In this document: piece by piece, positions 1 to 64,000 of the stretch
How positions within the stretch are numbered: the first letter of the stretch is position 1
Layout: every line of letters begins with the position of its first letter
NCBI GenBank assembly: GCA_963744145.1
Contig: CAVUSO010000001.1
Coordinates: forward strand, 1,742,831-1,806,830
Length of the DNA stretch: 64,000 bases
Reading direction: 5' to 3'
Source of the DNA: an uncultured cyanobacterium
GTDB taxonomy: Bacteria > Cyanobacteriota > Cyanobacteriia > Cyanobacteriales > CAWUOF01
Program-made: the position numbers and the translations under genes
Notes under the pieces: model-generated
Seen by the model: only the letters and a program-made list of their open reading frames with translations
Told to the model about the DNA's origin: nothing
Databases searched by the model: none

Positions 1-1224
1 ATGAACTACATCAAACATAAGCTCAGGATTATTTTGCACAGTTTCTGGTGCTAATCCATATAACTCTAGACAGCGTGGACTGATATATAAAAAATTTATT
101 TGTTCATTTTTATCTAACCTAAATTGATAAATCATGCCGGGAATATTTGCAGCTAGATTAGTATATCTTGTATTACTATGACGTAACTTTTGTTCGGCTA
201 GTTTGCGCTCCAGAATTTCGGTTCTTGCTTGTTCAAATAAAGTGCATTGCTGAATCGCGATCGCTAGTTGGACAGACAATTGCTGAAGCGATTCTATTTC
301 CGAAGAATTCCACTGTCTGGTACTCCGACAATGATGGACAATCAGCATTCCCCATAACTGATTTTTGGTTTTCCTTCCTAATTTACTTAAAGCTGAAGGA
401 GAATGACTAGTTACGAGACTTAGTTCCCCTGATAGATCATCAGAATCGCAACTATTTTGCCAAATGGGAATAACCAAACTAGCTTGGACTTGAAACTTAT
501 GTAATAAATTCAGATAACCAGAATTCAAGGTAGAATTATTAATATCTTCAATTATATAAATTTTATCTTCAGAATCAAGGGTATGATAGTTTTCTTTGAG
601 ACAGCAGCAATCAATATTGCTTTGGGCGATCGATAACCAACCAGTACCTACAGATTCCACCACTACCACTCCACTCCAGTTAGGATTAAAGCGATAGATA
701 ATTGTGCGATCGGTTGATAAAAATTGCCGCACTTCATCTACTGCTGTTTGGAGAACTTCCTCTAAATTCAGAGAAGAGCGGATGCGTTTTTGCATAGCTC
801 CCACCAACCGCTCTTTCAAGAATTGCTGTTGTAAAGCTAATTCTGCTTGTTTACGTTCAGTAATATCCTCAGAAATCACCAATATATATTGAGGGTCTCC
901 CTCATCATCCAAAATTGGAATCTTTTTTGTATGGATGATTCTGCTCCCCTTAGTTTTGGTATGGATAGTTTCTTCGGCAATATCTAATAGTTTTTTCTCG
1001 GAGAGAACTTCTAAATCTTTAGCCATAAAAACCGTAGCTTCTTCTGGAGCAAAAAAATCAAAATCATTTTTGCCAATGATTTCTTCTTGTCCCATTCCCA
1101 GCAGTTCTTCACCAGCTTTATTACAGCGTTCAAATCGGAGAGTTTTGGCATCTTTAACAAATAACATATTGGGCAAATTTTCAATAATCGAATTCAGAAA
1201 AAACTCCGTATGCTGAAGCTGCAT
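1..1224 (-). CDS. PAS-GAF-PAS sensor segment, partial (3' end beyond window start); apparently the continuation of the 1241..5209 ORF after a frameshift
   Basis: Hand translation of the minus strand from an ATG at about 1222-1224 gives MQLQHTEFFLNSIIENLPNMLFVKDAKTLRFERCNKAGEELLGMGQEEIIGKNDFDFF... (PAS), ...ITERKQAELALQQQF..., ...LEEVLQTAVDEVRQFLSTDRTIIYRF... (GAF). It is colinear with the region after residue ~980 of the 1954-aa kinase at 14149..20013. It is absent from the ORF track because it has no in-window stop. Confidence 0.6.
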   Translation of the reverse strand, partial: MQLQHTEFFLNSIIENLPNMLFVKDAKTLRFERCNKAGEELLGMGQEEIIGKNDFDFFAPEEATVFMAKDLEVLSEKKLLDIAEETIHTKTKGSRIIHTKKIPILDDEGDPQYILVISEDITERKQAELALQQQFLKERLVGAMQKRIRSSLNLEEVLQTAVDEVRQFLSTDRTIIYRFNPNWSGVVVVESVGTGWLSIAQSNIDCCCLKENYHTLDSEDKIYIIEDINNSTLNSGYLNLLHKFQVQASLVIPIWQNSCDSDDLSGELSLVTSHSPSALSKLGRKTKNQLWGMLIVHHCRSTRQWNSSEIESLQQLSVQLAIAIQQCTLFEQARTEILERKLAEQKLRHSNTRYTNLAANIPGMIYQFRLDKNEQINFLYISPRCLELYGLAPETVQNNPELMFDVVH

Positions 1225-1240
1225 ATTTTGCCAATTTAAT

Positions 1241-4200
1241 TCAGAATCTAGCTTGCTTTTCTTGTTCCAAAAATTTAGCTTGAGCGATCGCGATTCCTAG
1301 TTGGGCTGCAACGGATTCTAACAGTTCAATTTCATCGGTTGTCCAGACCCGGTAAGGATTTTCATCTTCCAATGATGGTCGAACACACTGATGTAACCAA
1401 ATCGCACCGTTAGGTTCTCCTTGATAAGAAGTTCTCACTGCTAACAAAGACTTAACTTGGATTTGATGACACCAGGATATGATCGGTTGCAGCAGAGGAT
1501 CAGTATCAATATCTGGTGCAGAAATAGCATAATCTTGACCTAACATTTGCTGGAGATAAGGATTGTCAATCATGGGAATATCCCAGCATAATGCGGATGA
1601 ATATCCGGGCACAACATACTCAGCTACTAAGGGTAACTTTGGTTCAGGATCAACTACATATATATGAATTAAACAGCGATCAATCTTCAGCAGTTGCGCT
1701 AGATGAGTTGCCGCAGTAGCAAAGATTTCATGGGGTTCTAAACTAGAGCGAATTTTATCAGTTATTTGTTTGAGTAATAGAGTGCGTCTAAATTGTTCTT
1801 TTAAAGCTTCAACGGCGATCCTTTCCTCGGTAATATCAGACTGAATCCCAATATAATGAGTCAAATGTCCCCTATCATCACGCACGGGAGACATGGAAAA
1901 TTCATTCCAAAATAAGATACCATCTTTCCGATAGTTACGTAAGATGACTCGACAGGTTCTTTCTGCGCGAAGTGCCATCCGAATTTCTTCAAGTGCGGGT
2001 TGCTCAGTATCATCTTTCTGTAAAAATCGGCAATTTTTACCAAGAACATCTCGAGGTGAATAACCTGTAATAGTTTCAAAAGCTGGATTTACATAAATCA
2101 GAGGATTGTCCGGAAGTTGAGCATCACTGATGACAATACCATTGTTAGAAGCAGCGATCGCTCGTTCTAGTAACCGTGAACGTTCTTCAGCTTGTTTTCG
2201 TTCTGTAATATCGATCCAATAACCAACATATTCAATCGGATTATATCCAGAATCGCAAATCAATCTGAGCTGATTATAAAGACAACGATAGGTGCCATCA
2301 ATATGTAAAAAGCGATATTCTGTGGTATAGTTACCATCTCTACATAGATCAGGTAATTGAGCCAAAACTCGCTCAAGATCTTCTGGGTGAATGTGATTTT
2401 TCCAAAAATTTACATCTTCGAGAAAATCTTTTGCTTGATAACCCACAATATTACTAACGTTTTCACTGATAAAAGTAAAAGCGTAATCTTCCGATGGTTT
2501 ACAACTATAAATTACGGCTGGACTAGAAGTAAGTAAATGTTGGAGACGTTCCCTTGCTAATTGTAAAGCACACTCGGCTTGTTTGTGATCGCTAATATCT
2601 TTATTGGTCCCAGTTATGCGTAGTGCTGTACCAGATTCATCCCGTTCTATTACTTTACCATGACAGAGAATCCACTGCCACTCCCCTGATTTTGACCGGA
2701 GACGTAATTCGACTTTGATAAAAGCGGTTTCTCCAGTTAAATTCGCTTGAAAATTAGTTTGGAAAATGGGCAAATCTTCTGGATAGATGAGTTGTTCCCA
2801 AGCTAGATATGTGTTACTAATTTCATCTACTTCATATCCCAACATTTTTTTCCATTGTGGATCAAAATATGCTTCTCCAGTAACTAAATTCCAATCCCAG
2901 ATAGCTAAGGCACTACCTTCTAAAGCTAATTGTAGCCGCTGTTCGCTTTTATGTAAAGCTAATGAGGCTTGTTTACGCTCGATTCCGACTGCGATTTGAC
3001 TAGCAATTGATGCTAAAAACTCTTGACTATTTAAGGTTAAAGGATGAGTAGTGAATATCCCCATTACACCTACTAATTGTTTTTCGACAATTAATGGATA
3101 GCCCGCAAAAGCCACGATCCCTGTTTGTTTAGTCCAATTTAAACCCGACTCTAACTTAGTCAATTCTGGTTCGTGATCTAAATTATTAATTAGGTATGAT
3201 TGGCGTTGAGCCGCAATTAAACCGATGATGGAACTACCGACAGGGATGTTAATATCAGTATCATTAATTTGGCTATAGTTTCCCGTACTAGCTTTCAGTT
3301 CTAAAACATTTTCGACCTGGTTAAATAGCCAAATTCGGGCTAACCCAGTCTGAAAATGTTTTGCCAATGCTTCACAACACTGGTGTAACATCACTGATAA
3401 TTCGCTTCCCTCGGTTAAAGCTAAACCAATACTAGATCTTAATCCCGATTGTTTGACTCTTTGAGCTAATTCTTCTGCTGCTTGTTTACTTTGAGTGATG
3501 TCAGTAATCGTACCCAGAATTTGTCGGACTTTTCCCTGATCAGTTCTACTAAATACAGTATCGCGACTACTGATCCAACGCCATGTTCCGTTGTGATGTT
3601 TAAACCGATATTCGATTTCAAAAATATCCCCATCAGCACCAGTTTCAATTTGTTGGTAATACTGAGTGATTCTAGCTCGATCTTCTGGATGAATTAGGTT
3701 ATTTAAGAATCTAGCACCACTGGTTTGAACTTCGGCTGGAGTATAACCTAAAATTGGGCTGATTTGCCGATTAGTATAGATGTTACGCTTTTCCAGTGTG
3801 TCGTATAAATATAAAATATTTGGGCTTGAGTCGGTAATTCGTTGGATAAAATGCTGACTCTCTCGCAAAGCGATTTCTGCTTCATGTCTACCGGATGCGA
3901 TCGCGATTATTTCTCCGACCAATTGCAGAAATTTAATTTCTCTATCCTGCCAATTTTTGCAGGAACGAACCGTATCTAATCCTAAATAACCAATGGTATT
4001 GCCCCCATTGACCATCGGCACAATTAATAAAGATTGAATTGATTTCTTTTTCAATTCTAATTTAATTACTTCTGTGGTATTTGCTAAGTCAGCTTCTGTT
4101 GAGATTTCTAAAATATTACCTTGACTAATTTGTTGTTCAATCCATTGCTGACAGGGAAAGGCAATCTTTTCAATTCCCTTGACTAATGGGTTAATATCTT

Positions 4201-5209
4201 GATGATTCCATTGATGGGTAGGCACCAATTTTTGATCTAAATAGCGCATAATATAGCCGCGATCGCTTTCCATAAACTCCCCAATTGCTTGCAGGGTAAA
4301 ATTAATCGCATCATTTAAGTCATAATTGATAAAAAATCGGGATATAATGCTCAATAAATTATCGATTTTGGCTCGCTCTTGCAATTCTTTTTGAGCCAAT
4401 TGTCGATCGGTAATATCTTTAGTAACACCAAGAATACAAGTTTCTCCATTCAATTCGATAATTTCTGCTGATAAAAGTCCTGTACGATTTTCACCTAACT
4501 TAGTTCGGTATTGAAATTCGAGGTTCCTAATTAATCCATCTTTTTTTAACAATTGTTTCAAGGTGACAATTTTTTTTAAATTGACTCCCATCCCCAAGGT
4601 AAATCCAGTCGTACCAATCACTTCTTCCCGATCATAACCAGTCATCTGACAAAAACTGTCGTTGACTTCAATATAGCGTCCTTCTGCTAAGGTACAAATT
4701 GCCATTGAGTCAGGAGAAGAACGAAAAGCTTTAGCAAATTTTTCTTCTGATTTTTGACGAAATTTAATTTCGTTTTGTAATTGAGTATTTTGTTGAATTA
4801 GTTGTTTTTGTAACAAACGTATCCGTAATTGATTTTCAATTCGGGCTAAAACTTCTTGGATCTGTAATGGTTTAGTAATATAGTCTACTCCCCCAACTTC
4901 AAAAGCTTTTACTTTATCTAATTCTTCATATAAAGCACTGATAAAAATTACTGGGATATCTTGAGTTCTTTGATCTAATTTTAGTTGTTTACAAACCTCA
5001 TATCCATCTATATTGGGCATCATAATATCTAATAAAATTAAATCTGGTAATTCAGAAATAGCTGCATTGATCGCGTTCTCTCCATCAGCTATACTAATCA
5101 CATCATATCCGCGTTTTTTTAAAATTTTGGATAATAACTGTAAGTTAGTTATATTATCATCAATAATCAGAATATTAGTCTTCAGGGGAATAGTTTGGAT
5201 ATTGTTCAT
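1241..5209 (-). CDS. Response-regulator receiver + multiple PAS/GAF sensor domains (N-terminal part of a giant hybrid sensor kinase paralog); no kinase core within this ORF
   Basis: N-terminus ILIIDDNITNLQLLSKILKKRGYDVISIADGENAINAAISELPDLILLDIMMPNIDGYEVC is a classic REC domain with the phospho-Asp motif. Repeated PAS blocks carry coiled-coil linkers (ITERKQAE..). GAF-like segments are present (GNTIGYLGLD.., DRCLIHIYVVD..). The whole ORF is colinear with the first ~980 aa of the 1954-aa protein at 14149..20013. Confidence 0.8.
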   Translation of the reverse strand: MNNIQTIPLKTNILIIDDNITNLQLLSKILKKRGYDVISIADGENAINAAISELPDLILLDIMMPNIDGYEVCKQLKLDQRTQDIPVIFISALYEELDKVKAFEVGGVDYITKPLQIQEVLARIENQLRIRLLQKQLIQQNTQLQNEIKFRQKSEEKFAKAFRSSPDSMAICTLAEGRYIEVNDSFCQMTGYDREEVIGTTGFTLGMGVNLKKIVTLKQLLKKDGLIRNLEFQYRTKLGENRTGLLSAEIIELNGETCILGVTKDITDRQLAQKELQERAKIDNLLSIISRFFINYDLNDAINFTLQAIGEFMESDRGYIMRYLDQKLVPTHQWNHQDINPLVKGIEKIAFPCQQWIEQQISQGNILEISTEADLANTTEVIKLELKKKSIQSLLIVPMVNGGNTIGYLGLDTVRSCKNWQDREIKFLQLVGEIIAIASGRHEAEIALRESQHFIQRITDSSPNILYLYDTLEKRNIYTNRQISPILGYTPAEVQTSGARFLNNLIHPEDRARITQYYQQIETGADGDIFEIEYRFKHHNGTWRWISSRDTVFSRTDQGKVRQILGTITDITQSKQAAEELAQRVKQSGLRSSIGLALTEGSELSVMLHQCCEALAKHFQTGLARIWLFNQVENVLELKASTGNYSQINDTDINIPVGSSIIGLIAAQRQSYLINNLDHEPELTKLESGLNWTKQTGIVAFAGYPLIVEKQLVGVMGIFTTHPLTLNSQEFLASIASQIAVGIERKQASLALHKSEQRLQLALEGSALAIWDWNLVTGEAYFDPQWKKMLGYEVDEISNTYLAWEQLIYPEDLPIFQTNFQANLTGETAFIKVELRLRSKSGEWQWILCHGKVIERDESGTALRITGTNKDISDHKQAECALQLARERLQHLLTSSPAVIYSCKPSEDYAFTFISENVSNIVGYQAKDFLEDVNFWKNHIHPEDLERVLAQLPDLCRDGNYTTEYRFLHIDGTYRCLYNQLRLICDSGYNPIEYVGYWIDITERKQAEERSRLLERAIAASNNGIVISDAQLPDNPLIYVNPAFETITGYSPRDVLGKNCRFLQKDDTEQPALEEIRMALRAERTCRVILRNYRKDGILFWNEFSMSPVRDDRGHLTHYIGIQSDITEERIAVEALKEQFRRTLLLKQITDKIRSSLEPHEIFATAATHLAQLLKIDRCLIHIYVVDPEPKLPLVAEYVVPGYSSALCWDIPMIDNPYLQQMLGQDYAISAPDIDTDPLLQPIISWCHQIQVKSLLAVRTSYQGEPNGAIWLHQCVRPSLEDENPYRVWTTDEIELLESVAAQLGIAIAQAKFLEQEKQARF

Positions 5210-5283
5210 AAAAAATCAAGTACAGTAAATTACGTTTCGGCAAATAATAATTTTTCTTAATTCTTTTGATTGAAGAAATTACC

Positions 5284-5372
5284 TTCAATTCTTGCTCCCC
5301 CTTTATAAGGAAGTTGAGGGGATCAATTCTTGCTCCCCCTTTTTAAGGGGGTTGGGGGGATCGGATGCAGCT
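5284..5372. repeat. Short direct repeat (ttcaattcttgctcccccttt x2) with a CCCCCTTTTTAAGGGGG hairpin and a GGGGGGATC motif; the same motif family recurs at 42871-42965
   Basis: Read directly in the sequence; the hairpin is a perfect palindrome ccccc-ttttta-aggggg. Confidence 0.5.
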
Positions 5373-5685
5373 TCATAAAAAATTGGTATAAGTAACTTAC
5401 CTAATTACAATCTTTAGCAATTACCAAAGAAAGTAGTTAAATTAAAATTTAACCGGATTGTCCCTAAGCTTGCTCCTTTTACCTCAACAATTTAGTTATA
5501 TCTTTATTCCCACCTTTAGGTCACCCCAACCTATTAGCGATCTGATGCTCATCTATGCTAGTAACCAATATGCAAACATAGCCATTTATGTTTTCGTTAT
5601 GTCTAAATTACATTTTAATCTATAAATACATAAAAAAAAGGGTTTGTCAAGAATATATAAGAGTTTTTAGGTAATTTGGCCCAAT

Positions 5686-8600
5686 TTAGCTCACTGGGGA
5701 TAAATGATGTTTGTAAGGGATGGCAATTATCAACTCTGTACCTTGTGCTATTTGCGAGTTAAAATTAAGACTTCCTTGATGTTTTTCAGTAATAATCTGA
5801 TAACTAATTGATAGTCCAAGTCCTGTCCCTTGTCCCACTGGTTTGGTGGTAAAGAAAGGGTCAAATATGCGATCGCGAACCGAGCTGGAAATACCAATCC
5901 CATTGTCAGCAATCCTAATTATCACTATTTTTTCTAATGGTTTAAATTCAGTAGAAATATAAATTTGGGGGTTCAAGAAAGATCCGGACTGAAGTTTTTC
6001 TTCGATCGCATCAATAGCATTATTCAAAATATTCATAAATGCCTGATTTAAAAGACCTGGATAACATTCCACTAGTGGAAGGTTTCCGAAATTTTTAATT
6101 ACCTGAATTTCCGGTCGTCTCGACTGTTGTTTGAGTCGCTGTTGTAAAATCATTAGTGTACTATCAATCCCAGCATGGAGATCAGATTCTTTCATTTCAG
6201 CTTCATCCAGACGAGAGAAATTCCGTAAAGATAAAACAATTGTTTTAATCCGTTCAGCCCCTTGTTGCATAGAACAGAGCAATTTTTGAAAATCCTCTTT
6301 GATAAAATTCAGGTCAATCCGCTCGAGTCGATCGGCAATTTTGGGGATGGGAGTTGGCTGAGATTTTTGATAAAGTTCGATCAATTCAATTAACTCTTGA
6401 GCATATTCACTAGCATAGGTAATATTTCCATAAATAAAACTGACAGGATTGTTAATTTCGTGAGCAATTCCCGCAACTAACTGACCGAGACTAGCCATTT
6501 TTTCATTTTGCACTAACTGGGCTTGTGTATTTTTTAATTCATGGAGAATTAATTCCAATTGTAAAGCTTTTGCACGTTCTCTCTGTTCCGATTTTTGTAA
6601 CGCAATTTCTGAAGTTTTCCGTTCAGTGATATCCATAATTGTCCCAAATAACCGCACAATCTGATTAAAATTGTTTAAGACGGCTTTTCCTTTAGCATTA
6701 ATATATCTGATGCTTTCATTCGGACCTAAAATCCGACAATCAAGCTGATAAGATTCCCCTAATTTCATCGCTTTTAATACTGTGCGTAAATAACCCTGAC
6801 GATCATCGGGATGAATCATTTGAATAACTTCAGCTAAAGTAGGTAGTTGTCCATTCGTCAGACCAAAGATGCGGAATAATTCATCTGACCAAGTAAAAAG
6901 TCCGGTGTTGACATCAAATTCCCAATTACCAATATGAGCAATTTTTTGAGCTGCTTGTAAGTTTTCTGTGAGTTGGAGTTTAGCTAATTGAGCAGCATAG
7001 CGATCGCTCAGGTCTTGATGTGTTCCAATCATCCGCACAGGTTTACCAGTTTCATCACGTTCAAACACTTTTCCCTGAGATAAAATCCATTTCCACTCCC
7101 CCGATTTATGTCGCATTCTAAATTCAACTTCATACATAGGAGTACGACCTTCAAAATGCGCTGTTAAAGCTTTAATAGATTCCGCTAGATCCGCAGGATT
7201 TACTAACCGCTTCCAAGCTTGAAATGTATCTTCAATCTCTGTTACTTCATATCCTAAAATTTTTTTCCATTGGGGATCAAAATAAATTTCTCCAGTTAGT
7301 ATATTCCAATCCCAGATCCCTAATTCACTACCAGCTAAAGCCATTTGTAAACGCGCTTCGCTCGATTGTAAAGCTAAAGCCGTTTTTTTACGTCCAATCC
7401 CTACAGCGACTTGACTAGCAATTGATTCGAGCAGATTTCGCAGATTGGAGTTGAAACAATGACGGGCAGACATCGCGATCACACCCACTAGTTGCTCTTC
7501 TAAAATTAAAGGATAACCAGCAAAAGCTACAATTCCTTCTTTTTTGATCACCTCTGGATTACTAATCAGAGGGTCATTGGCAATATTATTAGTTATATAA
7601 GCTTGACGTTCAGCTGCAATTAAATCTATTTTTAAGCTATAATAATTACCAAGATCAGCATCATGGCCAGCACTAGCTTTAAGTTCTAAGATATTCTCAG
7701 TTTGATTCAGTAGCCAAACTTGAGCTGATGGAGCATCTAAATATTCTACTAATGCTTGACAACATCGATTCAACATCTCCGGTAAATCACTACCTTTAGT
7801 TAAAGCTAGACCAATATTAGACCTTAAAGCTGACTGTCGCGCTCGTTGAATTAACTCCGCTTCTACTTGCTTATTTTCAGTAATGTCAGTTGCTGTACAA
7901 AGAATCTGCTGTACTTTCCCTGTCCTAGTTCTAGTAAAGATTACATCCCGACTGACAAACCAGTGCCATTTACCATTCCGATTCCGTAATCGATATTCAA
8001 TTTCAAATATATCCCCATCAAGTCCGAATTCAATTTGTTGATAATAATTAGGTAGTCTCGCTAAATCTTCCGGGTGCATCAGATTAGCAAATAATTCAGC
8101 CCCCATGATTTGCATTTCTGCCACGGAATAACCTAACATTAAAGCCATATTACGATTAGCATAAATCTGGTGATTGGCAATCAGATCATAAACATAAAAA
8201 ATATTAGGGCTTGATGCGGCAATTTTTTGAATAAAATTTAGCTTTTCTGTCAACAGGGAGTTATTTCTTAGTAGGGTTAGATCTGGTTTCTGCTTTAATT
8301 TAGCTGATTTTTTACTGATCGAGCGAGCGATCGCTAAAAATCCAGTCAGATTCCTGCTTTCGTTATATAATCCTGTGATTGATAAAAAAACTGAAAACTT
8401 AGTCCCATTTTTGCGAATATAAGTCCATTCTCTCTCTTCGATTTCTCCCCGTCTTACCTTGGTAACTAAAACCTCAAATCCTGGTGTGATTACCATTCCT
8501 AATTCTTGGGATAACTCTCGGGCACGTTCGCTAATTTCTAATGGACTATGCAGCATCATCAGCTCACCAAGTCCGATGATTTCGTCAGCTTGATATCCTA

Positions 8601-8820
8601 ATAACTTTTCTGCGGTTCTATTAAAAGTAACTATGCTACCATTAATGGTAGTGGAGATAATGGCATAATTAGCACTATCTAAAATTGTCTGTAGTAATTT
8701 TTCTTGGTCTGGAGCTGAATTAAACATTTGGGGTTTAGCTTGACTCATTGCTTTAATTCTGCTAAAATTCATTATCTTTAATCTATAATTTACTAGAATT
8801 TTTATTAATTGACCAGCCAC
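5686..8820 (-). CDS. Multi-sensor (PAS/GAF/PAS) signal-transduction histidine kinase
   Basis: H-box AHEINNPVSFIYGN, N-box NILNNAIDA, G1 DNGIGI, G2 [11 protein letters not shown]. The upstream PAS/GAF blocks are paralogous to the central part of ORF 1241..5209 (for example GDIFEIEYR..NG.W.W, IWDWN..TGE.YFDPQWKK.LGYEV). Two in-frame ATGs a few codons downstream (MNFSR, MSQAK) could be the true start. Confidence 0.85.
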   Translation of the reverse strand: MAGQLIKILVNYRLKIMNFSRIKAMSQAKPQMFNSAPDQEKLLQTILDSANYAIISTTINGSIVTFNRTAEKLLGYQADEIIGLGELMMLHSPLEISERARELSQELGMVITPGFEVLVTKVRRGEIEEREWTYIRKNGTKFSVFLSITGLYNESRNLTGFLAIARSISKKSAKLKQKPDLTLLRNNSLLTEKLNFIQKIAASSPNIFYVYDLIANHQIYANRNMALMLGYSVAEMQIMGAELFANLMHPEDLARLPNYYQQIEFGLDGDIFEIEYRLRNRNGKWHWFVSRDVIFTRTRTGKVQQILCTATDITENKQVEAELIQRARQSALRSNIGLALTKGSDLPEMLNRCCQALVEYLDAPSAQVWLLNQTENILELKASAGHDADLGNYYSLKIDLIAAERQAYITNNIANDPLISNPEVIKKEGIVAFAGYPLILEEQLVGVIAMSARHCFNSNLRNLLESIASQVAVGIGRKKTALALQSSEARLQMALAGSELGIWDWNILTGEIYFDPQWKKILGYEVTEIEDTFQAWKRLVNPADLAESIKALTAHFEGRTPMYEVEFRMRHKSGEWKWILSQGKVFERDETGKPVRMIGTHQDLSDRYAAQLAKLQLTENLQAAQKIAHIGNWEFDVNTGLFTWSDELFRIFGLTNGQLPTLAEVIQMIHPDDRQGYLRTVLKAMKLGESYQLDCRILGPNESIRYINAKGKAVLNNFNQIVRLFGTIMDITERKTSEIALQKSEQRERAKALQLELILHELKNTQAQLVQNEKMASLGQLVAGIAHEINNPVSFIYGNITYASEYAQELIELIELYQKSQPTPIPKIADRLERIDLNFIKEDFQKLLCSMQQGAERIKTIVLSLRNFSRLDEAEMKESDLHAGIDSTLMILQQRLKQQSRRPEIQVIKNFGNLPLVECYPGLLNQAFMNILNNAIDAIEEKLQSGSFLNPQIYISTEFKPLEKIVIIRIADNGIGISSSVRDRIFDPFFTTKPVGQGTGLGLSISYQIITEKHQGSLNFNSQIAQGTELIIAIPYKHHLSPVS

Positions 8821-9294
8821 TACTGCTTAATTCGATCTAATTATTATTGTAATCGAAATTAATTGATTAAAATATTAAATCTTCGATAAAGTTTTATAGA
8901 AAAATGTAAAGTTTAATCACAAATTAGATTTCGATGAAATTTTTCCTATTGCTCAATATCCATCCTTGACTGAGGTGATTTTAACTAGACCAGAATAATT
9001 TGATGATTTAGATTTCAATATGTTAATAACTATTAAGTAATTTTTGGGCAGAACCAATGACAAAAATTAACTAATTAATTCGCATTGGGACTAAGCAAGA
9101 TCACTTACTTCTGTCATAAAAAATTACTGGCAGGACTTACCCAAGAACCCTATATCTAGTAAGTAAAATGGGTCTGTCCCCCCACAAATAGCGTTTAAAT
9201 TAAATATTCGGGTGATTTTGACTTGTTTAATCGCTAGTTTGTGTTATCTTGTTAGATCCGTTGATTCCTGCTTTAATGGGTAGGTATAAGTCCC
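8821..9294. promoter_or_regulatory. AT-rich 470-bp divergent intergenic region (promoters of the kinase gene and the CyRepA-like gene; possibly origin-like)
   Basis: No ORF; very AT-rich, with several TCGAT/TTCGA-containing short repeats; it lies directly upstream of a replication-protein-like gene. Confidence 0.3.
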
Positions 9295-12200
9295 ATGTAT
9301 TTGAACAAATTAGATCCCAAACACTTACAGGAGTTAGCAACAGATAGTGGCATTGATCTGGCCCTAGCTGGGCTAAATTTTCAATCCTTAAAAGGGGATA
9401 TTTCCTATGAATATTTATTAAACTCCGCCCGACTCAATCGGACTAATACAGGAAAACTTACTTATGGGTGGTTACGTCGTTATCGTCATCTTGATCAAGG
9501 AGGTTGGTGGTGTTCCGGATTAGATCCACTTAATCATTGGAATTTAATGGATTGGGGATGTTTTAAACCAAATTATCCCCGCTTAAATCAAGATGGTAAA
9601 ATTATTAAATATGAACATCCTCCTCAGACTCCCACGAGAATTTTTTGTTTGCGAGTAAATTGGCAAATTTGGCAAAAAATTTCTGGGCGTTACCATGTTG
9701 CTATGCCCGATGAAATTAGCCAAAAAGATGATGGCGAAACTTTAGGTTTTTGGTCATGGGTAGTGACCAAAAATCTACCGATCATTTTGTGCGAAGGAGT
9801 GAAAAAAGCCGCCGCTTTATTGAGTCAAGGATATGTAGCGATCGCCTTACCAGGAATCAACAGTGGTTACCGAGTCAATCGCAATGATCAAGGACAGGTC
9901 ATCAACCGCAAATTAATTCCAGACTTAGCTGTATTCACTCAAAAAAACCGGACATTTTATCTGTGCTTTGATTGGGAAAATCAACCCAAAAAAATTAAGG
10001 CAGTTAATCAAGCGATCGCGCAAATAGGTCAATTATTACAAGCGCAAAAATGTCAGGTGAAAGTGATCAGACTACCGGGATTAGAAAAAGGAGTTGATGA
10101 CTTTATTGTTTCCCGATGTCCAAACGAATTCGACTCTCTTTATGATGGGAGTTTAGATTTAGAATCGGATCTGGCTAAAAATAAACCCCATAGTGAATTA
10201 ACCTATCCCCCAGACCTAATTTTACATCAACGCTACCTGGAAAAAATCCCTTTTCCGACAGCAGGATTAGTTGGGGTTAAATCTGCTAAAGGAACTGGAA
10301 AAACTACAGCTCTCACCGCGTTGATCCAAGACCCAAACAATCAAAACCGTCCCATTTTAATTCTCACCCATAGAATCCAACTCGGACAATTTTTATGCGA
10401 TCGTCTGGGGGTAGACTGGATTCATCACCACGATCGGGAAACACCCAGCCAAAAATTAGGACTTTGTTTTGATTCACTTTGGAAAATTGATCCGAATGAT
10501 TGGATGGGGGGAATAATTATCTTAGATGAAATTGAGCAATCCTTGTGGCACCTGCTGAACAGTGATACTTGTAAACAAAAGCGCATCCAAATCTTGGCAA
10601 TTTTTCAACAATTAATTGCTATTGTCTTGCAAACAGAAGGTTTAGTGATTGCTCAAGATGCTGATTTATCAGACCTTTCTCTCGACTACCTCAAAGGATT
10701 AGCTGGAAGTCAAATTGCACCTTGGATTTTAGTGAATGAGTGGAAACCATTAAAAAATTGGGATGTTACCTTCTATGATTGTGCCAATCCTACCATGCTA
10801 ATTCATCAACTAGAACTTGATTTAAAAGCCGGAAAAAAATGTTATGTAGCCACCGATAGTCGTGGAGGACGTTATAGTTGTGAGCTACTCGATCGATATA
10901 TTAAACAACGTCTAGAATCTTTAGTAGATCAATACCCCAAAACTTTAATAGTCAGCGCTCATACTACCACTACTCCTAACCATGAAGCGGTTAATTTTGT
11001 CAAAAATATCAACGAAAACGCTAAAAATTATGACGCGGTTTTTGTGACCCCTACTCTGAGTACAGGAGTGAGTATCGATGTCGAGCATTTTCAGCGTGTT
11101 TATGGGATTTTTGTAGGAGTTATCTCCGATCTAGACGCAAGACAAGCATTAGCAAGAGTACGAGCTAATGTACCAAGAATAATTTGGTGTGCTAAACGGG
11201 GAATTGGTTTGATTGGTAGTGGGAGTAAAAATTATCGCGTGATTTCCCATTGGTATCAAGAAAATCATCAAGAAAACTTAGCTTTAATCAGTCTCCAACC
11301 TAACATTGATGTAGATTTACCGTTAATTTATGATCCGATTCATTTAAGAACTTGGTCGAAATTAGCAGCGAGATTAAATGCTTCGCTGACATTTTATCGT
11401 CTCTCGATGTTAGAAGGATTAAAGAATGAAGGTTATCAAGTTAATCTAATTAGCGATGCTCCTCCCACAGAACGGATTCAAAAGTTACGTCAGACATTTC
11501 TAGCTACTCCGACCGATAATTGGTCAGTCCGTGCTAAATTAATCCGGGAAATTGTGCAAGTACAAAATGAATTTACCAGACAAAGTAAAAAAAGCAAATC
11601 TATTAGTAATCAAATTAAAAATTTGCGTACTCGGAGGGAAATCCAATTAGCTAATGCTGTTGCTAATGCAGTAGATTTGACGGAGAGCGAATATCAACAG
11701 CTATTAGCTAAACGTTATTTAACTGATCAGGAGCGTGAGCAAAGAGATAAATATATTCTACATCAACGCTATGGGGTAAAAGTTACAGCAGAATTAAAAT
11801 TACGAGATGATCAAGGTTATTATTCACAGCTCATTCTGCATTACTATTTAACCCATGAATGTAACTATTTCCAGTTGCGAGATTTGGCAGAATGGAGTCA
11901 ACATTTAGACCGAGGAAAAGGTAAGGTATTTCTACCAGATTTGACACCTTACACTTTAAAAATTGAAGCTCTAAGAGTATTAGGAGTTTTAAAGTTCTTA
12001 GACTTAGATCGATATTTTAGGGAAACTGACTCCGACTTAATCGCTCTGCAAAAAACAGCACAAGAATGTAGTAAGCATATTCAAAGATGCTTGGGGATAA
12101 ACATTTTTCGCGATCGGGAAAAAGAACAGCTTAATTCTGTAAAAATCCTGAGTTTAATTCTAAAGTTGTTGGGAATTAAGCTGAAATTTTGTCAAACCAT

Positions 12201-12351
12201 AAAAAATGAACGGGAATTACCACTGAAAGTTTACCAAATTGACCCTCTGACTTTTAATGATGGTCGAGCCGAAATTTTTGCAATTTGGCAACAACGTGAG
12301 ATGGTGACCGATCAGATTACCAGTGGGGATTTTTCGTTATTAGCGCTTTAG
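9295..12351 (+). CDS. CyRepA-like plasmid-type replication protein: N-terminal DUF3854 (TOPRIM-like primase) domain + P-loop NTPase/helicase-like domain
   Basis: The N-terminus GGWWCSGLDPLNHWNLMDWGCFKPNYP...GKIIKYEHPPQTPTRIFCL and ILCEGVKKAAALLSQGYVAIALPGINSGY match the DUF3854/TOPRIM signature. Walker A is LVGVKSAKGTGKTTAL and Walker B is GGIIILDEIEQ. The architecture is that described for cyanobacterial plasmid replication proteins of the CyRepA type. Confidence 0.6.
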   Translation: MYLNKLDPKHLQELATDSGIDLALAGLNFQSLKGDISYEYLLNSARLNRTNTGKLTYGWLRRYRHLDQGGWWCSGLDPLNHWNLMDWGCFKPNYPRLNQDGKIIKYEHPPQTPTRIFCLRVNWQIWQKISGRYHVAMPDEISQKDDGETLGFWSWVVTKNLPIILCEGVKKAAALLSQGYVAIALPGINSGYRVNRNDQGQVINRKLIPDLAVFTQKNRTFYLCFDWENQPKKIKAVNQAIAQIGQLLQAQKCQVKVIRLPGLEKGVDDFIVSRCPNEFDSLYDGSLDLESDLAKNKPHSELTYPPDLILHQRYLEKIPFPTAGLVGVKSAKGTGKTTALTALIQDPNNQNRPILILTHRIQLGQFLCDRLGVDWIHHHDRETPSQKLGLCFDSLWKIDPNDWMGGIIILDEIEQSLWHLLNSDTCKQKRIQILAIFQQLIAIVLQTEGLVIAQDADLSDLSLDYLKGLAGSQIAPWILVNEWKPLKNWDVTFYDCANPTMLIHQLELDLKAGKKCYVATDSRGGRYSCELLDRYIKQRLESLVDQYPKTLIVSAHTTTTPNHEAVNFVKNINENAKNYDAVFVTPTLSTGVSIDVEHFQRVYGIFVGVISDLDARQALARVRANVPRIIWCAKRGIGLIGSGSKNYRVISHWYQENHQENLALISLQPNIDVDLPLIYDPIHLRTWSKLAARLNASLTFYRLSMLEGLKNEGYQVNLISDAPPTERIQKLRQTFLATPTDNWSVRAKLIREIVQVQNEFTRQSKKSKSISNQIKNLRTRREIQLANAVANAVDLTESEYQQLLAKRYLTDQEREQRDKYILHQRYGVKVTAELKLRDDQGYYSQLILHYYLTHECNYFQLRDLAEWSQHLDRGKGKVFLPDLTPYTLKIEALRVLGVLKFLDLDRYFRETDSDLIALQKTAQECSKHIQRCLGINIFRDREKEQLNSVKILSLILKLLGIKLKFCQTIKNERELPLKVYQIDPLTFNDGRAEIFAIWQQREMVTDQITSGDFSLLAL

Positions 12352-14152
12352 CTAAATGACTTTCTAGCGGTTTGGAAAATAAATATCCTTGGGCAAAATG
12401 GCAATTAAGCGATCGCAATTCTGCCAATTGTTCAGGAGTTTCCACTCCTTCCGCTAATGTTTCCAATCCCATGGTCTGAGCCATACTAATAATCGCGGGT
12501 ACAATCCCAGTATTTTTGTTTATTTCTGCCATCGGTTGGACAAAAGATTTGTCAATTTTGAGAGTATTAAATGGAAAATAATGCAAGTAACTTAAGGAAC
12601 AATAACCAGTCCCAAAGTCATCAATACTTAACTGAATTTGCCGCTCGCGGAGGGCTTGCATGATGGCTTTTACTGATTTATTATTATCCGTAATTGCACT
12701 TTCAGTAATTTCTAACTTTAAGTTTTGCGGATTCAAATTAGTGTCTTGCAGAATTTGGTCAATTCGGTTGAGAAGATTAGGTTGAGAAAATTGACGTGCG
12801 GAAAGATTAACACTAATATGTATGGACTCAAAAATGCTATCCTCTTGTTGCCAAAGATAGAGTTGCTGACAAGCAGCTCTCAACATAAAAATATCAATTT
12901 CCGTAATTAATCCTGTTTCTTCAGCTACAGGAATAAATTTTATTGGTGAAACTAATCCCTGTTGAGGATGGAGCCAGCGTACCAGGGCTTCAAATCCCAC
13001 AATTTGGCCTGTAATTAAAGAGATAATTGGCTGATAATAAGGAATAAATTCTTGTTGATTTATCGCCTTTCTTAGTTCAGTTTCTATTTGTAAAAGCTGA
13101 ATAGCTTCCTCGTGCATATTTGGGTCAAATATATGATAACGAGCTTTTCCCAGTGCCTTAGCTCGGTACATAGCCGTATCCGCATCTCTGAGTACATATT
13201 CGGGTTTTTCATAGTTAATATTTCCCACAGCGATGCCAATACTAGCATTAATAAATACCTCATGTCGAGAAAGTTGAAAAGGATGGGAGAGAGATTGCAA
13301 AATTTTGTCTGCGGTTTGGGCAGCAATATCGATGTTGGCTTTTTCCTCGAGTAAAATAGCAAATTCATCACCGCCTAGTCGGGCTAATGTATCCACCATA
13401 CTTAAAAATTTTTCTAACCGTCTCGCGATCGCAATCAATAATTCATCTCCTACTAAATGACCCAAAGAATCATTCACAATTTTAAAGCGATCGCAATCTA
13501 AAAATAGAATGGCAAAATGATAATCAGGTTCTTCTTTAGTGCGATTCAAAGCTGACTCTAAACGTTCCATAAATAAAGCCCGATTTGGTAAGCCAGTCAG
13601 AGAATCATGTAGAGCCATTTCCAGCAATTTACTTTGAACCCGCTTGCGTTGAATAATTTCTTGTTGCAGTTCTTTATTACTATTTTCTAACTGCAACGTG
13701 CGATCTTCTACCCGTTTTTCAAGTTCAGCATTGAGCTGCATAATTTTTACTTGTGCCGCTCGTAAATTTAATTGATTTTGCACTCGAACTAAAAGTTCTT
13801 CAATTTGAAATGGCTTAGTTACATAGTCAGCACCACCAATTGTAAAAGCTTTTACTTTATCAAGTGTTTCATTTAATGCACTTAAAAAAATCACGGGAAT
13901 TTCCCGAGTTTTGTCAGATTGTTTCAAGATTTCACAGACTTCATAACCATTCATTTCCGGCATATTAATATCAAGTAAAATTAAATCTGGTGGTTTAGCG
14001 TGGGCGGCTTTTAACGCTGTCTTTCCACTGGTAACACACCGAATTTTATACCCTTGATTAGTCAATAAATCGGCCAGCAGCCGGAGATTATCTGGGGTAT
14101 CGTCAACGAGCAGAATATTACCTTTAGATGCAGATGATAAATCCGGATTCAT
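12317..14152 (-). CDS. Response regulator with GGDEF diguanylate cyclase and EAL phosphodiesterase domains (REC-GGDEF-EAL)
   Basis: REC: ILLVDDTPDNLRLLADLL..LILLDINMPEMNGYEV. GGDEF motif RLGGDEFAIL. EAL motif FEALVRW, plus QGYLFSKP at the C-terminus. The ATG overlaps the TGA of the upstream kinase (ATGA). Confidence 0.9.
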   Translation of the reverse strand: MNPDLSSASKGNILLVDDTPDNLRLLADLLTNQGYKIRCVTSGKTALKAAHAKPPDLILLDINMPEMNGYEVCEILKQSDKTREIPVIFLSALNETLDKVKAFTIGGADYVTKPFQIEELLVRVQNQLNLRAAQVKIMQLNAELEKRVEDRTLQLENSNKELQQEIIQRKRVQSKLLEMALHDSLTGLPNRALFMERLESALNRTKEEPDYHFAILFLDCDRFKIVNDSLGHLVGDELLIAIARRLEKFLSMVDTLARLGGDEFAILLEEKANIDIAAQTADKILQSLSHPFQLSRHEVFINASIGIAVGNINYEKPEYVLRDADTAMYRAKALGKARYHIFDPNMHEEAIQLLQIETELRKAINQQEFIPYYQPIISLITGQIVGFEALVRWLHPQQGLVSPIKFIPVAEETGLITEIDIFMLRAACQQLYLWQQEDSIFESIHISVNLSARQFSQPNLLNRIDQILQDTNLNPQNLKLEITESAITDNNKSVKAIMQALRERQIQLSIDDFGTGYCSLSYLHYFPFNTLKIDKSFVQPMAEINKNTGIVPAIISMAQTMGLETLAEGVETPEQLAELRSLNCHFAQGYLFSKPLESHLAKALITKNPHW

Positions 14153-17100
14153 TTGGTTATCTTTTCAGTGATTTGGATAATTTTTTCAAATTCAAATTCT
14201 TGCACTAAATTAGCTAAAGCGGTTGATAGACCAATATCTAAATCCGCGATTTGCTTAACTAACTCTAAAATTAAATCACCATCAGCTTCGATGGCGGCTT
14301 GATGTAAAGAGACAATCCAGGAGTAAGGAAGCTTTTCCCAACTGGTGATATCCATAACTTTCGTTGAATTTGGTAGTAACCTTTCTCCATGCTGAGGTTC
14401 CTCTTTTAATGACTGATCATAAGTATATTGTACTCCTAAATGTTGAGCCATTTTTTCCAGAATTACCAGATCTTGAAAAGGTTTACGAATAAAGTCATCG
14501 CATCCGGCTGATAAAACTAGATTGCGTTGCTCTTCAAACGCACTAGCTGTGATGGCAATAATTACCGTTGCTTGACCTTGCAAATGGGCTTTAATCTGCT
14601 TGGTCGCTTCATAGCCATCCATAATGGGCATCTGCATATCCATCCAGATCAGGTGTGGGTGCCAACTTTCCCAACCAGCAATTGCTTCTCGACCATTTTG
14701 TGCTTCCTGTACAGAAAAACCAATTGCGGTCAGCAGTTTGACCAACAATAGACGATTTTCGCTCTGATCTTCAACGACCAAAATCCGATATTCAGGCTGA
14801 TCTGGTGCTAACCCAATAATTTTTGGTTGAGTTTTACTAATGGTAACTTCGCTCGCTCTCGCTTGACTAATTTCCACGTCAAATGTAAATTTTGTACCTT
14901 TACCTAAAGCAGTATTAACTATAATACTACCTCCCATTAGCTCCACGAACTTTTTACTAATAGGTAAACCTAAGCCAGTTCCTTGCTGAGATTGTCGTCC
15001 GGTTTTGGTTTGAGAAAAAGCTTCAAATAATTTATCTAGTTCCTCCTCAGCTATTCCTGGGCCAGTATCAGAAACTTCAAAATAAAGGTGATTTAGTTCG
15101 GTAGATTTTTCCCCCTCTATTGGTAACCAAACTCGCAATAATACACTACCTTTTTCGGTAAATTTAATCGCATTTCCTAGCAAATTAATTAAAACTTGAC
15201 GTAATTTACTTTCATCAGTTCGCACATATTGAGGTAGAGTGGTATCATAGTCGATCTGAAACTCTAAACCTTTGGATAAAGCTTTTAGCCCCAGCATTTC
15301 TCGTAAACTGTCTAGCAGACGAATTAAGTCAAAACTATTTGACTGCAAATTAATTCTACCTGCTTCAATTTTTGACATTTCTAAAATATCATTAATTAAT
15401 GATAGTAAATGTTCACCGCTGCGATTGATTATGCCTAAATATTGCTGTTGAGATGTCGATAATGAACCATCTCGATCTAGCAATTGAGTAAAGCCTAGAA
15501 TCGCATTTAATGGTGTTCTCAATTCGTGACTCATTGCTGCGAGAAATTCACTTTTAGCCCGGTTAGCAGCATCTGCTGCTTCTTTGGCTTGTTGCAGTGC
15601 TGCTTCCGCTCTTTTCCGCTCGGCAATTTCAGTTTTAGCTTGTTCAAATAGGGTACATTGCTGAATCGCGATCGCTAATTGGACAGACAATTGTCTGAGT
15701 GAATCGATTTCCGTAGATAACCACGATCGCGAATTTCGACAATGATGTACGATCAATAATCCCCATAATCTATCACCTTGTAAAATTGGCACTACTAGGT
15801 TAGCTTTCACCTGAAATTGATTTAATAAATTAATATGACATTGGCTGAGTTCGGAATTAAAAATATCATCAATTGCCCTGACGCGACCCTTTTGATATAG
15901 GGTACTATAGTTTTGGTTAAAGCAAGGATCTTCAAAATTTCTGCCCCAAATTGATTGCCAATTTTCACCAACTGATTCTACCACTACTGTCCCATTACTA
16001 TCATGCTCAAAACGATATATAATGGTGCGATCTGTTGATAAAAATTGTCGCACTTCCTCTACTGCTTTAGTCAGAACTTCTTCCAAATCAAGGGAGGAGC
16101 GAATTCGTTCTTGCATATTCCCCACTAACCACTCTTTCAAAAATTGTTGCTGTAAAGCAATTTCTGCTTGCTTTCGTTCGGTAATATCAATGATCGAAAC
16201 AAATAGACGAATTGTTTGTCCAGTTGCGTTAATATCTGTTTCTCCTCTGACCTCAATGTGACGGACAGAACTGTCAGGTCTCACGATCCGACAGTCAATT
16301 TGCTGGGGTTTTCCAGTCGTGATCATATGTTCAATATTTTTTTGCCACGCTTCCCGGTCATCAGGATGAATCCGTTCGATCAGTTCAGCATTAGTTGGAG
16401 TTGATTGAGTTGGAGTAATCCCAAAAATTCGGAATAATTCTTCTGACCAAATCACTTCTCCGGTCAGGAGCGAAAATTCCCAGCTCCCTACATGAGCAAC
16501 TCTCTGAGCTGTTGCTAAAGAAGCTTCACTTTTTTGCAAAGAAGTGATTAAGCGCGTCTTTTCTTCTTCAGCTTGTTTACGATCGGTAATATCAGAAGCT
16601 GTACCAGTTATCCCCAGAAAATTCCCAGCTTCATCCCGTTGGGCGATCGCATTAAACATTAAATAAATTGGTCTACCATCTTTAGCAATATGACTGCTTT
16701 CATACTGAAAAACTCTTTCACCTTGCTTAATCCCTTCAAAGATTTTTTGATCTTTAACTATTTGTTCATTTAGCATAAAATCAGCTATTTTTTTGCCGAT
16801 CATTTCTTCAGGATTATAGCCATAAATTTGTTGGACGGCTGGATTAACAAAAGTATATACCCCAGCGGTATCTACTGACCAAATTATGTCCTGAGATGCT
16901 TCTACTAAAGTCCGATATTTAGTTTCATTTTCTTGTAAAGCTGCTTCAACTAGAATCCGTTCTCTAATTTCTTGTTGGAGCTGAATATTTTGACGATCTA
17001 AATTAGTCCGGGCTTGTTTTTCTTGTGCCAGTAATTTAGCATGGGCGATCGCAATTCCCAATTGAGCTGCAACTGATTCTAATAGATCAATTTCACCAGT

Positions 17101-20013
17101 TGTCCAAGTCCGAAAATAATCACACTGATGTAACCCAATCACACCATTAATCTCTCCCTGATAAGAAGTTCTTACTGATAGCAAAGACTTCAGATTAATT
17201 TGCTCACATAAATTTGCGACTGGTTTTAAGAGAGGATCGATATAAACATCGGGTGAGGAAATCGCTTGATCTTGAGCTAGCATTTTTTGCGCGTGTAAGT
17301 TACCAATAACGGGAATATCTATACCAAATAACGAGTTAGAACTATCTGTCACAAATTCTGCCATGATTGGCATTTTCGGAATCGGGGTATGATGGTATGT
17401 ATGAATTAAACAACGATCAACTTTCATCAGTTGACCAAGTTGATTAGCCGCCGTTGTAAAAATTTCCTGGGGGTCTAAGCTAGAGCGAATATTTTCTGTG
17501 ATTTGTTTGAGTAATACGGTGCGTCTAAATTGTGTAGTTAATGTATCCACAGCAGTTTTTTCTTCAGTAATATCTGATTGGATTCCAATATAGTGAGTTA
17601 ATTTTCCTCTCTCATCTCTGACGGGAGAAATTGAAAATTCATTCCAAAATAGAGTCCCATCTTTGCGATAGTTACGCAAAACTACCCGACATTCTTTTTG
17701 AGCCTTAATTGCTAGTCGTAATTCTTCTAAAGCTGGTTGATCCGAATCATTTCTCTGCAAAAATCGACAATTGTTGCCCAGTGCTTCTGCTGCTGAATAA
17801 CCTGTAATTGTTTCAAATGCTGGATTTACATAAATCACAGGATTATCCGGAACTTGAGCATCACTAACCACTATACCGTTGTTAGAAGCAGCAATTGCTC
17901 GCTCTAATAATCGTAAACGTTCTTCTGATTGTTTACGCTCGGTGATATCAACCCAATAACCAACACATTCAATCGGATTACCATGAATGTCACGGATTAA
18001 CCTGACTTGATCATAGAGCCAACGATAAGTTCCGTCAGCATGGAGAAAGCGATATTCATGGGTATGATACCCATCCACAAATAACTGATTTAATTCGGTA
18101 AAAACTCGCTCTACATCCCCAGGATAAATGTGGTTTTTCCAGAAAGCTGTATCTTCAAGAAATTCTTTTGCTTGATAACCAACGATCGCACTAACGTTGT
18201 CGCTAATAAATGTAATCCCATCATCTTTGGTTAATTTGGCACTATAAATTATGCCTGGACTAGAAGCAAATAAATGTTGCATTCTTTCTGTGGCTAGTCG
18301 CAGGGCTAATTCTGATTGAATCCGCTCGGTAATATCTGTTCCGGTTCCCACAATCTGCTGCGGTTTACCATCAGCGTTTCTCGTAAATATCGTCTCCCGA
18401 TTTACTAACCAGCGCCATTCATTTTTTTGATTTTTAATTCGATATTCAAGCTCAAATATATCACCATCTTTAGCTAAATTCAATTTCTTTAAATATTGAC
18501 GAAATTTACCAATATCTTCCGGATGAATAATTCTTAATAATCCTCCGATTCCTAACAGTTTAATTTCTTCCGAATCATAACCTAAAATTGGACTAATTTG
18601 ACAATTAATATAGATAATATTTTGCTCAATTATATCATATATATACAAAATATTTGGGCTAGATTCAGCAATCCTTTGAATAAACAGTTTGCTCTCTAAT
18701 AGTGCAGTTTCTGCTTCCTCTCTAGCTAAAGCGATCGCCATGATTTCTCCCACCATTTTCAGCAAACTAATATTTGCTTGACTCCAAACTTTGGGGAGAA
18801 ATTTTTCTAATCCCAAACAGCCAATTACATTCCCTGTATACAGCATATTAACTTTGATATTTGCGGCGCTGATCTCCGTTGGTAAATCAGCACTAATCGA
18901 GATATCTAAACCTTGATGATTGCGGATATTGTCCTGGATAGATTGGTGATTTTCGATTGATATTGATTGCAGATCACACCGGAAGGGGAGAAGATTTTTA
19001 GCGTACCATTCATAGGTATTAATGATTTTACTACTGTCGTGAGAGTATCGATAGATATAACTGCGATCGCTTCCTGTAAATTCACCAATTGCTTGCAGGG
19101 TAAAATTAATTGCTGTGGTTAAGTCTGATTCAATCAAAACACGGGATATGCGACTTAGTAAATGCTCCAGATCCGCTCGATGCTGTAAAGATTCTTTAGC
19201 TTTTTGTCGCTCTGTGATATCTTTGCTCACAAAAATAATGCACATTTGCCCACTTAAATCGATGATTTCTGCTGAAACCAGCATCGTTCTAATTTCACCG
19301 GATTTAGTGCGGAAATCAACCTCCTGGTTCCGAATTACTTCTTCTTCTTGCAATAGATAGTTTAATCTGTAAAAATCTTCTCGATCTATCCAAATATTTA
19401 GATCCATTGAAGTATAACCGATCACCTCTTCCCGGTGATAACCAGTCATTTGACAAAAGCTATCATTGATCTCAATATATCTTCCTTCAGCAAAGGTAAA
19501 CAGAACGATCGCATCGGGAGAAGAACGAAAAGCTTTAGTAAATTTTTCTTCTGCTTCCTTGCGGACCCGGATTTCCTGTTGCATTTTGACATTTTGTTCT
19601 GTTAGTTGTTTTTGCAACTCCCTGAGTCGCAATTGATTTTCAACTCTTGCTAAAACTTCTTCTAAATGAAACGGTTTATTTATATAATCTACACCTCCCA
19701 CAGTAAAAGCTTTTACTTTATCAAGTATTTCCGTTAAAGAGCTGATGAAAATAACTGGTATATCGTGAGTTTTTTGGTTAGCTTTTAGTTTTTCACAAAC
19801 TTCATAGCCATCCATTTCTGGCATCATAATATCTAGCAAAATTAGCTGTGGTGGTAAGAAGTGAATAGTTGACAGAGCCATTTTGCCATTAGTTACACCT
19901 CGCACTTTATATCCTTGGTCTGTTAGCATATTTGATAATAACCGGAGATCGGCGAGCATATCATCAACTATCAGAATATTCGCTTTGGCTGGATCAGGTA
20001 TTTTGTTAGGCAT
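14149..20013 (-). CDS. Giant (1954 aa) hybrid sensor histidine kinase: REC - multiple PAS/GAF - HisKA - HATPase - REC - C-terminal helical (HPt-like) region
   Basis: N-terminal [34 protein letters not shown]-box [15 protein letters not shown]-box LINLLGNAIKFT, G1 DTGPGI, G2 GTGLGLPISKKF. Second [34 protein letters not shown]. Confidence 0.9.
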   Translation of the reverse strand: MPNKIPDPAKANILIVDDMLADLRLLSNMLTDQGYKVRGVTNGKMALSTIHFLPPQLILLDIMMPEMDGYEVCEKLKANQKTHDIPVIFISSLTEILDKVKAFTVGGVDYINKPFHLEEVLARVENQLRLRELQKQLTEQNVKMQQEIRVRKEAEEKFTKAFRSSPDAIVLFTFAEGRYIEINDSFCQMTGYHREEVIGYTSMDLNIWIDREDFYRLNYLLQEEEVIRNQEVDFRTKSGEIRTMLVSAEIIDLSGQMCIIFVSKDITERQKAKESLQHRADLEHLLSRISRVLIESDLTTAINFTLQAIGEFTGSDRSYIYRYSHDSSKIINTYEWYAKNLLPFRCDLQSISIENHQSIQDNIRNHQGLDISISADLPTEISAANIKVNMLYTGNVIGCLGLEKFLPKVWSQANISLLKMVGEIMAIALAREEAETALLESKLFIQRIAESSPNILYIYDIIEQNIIYINCQISPILGYDSEEIKLLGIGGLLRIIHPEDIGKFRQYLKKLNLAKDGDIFELEYRIKNQKNEWRWLVNRETIFTRNADGKPQQIVGTGTDITERIQSELALRLATERMQHLFASSPGIIYSAKLTKDDGITFISDNVSAIVGYQAKEFLEDTAFWKNHIYPGDVERVFTELNQLFVDGYHTHEYRFLHADGTYRWLYDQVRLIRDIHGNPIECVGYWVDITERKQSEERLRLLERAIAASNNGIVVSDAQVPDNPVIYVNPAFETITGYSAAEALGNNCRFLQRNDSDQPALEELRLAIKAQKECRVVLRNYRKDGTLFWNEFSISPVRDERGKLTHYIGIQSDITEEKTAVDTLTTQFRRTVLLKQITENIRSSLDPQEIFTTAANQLGQLMKVDRCLIHTYHHTPIPKMPIMAEFVTDSSNSLFGIDIPVIGNLHAQKMLAQDQAISSPDVYIDPLLKPVANLCEQINLKSLLSVRTSYQGEINGVIGLHQCDYFRTWTTGEIDLLESVAAQLGIAIAHAKLLAQEKQARTNLDRQNIQLQQEIRERILVEAALQENETKYRTLVEASQDIIWSVDTAGVYTFVNPAVQQIYGYNPEEMIGKKIADFMLNEQIVKDQKIFEGIKQGERVFQYESSHIAKDGRPIYLMFNAIAQRDEAGNFLGITGTASDITDRKQAEEEKTRLITSLQKSEASLATAQRVAHVGSWEFSLLTGEVIWSEELFRIFGITPTQSTPTNAELIERIHPDDREAWQKNIEHMITTGKPQQIDCRIVRPDSSVRHIEVRGETDINATGQTIRLFVSIIDITERKQAEIALQQQFLKEWLVGNMQERIRSSLDLEEVLTKAVEEVRQFLSTDRTIIYRFEHDSNGTVVVESVGENWQSIWGRNFEDPCFNQNYSTLYQKGRVRAIDDIFNSELSQCHINLLNQFQVKANLVVPILQGDRLWGLLIVHHCRNSRSWLSTEIDSLRQLSVQLAIAIQQCTLFEQAKTEIAERKRAEAALQQAKEAADAANRAKSEFLAAMSHELRTPLNAILGFTQLLDRDGSLSTSQQQYLGIINRSGEHLLSLINDILEMSKIEAGRINLQSNSFDLIRLLDSLREMLGLKALSKGLEFQIDYDTTLPQYVRTDESKLRQVLINLLGNAIKFTEKGSVLLRVWLPIEGEKSTELNHLYFEVSDTGPGIAEEELDKLFEAFSQTKTGRQSQQGTGLGLPISKKFVELMGGSIIVNTALGKGTKFTFDVEISQARASEVTISKTQPKIIGLAPDQPEYRILVVEDQSENRLLLVKLLTAIGFSVQEAQNGREAIAGWESWHPHLIWMDMQMPIMDGYEATKQIKAHLQGQATVIIAITASAFEEQRNLVLSAGCDDFIRKPFQDLVILEKMAQHLGVQYTYDQSLKEEPQHGERLLPNSTKVMDITSWEKLPYSWIVSLHQAAIEADGDLILELVKQIADLDIGLSTALANLVQEFEFEKIIQITEKITK

Positions 20014-20159
20014 ATTTTTTAGCTAAATTTTTACTAAAATGGCAACAAAACTAATATTATTTAATCTGAGTATAATTTGACCAAATTCTTGCTAATCATA
20101 TTGGATTTTTTTGATTCATATTATTAGCTCTAGCCTTTGATGGTTTAATTTTGGCAGGT

Positions 20160-22166
20160 TTAATCATCATTTAAACCTGATAATCTCATAATTTCATCGA
20201 ACTGAAAATTGTTGACCAATTGTACCAGCATTCTCGCCAAAAGTCCATATTCACTCTCAATTTGTTTAATTATAGTCAAAGTTAAGTCCGAATCGGCTAA
20301 AGCAGCAGCTTCATATAATTCCGCTAACCAATGGTCGGGTAAAACGGCGAAATCAACTGGATCTAGTTTAGTTCTAATCTTGTGATCTAATTCAACTGAA
20401 TCATGTAATTTATCCTCTTCAGGGTAGATATACTCTACCCCAATATATTTATTCATAATATCAAAAATATCTGCTGCTTGAAAGGGTTTATGGATCATGT
20501 CATCACATCCTGCTGCTCTCACCAATGAATGCTCTTCTTCCATCACATTAGCAGTTAAGGCAATAATGGCTATACTTTTACCTTGTGGGGTCGCTTTAAT
20601 CTGTTTAGTTGCTTCGTAACCATTCATGACGGGCATTCGCATATCCATCCAGATTAAATTTGGCTCCCAAGTTGATGAAATTTGCACAGCTTCTTGACCG
20701 TTAGTTGCCTCTTTAATTTCAAACCCAAGCGGTTGTAGTAGTTTAATCAATAATTGGCGATTGTCCCATTTGTCATCAACAATTAGGATACGATAGGATG
20801 GTTGATTAGGTGCTAAAGCGATCGCGATCAGATGGTTTTTCTTCGGTATAGGCTCAATACTTTCCAGAATATTGCTACTAATATAAAACTGAAACTCTGT
20901 CCCTTGTCCTAATTCACTACTTACCGTGATTTCTCCTCCCATCATTTGGACAAACTGACGACTAATTGATAAGCCTAATCCCGTACCTTCTTGGGCTTTT
21001 TTACCAGTTTGGGTTTGGACAAAAGGCTCAAATAGCAGCTCTAATTCATCCCTAGCAATACCTGGACCAGTATCTTTAACTCCAAAGATAATTAGGTTCT
21101 GTAAATCTGTTAGTCGCTCATCTAAATTAGAGAATTTTGCCAAATTAGGCATGGTTTCATCATCAGTATTTATTTGATTTTGACTCAATAAACTTATTTG
21201 CACTGTTATGCAGCCTTGCTGGGTAAATTTAATGGCATTATTAACTAAATTAATCAATACTTGACGTAACTTAATTTCGTCCGTTCGCAAATATTTAGGT
21301 ACATCAGAATTACGATTGATTAAAAGCTTCAATCCCTTGTCTCTAGCTTTCAAATAAAACATATCTTCTAGATCATGCAGCAGACGATATAAATCAAAGT
21401 TCGTTTCGTTAAAAGTTATCCGTCCTGCTTCAATTTTAGATAAATCTAAAACGTTATCAATCAAAGCTAGTAGGTGTTCACCACTACGATGAATAATGCG
21501 AAGATTTTCTTGGTATTCTGGATGTAAATTTTGCTCACGAATCATTAATTGGGTAAATCCTAGAATCGCATTTAGTGGCGATCGCAATTCATGACTCATA
21601 TTTGCTAAGAAGGTGCTTTTAGCACGGTTAGCTACTTCTGCTAATTCCTTCGCTTGTTGCAATTCAATCGTGCGGGCTAAAATTTTTGACTCTAAGGATG
21701 CGTTTAATTGTTCTAATTCATTATTAATTTTTTGTAAAGTTTGATTTTGTTCAGCTAGTTGTTGATCTTGAGTATACCGACGGATTGCTTCTGTAACGGT
21801 TAATTCTAAATCGGTTTCATCCCAGGGTTTGGCAATATAACGATAAAGATTAGCAGAATTAACTGCATTTCCTACCGCAGTTGCATCTGCTTGTCCAGTT
21901 AACAGTATTTTTAAAGTTTTCGGATATTGCTGATGGAGTTTTATTAATAGTTCATCACCTTTCATTCCTGGCATAATTTGATCGGTGATCACTAGGGTAA
22001 CTTCCAGCTCTTCTTCTAATAATTCGGCAAAAATTTCTAAAGCTTCTTCACCACTTTGGGCTAATTCAATGTCATAATCATTACCAAAATTATGGATTAG
22101 CTGATCTCTCAGACTAATCAAAATCATCCTTTCATCATCTACACAAATAATTGTTCCTTTACTCAT
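20160..22166 (-). CDS. Hybrid histidine kinase (atypical N-terminal REC - HisKA - HATPase - REC - C-terminal helical domain)
   Basis: N-terminal [32 protein letters not shown]-box [15 protein letters not shown]-box [10 protein letters not shown]2 [12 protein letters not shown]. Second [32 protein letters not shown]. Confidence 0.85.
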
Positions 22167-22560
22167 AATTTCCTTCTAATCCTGATTCAAGCACTTCAAT
22201 TAAGGTTTTTTGATCCCAAGGTTTAGGTAAACATCGATGTAGGTTAGCATATTTTTGGGCTCTTTCAATTGCTTTTTCTGAAGCTTGTCCAGTCAAAAGC
22301 ACTGTGACAATTCCTGGAAATTGATGATGGACTTTAATTAAGAATTCATCTCCTTTCATATCGGGCATTAACCAATCTGAAATAATCAGCAGAATTTTGA
22401 TACCTTCACTCTGTAACTCTTCCATTACTTCTAGTGCTTCATCCGTATTTTCCGCAAATTCATAAATATAGCGATCGCCAAAATGTTGGGTGATTTGATC
22501 GCGTAAACTAATCAAAATCATCCTTTCATCATCTACACATAAAATTGCTTTTTTGGGCAT
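22159..22560 (-). CDS. Single-domain response regulator (REC), paralogous to the N-terminal REC of the downstream hybrid kinase
   Basis: [19 protein letters not shown]...[16 protein letters not shown] is highly similar to the N-terminus of ORF 20160..22166. The ORF track starts at 22629, but an ATG at about 22558-22560 is preceded by a perfect TAAGGAGG Shine-Dalgarno and avoids overlap with the upstream kinase, so I place the start there. An 8-nt overlap (ATGAGTAA) couples it to the next gene. Confidence 0.75.
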
Positions 22561-22579
22561 AAATAATCTGATTTCCTCC

Positions 22580-24964
22580 TTAACCTGCAATGGACAGCCA
22601 TACCCTAAAAGTAGTCCGTCCTGGTTCACTATCTACCTCAATTTTACCAGAATGTTTCTCAATTATCTTGCGGACAATATCTAGACCTAACCCTGTTCCT
22701 TCTCCAGCACTTTTGGTCGTAAAAAAAGGCTCAAATATTTTTGACTTAATTTCCATTGGAATCCCACAACCAGAATCTGTAATTTCTACTACAACATAAG
22801 GATCTTGCTGTTGGACCCTAATCCTTAAGTTACCTTGATAATTCATTGCTTGGATTGCATTATGAATTAAATTTGTCCAGACTTGGTTTAATTCTTCTGG
22901 ATAACCAAGGATTGGGACTACTTCTTGATAATCTTTAGTCACCTCAATCCCTTGCTTTAATTGATGATGATAGATAGTTAAAACTACTTCAATTCCTTCA
23001 ATTACTTGGGTTTTTATTTTTTGATCTGAGTGATCATAACGAGCATAACTTTTTAAAGCAAATACTATTTTGGCAGCTCGTTCGACAGCTAGAATAATAT
23101 TTTGGCTATTTCGTTGTTGCATTGCTAAGTTAGAAATAGCTTCAATAATAGCCAGATTTTGGTCAGCTTGTAAAAGTGAGATATAATCAGTAATATTTTG
23201 AGTAAATCCCATATTTACTAAAGCAGTTGCGATCGCTTCACCATTATGGATCTGGGCTGATTCTAAATTTTTGATTAGCGTGCGTTTTAATTGTCGTTCT
23301 TCTCGAAATGAAAGAGTTGCTTTATTAGCTTGTACTACTGCTAATAAAGTAAAGAAATCTTGTTGTTGTCCTAAAGATAGTTGGGGCAACAATTGGGGTA
23401 ATTGTTGGAGGGAATTACTCAGCGCACTAACAATATTGCCAATGGAAGCTCTGATTGCTCCCAAAGGTGTATTAATTTCGTGAGCAATCCCTGCAATTAG
23501 TTCTCCCAACGCTGCCATTTTTTCTGATTGAATCAGTTCTTCTTGAGTAACTTTTAATTCTAATAATGTTTGAGCTAATTCCTCATTTTTTTGCCTTAAT
23601 GCTTCTTCTGCTTGTTTCCTTTCTGTAATATCATTAGAGAGAGAGAGCAAACAATCTTCACCCCGAATATTAATAATTTCTGCTGATAATAAAGTTGTCC
23701 TAATTAAACCTGATTTAGTCTTAAATTTAAATTCATAGTTATTAGCTAACCGATTACTTTGCAACAGATTAAATAAATAAATCCGATCCTCTTGATTGAT
23801 CCAAAGGTTAAGGTCGTTAGCAGTATAACCAATAATTTCTTCCCGACTGTAACCCGTCTGACGACAAAAAGTTTCGTTGACTTCAATATGTGTTCCATCT
23901 GCTAATCTGGTAATTGTCATCGCATTAGGACTAGAACGAAAAGCTTTCTTAAATTTTTCCTCAGATAAACATAATGCTGCTTCTGCTTGTTTGCGATCGC
24001 TAAGATCACGAGCTACCCAAACGACGGAGTTATTTGTCATCGGGGAAATCCGGGTAGCAAACCAAATTTCTTGTTCACTACTTGATAAGCTATAATCAAA
24101 CTCGATCGTCTGCTGTTGTTCTAAAGCTTTGTGAATTTGTTCCCACCAAATATCGGTTGTTTGATCTTGAAAAAATTGTTCGATCGTCTGACCAATTATA
24201 TCAAAATTTTCATCATATAAAAGACCTGTATTAGTTGGAACAACTTGGATACTTCCTTGTCTACTAATCACTAGGATAATATCTGTCATTGCTTCCAAAA
24301 TTGCCCGCATTGTTGTTTCTGAAGTGTGCAGTTTTTCCTCTAATAACTGGAGATCACGAAGTTTCTGTTCTAGATCATGATTTTTCTCTTTTACTTGACT
24401 GTATTTTCTAGGTAACTCCGCTTCTAATTGCTGATAAATTTTGCTATTCTCTCCACCAATTTCTGTCTGACAATTTATCACCAAATTTTGATGATTGACA
24501 GAAATATCATTTTTAATTTTTGGCAAAAATTGCGGATAACGTAACTCTAATTCCTTCACATTTATCCAATCTTTCCCATTCACATATTCATCATAAGCCT
24601 GTTGTAAATAAATTTGAGCAAACTGCTCCATCCCTTGGGCTAGATAAAACTCAGCAGCTAGTTTATAGACCAGCGGAATATCTTGAATATATTGGTTTTT
24701 TCTGACATTTTTAATTGCTTGTTCATATAGCTCTACTGCTTCCCATTTGTTTTCTAAAACTCTGGCTATTTCTGCCCCAATTAATTGATATCTGTGTAGA
24801 TAATTAATGGGAGTATTAGCCGCCAAAATGCTGAGATTATCTTGGTAAATATAAATAGCTTCTAGATATTTTTTTTGCTCATTTTTATCTACCCTTGCAT
24901 AATTTGCTAATAAACTTAATGAGTAGTAAAAATCATCTTCATCATCTGGCAATAATTCATTCAT
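22580..24964 (-). CDS. Sensor histidine kinase with N-terminal TPR-like region and two PAS domains
   Basis: H-box AHEINTPLGAIRASIGN, N-box NLIHNAIQAM, G1 DSGCGIP, G2 GEGTGLGLDIVRK. The N-terminal 200 aa are helical and TPR-like. PAS segments sit near ITERKQAEEAL. Confidence 0.85.
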   Translation of the reverse strand: MNELLPDDEDDFYYSLSLLANYARVDKNEQKKYLEAIYIYQDNLSILAANTPINYLHRYQLIGAEIARVLENKWEAVELYEQAIKNVRKNQYIQDIPLVYKLAAEFYLAQGMEQFAQIYLQQAYDEYVNGKDWINVKELELRYPQFLPKIKNDISVNHQNLVINCQTEIGGENSKIYQQLEAELPRKYSQVKEKNHDLEQKLRDLQLLEEKLHTSETTMRAILEAMTDIILVISRQGSIQVVPTNTGLLYDENFDIIGQTIEQFFQDQTTDIWWEQIHKALEQQQTIEFDYSLSSSEQEIWFATRISPMTNNSVVWVARDLSDRKQAEAALCLSEEKFKKAFRSSPNAMTITRLADGTHIEVNETFCRQTGYSREEIIGYTANDLNLWINQEDRIYLFNLLQSNRLANNYEFKFKTKSGLIRTTLLSAEIINIRGEDCLLSLSNDITERKQAEEALRQKNEELAQTLLELKVTQEELIQSEKMAALGELIAGIAHEINTPLGAIRASIGNIVSALSNSLQQLPQLLPQLSLGQQQDFFTLLAVVQANKATLSFREERQLKRTLIKNLESAQIHNGEAIATALVNMGFTQNITDYISLLQADQNLAIIEAISNLAMQQRNSQNIILAVERAAKIVFALKSYARYDHSDQKIKTQVIEGIEVVLTIYHHQLKQGIEVTKDYQEVVPILGYPEELNQVWTNLIHNAIQAMNYQGNLRIRVQQQDPYVVVEITDSGCGIPMEIKSKIFEPFFTTKSAGEGTGLGLDIVRKIIEKHSGKIEVDSEPGRTTFRVWLSIAG

Positions 24965-25175
24965 ATCTTTAACGCTATCATCTAGATTTTGAATATTAGC
25001 AACCAGCTAGACATAATATTAAACCTTGCTAACTTACCTTGATGGTGCAAGTAGCTCCACCCAGGGACAAAGAAAACCAATTGACAGTTGCTAATTCATT
25101 ATACCTTTTCCGGGTGTTAAGCAGCATAGCAATATTCAGGAAATTGGCCAGATTAGGCATAAATTTTAACGCTGG

Positions 25176-26114
25176 TCAAATCTCTTGAGTTTCTACTAAC
25201 GCTTTTTCAAACGCTTTTGCTAGTTTAGTTTGAAAACGCTGTCGATGCTTAAGTTTTAAAAAAGGTCGTACCATTTCAGCGATCGCACTTTTTCCTTCTC
25301 GATCATCTGTAACCGAGAGGGAACGAAGTGTCCCCAATTGCAGTTCTTTTTGTACCATCAGTTCCGAAATAGCTGTTGCCCCGATCCCACTTTCGACAAC
25401 TGTTTTTATCATTTCGCCACTATTTAAAACTAAAATTATTTTTAATTCATTGATGTTTATTTGCCATTCTTGTAAAGCTTTTTCAAACCTTTGCTGAGTC
25501 CCAGATCCCGCTTCTCGCATTACCCAAGTGGTAGACTTCAGATCACTTAAGTAAATTTGGCTATTCTCAAACCAAGGGTGAGATTTCCCGACAACAATTA
25601 GTAAGTGATCACTGTCTACAATTTCTTGTTCTAAACTACTTTGTAATCCTGGTTTTACTTCTCCTTCTACTAAACCTAAGTCAAACATTCCCGTGGCTGT
25701 ACCAACACAAATCGCTTCGGTATTTGCCAAAGTACAATTAACTGAAATTCCTGGATATTGACGCTGAAACTGACTCAATTTACTCGGTAACCAATAATTA
25801 CCAATAGTCAAACTTGAACCCAATTTTAATTCCCCCCGTTGCAAATTATTTAATTCCCGCAAACCTCTCTCGGTTAAAGCAACTTGGTCAATAATTTTCT
25901 GTGCTTCTACTTGCAATAGTTTCCCTGCTTCTGTGATTTCAATCTGACGACCAATCCGATTAAATAATTTTACTCCATATTGTTCTTCTAATCCTTGAAT
26001 TGCCGCACTAATAGCTGGTTGAGTCAGATAAAGTGCTTCTGCTGCTCGAGTAAAATGTAAATGCTGGGCAACAGCTAGAAAAATGCGTAATTGATCCAGG
26101 GTCATTGATGCCAT
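25176..26114 (-). CDS. LysR-family transcriptional regulator
   Basis: N-terminal HTH MTLDQLRIFLAVAQHLHFTRAAEALYLTQPAISAAIQGLEEQYGVKLFNR followed by a substrate-binding domain; the subtype (NtcB/CmpR/RbcR-like) cannot be assigned by eye. Confidence 0.9.
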   Translation of the reverse strand: MASMTLDQLRIFLAVAQHLHFTRAAEALYLTQPAISAAIQGLEEQYGVKLFNRIGRQIEITEAGKLLQVEAQKIIDQVALTERGLRELNNLQRGELKLGSSLTIGNYWLPSKLSQFQRQYPGISVNCTLANTEAICVGTATGMFDLGLVEGEVKPGLQSSLEQEIVDSDHLLIVVGKSHPWFENSQIYLSDLKSTTWVMREAGSGTQQRFEKALQEWQININELKIILVLNSGEMIKTVVESGIGATAISELMVQKELQLGTLRSLSVTDDREGKSAIAEMVRPFLKLKHRQRFQTKLAKAFEKALVETQEI

Positions 26115-26270
26115 TTTCAGTAAGTATAAACCTTCTGATCAAAATTGTATTATTTTATTTATGAAAATCATAAAAAGTCAAATTGTATGCTAAGTAAATT
26201 AGCCCGGAAAAATCCCGATCTCTCATAACACTGTTGAGAACCAATAAATTATGATAAATAGTACAAACAA

Positions 26271-26933
26271 TTGCTGTGTGAGGACTCAACGATGACTGCA
26301 TGGGTCAGAGGTAAAGTTTTATCTCATTCCCTGAAAATCAGCAGATTATCTCTATGGAAGCTAGTCGGCTGTGCTATAGTTTTTTGCTTAGGGGGTCAAA
26401 GACAAGCGATCGCGACTGATCTAACCACCGACCAGACCAACTCAGTCAAGACCCAGATCCAAATAATTGCTCCACCAGACTTAAAATTACCTCTACCATC
26501 CCTAGGAGAACCAGAACTCTATTTACCCCAAGTCCCCATTAACCAAAATATTCACTTGGTCCTCAAACTCAGTGAACGTCGAGTTTATGTTTATGAAGGA
26601 GACAATCTCCTAGTTAGTTACCAGGTAGCTGTTGGTAAAGATGGGTGGGAAACTCCTACAGGTAATTTTCAAGTAATTGATATGATTGTTGACCCAGCTT
26701 GGCAAAGTCCTTTTACTGGAGAAGTGGAAGCTCCAGGACCGGATGGTTCTTTAGGGTTGAGGTGGATCGCTTTTTGGACTAATGGCAAAGATTTTATTGG
26801 GTTTCATGGTACTCCTAGTTTAAATTCGCTCGGACACGCTGCTTCTCATGGTTGTGTCCGGATGCGAAATGAGGACGTAGTAGCTTTATTTGACAAAGTT
26901 CGGCTTGGTACACCCGTCAAGGTAGAACCTTAG
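26271..26933 (+). CDS. L,D-transpeptidase (YkuD domain) with signal peptide
   Basis: VYVYEGDNLLVSYQVAVGKDGWETPTGNFQV...GFHGTPSLNSLGHAASHGCVRMRNEDVVALFDKVRLGTPVKV gives the catalytic His/Cys motif SHGCVRM. A hydrophobic N-terminus is present. Confidence 0.8.
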   Translation: MLCEDSTMTAWVRGKVLSHSLKISRLSLWKLVGCAIVFCLGGQRQAIATDLTTDQTNSVKTQIQIIAPPDLKLPLPSLGEPELYLPQVPINQNIHLVLKLSERRVYVYEGDNLLVSYQVAVGKDGWETPTGNFQVIDMIVDPAWQSPFTGEVEAPGPDGSLGLRWIAFWTNGKDFIGFHGTPSLNSLGHAASHGCVRMRNEDVVALFDKVRLGTPVKVEP

Positions 26934-27102
26934 TGTGATTTGATCATTGATTTGCGATAAGATCAATTCTGAACAATAGGGATGAGTACGATTGGCTTTT
27001 TTACTAGAAAAATTCTGACAAAAATTAAATGCAGATAATAGTAATTTTGTCAATATCTAATTTCTGTTCGATTCATAAGCGTGGTTGTGAGGATTTAAGC
27101 AA

Positions 27103-27621
27103 GTGGAAAAAAAATTAAGTAGCACGAAACAATCAGCGGTTTTCTTGGTTTTACTTACTATTGCCCTAGGAGAAAGCACCACCGCGATCGCCTCAACGAC
27201 AGTCTCATCTTATCCCGTCAATGTTAACCATCTCTCATCAGGTAATTCCTGGGAATTAGCCCAAAGTCAAGATCTACGATCAGGTAAATGTCGGCAGATC
27301 ATTGGGAATCAAGCTAATCCTCGGACTGACGTAGGGCCAAAACTTCTCGCGGCTTTTGCTAACCCTGATGATTTAGTTGGTGGCAAAATTGTCGCATCTA
27401 TAGCAGTAGGAAGTAAAGTTACTCTTGCTAATCCCTATCAAGAAAAATGGGTCAACGATCCGGAAGGGACTGGTAAAGTTGTTATGGTTGCAGTTACTCA
27501 AGCAGGTAATAGCCATCTGTTGTGGATTCCAGTTAATCGGATTAAAAACTCTGGTACGAAATTTACTACTCCTAGCACTTTAGGTCTTTGTACTGGCTCC
27601 CCAGTACGGGGCTTGTGGTAA
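27103..27621 (+). CDS. Hypothetical secreted protein (N-terminal signal peptide)
   Basis: Long ORF with hydrophobic leader AVFLVLLTIALGESTTAIAS; no recognisable domain. Confidence 0.4.
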   Translation: MEKKLSSTKQSAVFLVLLTIALGESTTAIASTTVSSYPVNVNHLSSGNSWELAQSQDLRSGKCRQIIGNQANPRTDVGPKLLAAFANPDDLVGGKIVASIAVGSKVTLANPYQEKWVNDPEGTGKVVMVAVTQAGNSHLLWIPVNRIKNSGTKFTTPSTLGLCTGSPVRGLW

Positions 27622-27662
27622 AGTACAATTTTCTCGATGTTTTAGCTGCTTATCATACAATA

Positions 27663-27982
27663 CGGTTCAGTTAACTGTAGGGGCAAAGCATTTCGGCGCA
27701 TAAATGATAGCTTAAACGTTTACCCTGAGTTTACCCTGAGCGGAGTCGAAGGGCGTAGTCGAAGGGAAGGATAATATTACCGAAATGCTTTGCCCTCACC
27801 ATCTATGCAGCCAACCGATCAACTAGATATTAAAATCCATTCAGTTAAGATTTTTTGGGAGCTCTCGGCGCAGATTGGGCGAAGCATTCGGATATAATAT
27901 TAACTGTTTTAGTGTTAAATTGTCGCCCGAATGCTATGCCTACGGCACGCTTGCGCGAACGCCCCTACGGTTAACTGAACCG
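27663..27982. mobile_element. MITE-like non-coding element, ~320 bp, with 22-bp terminal inverted repeats (cggttcagttaactgtaggggc / gcccctacggttaactgaaccg) and nested internal inverted repeats
   Basis: Terminal inverted repeats have 1 mismatch. Internal inverted repeat gggcaaagcatttcg / cgaaatgctttgccc. Tandem gtcgaaggg x2. No ORF. A related partial copy sits at 45460-45592. Confidence 0.5.
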
Positions 27983-28041
27983 GATTGGCTGATTATATCC
28001 TTTTCAATTAAACTGAAACGGAAACTAATTCCCATTTACAT

Positions 28042-28860
28042 ATGAAAAAAAGACATATTCTTGCATTTATTAGTGGTATAATCGCGGTCCTAACTTTGGC
28101 AGCTTGTACTCACTTTGTGACCAAACCTACCTCTGTAGTACCAGCAAATGCTAGCTTGTTAGTGTCAGCTGCAGCTAGTCTCCAAGAAGCACTGCAAGAA
28201 ATTCAACCAATTTTTCAAAAAAGTCAGGCTCAGACTAGTGTCAATTATAATTTTGGTGCTTCTGGAGCTTTACAACAACAAATTGAACAAGGTTCACCAG
28301 TAGATGTCTTTATTTCTGCTGCTACTAAGCAAATGAATGCTTTGCAGAAAAAGGATTTGATTCTCACCGATACTCTACATCAGCTTCTTACTAATAGTCT
28401 GGTTTTGATAGTGTCCAATCATTCTAATTTACAGATTAAGGATTTTACCCAATTAGCTGACTCTAATGTGGAAAAAATTGCTGTCGGTGAATTTAAAAGT
28501 GTTCCGGTTGGGCAATATACTGAGGAAATGTTCAAAAATTTGAAAATTTTTGATCAAGTTAAACCAAAATTGGTATTTGGTAATAGTGTTCGTAATGTTT
28601 TAGCTGCGGTTGAAAGTGGTGATGTTGATGCTGGAATTGTCTATAAGACTGATGCAAAAATATCAAATCAGGTAAAAGTTATTGCCACAGTACCAAAAAA
28701 CTTGCATTCTCCAATTATTTATCCGATCGCTGTTTTGAAAAATAGTAGAAATCCTGAAACTGCTAAAGATTATGTCAAATTTTTAGTCAGCGATGCTGCT
28801 GCAACTACTGTGTTTCAGAAATATGGCTTTGGGATTGCTTCCCAACCAAGCAAAAGTTAG
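28042..28860 (+). CDS. modA: Molybdate ABC transporter substrate-binding protein (ModA-like)
   Basis: Lipoprotein-like leader (LAAC). Conserved AAASL..AL.E...F....YNFGASGAL..QI..G.P.DVFISA and DAGIVYKTDA motifs typical of ModA. Confidence 0.75.
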   Translation: MKKRHILAFISGIIAVLTLAACTHFVTKPTSVVPANASLLVSAAASLQEALQEIQPIFQKSQAQTSVNYNFGASGALQQQIEQGSPVDVFISAATKQMNALQKKDLILTDTLHQLLTNSLVLIVSNHSNLQIKDFTQLADSNVEKIAVGEFKSVPVGQYTEEMFKNLKIFDQVKPKLVFGNSVRNVLAAVESGDVDAGIVYKTDAKISNQVKVIATVPKNLHSPIIYPIAVLKNSRNPETAKDYVKFLVSDAAATTVFQKYGFGIASQPSKS

Positions 28861-29682
28861 TTAATTCGGACAACGTCGCTTCATGACTATGGCGATCGCG
28901 GTTAAAAATATTAATCCCATTGCTCCGGCTAAAGGATTATGATTAACCCCAGTAACCCAATCCGATACTTGACCAGAATAGACAGTCATTTTTCCGACAT
29001 TAATTATATAATAACCCCAAACTAAACCAGCATGAAAACCGATTGATAAACCCAAACGTCCGGAATTACTGCGTTTAGCCCAAACGAGAATTAATCCCAG
29101 TAACAATAACCCTGGAAATTGCGGAAAAGTCCGGATCACCTCACTCAGAGGTTTGATAAAATGCAGGGAAGCAAAGATAATTGCATCCAACCAAAGTGCT
29201 GCTTGACGAGAATAATCTCGTTGTAATTCATCTAATAACCAACCACGAAATACGACTTCTTCCGCTAATCCAATTCCTACTGCACTTAGTAATCCTTCTG
29301 TGATGAGTTGGGGTAAAGGTAGAGCAGGATTTTGCCAGATTAACCAACCTAGCAATCCTTGTAACCCAAATAAACTAAAGGTAGTTAATAAACCAAAACC
29401 TAATCCTGATAGCCATTCTAAGATATTTTGGCGCTTGCGTTCTAAACCATAACGGCTAAAAATTTGGGGTTGATGATAGACTTTTTCTCCCCAAATTCGC
29501 AGGAGCAGAAAAAATTCTGTGAATAACAACCCCATCGTGATAATTGTCACTAAATTGCGATCGCTTCCTAACCAATAAATGGGAGTGGCAATGGGTAGCC
29601 ACACTAATAGGAGAATTAACAGAAATATCCCTATTCGTCCCGGAGCTGGATAACGGCTGATCTGGCCCAGATTGAATTTCAA
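28861..29682 (-). CDS. CPBP-family (CAAX) intramembrane metalloprotease
   Basis: Multi-TM protein with the EEVVFRGWL (ExxxR) and FASLHF (FxxxH) motifs of Abi/CPBP proteases. Confidence 0.75.
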   Translation of the reverse strand: MKFNLGQISRYPAPGRIGIFLLILLLVWLPIATPIYWLGSDRNLVTIITMGLLFTEFFLLLRIWGEKVYHQPQIFSRYGLERKRQNILEWLSGLGFGLLTTFSLFGLQGLLGWLIWQNPALPLPQLITEGLLSAVGIGLAEEVVFRGWLLDELQRDYSRQAALWLDAIIFASLHFIKPLSEVIRTFPQFPGLLLLGLILVWAKRSNSGRLGLSIGFHAGLVWGYYIINVGKMTVYSGQVSDWVTGVNHNPLAGAMGLIFLTAIAIVMKRRCPN

Positions 29683-29695
29683 CGGTAATTTTTAT

Positions 29696-29977
29696 CTATT
29701 CATCAGGTTCAATCGTACTGGTGAGACCATGACTTTTCAAGGTTTCACAGTAAAATTCTGCGTGTTCCTGAGCGCAAGTAATCACCAAAGCAATCCCATT
29801 AGTATGTGCTTCCATCATAATACTCACCGCCTGCGGTTGGGTCAGACTGGGCACGGTCATTAGTAAAGTCTTGACGACATACTCCATTGAATTGAAGTCA
29901 TCGTTATGTAGTAACACCCGATAGCGAGGCGCAATTTTGCGAACCGTTGAACGTTTTTCAATGGTTTCGACAGACAC
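29696..29977 (-). CDS. clpS: ATP-dependent Clp protease adaptor ClpS
   Basis: RYRVLLHNDDFNSMEYVVKTLLMTVPSLTQPQAVSIMMEAHTNGIALVITCAQEHAEFYCETL matches the ClpS core. Confidence 0.85.
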   Translation of the reverse strand: MSVETIEKRSTVRKIAPRYRVLLHNDDFNSMEYVVKTLLMTVPSLTQPQAVSIMMEAHTNGIALVITCAQEHAEFYCETLKSHGLTSTIEPDE

Positions 29978-30198
29978 GGCTCTATGATCTCCTTAAAGTG
30001 GTCTTGAATTGCGGCATTTTTTAACTGCTGAAAATATTTGTTAGATCACCGATCGGACCAGTAGCGATCGCCAGATGTTAACAAATTTAGCTCTAAAGGT
30101 CGATCGTCGCTGATAATTCAGTGGTTTGGGTAGAACAAGCAGCGAGCGCGGCTCTAGCGCACCAATCAAATCACCAGCTAATTATATTTCTACATCAA

Positions 30199-31050
30199 TC
30201 AGATGACCGATAAAATTATTCCTTCGCGGGCTAGGACTGCATTTGGGCAAACTTTTTCTACTTCCAGGGTCAGACGATCAAGAAAGTCATCGCTATGATT
30301 AGGTTCATGATGAAACACTACTAATCTTTTGACCCCAGCAGCTTGAGCTATTTTTACTCCTTCTTGCCAAGTTGAGTGTCCCCAGCCCACTTTGGGAGAT
30401 TTCGGATTGTGGTATTCCTCATCTGTATACATAGCATCGTAAATCATCATATCGGCGTTACTGGCTAGATGAAGGACATTTTCATCCATGCGATCGGGGA
30501 AATGTTCTGTATCCGTGCAATAAAAGACCGAATGTCCTTGCCAAGTTACTCGGTATCCCATGGCACTATTCGGGTGATTTAACGGACCAGTTTCGATGGT
30601 AATGTCTTCTAGCTCAAAAGTATCGCCACAGATTAAGTCATAAAACTTCAAATCAGCTTTCATCCCGCCTAATGGGACTGGCGAATTAGGATGTAACACT
30701 CTTTCAATGAAATGATGTTTCATCGACTGAGCATCTCCAGGTACTGCTCCATGAATATGGAAACAATTACCTTGAATAAAAGCAGGGGTAAAAAAAGGAA
30801 ACCCTTGGATATGATCCCAATGGTAATGGGTAAAAAACATATAGGCTTCTAGGGGCATTTGCGATACTAGGTTTTTACCTAATACCTGCAAACCGGTACC
30901 ACCGTCAAAAATGAGACGTTTACCGTTAATCCGCATTTCTATACAAGATGTATTACCGCCGTAGCGAACTGTGTCTTTTCCTGGGGTGGGTACGCTACCT
31001 CGTACACCCCAAAATTGGATCACAAACTCAGAGGAAGGGCTGGTTTCCAT
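30199..31050 (-). CDS. MBL-fold metallo-hydrolase
   Basis: HYHWDHIQGFPFF (HxHxDH) motif. The ORF track extends to 31167, but that overlaps the aroC 3' end, so the start is more likely the internal METSPS... Met. Confidence 0.7.
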   Translation of the reverse strand: METSPSSEFVIQFWGVRGSVPTPGKDTVRYGGNTSCIEMRINGKRLIFDGGTGLQVLGKNLVSQMPLEAYMFFTHYHWDHIQGFPFFTPAFIQGNCFHIHGAVPGDAQSMKHHFIERVLHPNSPVPLGGMKADLKFYDLICGDTFELEDITIETGPLNHPNSAMGYRVTWQGHSVFYCTDTEHFPDRMDENVLHLASNADMMIYDAMYTDEEYHNPKSPKVGWGHSTWQEGVKIAQAAGVKRLVVFHHEPNHSDDFLDRLTLEVEKVCPNAVLAREGIILSVI

Positions 31051-31085
31051 AGGAGATTTCAGGTCTGTCGAATAGACAAGAGTGA

Positions 31086-32208
31086 CTATGTGTTTGCTGC
31101 GGCTAGGCCGCCTGAAGGAATCATCAAAGTGCCACATTGACCCTGATGGCGCAAAAGATGATCGCATAATACTAATGCAACCATTGCTTCTACCATAGGC
31201 ACTGCTCTAGGCAAAACGCAAGGGTCATGTCGTCCTTTTGCAGCTAAAATCGTTTCTTCTCCCTGATTAGTCACGGTGCGCTGCTCTTGACGAATTGTAG
31301 CAGTTGGTTTAAACGCCACACGTAAAATAATATTTTCACTATTGGAAATGCCACCCTGAATTCCGCCAGAACGATTGGTGCGTGTTCGCACTTCTCTATT
31401 ATCTACATAGAATTCATCATTGTGTTCACTTCCTGTCATCAGGGTACCAGCAAAACCTGACCCAATTTCAAATCCTTTACTTGCTGGTAATGACATGACA
31501 CCTTTGGCGAGATCTGCTTCCAATTTATCAAAAACTGGATCACCTAATCCTGATGGGACATTTCTAACTACACACTCTACTACACCTCCAATGGAATCTC
31601 CTTGTTTTCGCACTTGTTCAATTAGTTTGATCATCCGTTCGGCACAATCGGCATCAGGACAACGTGCAATGTTGCTTTCTACTTCCTCGATGGTAACTTG
31701 GTCAGGATCGATTACTGCTTCTAGATCTTTAATGCGTTTAACATAACCGACTATTTCTACATCAGCAACTTGTTTTAAGATTTTTTTGGCGATCGCTCCT
31801 GCTGCGACTCTACCGATGGTTTCTCGCGCTGAAGATTTACCTCCACCTTGCCAGTTGCGAATGCCATATTTAGCATCATAGGTCGCATCTGCATGGGAAG
31901 GTCGATATTTGACAGCCATTTCATCATAATCCTGGGGACGAGTGTCTTGATTGCGGACTAACATCGCGATCGGTGTCCCCAATGTTTTTCCTTCAAATAC
32001 TCCTGAAACAATTTCGCATAGATCTGCTTCTTGACGTGGTGTGGTAATTTTGCTCTGTCCTGGACGTTCTCCGATCTAGTTCTTGTTGGATTTCTAATAC
32101 GGAAATTTCTAGTCTTGGTGGACAACCATCGATCACTACGCCCACTCCACCTCCGTGGGACTCTCCAAATGTGGTTATGCGAAATAAATGTCCGAAGGTA
32201 TTACCCAT
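31086..32208 (-). pseudogene. aroC: Chorismate synthase aroC interrupted by an apparent +1 frameshift (two ORFs: 31993..32208 N-terminal part, 31086..31982 remainder)
   Basis: The N-terminal ORF reads [47 protein letters not shown], then runs out of frame. Shifting one base at about 32066-32072 (an agaa run) restores ...[35 protein letters not shown], which joins the second ORF ([19 protein letters not shown]...). The remainder is a full-length AroC. Confidence 0.7.
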
Positions 32209-32413
32209 GATCTCGCTTGCTGCTGCTCTCAGAAATTTATATTTTAACAGTCTTTGCTTGCGAATAGTTAATTGATCAACTGGATTTTGCTGCTCTGATT
32301 CCCTATTCTGTAGAGAAATTTTTCAATTGAAACAGTTAGAACTTGGCCATGATAGAGTTAGGGTAAGATTTGGTGAGGACTAAATAGTAAATTAATGGGG
32401 TAATCAAAAAATT

Positions 32414-33526
32414 ATGAGTAATGACTATTTTACAGAAACAACAGTTACGGGATGGGGAGAACGTCTTGGCCAATCTTGCTTTGGCATGATTCTAGGGCTT
32501 TTATTATTTTTTGCTTCATTTTTTGTATTGTTTTGGAATGAAGGACGGACTGATTTTTCTGCCGTTGCTCAAAACGCGATCGAAATCTCTATAAATACGA
32601 CTGATAGTAAATCTGTTGGTAAATTTGTATCTGTCAGTGGTTCATTAACAACAAATCAAACATTAGGAGATGGAATATGGTTAAAACCAGGTAATTATAT
32701 TGCTGCTCAAAGACAGGTAGAAATGTATGCTTGGAAACAAGATGAACGGACAGAAACTCACAAAAATGTTGGTGGTTCTGAAACTAAAACAACCACCTAT
32801 ATATATAACAAAGAGTGGCAAATAAACCCGCCTCAATCATCATCTTTTCGTTATGCTCAAGGACATGAAAATCCACCGATGCTAGTAAATGGTGAGGTTT
32901 TTCGTGTGACTGAAGCTAAAATCGGTATTTATGATATTAATCCAGCTAATGTAGAGTTACCAGAACTAAATCATCTGCGTTTAAATACTAATAATATCAA
33001 TCAAACCCAAGGTTTTTTCTTAGCAAATAACTATTTATTTAAAGGAACAGGTTCATTGAAGAATCCTGCCTTAGGAGATCTGAGGCTATCTTATTCTATA
33101 TTAGAAAATCAGGCTAACGTAACTCTATTTGGAAAACTCGATAATTCTAACCATATTGAACCATATTTGATCGGAAATGAAACCTTCTACCGATTATTTC
33201 GGGGCGATCGAGCTAGTGCGATCGCCAAGATGAAACAGGAATATAAACTCTGGACTTGGATTTTCCGAGGGGTTGGCTTTTTGATGATGTGGATCGGTTT
33301 ATCTCTAGAGTTTGGTCTAGTTACAACTTTTCTAGATGTATTACCCTTTCTGGGTAATATTGCTGAAGGAATTACTGGCACTGGCAGTTTTTTGGTAGCA
33401 TTGGTTCTTTCCACCGTTACAATTTTAGTATCCTCTCTCCTGCATAATATTGTAGCTCTGCTAATAGCTATTGCGATCGGAATAACTGTCATTCTATTTT
33501 TCCGCAATCTCAGACGATCTAACTAG
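32414..33526 (+). CDS. TMEM43/DUF1625-like membrane protein (N-terminal TM, large extracytoplasmic domain, C-terminal TM bundle)
   Basis: Topology and overall organisation read from the translation; the family assignment is tentative. Confidence 0.4.
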   Translation: MSNDYFTETTVTGWGERLGQSCFGMILGLLLFFASFFVLFWNEGRTDFSAVAQNAIEISINTTDSKSVGKFVSVSGSLTTNQTLGDGIWLKPGNYIAAQRQVEMYAWKQDERTETHKNVGGSETKTTTYIYNKEWQINPPQSSSFRYAQGHENPPMLVNGEVFRVTEAKIGIYDINPANVELPELNHLRLNTNNINQTQGFFLANNYLFKGTGSLKNPALGDLRLSYSILENQANVTLFGKLDNSNHIEPYLIGNETFYRLFRGDRASAIAKMKQEYKLWTWIFRGVGFLMMWIGLSLEFGLVTTFLDVLPFLGNIAEGITGTGSFLVALVLSTVTILVSSLLHNIVALLIAIAIGITVILFFRNLRRSN

Positions 33527-33631
33527 TCTAGAAACCGGGTTTGATCCATAAATTCAGTAACCAACCAAAATTTTTCTGAACAACCCGGTTTTTTTATAGT
33601 TTTTTTTGGAACAATAATCCCTTAATTAATT

Positions 33632-34192
33632 TTACCTAATTGCGGACAGAAGTGGAATATAACCTAATTTTTCCAGAGCTATAATTACCTTAGCAACGCT
33701 TTCATCAATACTTTCCTCGACTGTAGAGCAAATCACTTCTGGGTGCAACGGTTCTTCGTAGGGATCATCAATCCCAGTAAAATGCTTAATTTCTCCCGAT
33801 CGCGCTTTAGCATACAACCCTTTCACATCCCTAGCTTCGCAAACATGGAGAGGTGCTTTTACATACACTTCCACAAAATTAGTAGTCATCGTTCGCACTT
33901 CATCTCGGAGGGCTCGATAAGGACTAATCGCTGCGATGATGGCAATTACTCCATTTCGACTCAGCAAATTTGCTACAAAGCCGATCCGACGAATATTTGT
34001 GTCCCGATCTTCCTTACTAAACCCTAATCCTTTACTCAGATGAGTACGGACAATATCCCCATCTAATAACTCAACTCGACAATTACGCAGTTTCAGTTCA
34101 CTCTCAACTCTTTGGGAAATAGTAGTTTTACCTGCACCACTCAGCCCCGTAAACCACAAAGTCACACCTTGATTTTGCATATTCCTTGACAA
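33632..34192 (-). CDS. cysC: Adenylylsulfate (APS) kinase
   Basis: [19 protein letters not shown] (P-loop) ...[32 protein letters not shown].. is the APS kinase signature. Confidence 0.9.
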
Positions 34193-36477
34193 TCATTTGC
34201 AATTAACGACGACAGCCAGAAGTTTCCTAATATCCCGCGATCGCCCTGTTCTTCACCTTGGATATTAGCATTACTACTATTTCCATTTGAGGTGGTTTCA
34301 CCATAATACGAGTAATAGGAATAATAGATATCCCCGCGATCTGTATCAACCATGTTTACTACTAACCCAGCTATATGGCTTTTACTGACTTTCAGAAGTT
34401 CCGTCGCTCGTAAGATCGCTGCACGAGTTGCTCCTTCCATCGCTGCGACAAAAACAACGCTATCGACTTTTGCTGCTAAACTTTGGGCATCTGCTACCCC
34501 AACGATCGGTGTGCTATCTAACAAGACATAATCATAAGTTTGACGCCATTCCTTTAATAGTGCTGCCATTTTTTCCGATTCTAACAATGCTACTGGATTG
34601 GGAGGATTTGGCCCAGAAGTCAGAACGGTTATTTTTCCTCCAGAAAAAGAATGAGTTAGCTGATCCCAAGATTTGTCAGTTGCGATCGCGGTACTCAATC
34701 CCACCGCATTCGGGATCTGCCATAATTTATGAACTTTTGGTTTACGCATATCTGCATCAACAATCAACACTCGTTGACCTAACTCTGCTAAAGATAAGCC
34801 TAAATTATAAACTAAGGTACTCTTACCTTCCCCAGGAGTTGATGAAGTAAAAGCTAAGGTCTTGACTTGACCACTAGCACCGAGAAAACGTAAATTTAGT
34901 GCTAAAGAACGAAATGCTTCTGTAAATGGTGAGCGATCGTAACCTCGAGATTTGCCATTTAGTGCTTCAACTTGGGGAGTAATATCAGGGTTTTCCACTC
35001 GAGGAACTACTCCAAGTAAAGGTATTCCCGTCAATTCCTTAATCTCTTCAACTCGTTTCACTCTTTGATCTAAGCGTTCGAGTAACACCGCAAATCCGAT
35101 CCCTAATACACCACCTGCTAACATCCCCAGGAGTAAATTGCGCTGAATATTTGGTGATATGGGAGCATCTGGTAAATGGGGAGGTTCTAAAATGCGCCAA
35201 GGAGCAGTTTCTTGAGCTTCAGAAATCCGCAGTTCTTGTAATTTTTCTAAAAAGCGGTTAACTGCATCAGACCTAATCTTAACTTGACGTTGTAATTCTG
35301 CATAAGCTTGTTGCAGTTGGGGAATTTGTTGAAAACTACCCGCTACTTGTGTTTGGGCTTGCAAAATGCTATTAAATTGACTCATTTGCGATGCTAAATC
35401 TGTCTCTACTTGGAGCAATTGACTAGCCAGACCCTGTTGAATTTCTCCTGAGCCGGTCACATCACTGATATCAACTTGGGAAACGGCATTTCCCATGACT
35501 TGCACTGACCGTTCTTGTAGCAATCTCAGCGTTTGATCTCGCTGTTGTTTCAGGTTTTCCACAATCGGATGATTGTCATAATAACGAGTGCGTTCCACCG
35601 TATATTTAGCTTCTATTTCCTTTAAATTACTGGCGATTTTTTGATAGACAGCATCTTGGGCTAAAAGAGACTTAGCCAACGCGGTATCAGGATTTTGACC
35701 AACTTTCTCCATTTGTCGTCGCAGTTCTTGATATCGGCGCTGATTTTGGTTAATTGAAATTGCTAATGCTTGAGCTTGTTCTTGAAATGATTCTTTATTT
35801 TTGACAACTATATCTGCATAAGAATCAGGATCAACAATGCTATAACGTTGCCGAAATGCCCGAATTGCTAAAGCTGATTCATTTAAGTCTTGTTGGGCTT
35901 GGGGTAATTGTTGGTTAATAAATTCGATCGCGTTTGTTGCTTGACCTCGTTTTTTCTCTAAGCTATAATTGACATAAGTAGCTCCTAATGCTTCTAGCAC
36001 TGCTTTAGCTCGATCGGGAATTGTATCTGTATAGGATACAATTAATATTTCTGCCTGTCCAACTTGACGAATAGAAAGATTTTTGCTAATATAAGAAATG
36101 GGAATATTTTTATAGCTATCGTCTAATTTATTAATGGCTTTAGCAATTAAAGATTGGCTTTGCAAGATTTGAATTTCGGTTGATAAATCCTTCGTATTAA
36201 GATTATTTGTATTAGCGTCCGTCGGTGAGTTAACAATTGGTACAGCCGTTTTTTGATCGAGTAAAATTAAAGTCTCTGACTGATATTTGGGGATAGTAGA
36301 AAAAGTAGAAAGAGCTACACCCACAAACACAGACACAGCAACAGCGATCGCCTGGGGCCATCTTTTGCGGAGGGATCTGCCTAAGTCAGCTCCTCCCAAC
36401 CCAGAACTACTAGTTTCACTCTGAATGAAATCGTCTTTGAGCTGTTTTAATTCAGTTGCTACTTGCAGTTCAGACAC
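34162..36477 (-). CDS. Exopolysaccharide chain-length determinant / tyrosine autokinase (Wzc/GumC-like polysaccharide co-polymerase)
   Basis: N-terminal TM + Wzz-like coiled-coil periplasmic domain + second TM. C-terminal P-loop kinase domain [37 protein letters not shown]. Tyr-rich tail [12 protein letters not shown]. Confidence 0.8.
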
Positions 36478-36982
36478 TTTACCCTCATAATTGTTATAGG
36501 TTAATTAGTCCGATTTCTCTCCATCGACTAAAAGAGAAAGAGACTATTCACTATAACTAACTAAATTTTCCATTATCCGGAAAATGTTATTCTTTTGGCT
36601 TACCATACCATTACAACGTCGCAAATACGTTAAATTTTCCAGCTTTACGCTCGTTTGTTTGGCGTCCTTGTGCCAGTTTGTAGTGATTAATTAAATTTTG
36701 TTGGTGTTGCGTTCACGTAGTGTATCGTAGGTAATCGCGGTAGCTTACCGTAGGTGTCCAGTGTCCTGCTTTTGGTCGCGATCGCTCTCAACTAATTACT
36801 CTCCCTAGTTCTACCAATTCTGACAATTATGACTACAGATGATCTGTAGTGCCAATTTATGAAACTGGTATTACTTGCTACTTGGCGGCTGATATCAGCT
36901 TCGCTATTTCCAAATGAACAGAAGACCTAGGAATTTATTCATTTTTCTTTTCCTTAGTATATTTCAACGCTTTATGGAGAAT

Positions 36983-38350
36983 TTAAGCAATAACAAAGCG
37001 ATCACGTCCTTGATCTTTTGCTTGATATAGTGCTTTGTCTGCATCCGCAACTAGGGTATCTGGAGCAACTTCTAAGGTGGGAATAAGTACGGCGATTCCT
37101 AGGCTAACTGTAACAATATTCTTGACATTAGATTTTTCATGGGGAATTGCTAAATTATGAATTGCTTGCTGATTTTTTGCTGCTACATTAACCGCTCCTG
37201 CTAAATCTGTATTAGGTAGGAGCATGGTAAATTCTTCTCCACCATAACGTGCTACTAAATCAGCAGGACGACAAACTTGCTGCTGTATTACTTGCGCGAT
37301 CTTAATTAAACAATCATCACCTGCCAAATGACCATAATAGTCGTTGTAGGATTTGAACTTATCAACATCAAATAAAATCAGTGCAAGGGGCTGTTTTTCT
37401 CTTGTTAAACGCTGCCATTCCCGGTGTAAGCGATCGTTAAAACAACGACGATTAGCAACTTGAGTCAACTCATCTATATTAGCCAATAATTCGAGTTTTT
37501 GGTTAGCATTTTGGAGAGCCATTTCAACTTCTTTCCGAGCCGTAATATCCCTGATCGTAATAGCAAAACCATCACCTAACTTAACCGCTACGAAGTGATA
37601 CCAAGAAGACGCACCTAATCGATAGTAAAAATCCCGTTCTAAAGGTTCTCCAATTTCAACAAGTTCGATGAAGCGATCAAATAATTCTGAGTCAAAACGG
37701 CTGAGAAATTTTTTTAGCACTAGTTTACCGATCAGATCTTCACAATTACTTCCAAAAGCTCTAGCAATTACAGAATTGACAACTAAACAACGAAAATCTT
37801 CAATATTTCCTGTTGTAGGTTTGCGAACAGCTTGCATGGCCGCAATCCCATCAAGGGAACTATTTAAAATACTAGAAAGTAATACTCTAGATTGATAAAG
37901 TACCTCTTCTACTTCCCGGCGTTTAGTGACCTCTTGTTGCCAAAGTTGTTGCTGACGTTGAATCATTAACTGATTTTCTAGACGTACTACAACTTCTTCA
38001 ATTTGAAAGGGTTTAGTGATGTAGTCTATCCCCCCTGACTCAAAGGCTGTTACTTTGTCGAAAACATCATCTAAAGCACTAATAAAAATAACGGGAATGC
38101 TGCGTAAACTTTCGTCTGCTTTGAGATTTCTACAGACTTCATAACCATCCATTTCTGGCATTTTAACATCTAAAAGGATTACATCTGGTTGCTTTACCTT
38201 TACTGTTTTTAATGCCAGCCACCCACTGGTAACACTCCGAACAGTATAGCCAAGGTTAAAGAGCGAATCGCTTAGTAATTGTAAATTTTCAGGAATGTCA
38301 TCTACGATGAGAATATTACCTTTATTTTCGCTTTTAGAATTAAGATTCAT
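36983..38350 (-). CDS. Response regulator with PAS and GGDEF domains (diguanylate cyclase)
   Basis: [34 protein letters not shown]; GGDEF active-site motif RYGGEEF; its start overlaps the 3' end of the kinase gene by 11 nt. Confidence 0.9.
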
Positions 38351-41003
38351 TTCTGATTAGGGGTTCAACTAAATCAACAATATACTCGAATTTAAATCGA
38401 CGGGCAAGTTTTGTCAGTGATTGGATTAAACGAGTTTCTGTTTCTGGAATTTCTCCGATCAATTGGATCACCAGATTAGGATTAGCCTCAAGAGCAGCTT
38501 CGTATAGTTGAGTAATCCATTTTTCAGACATACAGTTTAGCTGTACCGATGTCAAAACGCTCTCTGTTAACTCCTCTGATGTCGGTAGTTGTGTTTCTGC
38601 ATAGATATATTTTACTCCCAAATGCTTGGCTAGGACGTCAAAAATCCTGTATTCAGTAAAGGGTTTGCGGAGGAAGTCATCACACCCTGCTGAGAGAACT
38701 ATGGCTTTTTCTTCTTCTAATAAGCTCGCAGTAACGGCAATTATTGCTGTAGCATTGCCTTTAGTGGTGGATTTGATGTATTTGGTAGCTTCATAACCAT
38801 CCATAATCGGCATTCTCATGTCCATCCAAATCAGGTGGGGTTCCCATTCATCCCAAATCGCGATCGCTTCTTGACCATTACTAGCCTCTTTCATCTCAAA
38901 TCCTAACGGTTCTAAAAGCTTAATTAGTAATTGTCGATTAATCAGTTTATCATCTACTGTCAGAATTTTGTAGGTAGGTTGACCAGGAGCCAATGCCAGA
39001 ACTATTGGATGTTCTTCTGTACTCTTACTGACTGTTCTCTGACCTAATTTTGTTTGAATATAAAATTCAAAAGTTGTGTTTTTTCCTAATTCACTTTCTA
39101 CGGAAATATCTCCTCCCATTAGTTGGACAAATTTTCGACTTATTGCTAAACCTAAGCCTGTTCCTTCTTGCATCTCTTTTCCAGCCTGTGCTTGAAAAAA
39201 GGCATCAAAAAGCTTTGGCAATTCGTCAGCAGCAATCCCTACCCCAGTATTCTGGACGCGAAAATGAAGATTAAAAATATCGGTAGTTTCTCGATCGCCC
39301 TGAAAGACCTTCAAAATAATTTTACCCCGGTCGGTAAATTTAATCGCATTGCTGAGTAAATTAATTAAAACCTGACGAAGTTTGACTTCATCAGTACAAA
39401 TATAGCGGGGGATATCTTCTATCTGCTGAAAAACTAACTCTAACCCAGCATTAGTTGCCCGCAGATGTAGCAGATCTTCTAAATCCTTTAGCAAGAAATG
39501 TAAGTCAAAATCTTTAGGGTTGAGGATAGTTTTACCAGCTTCAATTTTCGATAAATCTAAAACATTATTAATCAGGGTCAATAAGTAATCACCACTGCGA
39601 TTAATAATGCTCGCATTTTCTTGATGAGATGGTGGTAAGTTTCTAGCACGCACCATCAATTGAGAAAAACCGATAATAGCATTAAGAGGCGATCGCAATT
39701 CATGACTTATGTTAGCAATAAACATACTTTTGGCTTGATTAGCGACTTCAGCTTTTTCTTTAGCAATGGCTAACTCTGCTGTTCTCTCCTGTACCCGTTG
39801 TTCCAAAGTTTCCAAAGATGTTTGTAACTCAAATGCCATGTTATTAAATGATTTTGCCAGTTGACCTATTTCATCTTTTGAGTTAATTTTGGCGCGGATA
39901 TATAAGTTACCTGCGGTAAACTGGAAAACTATATTGGTCAGGTAAATTATTGGTTTGGTTAATAGTTGCCCAATGGCAAAAGCAAAGATTGTTACTACTC
40001 CAGCAATAAATACAAATAGAAACATTGCGTCCTGAACTTGCTTGGTTACAGGTGCTAGGGCAACAGCAATGGGCTGGGCGAACAACACAGACCAATGTTT
40101 ATATTTTATATGTGCGATCGCCATCAGATTAACCTGATTACCTGTTGCTGCCAAAGATGTAATTAAATAGGACTGTTTATGATCCAATGCTTGCTTAAGT
40201 TTTGACTCATTAGTTGCCAATTCTTTAACAGGATAATTAGGCAAACGCCCTTCTTGTTGCAGTTGAGTTACAAGATCATTAGGCAGAGGCATAATTGGTT
40301 TAAAAAGCATTTCTGGTGCAGTGCTATGTGCCAGATAAATATTATTTTCATCTAAAAGAATAGCAAAAGATTTTGAACCAGCCCGTTCAGTTTGTCGAGT
40401 TACTAGCTGTTGGACAACAGTAGCATTGTATGAAACCCGCAATACCCCCAATATATTTCCTTTGGCATTGCGAACTGGACTGCTAAAAAAGAGCGTAACA
40501 AGGTCTGGAATTGTCGGCGATCGCTTCATCCTAGAAACAAAAGGTAAATCAGTTTGTACTGGTTTTTTAAAATAATCTTGAACTGATTCATCTTTACCAA
40601 TATTTAGTGTATGTGTATCCAATAAATTTTTTCCATTTAAGTCGAGCAAAGCATAGGAGAGAACATTGAGCATATCTTTGCGACTAAGACGGATTAATGT
40701 TTCTGTCGCTAATTGCATTTCGGGGCTGTCATCTCGGTGTTTTGGAGTTAGGTTGAGATAGCGTGCTAAACCAGGTAAAATCGCTTCTACGCGCACCGCA
40801 TCGAGATTTGCATCAATAAAGTCATCAATTCTGTTAGCAGTTTCGTTAGCTGCCGCAGAGAGGGCTTGTCGGGCGTTGTCAGTAAGTGCTTTTTCAGTTG
40901 TCTTTATGTTGATAAATGCCAATAACAGCAACGGAATCAAAGCAACAATGAGAAATGAGGCGATCAACTTTGTACGGATGCCGCCCAAAAAGGAATGCTG
41001 CAT
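38340..41003 (-). CDS. Hybrid sensor histidine kinase with periplasmic double-Cache-like domain, HAMP, HisKA, HATPase, REC and C-terminal helical domain
   Basis: Two TM segments flank a ~300-aa periplasmic region; H-box [15 protein letters not shown]2 [12 protein letters not shown]; [32 protein letters not shown]. Confidence 0.85.
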
Positions 41004-41012
41004 GGCTTTAAA

Positions 41013-41993
41013 TTAAGAGGGAGAGTTTAAGAAGGAAGAATTGAACAAACTTTTTAGCTCAGGAATAGATGTCACGTTTCCAGAGCGAATAAAAAAGTCT
41101 GCATAGATTTTGGCAGTTTGGTAAATGGAGTTAGGGTTGCGAGATTGAAAGAATTTTTGATTTTCACCTAAATCAGTTAGGCTTACTCCCTCCAGAGAGA
41201 TTGTATTGCTAGGAATTTTTAACGCTTTACTAATTATAGCATTTCCTTCCTGAACATTTGCTTTCCAGTAGGTCGAGGCTTCTAGCCATGCTCGTACAAA
41301 TGCCCGAACGTCTGAGGGGCGATCGCGGATGATCTCACCGCGAAAGATAATCAGATCTAAAATCAAGCCGGGGGTTTGTTTGCTAGTAAATAGGATATGC
41401 CCTCCTGATTTAATAGCTTCAGAAAGATGAGGTTCCCAAGTGTGTCCAGCTTGAATGGCATTATTTTTCAAGCGTTGAGGAATTTCTGAAGGCTCTAATT
41501 TAACCAAGTTCACATCATCGCTGGTTAACTTAGCAGTTTTCAACATTTCTGTCACGAAAACTTCACTAAAACCGCCTAGATTTGCACCCAGTTTTTTCCC
41601 TTTCAAGTCAGCGACAGTTTTAATTTGTGATTGGGCGACTACTACATCTCCTCCTGTTGATTCATCTATAACCACCACAGCTTGTAGATCTGGATTTGTG
41701 GCACTCAAGATGATAAAACTTCCCAAGGTCGATGTCATTCCATCATACTTACCCGCACTGAAATTCGCTATTTCTAATTGGATGTATTGTTTATAAATTA
41801 ATTCCACATCTACGCCTTGGGCTTTGAAGAATCCTTTTTCTTGAGCAATGATACCTGAATGCTCCCCAACAAAAGATGTAAATTCCACTTTCAATGGAGG
41901 AGGTTTTAATTTGGTCGGTACTGAAGCATGACAAGTAAATAGCAAACAGGCGGTAATGAGAGAAATACTAATATATCTAAGTAGTTTAAGCAT
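41013..41993 (-). CDS. Periplasmic ABC-type substrate-binding protein (NMT1/SsuA/TauA-like), probably the co-sensor of the downstream kinase
   Basis: Signal peptide, binding-protein fold pattern, and a 9-nt gap to the kinase gene on the same strand. Confidence 0.55.
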   Translation of the reverse strand: MLKLLRYISISLITACLLFTCHASVPTKLKPPPLKVEFTSFVGEHSGIIAQEKGFFKAQGVDVELIYKQYIQLEIANFSAGKYDGMTSTLGSFIILSATNPDLQAVVVIDESTGGDVVVAQSQIKTVADLKGKKLGANLGGFSEVFVTEMLKTAKLTSDDVNLVKLEPSEIPQRLKNNAIQAGHTWEPHLSEAIKSGGHILFTSKQTPGLILDLIIFRGEIIRDRPSDVRAFVRAWLEASTYWKANVQEGNAIISKALKIPSNTISLEGVSLTDLGENQKFFQSRNPNSIYQTAKIYADFFIRSGNVTSIPELKSLFNSSFLNSPS

Positions 41994-42056
41994 GGTATAC
42001 TCAATAGAATTTAATCATTGCTGATCAGGGGTTCAACTAAACCAATTAATTCTGGC

Positions 42057-42635
42057 CTACAAAATCTCATCAACGCTGATCACTATGTCCGGAAACGCAA
42101 GAGGTGAGATAGTTTCACCATGTCTAAATTGTTGGACACTTTCATAACCGTTAGGACTAGGGTTGCGATAAACCTCGACTAATTCCGCTGGGATGTCTAC
42201 GATCCAAAGTTCAATAATTCCTGCTTGACTGTAAAGAACTGATTTTTCATTACGGTCATATTCCACCGTAGTGACCGATACTTGGATTAATAGATATATG
42301 TCTTGGGGTTGTGGAAGCTGATACCTGTAACAATCCTCACGCGGTTTCAAAATAGATAGATCCGGTTCCGGTTCAAATTGTCCATTTAGTCTAACTGGGG
42401 TTTGTGATGTGATTAAAGCATGATCCCCTAAAGCCTTAAAGAAAATTTTCAGTAAACGCGGAATACAAGCCGCATGACGACTACCCATCGGTGCCATAAG
42501 CATAATATCCCCATCAATTAGTTCCGTTCGTTCATCAGGTCCAATTATCCCGATTTCACCCAGCTTGTAATATTCTTCTACCGTAAATTTCTTTCTTGCT
42601 GGTTTTGTTGCTACTGCGATCATCTTTCTCACCAT
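42057..42635 (-). CDS. Uma2-family (DUF820) putative endonuclease
   Basis: FTVEEYYKLGEIG...ELIDGDIMLMAPMGSRHAACIPRL...LSILKP...IYLLIQVSVTTVEYD...ELWIVD is the typical Uma2 pattern that is multicopy in cyanobacteria. Confidence 0.8.
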   Translation of the reverse strand: MVRKMIAVATKPARKKFTVEEYYKLGEIGIIGPDERTELIDGDIMLMAPMGSRHAACIPRLLKIFFKALGDHALITSQTPVRLNGQFEPEPDLSILKPREDCYRYQLPQPQDIYLLIQVSVTTVEYDRNEKSVLYSQAGIIELWIVDIPAELVEVYRNPSPNGYESVQQFRHGETISPLAFPDIVISVDEIL

Positions 42636-42870
42636 CCCATTAACTGACTAGCTCCGCTAATTCTCATTCTAATTGCGTTCACTAGCTTGTACCTTATGTA
42701 ATCGCGTAGTATACCGTAGGTAATCGCATATTGATCACACGACGAGCCGACTGTCTATCCTCTAGCCAGAGAATGCTCATTATCGGATAGTTATGGGTAA
42801 ATTTACTAATCCTCAAACAGTTATGATGTCGATCATACCTTCCCTATCTCTTATACCAATTTTTGATGAG

Positions 42871-42965
42871 GGTGCAGAGAATTGATCCCCCCAGCCCCCT
42901 TAACAAGGGGAGCATGAATTTAAAGTCCCCCTTGTTAAGGGGGATGCGAGGGGGATCTAGATCTA
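42871..42965. repeat. Hairpin repeat pair (cccccttaacaagggg / cccccttgttaaggggg) with GATCCCCC / GGGGGATC ends; same family as 5284-5372
   Basis: Read directly in the sequence. Confidence 0.45.
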
Positions 42966-43084
42966 TGCAACTTCACATTAAATTGGTATTACCAGGAGAA
43001 TAGGTCTAAAGACCAAGGTCGATCGAGTTGGTTAATTTACCAAGGATTACCAATAATCGTAAATCCACTCCAAAAATAAGGATG

Positions 43085-43440
43085 ACATAATTCTTCTTAA
43101 TAGCTCAATTGTGTTGGCAATTTCACTAAAAATATTTAGCTTTTTTTCTACATCTTCGACATACACAGATAAAATTTTCTTAGTGCTTTCATCTATTAGC
43201 TCTATAGTTTGAGGCTGAATTTGAAATTCTGAATTATTATCCTGATCTAATAAACCTAACTCTGTGAAACGAGATCGAGTTTTTTCAAGTTCATCTAGCT
43301 GATCACGAAGTTATTGATCTGTTAAATCAACTGATGACTGTTGCTGGATCACCCTCTTCGGAAATGTTCGCTCAAGAGATTGGGAGATTGTACCATATTC
43401 AGTAATCTTAGATTCAATAATTTTATCCTGATTCTACGGG
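43085..43440 (-). pseudogene. Degenerate gene remnant (no ORF of 60 aa or more); the longest frame reads ..LRDQLDELEKTRSRFTELGLLDQDNNSEFQIQPQTIELIDESTKKILSVYVEDVEKKLNIFSEIANTIELLRRIM..
   Basis: Hand translation of the minus strand; interrupted by stops in all frames; identity unknown. Confidence 0.25.
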
Positions 43441-43700
43441 CTATGGTTAGATTTATATGGTAATTATACGGTCATTGAGTAAAAATTATATCCTAATTAA
43501 ATAATTTTCTACAGACCAATAGCTAATTTTATGGTGATTCTACGCTCTAGATAGAAATTCTATGAATTAAACGGGTAATATATGGCTAATTCTATGATCG
43601 ATCATATAATTAGATGATGATGAGCCAGCGATCGCCAGATAATTCTACGATCGATCATAGAATTCTACGATGATGAGCCAGCGATCGCCAGATAATTCTA
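43430..43700. repeat. Cluster of about 8 AATTCTAC(G)/AATTCTATG motif copies, ending in a 48-nt tandem duplication (gatgatgagccagcgatcgccagataattctac...) containing HIP1
   Basis: Read directly in the sequence; it lies just 3' of the RNA methyltransferase gene. Confidence 0.5.
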
Positions 43701-44459
43701 CACTTGATGATCCGCAGCGGGATGAGTTTGTATAGCCCACTCGACTTGACTGAGAATACCACGTAACATATAAACTTCAGCTGTAGTGAGTTGACTTCGA
43801 TAAAAAATTCGCCGAAACTTATCCATCCGACTAGCTGCTGTATGGGGATATAAATAACCAATTTTTAAGAGCAAGTTTTCCATTTGTTGATAATAACCTT
43901 CCAGCACATCAAAGGAAGCATAATCAGGATCACAATTAGTTGCTAATGGTGATAATTCTTGGTTAGTCTGTTCTTGTGCTATTTGATAAAGTTCATAGCA
44001 GCAAATAGCGACGGATTGTGCTAGGTTTAAAGCTGGATAAATTGGACTCGAAGGAATCCGAATAAATCTTTGGGCATAAGTAAGTTCTGCTTGACTTAAA
44101 CCGTGATCTTCTGGACCAAAAATCAGTGCAGATGGTTGGGGATTAGTGATCAGCGTGGGTAAAACCTCACGGGGGGTTTCTAATTGAATCAGATCACGGC
44201 GATCGCTAGAAGTAGTGGCGATCGCTTGGGTACAATCCTGTAAAGCTTCTGGTAAGGTATTGACCTGTTCTGCTTGTTCTAAAACATCCGTTGCGTGCAT
44301 TGCCATTTTATAAGCATCAGACGCTAATGGATCACATTGGGGATTGACCAACACTAATCGACTTAATCCCATATTTTTCATAATCCGAGCGACGGAACCA
44401 ATATTTAAAGCTCCCATCGGTTTCACTAAAACAATCCGGATTTTTGTGGTCTCATCCAT
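43698..44459 (-). CDS. SpoU/TrmH-family RNA 2'-O-methyltransferase (TrmJ/LasT-like)
   Basis: IRIVLVKPMGALNIGSVARIMKNMGL..LVLVNP ... ALIFGPEDHGLSQAEL...IRIPSSPIYPALNLAQSVAICCYEL is the SPOUT methylase signature. Confidence 0.8.
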   Translation of the reverse strand: MDETTKIRIVLVKPMGALNIGSVARIMKNMGLSRLVLVNPQCDPLASDAYKMAMHATDVLEQAEQVNTLPEALQDCTQAIATTSSDRRDLIQLETPREVLPTLITNPQPSALIFGPEDHGLSQAELTYAQRFIRIPSSPIYPALNLAQSVAICCYELYQIAQEQTNQELSPLATNCDPDYASFDVLEGYYQQMENLLLKIGYLYPHTAASRMDKFRRIFYRSQLTTAEVYMLRGILSQVEWAIQTHPAADHQV

Positions 44460-44518
44460 TACTTTTATACTGCGCTGTTCCTTAGAATTAGAATGATGAA
44501 GATTTCAGGGAGTCACAA

Positions 44519-45454
44519 GTGCAACCTAAGTTAATTATCCACGGTGGTGCTGGTAGTTCGCTCAAAAGTAAGAGTGGAGTTGAGACAATTCGTAAGTCTC
44601 TTTATCAGGTAGTAGGACCAGTTTATCAGTTGCTGTTGTCGGGAGCAAGTGCCCAAACCGCAGTTATACATGGTTGTCAGATGTTGGAAGATGATCCTCG
44701 TTTTAATGCTGGAACTGGTTCGGTACTCCAATCAGATGGTCAAATTCGGATGAGTGCTGCGCTGATGGATGGTTCAACCCAAAAATTTAGCGGTGTGATT
44801 AATGTTTCCCGTTTACAGCATCCCATTAATTTAGCCGCAGCTTTACAAAGATCTGACGATCGCGTTTTGTCTGATTATGGTGGAGCAGAATTAATGCGAG
44901 AATTACAGGTACCTATTTATAATCCTTTAGTCCAAATTCGGCTCCAAGAATGGCTCCAAGAACGTGACGAGAATTTTACCAAAGAATCGGCGGGAGTTGT
45001 CGCGGAACAGGAATTAATCCATGAGCCTGGACATGGTACGATCGGCGTAGTAGCCTTAGATAGTGAAGGATGTTTAGCCGCAGGTACTTCTACTGGTGGT
45101 AAAGGTTTTGAACGGATTGGGAGAGTCAGTGATTCGGCTATGCCTGCGGGTAATTATGCTACATCTAAAGCTGCGGTAAGCTGTACTGGTATTGGTGAAG
45201 ATATTATTGATGAGTGTCTCGCTGCTCGGATCGTCATTAGGGTAACTGACGGTTTATCTCTCAAAGCAGCTTTAGAACGTTCTTTGGCTGAATCTAAGCA
45301 AAATCAGCGGGATTTAGGTGCGATCGCTCTTGATGCTACTGGAGCGATCGCTTGGGGGAAAACGAGCGCAGTGCTTTTAGCTGCATATCATACAGGAGAA
45401 CAGATCGGTGATACTTTGGAACTAGAACCCGGTACTATTACTGGTTGGTTATAG
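44519..45454 (+). CDS. Isoaspartyl peptidase / L-asparaginase (Ntn-hydrolase, plant-type asparaginase family)
   Basis: Nucleophile Thr context HGTIGVVALD; GTSTGG; family pattern throughout. Confidence 0.8.
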   Translation: MQPKLIIHGGAGSSLKSKSGVETIRKSLYQVVGPVYQLLLSGASAQTAVIHGCQMLEDDPRFNAGTGSVLQSDGQIRMSAALMDGSTQKFSGVINVSRLQHPINLAAALQRSDDRVLSDYGGAELMRELQVPIYNPLVQIRLQEWLQERDENFTKESAGVVAEQELIHEPGHGTIGVVALDSEGCLAAGTSTGGKGFERIGRVSDSAMPAGNYATSKAAVSCTGIGEDIIDECLAARIVIRVTDGLSLKAALERSLAESKQNQRDLGAIALDATGAIAWGKTSAVLLAAYHTGEQIGDTLELEPGTITGWL

Positions 45455-45459
45455 GATAA

Positions 45460-45592
45460 GGTTCAGTTAAGAATGTTTTTGGGAGTTATCGGTGAAGCTG
45501 GGCGTTCGCGAGAGCGTGCCGTAGGCATAGCATTCGGATATAATGTTACTGGCGCTTATCGCTCAATTGTCGCCCGAATGCTTCGCCCCTAC
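45460..45592. mobile_element. Partial (internally deleted) copy of the MITE-like element seen at 27663-27982
   Basis: Starts ggttcagttaag and ends cgcccctactag; the internal block gccgtaggcatagcattcggatataat...ttgtcgcccgaatgcttcgccc matches the reverse complement of 27880-27960. Confidence 0.45.
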
Positions 45593-45605
45593 TAGATATT
45601 CCCAA

Positions 45606-46985
45606 TTATTTAGGTGTTTCGGTGGTTTGATCTGGATGTGATTTTAATTTCCAACCAGGTTTCACCACTTGACGGGAACGAGCAATTACCAGAGTATCAT
45701 CAGTCACATTTTCTGTGACAACAGAACCAGCCGCAACGGTGACATCTGCACCTAAAGTAACTGGAGCGACTAATACGCTGTTGGAACCAATTTTGTTGCG
45801 ATCGCCAATTTCAGTCCGATGTTTATTGACACCATCATAATTAGCCGTAATCGTTCCGGCACCGATATTAACTTGATTGCCAACTGTGGCATCACCTAGG
45901 TAAGATAAATGTGCTACATTCGTGCGATCGCCTAAGGTCGAATTTTTAATCTCCACAAAATTCCCAATCCGACAACCTACACCTATTTTGGCATCTCCCC
46001 GTAGGTGAGTATATGGCCCAATCTGCGCTTGATTTTGGACAATACTATTGGTAACTACAGAGTAAAGGATTGTGACATTACTGCCAATTTGACTATTTTC
46101 AATTAAACTTCCTGGACCGATGCGACTTCCTGATTGGATCAGCGTTTTGCCCCGCAGATGAGTTTGTGGTTCAATAATCACATCTCGTTCAATTTCTACT
46201 GTATCATCGATCGTGATGCTATCTGGATCGATTAAGGTCACTCCTTCAGCCATCCAGCGTTCTTTGATCCGATTTTGCAAGATTTCGGCTACTTCAGCTA
46301 GGTTTTTGCGGTCATTAACGCCTAGAATTTCTTGATAATCTTCAACATCTACGGCCATAATTGGTTGGAGATAACTAACTGCATCGGTGAGGTAGTATTC
46401 TTGTTGGTTATTTTCCGATCGCAATTTTGGCAATACTTGAGATAATTCTGACCAACGAAAACAGTAAATTCCAGCATTTATGCGACGATTTTGGCGCTGG
46501 GCTGTGGTGCAGTCGCGATCTTCAATTATTTGGGTGAGAATATTATTACTATCACAAAAGACGCGCCCATACCCTTTGGGATTAGGTAATTGAGCGGTCA
46601 AAATGGTAGCAGCGTTTTGATTTTGTTGATGAGTTTGGAGTAAATTTTTAATGGTGGTGGGACGTAATAAGGGGACATCTCCGTTTAAAACTAACAAATC
46701 ACCTGTAAATCCCTCTAAGTAAGGCAAAATTTGCTGCACAGCATGACCCGTTCCTAATTGTTCTCTTTGTTCGATAAACTCTAGGTTTTCACAAGATTCA
46801 AGTGCAGTTTTAACCTGATCGCTTTGATAACCAACGATCACAAATTGGCGTACTGGTTTAATGGCCGATACACTGTTTAATATCCATGCTACTAAAGAGC
46901 GTCCTCCCAAGTTATGTAAAACTTTGGGCAACTCCGATTTCATTCTGGTTCCGCGTCCAGCCGCTAAAATTGCTACTGCTACCAT
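45606..46985 (-). CDS. glmU: Bifunctional UDP-N-acetylglucosamine pyrophosphorylase / glucosamine-1-phosphate N-acetyltransferase
   Basis: N-terminus [21 protein letters not shown] (nucleotidyltransferase); C-terminal hexapeptide (left-handed beta-helix) repeats. Confidence 0.9.
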
Positions 46986-47027
46986 TTTTTTGTGGGTCTA
47001 TTTTACCGGAATAGAGCTATTTGTAAT

Positions 47028-48071
47028 TTATGACACTTTAGATGCTTCTGGATGAGGTAGTCTATTGTGGAGGGAAGCTAGTCTCAATTGGGGCAACTTT
47101 GGACCAAGAATAAATTCACTAAATTGCTTGACCAGTTTCGGATTGCGCCATCCCTTGGCCGTTTCTTCGGCGATAATTTTGAGAGATTCTTCCGGGGTAA
47201 AAGCTTTTTTATAGGGACGTTCACTAGTTAGGGCATCATAGATATCAATGATTTGAAATACTTGTGCTAGGTAAGGAATTTCATCTTCAATTAACCCATC
47301 AGGGTAGCCAGACCCGTCCCAACGTTCATGGTGATAGCGGATAATTGGTAATACTCCGCGCATGGTTCGCAGGGGTTTGCAGATTTTCTCACCAATTAAG
47401 ACGTGCTGGTTCATAATTGCCCTTTCTTCGGCAGTAAATTGTCCTTTTTTGAGTAATACCGCGTCGGGGATACCTACTTTGCCGATATCATGGAGGTAGC
47501 CCCCCCACATTAAATCCCGAATTTCACCCCGAGATAAATTTAAGTGTTCTCCTAAAGCTTGACCCCAAGTTACCAGTCTTTCACAATGGTCTCCCGTATT
47601 TGGATCGCGACTTTCTACCGCACGAGCGATCGAAAATAGGACTTGTTCTGCATGATCTAAGTCTTCATTTAACCGTTTTTGCCGCACTAGGGATTGGACT
47701 CTGGCTGCTAGTTCTAGGTGATCGAAGGGTTTGCTTAAGAAATCATCTCCTCCTGCTTCAATTCCTTTGATCCGCGATCGCCGATCATTGAGGGCTGTAA
47801 TAAAAATTATTGGAATCAGACGTGTTTGCTCATCTTGCTTGAGACGACGACATACCTCAAACCCATCCATTCCTGGCATCATTACATCCAGCAAGATCAG
47901 ATCTGGATTGACCTCAATCACGCATTCTAAAGCTGATGGACCACTATCTACTTCCACCACATTGTATCCTTCTACCGATAAAAGGGCTACTGCTGTCATG
48001 CGACTGGCTGGATGGTCATCCACTACGAGGATTTTTGGCTGTTCGGAATCGATTATGTTCACACTGAACAC
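47028..48071 (-). CDS. Response regulator with HD-GYP c-di-GMP phosphodiesterase domain
   Basis: REC ILVVDDHPASRMTAVALL..LILLDVMMPGMDGFEVC; HD domain HDIGK; motif HHERWDGSGYP. Confidence 0.85.
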   Translation of the reverse strand: MFSVNIIDSEQPKILVVDDHPASRMTAVALLSVEGYNVVEVDSGPSALECVIEVNPDLILLDVMMPGMDGFEVCRRLKQDEQTRLIPIIFITALNDRRSRIKGIEAGGDDFLSKPFDHLELAARVQSLVRQKRLNEDLDHAEQVLFSIARAVESRDPNTGDHCERLVTWGQALGEHLNLSRGEIRDLMWGGYLHDIGKVGIPDAVLLKKGQFTAEERAIMNQHVLIGEKICKPLRTMRGVLPIIRYHHERWDGSGYPDGLIEDEIPYLAQVFQIIDIYDALTSERPYKKAFTPEESLKIIAEETAKGWRNPKLVKQFSEFILGPKLPQLRLASLHNRLPHPEASKVS

Positions 48072-48374
48072 CTTGCTCTGAAATTATGAGAAGTACAATA
48101 ACGCAACTATTGGCATGGAAAATAGCCAAAGCCACTAGCTGACTGCTATTATGTTAAATTTTATTAACTGAGAGATCAGTCATTTTACTTAAAATGAAAT
48201 CAGGCTTTTACTTAGTTTTGTTCATTTTTGGTGAGTAGATGGCTACTTTCGGTTCTAGTATTCCAGATTTATAGCTTAATCTAACTAATTATTACTAAAA
48301 TATCCACAAACATGACTAACTATTGCCACTAATTTTCCCACCAAAAAAGACGATAGTTTGAAGATTTTTAAATT

Positions 48375-49244
48375 TTATTGATTTAACCATCGTTTTTTCC
48401 AATGGGAGGTATGTTCTAAATCACATATCTGTTGTTCTTTTGTCCTTCGATTGAGAATTATCGCTGGTGGATCACTCAAATTTGGATCGCGATAGGGAAT
48501 CGCTGCTCGCGTTACCAGATGTTCTTGTTCTTGTAAAGATAGTTGATGCTCATCTTGACAAATAAAGCTGGCTAATGTACCTGGCGATCGCCTACCGACG
48601 GGTGTGGTGGAGCTGATCTTTAATCCGGTTTTGAGCAAAGCAGTCCGGACAGATGCAGCACAGGAATAGGTTGCTAAATGTCCTGTGGGGGTGAGACAGT
48701 CCGCGACTTTCCCTAAAAACTCAACTGTCCACAATTGCGGACATTTGGGTCCAGAAAAAGGATCGAGAAAGATTGCATCTGCTTTAAATCCCATGTTACA
48801 GACCTGTTGGATAGTTACTCTAGCATCTCCAATGAGTAATTTTGCGGTTAATTGTTTAGTTTGCAGTTCACCCACTTTTGCTAATTTAGCTAACATCATG
48901 GGAATTGGTTCAGACCATTGATCGAGAAGTTGATGAGCGATCGCTGTTTGGGGAATTTTTACATCTAATTCTAGTCCGATCAATTCCACCTGACAATGGG
49001 GATTAATCACCCAAATATTGGCTAAGGCTGAGGCACTATTATATCCTAACCCATAACAAATATCTAGGAGTTTAATGCTCGGTTGATGAGCTTTCTGTTT
49101 AATTTGGGTCGGTTCGATAAATTTCAGTTCTGCTTCTTGTTTAGCACCTTGACAACTATGGAAAGTTTCTCCAAATTCATCAGAAAAAAAGGTAAAAGAG
49201 CCATCTGCGGTGAGTTGGGGGGCAAAATGGCTAGGTTTCATCAT
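48375..49244 (-). CDS. MnmC-like SAM-dependent methyltransferase domain protein (DUF752)
   Basis: LLDICYGLGYNSASAL...ADAIFLDPFSGPKCPQLWTVEFL..LTPTGHLATYSCAASVRTALLKTGL matches the MnmC aminomethyl-methyltransferase domain; tentative. Confidence 0.5.
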   Translation of the reverse strand: MMKPSHFAPQLTADGSFTFFSDEFGETFHSCQGAKQEAELKFIEPTQIKQKAHQPSIKLLDICYGLGYNSASALANIWVINPHCQVELIGLELDVKIPQTAIAHQLLDQWSEPIPMMLAKLAKVGELQTKQLTAKLLIGDARVTIQQVCNMGFKADAIFLDPFSGPKCPQLWTVEFLGKVADCLTPTGHLATYSCAASVRTALLKTGLKISSTTPVGRRSPGTLASFICQDEHQLSLQEQEHLVTRAAIPYRDPNLSDPPAIILNRRTKEQQICDLEHTSHWKKRWLNQ

Positions 49245-49875
49245 ATTTTCGGTTTGATATCAGGTTTTTTAGTAGCATATATAACTATATCTAAGTAATT
49301 CGCTAGCATCGGTATAATTTGTCAGCGATCGCCGATTTTTTTTGTAAAGATTTATTGATAATTCCGGAAATTTACAGAATCATCAGTTAAATTTCTTTAA
49401 CAAAATTAAGCGGTTAAACTGTTGGTTGAGAAAACCTAAAAGTCTAGTCAGCACAAGCTTAACGGGTGAAAATCTCAATCCAAATGCACCAAAAACAGAA
49501 AATAAAACAGTGATAGGAGGTAAAGGGGATTGACATCTGCAAGATATATTGCTAAGATAATTAACATAAAATTTAACCAAGTCAGTTGAATCCTGATGTT
49601 ACTAATGCAGTCACAGACATTAAAAGGAAACTGAAGAGAAAACCTTGTTCTGAATCTAGATGGTTCCCATCTCCTCAGCATCAGTAGTTGGTAGTAATTT
49701 AGCCTACCTCGCTAGTAGTAGTCTTGTGTTGTTAATTGTCTAGGTTGTTCGTTTAAACCAAGATGAAGGAGAAATCAGCGATCGGCTCATCAATGGGAAG
49801 AGGAATTTACTTGTGTGGAACGATTATTCCTTGACCATGAAATCGGTAAAAATTTTATTCAAGAGAGGTTAAGCT

Positions 49876-50580
49876 GTGCAGATAAAAACCATGTTAGTCC
49901 AGCTGCAAAACGCCATGGGACGAGATAATTTAGTTGAGAAAATGATTTTGATTCCCGAACCGAAACAGCCACAAAATCAAAATTATCAGCCGATGGAATC
50001 AGTCAACTTAATTGTCGGATATAATGGCACCCCTACCAGTCAAACAGCTTTAGATATTACTCTCTGGATGGCTCATCAAATTCGGTTATTAACTCAAGCA
50101 GAAGTTACCGTGCAAGTAGTCTATGTGTTAGATAATGACAATAACAGTAATGAGTGCCCAGATTTTTTTACTGCTACGACAACTTCTAATTCTTCAAGAG
50201 CAGAAAATTACTGCAAATTGTCGGGAACTTCAAACAGAAAAAGTATTACTCCGATTTTAACTCAAAGGGAACCAAACGCAACCGGAAGTTATACTCAGCC
50301 TGGGGAAAAACGAGATTATCGACCCATCACCTCGATCGATCCATTAGAAAAAGCTGATCATATTTTATGGCAAGCGCGGTGTTTAGCGGAAGAATGGCGT
50401 GGTTCTTTTAAAGCGCATCTACGTTTTGGCTGTATTGCAACAGAAATTAAGAAAGTTCTAGCAGCAGAAGCAGCTGCACTATTATTTTTAGGTTGTCATT
50501 CTGCACAACATCCAATTGTCCAGCAGCTTGGGCATAATTTACCTTGTCCAGTATTGGGGATTCCAAATTATCTGGATTAG
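49876..50580 (+). CDS. Universal-stress-protein-like (UspA fold) protein with a low-complexity insertion
   Basis: LIVGYNGTPTS..ALD ... VQVVYVLD ... LLFLGCHS...PVLGIP has the Usp pattern. Asn/Ser/Thr-rich insert. GTG start preceded by AGAGAGG. Confidence 0.4.
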   Translation: MQIKTMLVQLQNAMGRDNLVEKMILIPEPKQPQNQNYQPMESVNLIVGYNGTPTSQTALDITLWMAHQIRLLTQAEVTVQVVYVLDNDNNSNECPDFFTATTTSNSSRAENYCKLSGTSNRKSITPILTQREPNATGSYTQPGEKRDYRPITSIDPLEKADHILWQARCLAEEWRGSFKAHLRFGCIATEIKKVLAAEAAALLFLGCHSAQHPIVQQLGHNLPCPVLGIPNYLD

Positions 50581-50653
50581 GAAAAGTGATAGAAACTGGA
50601 TTGGCAATTATGATAATTTAGGAGAATAAAATTTTCATTTTTGCCAATTACCA

Positions 50654-51484
50654 ATGATTGATCCTCAGTTGCTGATTTCTGCCCAGGAATTAGCCGAACA
50701 TCTTAATGATGCACAAGTTGTGATTGTTGACTGTCGCTTTTCCTTAGCTGACCCAGACTTAGGATATCAACAATATCAGACTAGCCATATTCCTGGTGCT
50801 TTTTATTTACACTTAAACCAAGATCTGGCTAGTCCAGTTGAGCTGCATGGGGGACGTCATCCCTTACCCCATCCCCAGGATCTAGCTCAGAAGTTAGCAC
50901 AGATCGGGGTAAATTCTCCAGAAACTTTAGTAGTTGCTTACGATGATTCCCGGTTCGCTTTTGCAGCACGTTTATGGTGGTTGTTAGGTTATCTAGGACA
51001 CGATCGGGTAGCTTTGCTAGATGGAGGTTTTTCGGGATGGGAAAAAGCTGGTTATCCCTTGAGTAGGGAAGTGTCTAAACCACAGCAACTGGGTAAATTT
51101 TCGCCCCAAATCCGACCAGATGGAATTGTCGATATTGATACCCTCAAAATCCGGAAAGACCTCCCAGAAGTAGTTTTAGTTGACTCCCGTGAACCTGGTC
51201 GTTATCGTGGTGAACATGAACCCATTGACCCAATTGCGGGACATATTCCCGGTGCGGTTAATTATCCTTGGCAAGAAGTAACTGACGAATTTGGTAAACT
51301 CCGATCGCCAGAAATTCAACGTCAACGCTGGGCAAATTTGGCCCAAGCTCAGGAGATTATTGTCTATTGTGGTTCTGGTGTTACTGCTTGTGTCAATCTG
51401 TTCTCCTTAGCAGTAGCAGGAATTAAGACTGGTAAGCTTTATCCCGGTAGTTGGAGCGATTGGTGTTCCTATCTCAATCCCTAA
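50654..51484 (+). CDS. sseA: Tandem-rhodanese thiosulfate/3-mercaptopyruvate sulfurtransferase
   Basis: Two rhodanese domains; catalytic loop IVYCGSGVTAC; HIPGA motifs. Confidence 0.85.
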   Translation: MIDPQLLISAQELAEHLNDAQVVIVDCRFSLADPDLGYQQYQTSHIPGAFYLHLNQDLASPVELHGGRHPLPHPQDLAQKLAQIGVNSPETLVVAYDDSRFAFAARLWWLLGYLGHDRVALLDGGFSGWEKAGYPLSREVSKPQQLGKFSPQIRPDGIVDIDTLKIRKDLPEVVLVDSREPGRYRGEHEPIDPIAGHIPGAVNYPWQEVTDEFGKLRSPEIQRQRWANLAQAQEIIVYCGSGVTACVNLFSLAVAGIKTGKLYPGSWSDWCSYLNP

Positions 51485-51572
51485 ATTTGGTTTTTTTAGC
51501 AAAAAACCTTGACATGGTTTTTATGTTGATGTAAAATTCAACATAGTTACCAGCTTGAGCTAGGAGCAATTT

Positions 51573-52022
51573 ATGCAGCTAAACAAGATTAATTTAGCGA
51601 ATATCGTCGCCATCGGTCATCAAAATGGTCAATTAGGGGTAGTGATTGACCGAGGTGAAGATTTAGAATATATTGAGATTCCAGCTCCGATCGCGGCTTA
51701 TCAAGGGTTAGAGCAACTTGATTTGATCGTTAATAGTGATTTTTCCCAACTGTCCGCATCAGAAATTACCCTGACTCCGGAATTAGATTGTCCAGAAGCG
51801 ATCGCCATGTTACCAGTCAAATCATCAGCGACGGCAGCGATTGGTTATGATGAAACTGAACAAGTTTTGCAAATTAAATTTGCTCAGGGAGCCACCTATC
51901 AATATTATGATGTCCAAGTGGAAGTTTGGGAAGATTTTGTTGAGGCTGACTCAAAAGGGCAATTTTTTCATGCTCAGATTAAAGGTTATTATGAATCAGC
52001 GCGGATTGACCAGGAAGATTAA
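51573..52022 (+). CDS. KTSC-domain protein
   Basis: C-terminal IGYDETEQVLQIKFAQGATYQYYDVQVEVWEDFVEADSKGQFFHAQIKGYY matches the KTSC (lysyl-tRNA synthetase C-terminal-like) domain. Confidence 0.5.
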   Translation: MQLNKINLANIVAIGHQNGQLGVVIDRGEDLEYIEIPAPIAAYQGLEQLDLIVNSDFSQLSASEITLTPELDCPEAIAMLPVKSSATAAIGYDETEQVLQIKFAQGATYQYYDVQVEVWEDFVEADSKGQFFHAQIKGYYESARIDQED

Positions 52023-52537
52023 TCACTACAGCTAGTCTCAGGGACTACCATCATCTGAGTGGCGATCGCGAATTATGCCATCATAGCCAATTTGGCGCTA
52101 GGATCAGCTATATATGTCCCATCACTATGCACCTAATTCAGTTTTTCCCCTATTATATTTCTACTAAAATTTAGTTAGAATCGTTGCTCACTAACAATCA
52201 GGGAAACTTGCTGCGTATTTATACTTATTTTGCTAATTCAGACAGAAAATGATCCGCACAGAAATGGCATTTCAGGGTAAAGTGAAAAGACGGAGTACAT
52301 GATCTGTACCGTTAAACTTGCTTTCCTTACCTAGTTTTCTCAAGCAACCCCTTGGTTGTTTTAGCAATTAGTGATGATAGTGGTATAATTAGCAAATAAT
52401 CTGACCGCAGTGAAAGGATTGAATAGGGAGGTACAAATAAAATTAGAGAAAATTAGTAAACGGTTGGTTAGATGGAAATTGCTATAATCAATTATTCCAC
52501 TTAAATTCTTTTCTACAAATATTAGGTCTAAGTTTCT

Positions 52538-53059
52538 ATGTCGCCTTGTGCCATGAACCGTCTTTCTATTTTCGTAGACGGGAACAATATGTTCTACGCT
52601 CAACAAAAAAATGGTTGGTTTTTCGATCCGAGAAGAGTTTTAGAATACTTCACCGGAGAACCAGATGTAACACTGATTAATGCTTTTTGGTATACTGGAT
52701 TAAAAGATCCGCAAGATCAACGTGGGTTTAGAGATGCTTTGATTAGTTTAGGATATACAGTGCGAACTAAAATTCTCAAAGAATATTATGATGATAATTC
52801 AGGGCGCTATTCTCAAAAAGCAAATTTAGACATAGAAATAGTTGTCGATATGTTTAACACAGTAGAACAATACGATCGGGTAGTTCTATTTAGTGGTGAT
52901 GGCGATTTTGAGCGAGCGATTGAGTTATTACGTTCTAAAAACACCCATATAACAGTTGTATCAACCGAAGGAATGATCGCTAGAGAATTACGCAATGCGA
53001 CGGATCGTTATATTGATTTGAATGATATTCGTCCTTCCATTGAAAAACTTGACTTTTAA
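52538..53059 (+). CDS. NYN-domain (LabA-like) protein
   Basis: RLSIFVDGNNMFYAQ ... VVLFSGDGDFERAIELLRSKNTHITVVS is the NYN/LabA signature. Confidence 0.75.
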   Translation: MSPCAMNRLSIFVDGNNMFYAQQKNGWFFDPRRVLEYFTGEPDVTLINAFWYTGLKDPQDQRGFRDALISLGYTVRTKILKEYYDDNSGRYSQKANLDIEIVVDMFNTVEQYDRVVLFSGDGDFERAIELLRSKNTHITVVSTEGMIARELRNATDRYIDLNDIRPSIEKLDF

Positions 53060-53144
53060 AAGTTTGGTGTAATGGGTAAGAGCTGTTTTTCCGATTATCC
53101 ATTACACTTTCTGTCCAATCTGCAAATAATTAAAGGTGTCACTA

Positions 53145-54746
53145 ATGAACCCAAAACCAGACAAAATAATTATTTTCGATACCACTTTGCGGGATGGAGA
53201 ACAATCCCCTGGAGCGACTCTCAATGTAGATGAAAAATTGACCATTGCTCGTCAACTTGCTCGTTTAGGAGTAGATGTGATTGAAGCAGGTTTCCCCTAC
53301 GCAAGTGAGGGAGATTTTATTGCAGTTGAAAAAATTGCCCAAACCATTGGGACGGAAAATGGACCAATAATTTGCGGTTTAGCTCGAGCAACTCGTCCCG
53401 ATATCCAACGAGCAGCAGCAGCATTAAAACCAGCAGCACATCCGCGGATTCATACTTTTATTGCTACCTCGGATATTCATTTAGAATATAAGCTCAAGAA
53501 AACTCGAGCCGAAGTGTTAAATATTGTACCAGACATGGTAGCTTATGCTAAATCTTTTGTGGAAGATGTGGAATTTTCCCCAGAAGATGCAGGACGTTCT
53601 GATCCAGAATTTCTTTATGAAGTATTAGAAAGAGCGATCGCTGCTGGTGCGACAACTGTGAATATTCCGGATACAGTTGGATATACAACTCCGAGTGAAT
53701 TTGGAGCGTTAATTCGGGGAATTAAAGAAAATGTACCGAATATTGACCAAGCGATCATTTCTGTACATGGACATAATGATTTAGGGTTAGCAGTAGCTAA
53801 TTTTTTGGAAGCTGTGAAGAATGGTGCGCGTCAGTTAGAATGTACTGTGAATGGGATTGGTGAACGTGCTGGAAATGCAGCTTTAGAAGAATTAGTGATG
53901 GCACTATATGTACGTCGTCAGTATTTTAATCCTTTTTTAGGACGACCCGTAGAATCAGAAGCACCCCTGACTAATATTGATACTAATCAGATTTATAAAA
54001 CTTCTCGTTTGGTTTCTAACCTGACCGGAATGTTAGTGCAACCTAATAAAGCAATTGTCGGTGCTAATGCTTTTGCTCATGAGTCAGGGATTCATCAAGA
54101 TGGAGTCCTCAAGCATAAGCTGACTTATGAGATTATGGATGCTCAATCGATCGGTTTGACAGATAACCAAATTATCCTCGGGAAACTTTCCGGTCGTCAT
54201 GCTTTTCAAACTCGGTTGAAGGAATTAGGGTTTGAGTTATCAGAAACTGAATTGAATAATGCTTTTCTGAAATTTAAAGCAGTTGCTGATAAGAAAAAAG
54301 AAATTACTGATTGGGATCTAGAATCAATTGTTACTGACGAAATTCAGCAACCTCCCGAACTGTTCCGGTTAGAATTGGTGCAGGTTTCCTGTGGTGATCA
54401 CTCCCGTCCAACTGCAACGATCACGATGCGAGTTCCGACTGGGGAAGAATTAACTGACGCAGCGATCGGGACTGGTCCGGTTGATGCTGTTTATAAAGCA
54501 ATTAATCGTGTGGTTAATGTACCGAATGAATTAATTGAATATTCAGTCCAATCAGTAACTGCGGGGATCGATGCGTTAGGAGCAGTGACGATTCGGTTAC
54601 GTTCTCATGGACAGGTTTTTTCTGGTCATGCAGCTAATACAGATATTATTGTCGCTTCTGCTCATGCTTATGTTAATGCGCTCAATCGTCTTTATGCTGC
54701 GTTACAAAATCCGGTAGTTGCGGTACAGACTGCTGGTGTTTCTTAG
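53145..54746 (+). CDS. leuA: 2-isopropylmalate synthase
   Basis: [43 protein letters not shown] plus the C-terminal LeuA regulatory domain. The ORF track starts at a GTG (53136); the ATG at ~53145 with AAAGGTG upstream is the likelier start. Confidence 0.95.
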
Positions 54747-54942
54747 ATTGGTGCGATCGCGGGGGTGCTTTAGTACCCCTGGGTTGCTTAAGAGGATGGA
54801 AGGGCAAATATTTGGTTAATGATATTGATAAAAATGCCGATAATTTTAGCTAGGTCAGTAATATAATATTCCTTGACATCTACAGAAATTAGTTTTTCTT
54901 CTAGTTGCAAAAATCTCCAAGCAGTTCCGGATGTGACTACTC

Positions 54943-55250
54943 CATGATAAAACTTAGTTAGTCAAAGATCAACTATCTTTTCAACTAAATTTATAATTTC
55001 TGCCGCGATCGCCTGAACTAAGTTTTAGTTTCCTCGCTCAAATTGACTCTAATAACTATATTATAATTACGGTTAAATTCAATTGGTTTGTGATTGATCT
55101 GTTGGTGAGGGCGGGTTTTTATTATTGGTTGGTTTATGTCAAAGATCCGGGTGAACCCGCCCCTACGGCGATCGCACATTGTCAATCAAATTTATCTTCT
55201 ATTGTTAATTTTGTCGGGATGGGTTTACCAACCTATTTTGTTATTTACAG
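54943..55250. repeat. R1: ~300-bp non-coding repeat (copy 1), containing a gggcgggtt / aacccgccc hairpin and HIP1 sites; direct repeat of 57741-58050
   Basis: Near-identical over the full ~300 bp to 57741-58050 (the two copies differ by a few scattered substitutions). Confidence 0.6.
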
Positions 55251-55313
55251 ATTATCTAGATAAATTTGCACACACCCCGCCGATCGGCTCGCTATGATTA
55301 TCATAGCCAAGGG

Positions 55314-57104
55314 CTAAGAAGTGCATCCAGCCGAGCAAGCAACCCGAAAGCCGTATTCGCTGACGCGGACATCCGGCCCATTATAGTCGCGATACGCAGA
55401 ACGACAAGCATTTGGAAAGTTGACCCACGACCCACCGCGCCCCAGCCGATATTGAGAATGATTCTTATTATCATCCCAGGAACTGCCATCTATGGGCGCA
55501 CCCTGGTAATTATCATGCCAAGAATCAGCACACCATTCCCATACATTTCCGTGCATATGATATAAGCCAAAACCATTGGGTGGAAAATTTCCTACATAAG
55601 TTGTTTTTTGGCGGCGATACTTCCCTTTTGATTCATTAGCGTAAGTATCACTAGCGTCATAATAAGCTAACTTACTGGTGATCGTTTCTCCAAAGTGAAA
55701 CGGTGTTGTTGTTCCTGCTCGACAAGCATATTCCCATTCCGCTTCGGTCGGTAAACGATAGTTTTTGCCTGTCTGTTTAGACAGTCTCGCACAAAATTCT
55801 AAAGATTCATACCAATTTACACTTTCTACAGGTCGATTTTCACCTTTAAATCTAGAGGGGTCTGTCGTTAAATCCATATTTATTGTAGGTAATTGAGCAA
55901 CAACACGCCATTGAGCTTGTGTTACTGCATATTTTCCTAGATAAAATGATGCTACAGTTACATCATGTTGCGGTCCTTCGTGATCAGATCTATTTTTTTC
56001 ATTACTTGGTGAACCCATCTTAAATTTACCGCTCGGAATTTTTACCATCTCTAAAGTCGTACCGTTTCCCAGATTTTCGGTAAAAAATTCCGCTTGTTCT
56101 CGACGGTTATTAATTTCCTGACCTTGTGCATTTACAGTTATTACCTCAAAGGTAAATATTTCTAATGAAAATGGTGCTGGTGCTGGGGTTAATGGTATTG
56201 ATGGGATGGGATACAACTGCTGCTCAATTTTTTTGAGACGTTGCAAAATTTCTTGAGTATTTTTAGGTCGCATCCCTGGAAAGGGTGCCATTAATTCATC
56301 GATAAAATCTGCCAATATCGGCGATATTTTTGCATTTCCGTCACGCCATAATAGTTGCATTGTTTCTGAATATTCAAAATTTGTCGGTCCTTTTCCTGTC
56401 AGCAAAAATACAAAAGTACGCCCTAAAGCATAAAAATCTGATTGTGGTACGGCTTGATTATGAATTTGTTCTAAAGGTGAATATTCGGGAGTAAAAACAC
56501 TGGTAACACCTGACATTTTACCGACTTTAGCTAAGTAGGTAGCTGTCATTTCTCTGGCAGTACCAAAGTCAATTAGAACTAACTGTCCATGAGGACGTTG
56601 CATGATATTAGGTGGTTTAATATCTCGGTGGAAATAGTCCTGTTTGTGGACGCAATCTAAAATTTCGGTGATTTGTTTTAACCAGTCGATCGCTTCTTTT
56701 TCCTGAATCGGTGGTTTTCCTTTCATCCATGTTTCTAAGTTTTCACCCTCCACCTTTTCCATCACAATGCAATAGATCAGCGGATCGTTGTTTCTGGGCT
56801 GAACTGTGAAATAAGCATCTACCTTGGGAATACCGGGATGATTTAGTTTGCTTAATACTTCTGCTTCTTTTTGAAATAGTTCTACTGCTTTAGGTTGATT
56901 TACTTTTAAAACTTTGAGGATTTTTGGCTTTCCTTGATCATCTGCTTCGTAAATAGTGCCAAAACCGCTATTGTCACTAAGTAGGTGTTTTACCCAGTAG
57001 CGTTTTTGCAGATATCTATCTGTTCCACAGTTACAACAGATAGGGTTAGTTCCGCTAGCGGGTTCATCGGGTTTGGGACAGTTTGGGTTTATACAGAGAC
57101 TCAT
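55314..57104 (-). CDS. Ser/Thr protein kinase fused to a C-terminal FGE-sulfatase (formylglycine-generating-enzyme-like) domain, with an N-terminal Cys-rich zinc-ribbon
   Basis: Zinc-ribbon CINPNCPKP..CCNCG; kinase motifs HRDIKPPNIM, DFGTA; C-terminal FGE/SUMF1 motifs GNVWEWCADSW, RGGSWVNFPNACRSAYR. Confidence 0.85.
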   Translation of the reverse strand: MSLCINPNCPKPDEPASGTNPICCNCGTDRYLQKRYWVKHLLSDNSGFGTIYEADDQGKPKILKVLKVNQPKAVELFQKEAEVLSKLNHPGIPKVDAYFTVQPRNNDPLIYCIVMEKVEGENLETWMKGKPPIQEKEAIDWLKQITEILDCVHKQDYFHRDIKPPNIMQRPHGQLVLIDFGTAREMTATYLAKVGKMSGVTSVFTPEYSPLEQIHNQAVPQSDFYALGRTFVFLLTGKGPTNFEYSETMQLLWRDGNAKISPILADFIDELMAPFPGMRPKNTQEILQRLKKIEQQLYPIPSIPLTPAPAPFSLEIFTFEVITVNAQGQEINNRREQAEFFTENLGNGTTLEMVKIPSGKFKMGSPSNEKNRSDHEGPQHDVTVASFYLGKYAVTQAQWRVVAQLPTINMDLTTDPSRFKGENRPVESVNWYESLEFCARLSKQTGKNYRLPTEAEWEYACRAGTTTPFHFGETITSKLAYYDASDTYANESKGKYRRQKTTYVGNFPPNGFGLYHMHGNVWEWCADSWHDNYQGAPIDGSSWDDNKNHSQYRLGRGGSWVNFPNACRSAYRDYNGPDVRVSEYGFRVACSAGCTS

Positions 57105-57204
57105 GTTGATCTGTGGGTTAGCTGTATTTTCCTAAAATAACATAACGTCCCTAAGAAAAAATCAACAACAAGCATTACTCAGGATATTTTTGCCGAGTGG
57201 AAAT

Positions 57205-57262
57205 TATCGCGATCGCCTGATCAATCTAGGTATAGGGAAGTAGATTTTTGTCTCTATACCTA
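57205..57262. promoter_or_regulatory. Palindrome P (ctaggtataggga-N12-tctctatacctag) between the coiled-coil gene and the kinase gene; operator- or recombination-site-like
   Basis: 13-bp arms with 1 mismatch; related copies at about 62296-62325 and 63812-63845 (perfect 11-bp arms agatataggga / tccctatatct). Confidence 0.4.
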
Positions 57263-57271
57263 GATGGAGAA

Positions 57272-57697
57272 TTATTGGTCAGTGGAAGCATGACCATTAC
57301 CAGATTCTCTGAGTAGATATTGCCAAATTTGTCGATTTTCAGCTTGCACATTCCGGATTGATGTCCAAATTTCCCGAATTGCTTGACGATCATGATCCGC
57401 ATTTCTGGTTAAACGAGTCACCGCATCGGTCATAAACTCCACTGATGCTTCTAATCGCTCCAGACTTTCAAAACTGTTACTAATTACTCTCTGGGTTTCA
57501 TAGACTAAGTTATCAAACCGAGAATTTACCTCATCCATCCGCTTGGTTAGTTTGGCGATCGCGATATTATTCTGCTGTTGTTGCTCAGATACTTGATCAA
57601 GTCGATCAGATACTTGATTAAGTGTCACTGCGGTAATTTGTTGTTGTTGGGCAAGATTGGCTAATATTTCCTCGATTCTGTCTAATCTTTCATTCAT
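57272..57697 (-). CDS. 141-aa coiled-coil protein of unknown function (Gln-rich, no TM)
   Basis: ORF with a heptad-like pattern (MNERLDRIEEILANLAQQQQ...); a paralog starts at 63852 and a 3' remnant lies at about 62340-62395. Confidence 0.55.
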   Translation of the reverse strand: MNERLDRIEEILANLAQQQQITAVTLNQVSDRLDQVSEQQQQNNIAIAKLTKRMDEVNSRFDNLVYETQRVISNSFESLERLEASVEFMTDAVTRLTRNADHDRQAIREIWTSIRNVQAENRQIWQYLLRESGNGHASTDQ

Positions 57698-57740
57698 GGA
57701 CTTACTACCTATTTTTGATGTTTTTCTATCAGTTTGCTCT

Positions 57741-58050
57741 ATGATAAAACTTAGTTAGTCAAAGATCAATACTCCTTTCAACTAAATTTATAATTTCTGC
57801 CGCGATCGCCTGAAATAAATTATATTTTCCTCGCTCAAATTGGCTCTAATAACTATCTTTAATCACTGTTAAATTCAATTGGTTTATGATTGATCTGTTG
57901 GTGAGGGCGGGTTTTTATTATTGGTTGGTTGATGTCAAAGATCCGGGTGAACCCGCCCTACAGCGATCGCACATTGCCAATCAAATTTATCCTCTATTGT
58001 TAATTTTGTTGGGGTGGGTTCACGCTACCAATTTTGTTATTCGTTGATCA
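57741..58050. repeat. R1': second copy of the ~300-bp repeat
   Basis: See 54943-55250. Confidence 0.6.
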
Positions 58051-58315
58051 CCTAGATCAACTAAACTTACCCACCGATCGCCGCGATCGCAGCCATCAAA
58101 TCGAGAAATTAAACCGTCGATCGGCTCCCGATGATATAATTAGTGATGATTGAGATACTTGGTTAATGGGATTGATCAAGATTTGCAGCGAGCTATTGAT
58201 ATTTTCTCAAACTTAAGCAATAATCACATTATCGTAGCCAGACCAGCACTACACCATAATAATTAAATAACCAGGTTACTTTTTCCCAAAAAAAATTTAT
58301 CTCTTCGATCGGGGG

Positions 58316-58545
58316 CTAAATCAAGAAAGAGTAAAGTAAAGAAGGGTAAAGGACAAGAGAGCCAAGGGCTAAGAAGTCCCCCCAACTGAGCAGACAACCC
58401 GAAAGCCGAATTCGTGGTAGAGGCGGAATTCCTGATCCAATAAAGAAGCGACAGGCAGAACGACAAAACCGCGGATAATTGAACCACGAGCCACCACGCA
58501 TAGTATGGTATTGATAATTATTCTTATTAGTATCATAGAAATAAC
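58316..58545 (-). pseudogene. C-terminal FGE-domain remnant detached from the kinase gene at 60.4-62.3 kb by the IS insertion
   Basis: Hand translation ..YFYDTNKNNYQYHTMRGGSWFNYPRFCRSACR.. aligns to ..WDDNKNHSQYRLGRGGSWVNFPNACRSAYR.. of the intact paralog. The DNA is also similar to 55300-55400. Confidence 0.55.
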
Positions 58546-60432
58546 TCGGTAAGTGGGAAACTCAGTTCTTTAGAACTGGGAGGGAAACGGCTCGTGCGGT
58601 TTTAACCGCCAGTAAATATTTCTTCAATTAGCGGAGTGGTGTGGGTCTTCTATGTATTTCTTAACCACTTCACTACTAATATTACCTGCTGTGCTTACAA
58701 AATAACTGCTTGTCCAAAGACTAGGTAATTTTAATAATTGTGGAAACTCTTTTCTTAGATAATTACTTGACCTTCCTTTAAATGCTTTAACCACCAGTGC
58801 GGGGGTGTCTGTCGGTTTAACTGCCACAAATAGATGTACATGATCTGGGGCAACTTCTAAGGCTAAAATATCCCAACCTTTCTCTATTGCCAAAGCTAAA
58901 AATATCTGACGGATTCTAGTTGCTATATCGCCGACTAGAACTGGACGGCGACGCTTAGGGATAAATACAAAATGGTAGTTAAGCAGGAACTTGACGTGAT
59001 TGTGGGTTTTGTATTCCGGTAAATTTAGCATAAAAAGATTGTAGATATAAGTTGACAAATCAACTATACTACGTTATGCTGTTAATAACAAGATAGAAAA
59101 GGAAAGAAAGTGGCTAAAGCTAGAAGTAAGACGCCAAAAAAAACCAAAGTACCGTTAGGTGTTCAGCAAAATTTGATCAATGCTGAACCAGAGTTAAAAG
59201 CAATTCTTGAATTTATTTGCTCGGAGTCGAACAAACTCCACAATTGTGCTACCTACTATGCGCGTCAAATGTGGTTTAAAGCTCACCAATACGTCACCAA
59301 GTTTGACATAGTAAGGAATCTTACGGAAAATGTGCATTTCTCTGCACTACCCTCAGATGCAGCAGTGCAAACTTGTATCTCAGTGGGAGAGTCAATTAGC
59401 TCTTTTGCCAAGTTACGGGGGTTGTGGCTAAGTGGTCAACTTGAAACTAGACCCAAACTACCCAATTATCGAAAACCGGGGTATCAATTAGTTGCCTATC
59501 CTAAACGGTCACTAAGGTTAATTGATGGAAAGATTAGATTCCCTTTAGGATTACAGGTCAATGCTTGGTTTGGCATCAAAGAATTTTTCCTACCAATGCC
59601 AACTAACCTAGATTTTGAGTCTCTTAGAGAGGTCAGGATACTCCCTAGAAACGGTTGCTTTTATGCTGAGTTTATCTACCCAGTTCTAGTCGAAAAACCT
59701 GTCCTAGACCCAGCTAAATGTTTGGGGATAGACCACGGTTTGAATAACTGGTTGACAGCCGTTAGTAATGTAGGGACAAGTTTTATTATTGATGGCAAAC
59801 ACCTAAAGTCAGTCAATCAATGGTACAACAAACAGGTCGCCAAACTTAAAGCTAATAAACCCGAAGGTTTTTGGTCTAATCGTTTAGCTGCAATGACGGA
59901 GAAACGTAATAGACAAATGAGGGACGCTATCAACAAAGCGGCTCGGATAGTGATAAACCATTGTTTAAATAATGGGATAGGAACTTTAGTTTTTGGTTGG
60001 AATAAAAGTCAAAAAGATGGGATAGAGTTAGGCAAAAAGAACAATCAAAACTTTGTCCAAATCCCTACGGCTAGGCTTAAAGCAAGAATTCAAGAACTTT
60101 GTGAGTTGTTTGGCATTAAGTTTGCCGAAACTGAAGAAAGTTATACCAGCAAGGCTAGTTTTTTAGATGCTGATCCCATCCCAACTTACGGTGAAAAACC
60201 CGCAGGATGGACAGCATCAGGAAAAAGAGTTAGCCGTGGTTCCTATCTCAGTTCCAAAGGCACTAAGATAAATGCCGATTGCAATGGTGCAGCCAACATT
60301 TTAAGAAAAGTAGCGGTGGAGCTTGGGCTAGTCCTAAGTGAAATCAGTAGAGGTGTCTTGTACGCGCACTTTGAAGTTCAGGATCTGGACTCTTCAAGAA
60401 TCTCAGTGTCTTTAGACCTGAGAGTATCAATC
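58536..60432. mobile_element. IS200/IS605-family insertion sequence (divergent tnpA / tnpB) inserted in the FGE domain of a Ser/Thr kinase gene
   Basis: tnpA and tnpB ORFs; subterminal hairpin cagttctttagaactg near the left end; the host reading frame is interrupted exactly between ..GAPIDGSAW and DTNKNNYQYH..; the ends are approximate. Confidence 0.75.
58624..59058 (-). CDS. tnpA: IS200/IS605 family transposase TnpA (HUH Y1)
   Basis: HVHLFVAVKPTDTPALVVKAFKGRSSNYLRKEFPQL...LWTSSYFVSTAGNISSEVVKKYIE is the Y1 transposase signature (HxH + catalytic Tyr region). Confidence 0.85.
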   Translation of the reverse strand: MSTYIYNLFMLNLPEYKTHNHVKFLLNYHFVFIPKRRRPVLVGDIATRIRQIFLALAIEKGWDILALEVAPDHVHLFVAVKPTDTPALVVKAFKGRSSNYLRKEFPQLLKLPSLWTSSYFVSTAGNISSEVVKKYIEDPHHSAN

Positions 60433-60462
60433 CAAGCACTTCCATCTATGGGCGCACCTTGA
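59110..60462 (+). CDS. tnpB: IS605 OrfB-family TnpB (RuvC-like, RNA-guided nuclease ancestor)
   Basis: C-terminal CNGAANILRK zinc-finger region and the OrfB_IS605 pattern; the last ~10 codons of the ORF read into host DNA. Confidence 0.85.
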   Translation: MAKARSKTPKKTKVPLGVQQNLINAEPELKAILEFICSESNKLHNCATYYARQMWFKAHQYVTKFDIVRNLTENVHFSALPSDAAVQTCISVGESISSFAKLRGLWLSGQLETRPKLPNYRKPGYQLVAYPKRSLRLIDGKIRFPLGLQVNAWFGIKEFFLPMPTNLDFESLREVRILPRNGCFYAEFIYPVLVEKPVLDPAKCLGIDHGLNNWLTAVSNVGTSFIIDGKHLKSVNQWYNKQVAKLKANKPEGFWSNRLAAMTEKRNRQMRDAINKAARIVINHCLNNGIGTLVFGWNKSQKDGIELGKKNNQNFVQIPTARLKARIQELCELFGIKFAETEESYTSKASFLDADPIPTYGEKPAGWTASGKRVSRGSYLSSKGTKINADCNGAANILRKVAVELGLVLSEISRGVLYAHFEVQDLDSSRISVSLDLRVSIQALPSMGAP

Positions 60463-62258
60463 TAATTTTTATGCCAAAAATCAGCACACCATTCCCATAC
60501 ATTTCCGTGCAGATCGTATAAGCCAAAACCATTGGGTGGAAAAGTTCCTACCTCTGTTGTTTGTTGGCGATACTCCCCTTTTGCTTCATTAGCATAAATA
60601 TAGCTAGCGGCATAATTAGCTAACTTACTGGTAATCGTTTCCCCAAAGTGAAACGGTGTTGTTGTTCCGGCTCGACAAGCATATTCCCATTCCGCTTCCG
60701 TCGGTAACCGATAGGTTTTACCTGTCTGTAATGATAGTCTGGCACAAAATTCTCCAGATTCATCCCAATTTACTTGTTCTACAGGTCGATTTTCACCTTT
60801 AAAATAAGAGGGGTCTGGCTTTAAATCTATATTTATTTTAGGTAATTTGGCAACGGCACGCCATTGAGCCTGTGTCACTGCATATTTTCCCAAATAAAAT
60901 GATGCCACAGTCACATCATGTTGTGGTTCCTCCTGATCATATCTATCCTTTTCATTACTTGGTGAACCCATTTTAAATTTACCGCTAGGAATTTTCACCA
61001 TCTCTAAAGTCGTACCATTTCCCAGATTTTCTGGAAAAAATTCCGCTTGTTCCTGACGACTATTAATTTGCTGACCTTGTGAATTTACAGTTATTACCTC
61101 AAATGTAAATGTAGGGTTTATTGGTTTCTTGCGATCTAATATCGTCAAATAACTAACTATTCCTAATACACCAACACTACTAAATCCGACGATCCCCGTA
61201 AGGAAATCTCGCCTTGTTGATCCTGGTGTGCTCGAAGTTGGTGAAATATTTTTAGGATTTAATGAAGGTGCTGATGGATACAACTGCTCCTCAATTTTTT
61301 TGAGTTGTTGCAAAATTTCTTGAGTATTTTTAGGTCGCTTTCCTGGAAAGGGGGCCATTAATTCATCAATAAAATCTGCAAAGATCGGCGAGATTGTTGA
61401 TGCTTTTTCTCGCCATTGCAGTTGACCAGTGTGGGCATCTTCTTCAAAGTCTGTAGGTGTTTTGCCAGTCAGCAAAAACACAAAAGTGCGCCCTAATGCG
61501 TAAAAATCTGATTGCGGTACGGCTTTACTATTGACTTGTTCTAAAGGCGTATATCCTGCACTATTAACGCTAGTGACACCAAGGATGCCACCTACTTTAG
61601 CTAAATAAGTAGTAGTCATTTCCCTGGCGGTGCCAAAATCAATTAAAACTAACTGCCCACTAGGATTTTGCATGATATTAGCAGGTTTAATATCCCGGTG
61701 AAAATACTGCTGTTGGTGTACGCAATCTAAAATTTCTGTGATTTCCTTTAACCAGTCGATCGCTTCTTTTTCCTGAATTGGTGGTTTTCCTTGCCTTAAT
61801 TCTTCTAGGTTCTTTCCCTCAATTTTTTCCATGACAATACAATGCAACGGCTGATTACTACTTCTCGGTTGTACTGTGAAATAAACATCTATTTTGGGAA
61901 TACCAGGATGGTTGAGGTTGCTTAATACTTCTGCTTCTTTTTGAAATAGTTCTACGGCTTTAGGTTCATTTAATTTTAAAACTTTGAGGATTTTTGCTGT
62001 TCCTTGATCATCGGCTTCGTAAATAGTACCAAACCCGCTATTGTCACTGAGTAGGTGTTTTACCCAGTAGCGTTTTTGCAGATATCTATCTGTACCACAG
62101 TTACAACAGATAGGGTTATTTCCGTTGGCGGGGTCATCAGGTTTGGGGCAGCTTGGGTTTATACAGAGACTCATTTCTATCTGTGAGTTAGCTAGGTTTT
62201 TCTCATCTAATCTACCATCCCTAGGTAACCATCGGCAACCATTACTCTGGATTTTCAA
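60378..62258 (-). CDS. Ser/Thr kinase - FGE-domain fusion paralog, 3' end truncated by the IS605 element (C-terminal 17 aa IDTLRSKDTEILEESRS are IS-derived)
   Basis: Same zinc-ribbon + kinase + FGE architecture as 55314..57104, plus a predicted TM segment (FLTGIVGFSSVGVLGIVSYLTIL) between the kinase and FGE domains that the other copy lacks. Sequence diverges from the intact paralog right after ..NYQGAPIDGSAW. Confidence 0.75.
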   Translation of the reverse strand: MKIQSNGCRWLPRDGRLDEKNLANSQIEMSLCINPSCPKPDDPANGNNPICCNCGTDRYLQKRYWVKHLLSDNSGFGTIYEADDQGTAKILKVLKLNEPKAVELFQKEAEVLSNLNHPGIPKIDVYFTVQPRSSNQPLHCIVMEKIEGKNLEELRQGKPPIQEKEAIDWLKEITEILDCVHQQQYFHRDIKPANIMQNPSGQLVLIDFGTAREMTTTYLAKVGGILGVTSVNSAGYTPLEQVNSKAVPQSDFYALGRTFVFLLTGKTPTDFEEDAHTGQLQWREKASTISPIFADFIDELMAPFPGKRPKNTQEILQQLKKIEEQLYPSAPSLNPKNISPTSSTPGSTRRDFLTGIVGFSSVGVLGIVSYLTILDRKKPINPTFTFEVITVNSQGQQINSRQEQAEFFPENLGNGTTLEMVKIPSGKFKMGSPSNEKDRYDQEEPQHDVTVASFYLGKYAVTQAQWRAVAKLPKINIDLKPDPSYFKGENRPVEQVNWDESGEFCARLSLQTGKTYRLPTEAEWEYACRAGTTTPFHFGETITSKLANYAASYIYANEAKGEYRQQTTEVGTFPPNGFGLYDLHGNVWEWCADFWHKNYQGAPIDGSAWIDTLRSKDTEILEESRS

Positions 62259-62397
62259 CTAAATCTATTACTTTCTGCCGCGATCGCTTGCTCAATATAG
62301 ATATAGGACGGTATATTTGTATACCTATACCGATTGAGAATTATTGGTGAGTAGGAGAATGACCATGATCAGATTCTCTGAGTAGATCTGGCGATCG

Positions 62398-62988
62398 CTA
62401 GGTTTGGTTTTCTGGCTCTATACTGTCAAATGAGACATCTTCATACAAATTATCAATGCTAGTACGAAAGTCTATACTTGCCAAATGAATTTCACTACCT
62501 GGAAAATAGAATTGCAACACCCATAATCCTTCGGGATTACGACGAAAGCAGTCTAATCGCGGCTGCTTTTGACTAATTAAAACATATTCTTGCAAGGTTT
62601 CCAATTTTTGATAGTCTACAAATTTATCACCTCGGTCAAAAGCTTCTGTTGATTCAGATAAAACTTCGACAATTAAACAAGGATATTTTTTATAATTTAC
62701 AAATTCTCGATCTCTCGGATCACAAGTTACCATCACATCAGGATAGTAAAAAATATTAGCGGTATCTATCCGGGCTTTCATATCCGCTATATAGACACGA
62801 CAACCAGTACCTCGCAGATGATTTCTTAATATTGAAGCCAAGTTAAGGGAAATAGTGATATGGGCATCACTAGCACCAGCCATTGCATAAACTTGCCCAT
62901 CAATATATTCGTGTTTGATCGAGCTGAGTTCTTCGATCGCTAGATAATCTTTAGCAGAAATAAAATCTTGACTTTGATTGGCAATCAT
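62398..62988 (-). CDS. Uma2-family (DUF820) putative endonuclease, copy 1 of a tandem pair
   Basis: YLAIEELSSIKHEYIDGQVYAMAGASDAH...IVEVLSESTEAFDRGDKFVDYQKLETLQEYVLISQ has the Uma2 pattern. Confidence 0.8.
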   Translation of the reverse strand: MIANQSQDFISAKDYLAIEELSSIKHEYIDGQVYAMAGASDAHITISLNLASILRNHLRGTGCRVYIADMKARIDTANIFYYPDVMVTCDPRDREFVNYKKYPCLIVEVLSESTEAFDRGDKFVDYQKLETLQEYVLISQKQPRLDCFRRNPEGLWVLQFYFPGSEIHLASIDFRTSIDNLYEDVSFDSIEPENQT

Positions 62989-63138
62989 AATTTTCGCAAA
63001 AAATAGATGATCTGATTATACCATCATAAAACAATTAATTCTAGTTAAAATTTTCTAGTTTACGCCGCTCAATTATCCCCATAATTAACAATTAAATTTA
63101 CTACTGTTATACATGATCAGATTCTCTGATTAGATCGG

Positions 63139-63737
63139 GCGATCGCTAGGTTTGGTTTTCTGGCTCTATCCTTTCAAATGAGACATCTTCATACAAATTA
63201 TCAATGCTAGTACGAAAGTCTATACTTGCCAAATGAATTTCACTACCTGGAAAATAGAATTGCAACACCCATAATCCTTCGGGATTACGGTCGAAAGCAG
63301 TCTAATCGCGGCTGCTTTTGACTAATTAAAACATATTCTTGCAAGGTTTCCAATTTTTGATAGTCTACAAATTTATCACCTCGGTCAAAAGCTTCTGTTG
63401 ATTCAGATAAAACTTCGACAATTAAACAAGGATATTTTTTATAATTTACAAATTCTCGATCTCTCGGATCACAAGTTACCATCACATCAGGATAGTAAAA
63501 AATATTAGCTGGATCTATCCGGGCTTTCATATCCGCTATATAGACACGACAACCATTACCTCGCACATGATTTCTTAACAGTGTAAATAAGTTTCCGGTG
63601 ATGGTGACATGGGCATCACTAGCACCAGCCATTGCATAAACTTGTCCATCAATATATTCGTGTTTAATCGAGCTGAGTTCTTCGATCGCTAGATAATCTT
63701 TAGCAGAAATAAAATCTTGACTTTGATTGGCAATCAT
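63139..63737 (-). pseudogene. Uma2-family gene, tandem copy 2, disrupted by a 1-nt insertion (ORF track shows only the first 150 aa, 63285..63737)
   Basis: Near-identical to copy 1 at the DNA level. At about 63283-63286 it reads attacggtcgaaagc where copy 1 (62541-62554) has attacgacgaaagc, which shifts the frame. Confidence 0.6.
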
Positions 63738-63851
63738 AATTTTCGCAAAAAATAGATGGTTTATGTCAAATATCCGGGGGAATACATCGCGATCGCTTGA
63801 TCAATATAGATATAGGGAAGTATATTTGCATCCCTATATCTAGATGGAAAA

Positions 63852-64000
63852 CTATAAGTCAGTAGGAGAATTACCATTACTAGATTTTCTTAATAGATAT
63901 TGCCAAATTTGCCTATTCTCAGCTTGCATATCCCGAATCGCTTGACGATCTTGAGCCGCATTTCTGGTTAAACGAGTCACCGCATCGGTCATTACTTCTA
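63852..64000 (-). CDS. Paralog of the 141-aa coiled-coil protein (partial; N-terminus beyond window end)
   Basis: Hand translation of the 3' end gives ..QIWQYLLRKSSNGNSPTDL* against ..QIWQYLLRESGNGHASTDQ* in 57272..57697. The upstream DNA (..acgatcttgagccgcatttctggttaaacgagtcaccgcatcggtcat..) matches 57380-57440. Confidence 0.55.
   Translation of the reverse strand, partial: EVMTDAVTRLTRNAAQDRQAIRDMQAENRQIWQYLLRKSSNGNSPTDL

Follow-up and report, generated by a model that had tools for sequence, protein, structure and literature searches.

The CyRepA family is defined by plasmid initiators, among them the experimentally proven initiator Slr7037/CyRepA1 of Synechocystis PCC 6803, which is carried by the plasmid pSYSA with an ssr7036/asRNA1-type origin directly upstream of its gene. 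Of 145 complete cyanobacterial genomes, 80 also have homologues of CyRepA on the chromosome; the function of these homologues is unvalidated, and so far they have been counted, not characterised (PMC10899382). A search of the literature yielded no known activity or phenotype for members of the chromosomal clade described below: alr3925 was not mentioned, and slr0554 appeared only in an unrelated context. Many cyanobacteria replicate their polyploid chromosomes without DnaA, by a mechanism that is an open question (PMC7198777). The annotation name "plasmid replication protein, CyRepA1 family" is itself no evidence that a contig is a plasmid or that a plasmid has been integrated. The gene analysed here lies in the window, the whole 64-kb stretch of DNA that was examined. 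It is probably an intact gene of a distinct CyRepA1 branch that is slowly evolving, chromosomal and vertically inherited in filamentous cyanobacteria, not the decaying remnant of a recently integrated plasmid, and the window is part of the main chromosome.

The open reading frame that had been predicted for the 1018-residue protein was recovered with an ATG start codon, and the N-termini of 70 orthologues match the chosen start in the alignment. The coordinates of the gene and of the features within and around it are collected in Table 1. All of the motifs quoted in the original prediction were found in the protein, GGWWCSG at residues 69-75, WGCFKP at 87-92, IKYEHP at 104-109, ILCEGVKKAAAL at 164-175, ALPGINSGY at 184-192, GTGKTT at 333-338 and IILDEIEQ at 408-415. 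The position of the gene among signalling genes, also part of that prediction, was evident from the map of open reading frames. The flanking genes encode PAS, GAF, histidine kinase and response regulator signalling proteins throughout, and the rep-like gene is the sole gene on the + strand within a run of - strand signalling genes. The predicted overlap with the convergent response-regulator/GGDEF/EAL gene (12317..14152, - strand) was likewise present, and would leave no space for a mobile-element boundary on the 3' side.

Table 1. Features of the rep-like gene and its surroundings, in positions of the window
Feature	Position	Strand	Evidence
Divergent intergenic region, 474 bp, A+T-rich, without iterons	8821..9294	.	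70% A+T; repeat and ORF searches
Predicted extended -10 element TGTTATCTT (TGnTAnnnT)	9242..9250	+	Clade conservation
Clade-conserved non-coding motif GTTAGATCCGTTGA at predicted transcription start	9251..9264	+	Conservation across genera
CDS, CyRepA1-family protein of chromosomal clade, 1018 aa	9295..12351	+	ORF; NF042913, 378.8 bits against a cut-off of 200
DnaG-type primase catalytic core (N-subdomain and Toprim), N-terminal ~300 aa	9295..10194	+	AlphaFold model of aa 1-315, pTM 0.78; PDB matches
DUF3854 (Toprim-like) domain, aa 152-274	9748..10116	+	PF12965, E = 5.3e-49; invariant E167, D226/E228, D268
SF2 helicase core, aa ~320-700	10252..11394	+	Motifs I/II/VI; UL9 fold match
Walker A, G333-T338	10291-10308	+	Invariant, 70 sequences
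Motif II, D411-E412-I-E-Q (Walker B)	10525-10539	+	Invariant, 70 sequences
Motif VI, A615-R623 (ARQALARVR)	11137-11163	+	Invariant or nearly so, 70 sequences
C-terminal helical domain, ending in a helix/beta-hairpin module, aa ~724-1018	11464..12348	+	pLDDT mostly 74-93
3'-end overlap of rep-like gene and convergent response-regulator/GGDEF/EAL gene, 35 nt	12317..12351	.	ORF coordinates

The composition of the rep-like gene (GC 0.38, GC3 0.294) is that of other long genes, and in codon usage it conforms to the window (RSCU r = 0.918), the outlier being tnpB (0.514). A Logan assembly of ERR11571142, which may share its reads with the NCBI assembly, matched positions 5332-13976 at 99.99% identity. 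Elsewhere in the window, the frameshift that had been suspected in aroC was found as a single frame change near ELDRR/RPGQSK. IS200/IS605 and Uma2 genes are present in the window as well.

Profile searches showed that the assignment to the CyRepA type, in which a DUF3854/Toprim-type domain at the N-terminus is combined with a P-loop helicase, was right. The match to Pfam DUF3854 (PF12965) scored 165.9 bits against a cut-off of 23, and the match to the NCBIfam model for CyRepA1 (NF042913) covered model positions 2-593 of 595. The acidic residues E167, D226/E228 and D268 were invariant in alignments of 12 and of 70 sequences, and every catalytic motif is intact in the window protein when it is aligned with the 70 orthologues. 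When the AlphaFold model of the first 315 residues was compared with the PDB by Foldseek, DnaG primase cores took all of the first 11 places (E 7e-6 to 9e-4), and the match after these had E = 0.06. Pfam Toprim and zf-CHC2 gave no match at E <= 10 in 12 clade members.

The UL9 origin-binding protein of HSV-1 (PDB 9hgj) was the best PDB fold match of the full model (Foldseek, E = 5.8e-11), and the C-terminal residues from about 724 to 1018 fall inside the 800-877-column alignments to UL9. The TM-scores to UL9 were low, 0.17-0.22, because the RecA2 domain is poorly modelled; confidence was low at residues 485-720, with pLDDT below 50 over much of this part of the helicase. When a profile of the clade was compared with PDB sequences, UL9 was the sole significant relative (E = 8e-4, over motifs I-III), and a second stretch in the motif V/VI region was weak and sub-threshold. 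Pfam Herpes_ori_bp (PF02399) scored 13.0 bits for the window protein, below the gathering value of 20, and matched weakly in 7 of the 12 clade members searched (best E = 5.3e-5); the match to Pfam ResIII was also weak. Judged from the models and profiles, the SF2 helicase part most closely resembles herpesvirus UL9. The protein as modelled is a single polypeptide in which a DnaG-type (Toprim) primase core, residues 1-300, is joined to the SF2 helicase and then to the C-terminal helical domain, for which we infer a role in DNA binding.

The nearest relatives of the protein are chromosomal. Orthologues on contigs of 4-9.4 Mb were 56-64% identical to the window protein, whereas none of the 204 plasmid homologues in PLSDB, 63 of them Nostoc plasmid records, exceeded 40.5%. 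In a neighbour-joining tree, the chromosomal clade, with members from Nostocales, Coleofasciculus and Microcoleus-type genomes, was monophyletic on a long stem, and its topology followed taxonomy. Identities were 58-97% within the clade, 34-43% between the clade and plasmid copies, and 37-48% among plasmid copies. In a library of 1.84 billion representatives clustered at 50% identity, the whole clade fell into a single cluster (1376 bits), the next match scored 754 bits at 42% identity, and 838 clusters matched at E <= 1e-30. Furthermore, the core gene chlB lies within 10 kb of the rep gene in 35 of 80 loci, a synteny seen within Nostocales, and over these 35 loci the distances of the two genes were correlated (Mantel r = 0.92, a value reached in 0 of 2000 permutations), the rep gene evolving about 3.4 times faster than chlB; the synteny and co-divergence data come from Nostocales, and the 80 loci are Nostoc-dominated and non-independent. 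A YefM-type antitoxin gene is found directly upstream in some Nostoc loci. These comparisons show, at the level of sequence, that the filamentous-cyanobacterial copies form one slow, vertically inherited lineage and not scattered plasmid debris. A single ancient integration followed by domestication may fit the data equally well as a gene that was always chromosomal.

The original prediction had held that a core-chromosomal contig with orthologues in syntenic position would argue for a conserved chromosomal gene. The chromosomal part of this stood; the syntenic part stood for the Nostocales loci but not for the window, where none of the gene's neighbours recurs near orthologues. The organism is phylogenetically isolated, its best glmU match being only 79% identical, and a close relative for an empty-site comparison is absent. 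Many cyanobacterial chromosomes lack the clade, and therefore the gene is not universally essential.

The region upstream of the gene is A+T-rich, as had been predicted, with an A+T content above the 63% of the surrounding 8.6 kb. Transcription is predicted from the consensus to start near 9256-9258, just downstream of the putative extended -10 element. In 74 of the 80 orthologous loci the element begins between -55 and -38, compared with 5.6% of random 49-nt windows, and it is absent upstream of 6 plasmid-borne genes. A 43-nt block with 81% identity is common to the upstream regions of the window and of Coleofasciculus L002, and the related GGTTTTA(A/G)ATCC(G/A)TTG occurs across Nostocales and other genera. 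It is predicted that the gene has its own clade-specific promoter of the extended -10 type. The same region had been put forward as a place to look for iterons. An iteron- or DnaA-type origin was defined by at least three direct repeats of ~17-22 bp or by clustered DnaA boxes, and neither was seen: the repeats in 8821-9294 are only two-copy and 9-15 nt long, at chance level, TRF returned zero tandem repeats in 8000-12760, and TTWTCCACA has two copies in 64 kb, where 1.9 are expected, neither of them near the gene. Moreover, no DNA similarity to the pSYSA ssr7036 origin region was detected upstream of the gene, and 8821-9294 contains no conserved small ORF, ssr7036-like ones included.

A single vertical lineage, an intact primase and helicase and a private promoter make the gene a defined candidate for a function in chromosomal replication or restart. 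By analogy with the proven plasmid initiator, the protein would bind DNA, the helicase part would open or unwind it in an ATP-driven reaction, and the primase part would lay RNA primers. DNA synthesis could then start without the loading of DnaA, DnaB and DnaG. The targets would be chromosomal sites, used for initiation or for fork restart. It is from this analogy that we infer what the enzyme does, which DNA it acts on and what role it has in the cell.

A domesticated helicase-primase could instead serve a purpose other than initiation, as a trans-acting Rep for Rep-less plasmids, in restart or repair, or in defence or conflict, and we regard this as possible, although not likely. Slr7037 acts in trans, and plasmid paralogues are also present in genomes that carry the chromosomal gene, such as those of Crinalium and N. 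punctiforme. Since many cyanobacteria, some dnaA-less ones among them, do not have the clade, it is no universal factor in replication; the lack of an origin-like element beside the gene and the antitoxin gene of the Nostoc loci point in the same direction. However, slow evolution that tracks taxonomy and a conserved private promoter would be unusual for a conflict system, and no defence partners are conserved near the orthologues. A general trans-acting Rep is also difficult to reconcile with plasmid copies that are mutually compatible and independent (PMC10079941).

A more far-reaching proposal is that DnaA-independent replication of the chromosome, in filamentous cyanobacteria and in some unicellular ones, has its missing initiator or self-loading primosome in the chromosomal CyRepA clade, a plasmid-type helicase-primase having been domesticated long ago and now serving to fire origins on the chromosome. 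Chromosomal homologues occur in PCC 6803, PCC 7002 and PCC 7120, all three of the species experimentally found to be DnaA-independent, and none is present on the S. elongatus chromosome, which depends on DnaA, or in picocyanobacteria. This correspondence is at the level of the family, of which slr0554 and SYNPCC7002_A0214 are homologues, the clade being defined from filamentous-type genomes. However, no homologue is present on the chromosomes of Cyanobacterium aponinum, C. stanieri and Geminocystis NIES-3708, which lack dnaA, or in several filamentous genomes, and no origin-like element adjoins the gene. The proposal is, in our judgement, unlikely to be correct.

The original prediction had suggested that the gene may mark the relic of an integrated replicon. 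On this reading a CyRepA-type plasmid was integrated at this site and the rep gene is its remnant, possibly with a cryptic origin in the A+T-rich upstream region. Such an origin for the gene has precedents: the deletion of slr7037 causes pSYSA to integrate into the chromosome (PMC9978351), and the S. elongatus chromosome can run from an integrated plasmid origin (PMC7198777). The plasmid initiators that define the family, the lone + strand gene behind its 474 bp at 70% A+T, and window neighbours without synteny to other loci would also fit. Nevertheless, the gene is intact, its catalytic residues are invariant in 70 orthologues, its codon usage is typical, its 3' end overlaps a neighbour, and the upstream region has no iterons, tandem repeats, DnaA boxes or similarity to the pSYSA origin. 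Genes for partition, transfer, integrase or toxin-antitoxin functions are lacking within about 12 kb, and the 64-kb window has no tRNA genes. A plasmid, ICE or prophage remnant was rejected on the same observations, the neighbours being all signalling genes and the repeats only at chance level. A plasmid or phage as the closest source was also rejected, in view of chromosomal copies at 56-64% identity, plasmid copies at 40.5% or less, and phage matches that are local. An integration would have to predate the split of Nostocales and Oscillatoria-type lineages, which amounts to domestication and not to a relic. An integrated plasmid remnant is thus very improbable, and a relic of recent integration is largely refuted.

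The further suggestion, that of a chromid or megaplasmid which includes the window and is replicated by this Rep, with which a Rep-family gene, the frameshifted aroC and the IS200/IS605 and Uma2 genes would be compatible, can be dismissed as having next to no likelihood, since the exact protein and the window's glmU are both on one contig of 7,634,710 bp, the window also carries leuA, aroC, cysC, trmJ and modA, the largest cyanobacterial plasmids in tabulated genomes and PLSDB are below 1 Mb, and partition genes are lacking.

Among known systems, the RepA proteins of the linear plasmid-prophages N15, PY54, phiKO2 and phiHAP-1, annotated as primase/helicase replication proteins, were the sole matches in the phage collection. 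They too are single-polypeptide initiators, and the N15 origin is located within repA. Their similarity to the window protein is only local (residues 484-722, 26-33% identity, E about 1e-5 to 1e-6), their primase is of another type, and their hosts are Enterobacteria, Vibrio and Halomonas. The N-terminal 315 residues match only the RNA-polymerase domains of DnaG (PDB 2au3, 1eqn, 3b39, 5guj). Three conserved acidic clusters of the protein, CEG, FDxE and GVDD, look like the Toprim motifs of DnaG and presumably correspond to them. Unlike DnaG, to which identity is 10-17%, the window protein is unmatched by Pfam Toprim and zf-CHC2, lacks the DnaB-binding C-terminal domain, and has its core joined to a helicase within the same polypeptide.

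UL9 belongs to the SF2 helicases; it recognises an origin and then unwinds it. It is the best structural match for residues ~320-1018 (PDB 9hgj, 9hgi; PF02399) and has SF2 motifs I, II and VI in common with the window protein. Identity is only about 13%, however, and the fused primase is absent in UL9. The window protein thus resembles UL9 in its modelled fold, with a family score below the Pfam cut-off.

The chromosomal homologues Cri9333_1600, alr3925, slr0554 and Tery_1066 of Ohdate et al. 2024 (PMC10899382) represent the same phenomenon, and Cri9333_1600 (P0062) is 58% identical to the window protein. The window gene adds a member to this published set, from a phylogenetically isolated genome; the single-lineage structure is the addition made here.

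Slr7037 is 34% identical to the window protein over residues 5-997 of the latter (BLASTP) and collinear with it in DUF3854, SF2 helicase and C-terminal helical region, with the same Toprim acidic residues, Walker A and B, and motif VI. The two differ in that the window gene is chromosomal and Slr7037 plasmid-borne, and that the origin found directly upstream in pSYSA has no counterpart at the window gene. The window protein belongs to a separate clade that evolves much more slowly, has DxE (D226-W-E228) where the plasmid protein has DxD (DND), and carries an extra segment of roughly 50 residues within 711-790. Its gene has a putative clade-specific promoter, and its activity in replication is predicted by analogy with Slr7037.

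The rep-like gene was recovered as originally described, with an ATG start and a product of 1018 residues (hereafter the window protein) in which every motif quoted in the original prediction was found. A Pfam search placed DUF3854 at residues 152-274 (E = 5.3e-49; 165.9 bits against a cut-off of 23). The NCBIfam model NF042913, entitled "plasmid replication protein, CyRepA1 family", scored 378.8 bits against a cut-off of 200 with nearly the entire model covered, and the founding member, Slr7037 of the Synechocystis plasmid pSYSA, aligned end to end at 34% identity. The assignment of the protein to the CyRepA1 family is correct. The family and its architecture have already been published (PMC10079941, PMC9978351). 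Window 5332-13976 was matched at 99.99% identity by the Logan assembly of run ERR11571142, possibly from the same reads.

The predicted surroundings of the gene were also borne out. An A+T-rich gap of 474 bp (70% A+T vs. 63% in the surrounding 8.6 kb) separates it from a divergent histidine-kinase gene, its 3' end shares 35 nt with a convergent gene, and only PAS/GAF, histidine-kinase and response-regulator genes are found for about 12 kb on each side. Window 1241-24964 is a minus-strand run of signalling genes of about 24 kb, broken only by the rep-like gene on the plus strand. Its products are PAS/GAF and hybrid histidine kinases (one of 1954 residues), response regulators, a response-regulator/GGDEF/EAL protein and a receiver/PAS/GAF protein in which a kinase domain was not detected.

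A search of 5.8 billion proteins returned homologues 56-64% identical to the window protein from Coleofasciculus, Microcoleus, Scytonema, Fischerella, Mastigocladopsis, Crinalium, Nostoc and other genera, many of them on contigs of 4-9.4 Mb (Scytonema HK-05, 8.8 Mb; NIES-4073, 9.4 Mb; Crinalium PCC 9333, 5.3 Mb). The homologues on 204 PLSDB plasmid records, 63 of them from Nostoc, were all at most 40.5% identical, most 33-37%. When 17 chromosomal and 7 plasmid proteins were analyzed in a neighbour-joining tree, the chromosomal proteins grouped together as a single clade, which has a long stem and inner branching that matches taxonomy. Identities were 58-97% inside this clade; plasmid copies shared 34-43% with it and 37-48% with one another. 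Furthermore, when phmmer was run exhaustively against 1.84 billion representatives clustered at 50% identity, a single representative, P0049, stood for the entire clade (1376 bits, 60% identity); the next match scored 754 bits at 42% identity, and 838 further clusters had E <= 1e-30. A single cluster followed by so steep a drop in score indicates that the chromosomal clade is one tight, slowly evolving lineage in a very diverse family. The window organism is itself isolated, its best GlmU match being 79% identical and its best rep match 64%.

The position of the orthologues was compared across 80 loci. In Nostocales the rep orthologue is situated among core genes, and 35 of the 80 loci, belonging to Nostoc, Fischerella and Trichormus, have chlB (TIGR01278, 794 bits) no more than 10 kb away from it. 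The rep-like and ChlB proteins gave strongly correlated pairwise distances (Mantel r = 0.92; 0 of 2000 permutations as high), and the former evolves at about 3.4 times the rate of the latter. None of the window neighbours recurred near the orthologues in the 80 loci. The chromosomal location of the orthologues thus stood, and so did synteny within Nostocales with respect to chlB, but synteny did not extend outside that order or to the neighbours in the window. A small YefM/Phd-type antitoxin gene (cluster c18) adjoins the rep orthologue in 14 loci, and is directly upstream of it in L010, L013, L021 and other Nostoc loci; it has no counterpart in the window.

The possibility was considered that the rep-like gene is a relic of an integrated plasmid. 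No support was found for a recent event of this kind, as neither mobile neighbours, odd codon usage nor origin-like repeats were present at the gene. Partition, transfer, integrase and toxin-antitoxin genes were absent from the roughly 12 kb flanking the gene on each side. The GC content (0.38) and GC3 (0.294) were like those of other long genes of the window, and the RSCU correlation with the rest of the window was 0.918; the codon-usage outlier was the IS605-type tnpB at 59.1-60.5 kb (0.514). Iterons were looked for in 8821-9294, and the only repeats there were 9-15 nt long and present in two copies, which is what chance would produce in A+T-rich DNA. Tandem Repeats Finder detected nothing in window 8000-12760, no repeat families were found inside the gene, and DnaA boxes occurred at chance level, far from the gene and without clustering. 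Neither an ssr7036-like small ORF nor DNA similarity to the ssr7036/asRNA1 origin region of pSYSA was found. Moreover, the 3' end runs into the neighbouring gene, so that an element boundary has no space there.

The alternative that the window belongs to a chromid or megaplasmid was not supported, since a contig of 7,634,710 bp carries both the exact window protein and the GlmU of the window, and the window itself holds the single-copy housekeeping genes glmU (784 bits vs. a cut-off of 602), leuA (849 vs. 532), aroC, cysC, trmJ and modA. The window is part of the main chromosome. The best explanation is that the gene is an intact, conserved chromosomal member of the CyRepA clade and encodes a predicted helicase-primase, and both the identity of the protein and the chromosomal, vertical status of the gene are held with high confidence.

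Scans of the window for tRNA genes and Rfam families gave no match, and dnaA, dnaN and a DnaA-box cluster were absent from it. Local sign flips of the GC skew were seen, but they track gene orientation, and there was no inflection at the rep-like gene; 64 kb is too short for an origin to be deduced in this way. The cumulative skew reached its minimum (-2.29) at window positions of about 39000-43000 and rose thereafter, partly owing to gene orientation. The predicted frameshift in aroC (chorismate synthase) is real: there is one, near ...ELDRR|RPGQSK..., and the N-terminal 66 or so residues sit in a different frame. Because the gene is essential and the contig long, an indel error in the assembly and a genuine pseudogene are equally likely. 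The tnpB reading frame overlaps the 3' end of the second of the two Ser/Thr-kinase genes (60378-62258) by 85 nt.

Coordinates of the rep-like gene and of other features of the window
Feature	Position	Strand	Remark
Histidine-kinase gene	5686-8820	-	
Extended -10 element TGTTATCTT	9242-9250		window copy
Conserved motif GTTAGATCCGTTGA	9251-9264		after extended -10 element
rep-like gene	9295-12351	+	
Response-regulator/GGDEF/EAL gene	12317-14152	-	
aroC	31086-32200	-	frameshifted
Uma2-family genes (putative restriction endonuclease-like)	42057-42635, 62398-62988, 63285-63737		three genes
Ser/Thr protein kinase fused to formylglycine-generating-enzyme/PvdO-like domain	55314-57104, 60378-62258		paralogous pair
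IS200/IS605 tnpA	58624-59058	-	
tnpB, TnpB-family RNA-guided nuclease gene	59110-60462	+	most atypical codon usage in window

Upstream of the gene, the clade has a non-coding block in common, and an extended -10 element (TGnTAnnnT) starting 38-55 nt before the start codon was present in 74 of 80 loci, compared with 5.6% of random windows; the loci are not phylogenetically independent, although the element spans several orders. The motif that follows it in the window takes the form GGTTTTAGATCCGTTGA in Coleofasciculus and kindred forms in Nostocales. Both the element and the motif were absent upstream of six plasmid-borne genes. The pattern indicates a putative dedicated promoter conserved in the clade, with a predicted 5' UTR of about 38 nt.

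In Nostocales (L008-L081), a 10-nt inverted repeat, GCAGATGCAT ... ATGCATCTGC, at about -65 and +1 flanks the promoter and start codon and may serve as a paired operator; the window has no such repeat. A 5'-UTR hairpin between these arms was considered and rejected: 79.3% of cells pair vs. 79.7% after shuffling, the covariation (0.18) is below the shuffled mean (0.20), and the predicted promoter lies downstream of the 5' arm. Window 9141-9163 (CCAAGAACCCTA..TAGT) resembles a single distant locus, that of Argonema (L009), and 9180-9193 (CCCCACAAATAGCG) is identical in a MAG (L005); a CTA-N4-TAG-like palindrome occupies the matching upstream place in several Oscillatoria-type loci. The short blocks at 9141-9193 may be regulator sites.

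Of 145 complete cyanobacterial genomes, 80 were previously reported to have chromosomal CyRepA homologues, with the comment that the function of these homologues needs validation (Ohdate et al., PMC10899382). The entries include Cri9333_1600, alr3925, slr0554, Npun_R4929 and Tery_1066 (PMC10899382), the first of which is our P0062, 58% identical to the window protein. What is new here is that the chromosomal copies of filamentous cyanobacteria belong to a single clade that evolves slowly, is inherited vertically and stands apart from every plasmid copy, together with the DnaG-like and UL9-like structural assignments and the clade-specific promoter. Chromosome replication proceeds without DnaA in Synechocystis 6803, Synechococcus 7002 and Nostoc 7120, and in S. 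elongatus an integrated plasmid origin rescues a dnaA deletion (PMC7198777). In the table of Ohdate et al. (PMC10899382), a chromosomal homologue is listed for each of the three DnaA-independent species, and none is listed on the S. elongatus chromosome or for marine Synechococcus and Prochlorococcus. None is listed either for the dnaA-less Cyanobacterium aponinum and C. stanieri, the chromosome of Geminocystis NIES-3708, Microcoleus vaginatus or Geitlerinema PCC 7407 (PMC10899382). That the clade initiates chromosome replication is an attractive, testable and weakly supported idea, which we consider improbable; a role of the window protein in chromosomal replication or restart specifically is somewhat less doubtful, if still unlikely.

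Residue conservation was read from two alignments, one of 12 and one of 70 members of the clade. Invariant or nearly invariant were C166-E167-G168, F225-D226-x-E228, G266-V-D268, the Walker A motif K332-G-T-G-K-T337 and motif II, L410-D-E-x-E-Q415. In motif VI, R616, Q617, A618, L619, R621 and R623 were invariant, and A615, A620 and V622 at least 90% conserved. An AlphaFold model of residues 1-315 (pTM 0.78) was compared with the PDB, and the 11 best matches were all catalytic cores of bacterial DnaG primases (E 7e-6 to 9e-4; next match 0.06). These matches indicate that the whole N-terminal third, beyond DUF3854 alone, is a predicted DnaG-type primase core. The Pfam Toprim and zf-CHC2 models gave no match at E <= 10 in 12 clade members. 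Before the Toprim domain, residues 69-118 (window 9295-9650) form an invariant Cys/His-rich stretch, GGWWCSG...WGCFKP...KYEHPP...FCL, in which C73 is nearly invariant and C89, H108 and C118 are invariant; it is modelled with low confidence. This stretch could be a metal binder replacing the zinc-binding domain of DnaG.

The full-length model had a mean pLDDT of 70, good for residues 120-480 and 730-1010 and poor for 485-720. Its best PDB match was the HSV-1 origin-binding protein UL9 on OriS (9hgj; E = 5.8e-11), aligned over 800-877 columns, with generic SF2 helicases ranking after it. A PDB sequence search with the single window protein returned nothing. With a profile of the clade, herpesvirus origin-binding proteins were the sole significant relatives (E = 8e-4), over motifs I-III, and a weak second stretch in the motif V/VI region was below threshold. 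The Pfam Herpes_ori_bp match was weak (13 bits vs. a cut-off of 20), with 7 of 12 clade members matching (best E 5e-5).

Taken together, the window protein would be a self-contained DNA-binding helicase and primase. The sole phage relatives are the RepA proteins of N15-type linear plasmid-prophages, which are primase-helicase initiators, and their likeness to the window protein is local. Genetic work has demonstrated that pSYSA depends on Slr7037 for its theta-type replication (PMC9978351), in which the protein is essential. By analogy with Slr7037, the most likely first step would be ATP-driven opening or unwinding of a presumptive DNA target, which would be followed by primer synthesis by the putative primase.

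Follow-up and report, generated by a model that had tools for sequence, protein, structure and literature searches.

Chorismate synthase, the product of aroC, is needed for the formation of Phe, Tyr and Trp, of folate and of quinones. In the 64-kb stretch of cyanobacterial DNA analysed here (the window), the coding sequence of this enzyme is interrupted by a single surplus base, which raises the question of whether the interruption belongs to the DNA of the organism or to the deposited record of it. A break of this kind may reflect an error of sequencing or assembly, the decay of a redundant copy, a recoding event during translation or a recent mutation in the sequenced culture. Taken together, the evidence makes it highly probable that the frame break in aroC is a consensus or base-calling error of the deposited assembly.

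The Reading Frame of aroC

The minus strand of the window codes for chorismate synthase between positions 31086 and 32208, with the ATG at 32208. Frame 0 from this ATG specifies 47 AroC residues followed by 24 unrelated ones and ends at the stop codon 31995..31993 (71-aa ORF), and the +1 frame encodes AroC without interruption down to the stop codon at 31088..31086 (298-aa ORF). The break itself reads CGG AGA A CGT at 32073..32064. Codons 1–47, from the ATG through the AGA codon of Arg47, occupy 32068..32208 on the minus strand in frame 0; the surplus base follows at 32067 as an A of the coding strand, i.e., one of the two plus-strand Ts at 32067/32068; and codons 48–373 with the stop codon lie on the minus strand at 31086..32066, in the +1 frame relative to the ATG. 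On the plus strand, the window accordingly carries GACGTTCTCC with two Ts at 32063..32072, the single-T version being GACGTCTCC. The frameshift had been described in the original prediction, whose coordinates and peptide strings for both sides of the break proved correct on re-translation.

Deletion of the surplus base yields a protein of 373 aa that matches chorismate synthase from end to end. The repaired protein scores 488.8 bits against NF003793 (cut-off 321), covering profile positions 1–344 of 344, and 473.1 bits against TIGR00033 (cut-off 212.2), with the model length fully covered, and it matches the solved chorismate synthases 7rca and 1r52 with E values of about 1e-130. From the deposited sequence, gene callers give just a 292-aa C-terminal AroC product (P0003). 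Exact look-ups of the 71-aa and 298-aa ORF products returned no record, nor did those of an 887-aa and a 596-aa ORF of the window as delimited here, for which the called starts probably differ. When overlapping same-strand ORFs of the window were inspected for split genes, a histidine kinase (22580..24964) and a response regulator (22159..22629) were both found to be domain-complete and thus gave no indication of a further split gene.

The Second Assembly

The divergently transcribed neighbour of aroC, a protein of 370 aa, is encoded with identical sequence by an 8,947-bp contig (L081) of the Logan assembly of run ERR11571142. This contig spans positions 28412..36868 of the window at 99.93 % identity and contains a called, uninterrupted chorismate synthase gene of 373 aa. 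A single continuous aroC frame, absent from the deposited window, is thus present in the second assembly (L081 2674..3795, 373 aa), and the 47 residues that precede the break in the window equal residues 1–47 of the intact L081 protein. L081 departs from the window at four positions (32067, 31837, 30054 and 34214), only two of which lie within aroC: the base at 32067 is missing, and position 31837 is C instead of T.

Five further contigs of ERR11571142 were retrieved via other window proteins, so that six contigs in total could be compared with 34,987 nt of the window. The comparison revealed 7 differences in all, and no ordinary SNP away from GATC or indel sites anywhere in the 34,987 nt. So few differences, without a single ordinary SNP, indicate that both assemblies stem from a single strain, not from a pair of diverged relatives; the run presumably belongs to the same strain or project as the deposited genome. 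A text search of the literature for ERR11571142 found no mention of the run, and neither aroC allele had a match in JGI metagenomes scanned by exact pattern.

Among the explanations offered in the original prediction, the one that invoked a sequencing or assembly error is supported by this independent read-derived assembly of the same strain, which lacks the extra base. The prediction had named reads with a different homopolymer length that restores the frame as the mark of an assembly error; the Logan assembly, which consists of contigs and not of reads, essentially supplies this evidence, since its allele restores the frame.

Conservation of AroC and the Possibility of Recoding

An orthologue set of 80 cyanobacterial aroC loci was assembled by scanning one-genome-per-species contigs with the repaired protein; the closest orthologues found, at 86–87 % identity, belong to Fischerella, Microseira, Potamolinea and a Phormidium strain. 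In all 80 loci aroC is a single unbroken ORF of 361–371 aa. The motif RRRPGQS, which removal of the one base restores in the window, occurs verbatim in 76 of the 80, although its three arginines are written in at least 20 different triplet combinations across the set.

Two further positions of the protein merit attention. Codon 124 (31836..31838, minus strand), on which the original prediction is silent, is AAA (Lys) in the window and AGA (Arg) in the second assembly, the plus strand reading GAAGATTTA and GAAGATCTA, respectively. Arg124, within GGGRSSARET, is invariant among the orthologues (80/80), and lysine is found at this position in the window only. Codon 290 (31338..31340, minus strand) is AGT (Ser) in both assemblies, in place of the glycine of ISNGEN that is shared by 80 of 80 orthologues and is also found at this position in yeast-type solved structures. 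Since both assemblies agree, G290S is, as judged from the sequences, probably a real substitution, and at an otherwise invariant glycine it leaves a little room for relaxed constraint.

Once the two lesions confined to the window are set aside, AroC shows 2 departures at near-invariant columns (A181 and S290), which is within the range of 0–6 observed among the orthologues and therefore gives no sign of decay. A decaying pseudogene was considered as a candidate and rejected on this count and on the size of the source contig. The conservation of an unbroken ORF and of Arg124 in the 80 orthologues points to the intact version as the true allele of aroC.

The gene also contains an A7 homopolymer (31781..31787, minus strand; codons AIAKK, then I), which is intact in the window. 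In the AroC fragments P0002, P0004 and P0007, which derive from assemblies of other organisms and fall in the same 90 % cluster, the frame is lost directly after AIAKK, at this A7 run; homopolymer frameshifts in public assemblies seem to strike aroC of this clade repeatedly.

The same orthologues bear on the proposal that the shifted gene is recoded, full-length AroC being made by programmed +1 frameshifting on the ribosome. One +1 shift would indeed restore the protein, and the site includes a GGAG, although these letters belong simply to the arginine codons CGG AGA. However, the gene is in frame in 80/80 orthologues, and the variety of codons used for the RRR triplet, at least 20 combinations, leaves no conserved nucleotide signal; moreover, in the near-identical second assembly there is no shift that would need decoding. 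The local sequence is equally unfavourable: at CGG AGA ACG, the AGA codon cannot re-pair in the +1 frame (GAA), the next stop codon of frame 0 lies 24 codons downstream, and AGA is common here, accounting for 18 % of Arg codons. The rare recoding event suggested in the original prediction is therefore hard to sustain, given unbroken orthologues, variable codons at the site and the lack of a shift-prone codon, an adjacent stop or a rare codon, and we regard it as exceedingly improbable.

Genomic Context and the Question of a Second Copy

The proteins of the window derive from a source contig of 7,634,710 bp, recorded by NCBI and ENA; at 7.63 Mb, the replicon that carries aroC is the chromosome, not a plasmid or chromid. 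On one side, aroC is neighboured by genes for an MBL-fold hydrolase, ClpS, a CPBP protease and ModA and, on the other side, by those for a TMEM43-like membrane protein, APS kinase and a Wzc-like tyrosine kinase. No second aroC was found within the 64-kb window.

This setting speaks to the suggestion that the gene is a redundant decaying copy, backed up by a second, intact gene located at another place in the genome or on a replicon. The contig is of chromosome size, housekeeping genes (ClpS, APS kinase, ModA) surround the locus, the window holds no other copy, the repaired protein shows 87 % identity to its orthologues with normal conservation, and the locus is intact in the second assembly. 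In addition, the 90 % cluster of the intact protein comprises only the two versions from this strain and fragments from other organisms. Nothing speaks directly for such a copy; the plasmid or chromid context that the original prediction had envisaged for it gives way to a chromosome-sized contig, housekeeping neighbours and a normally conserved product, and a redundant copy is accordingly considered very unlikely.

The window also contains several repeats. A 38-nt element (GCATTCGGATATAAT...TTGTCGCCCGAATGC) has copies in inverted orientation at 27927..27964 and 45500..45537, where Logan contigs end, and a tandem pair with units of about 38 nt (AATTCTTGCTCCCCCTTT.TAAGG...GGGGATC) occupies 5287..5362; both are small dispersed or tandem repeats. 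Furthermore, two paralogues of the Uma2 family (PF05685) lie on the minus strand at 62398..62988 and 63285..63737, with DNA that is 96 % identical. The second carries a 1-nt insertion at about 63290 (CTTTCGACCG vs CTTTCG-TCG), by which its product is 150 aa compared with 196 aa, and identity stays at 100 % past the shift. The shifted paralogue, to which none of the Logan contigs extends, is either a real pseudogene or a further assembly error.

Differences between the Assemblies and the GATC Motif

The window has a GC content of 38.5 % and is rich in GATC, with 421 occurrences in 64 kb against about 224 expected. CGATCG occurs 120 times and the HIP1 sequence GCGATCGC 67 times in the 64-kb window, and CGATCGG is found 29 times against an expectation of 3.2; the source genome is strongly of the HIP1 type known from cyanobacteria.

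The seven differences between the assemblies are distributed with respect to this motif in a conspicuous manner. The extra base of aroC at 32067 is 6 nt away from a GATC (32073..32076). At 31837, in codon 124 of aroC, the window has T (GATTTA, 31834..31839) where L081 has the C of a GATC (GATCTA). At 51663, in a synonymous Leu codon of a gene with a KTSC domain, the window reads GATT and the contig GATC, and at 49783 the direction is reversed, with CGATCGG in the window and CGATTGG in the Logan contig. The intergenic C at 30054, part of CCGATCGG, which forms a perfect 8-bp palindrome in the window, is missing from the contig (CGAT-GG), and a homopolymer at 5354, G6 vs G5, abuts a GATC. The remaining difference is at 34214, 25 nt from any GATC, where the window has ACGACA--GCC and the second assembly ACGACGCCGCC, i.e., a GCC of the contig corresponds to A and a 2-nt gap in the window.

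Hence, four of the seven differences strike the C of a GATC, where 2.6 % would be expected to fall (binomial P = 1.4e-5), and six are no more than 6 nt away from such a motif (P = 6.5e-6), both statistics being based on n = 7 differences only. All three substitutions are exchanges between GATC and GATT, each of which corresponds on the opposite strand to a G-to-A change directly 5' of the GATC adenine. At both 31837 and 51663, the window has GAAGATTTA and the contigs have GAAGATCTA; the latter is absent from the entire window, so that both sites of this 9-mer have been converted. Of the three T alleles, two are in the window and one is in the Logan contig; this distribution across both assemblies resembles ambiguous calls that were settled in different ways rather than a lineage-specific history of mutation. 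Errors of the GATC type in both assemblies would be expected of ambiguous reads resolved by two programs, unlike real mutations. A test of contig ends for ambiguous GATC sites found that Logan contigs end mostly at short dispersed repeats. The palindrome GACGTC, considered as a possible methylation site that the extra T of aroC breaks, has only two sites in the window, one of which falls in the compared region, where the assemblies agree.

The difference at 34214 affects the 3' end of the Wzc-like gene on the minus strand (34162..36477), where the last codons are shifted. In the window, the Wzc-like protein is 771 aa long and runs 13 codons further, overlapping the APS kinase gene, whereas in the contig it has 758 aa, ends in ...GNFWRRRR* and stays clear of that gene. 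The contig version is probably the correct one here, and the window would then carry a second false frameshift.

It is against this pattern that the most serious alternative has to be weighed, namely that the only aroC of the sequenced culture has recently been inactivated by real mutations, the frameshift and R124K, whether owing to a mutant subline, to a heterogeneous culture or to aromatic compounds supplied by co-cultured bacteria. The lesion does stand in the deposited sequence, two damaging changes fall inside one gene of 1.1 kb, and G290S at an invariant glycine is common to both assemblies; if ERR11571142 were derived from a sister culture, the aroC lesion could be a real recent mutation. 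However, the location of two of the four L081 differences in aroC is not unusual, being expected by chance in about 9 % of cases (our binomial estimate for 8.5 kb), and differences linked to GATC, with T alleles in both assemblies, would not result from real divergence. Moreover, no ordinary SNP accompanies them in 35 kb, the rest of AroC is conserved like its orthologues, and the loss of chorismate synthase should not be tolerated by a phototroph that grows on mineral medium. Real mutation is thus improbable as the origin of the two lesions. Equally, it appears decidedly improbable that the two-T allele and R124K are both real and that chorismate synthase is therefore missing from the cyanobacterium or from a dominant subpopulation of the culture. 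Were this loss true, survival would have to depend on aromatic cross-feeding or on an unrecognised replacement enzyme, and the GATC-linked differences would have to reflect a mutational process targeted by methylation instead of base-calling error.

Proposed Origin of the Surplus Base

An error in the deposited consensus, the reading preferred here, may be explained as follows. The window would carry the sole chromosomal aroC of a HIP1-rich cyanobacterium, the true gene corresponding to the uninterrupted 373-aa ORF of the second assembly with Arg124 intact, and the extra base at 32067 would be foreign to the DNA of the organism and one of a small class of errors tied to the GATC motif. HIP1-bearing cyanobacteria typically possess orphan GATC and CGATCG methyltransferases, which in Synechocystis make G-m6A-TC and m5C-GATCG. 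GATC is presumably methylated in this strain as well, and a nanopore platform is assumed as the source of the data. Methylation is known to lead nanopore callers to read C as T, which on the complementary strand means A for G, and to blur the calls nearby; the GATC at 32073..32076 presumably carries such methylation and would in this way have disturbed the call of the surplus base at a distance of 6 nt.

In bacterial assemblies from nanopore R10.4.1 data, residual substitutions are mostly C-to-T or G-to-A at methylation motifs, and these motif errors vanish after whole-genome amplification (Liu et al. 2024, PMC11610603). Lohde et al. 2024 (PMC11610573) likewise describe ambiguity between purine and purine and between pyrimidine and pyrimidine, with RA/TY as the minimal context. 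The concentration at a motif and the dominance of C/T exchange that are expected of methylation-linked consensus error are both observed among the seven differences. The link to methylation is weaker for the insertion than for the substitutions, since it lies 6 nt outside the GATC and not in a long homopolymer.

Consequences for the Deposited Record

If the four to five window-side errors per 35 kb hold genome-wide, roughly a thousand errors would be present in the 7.63-Mb assembly. Many of them would fall at GATC and create false pseudogenes, as in aroC and the Wzc-like gene, or false missense changes of catalytic residues, as in R124K of AroC, and a metabolic reconstruction from the deposited record would wrongly score the last step of the shikimate pathway as absent. 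While a real lesion would have meant a notable aroC-less phototroph, the finding at this locus matters only as quality control, i.e., as a warning of motif-linked errors in the deposited assembly.

Comparison with Known Systems

Like known chorismate synthases (NF003793/TIGR00033, Pfam PF01264), the repaired protein contains RRRPGQS, together with GGGRSSARET in the second assembly. The window departs from this family in an ORF split by one base and in the lysine at the position of Arg124, and the second assembly shows neither departure. A frameshift pseudogene resembles the locus in the disrupted reading frame of the deposited sequence; however, nothing else in aroC points to decay, and a near-identical assembly has the gene intact.

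Programmed frameshifting in prfB (release factor 2) offers the closest likeness for recoding, in that a single +1 shift restores a conserved essential protein. Unlike prfB, the aroC site contains no in-frame stop, no hungry codon, no shift-prone P-site codon and no spaced upstream Shine-Dalgarno stimulator, and the shift is conserved in none of the 80 orthologues.

The published methylation errors provide the nearest match to the differences between the two assemblies, as they share with them substitutions that are exclusively C/T, a short recurring motif, otherwise identical sequence and assemblies that resolve the same site differently. The published RA/TY context is also fitted here by the opposite-strand G that lies 5' of the GATC adenine. 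In contrast to the published C-to-T errors, the aroC frameshift is an insertion, situated 6 nt from the motif.
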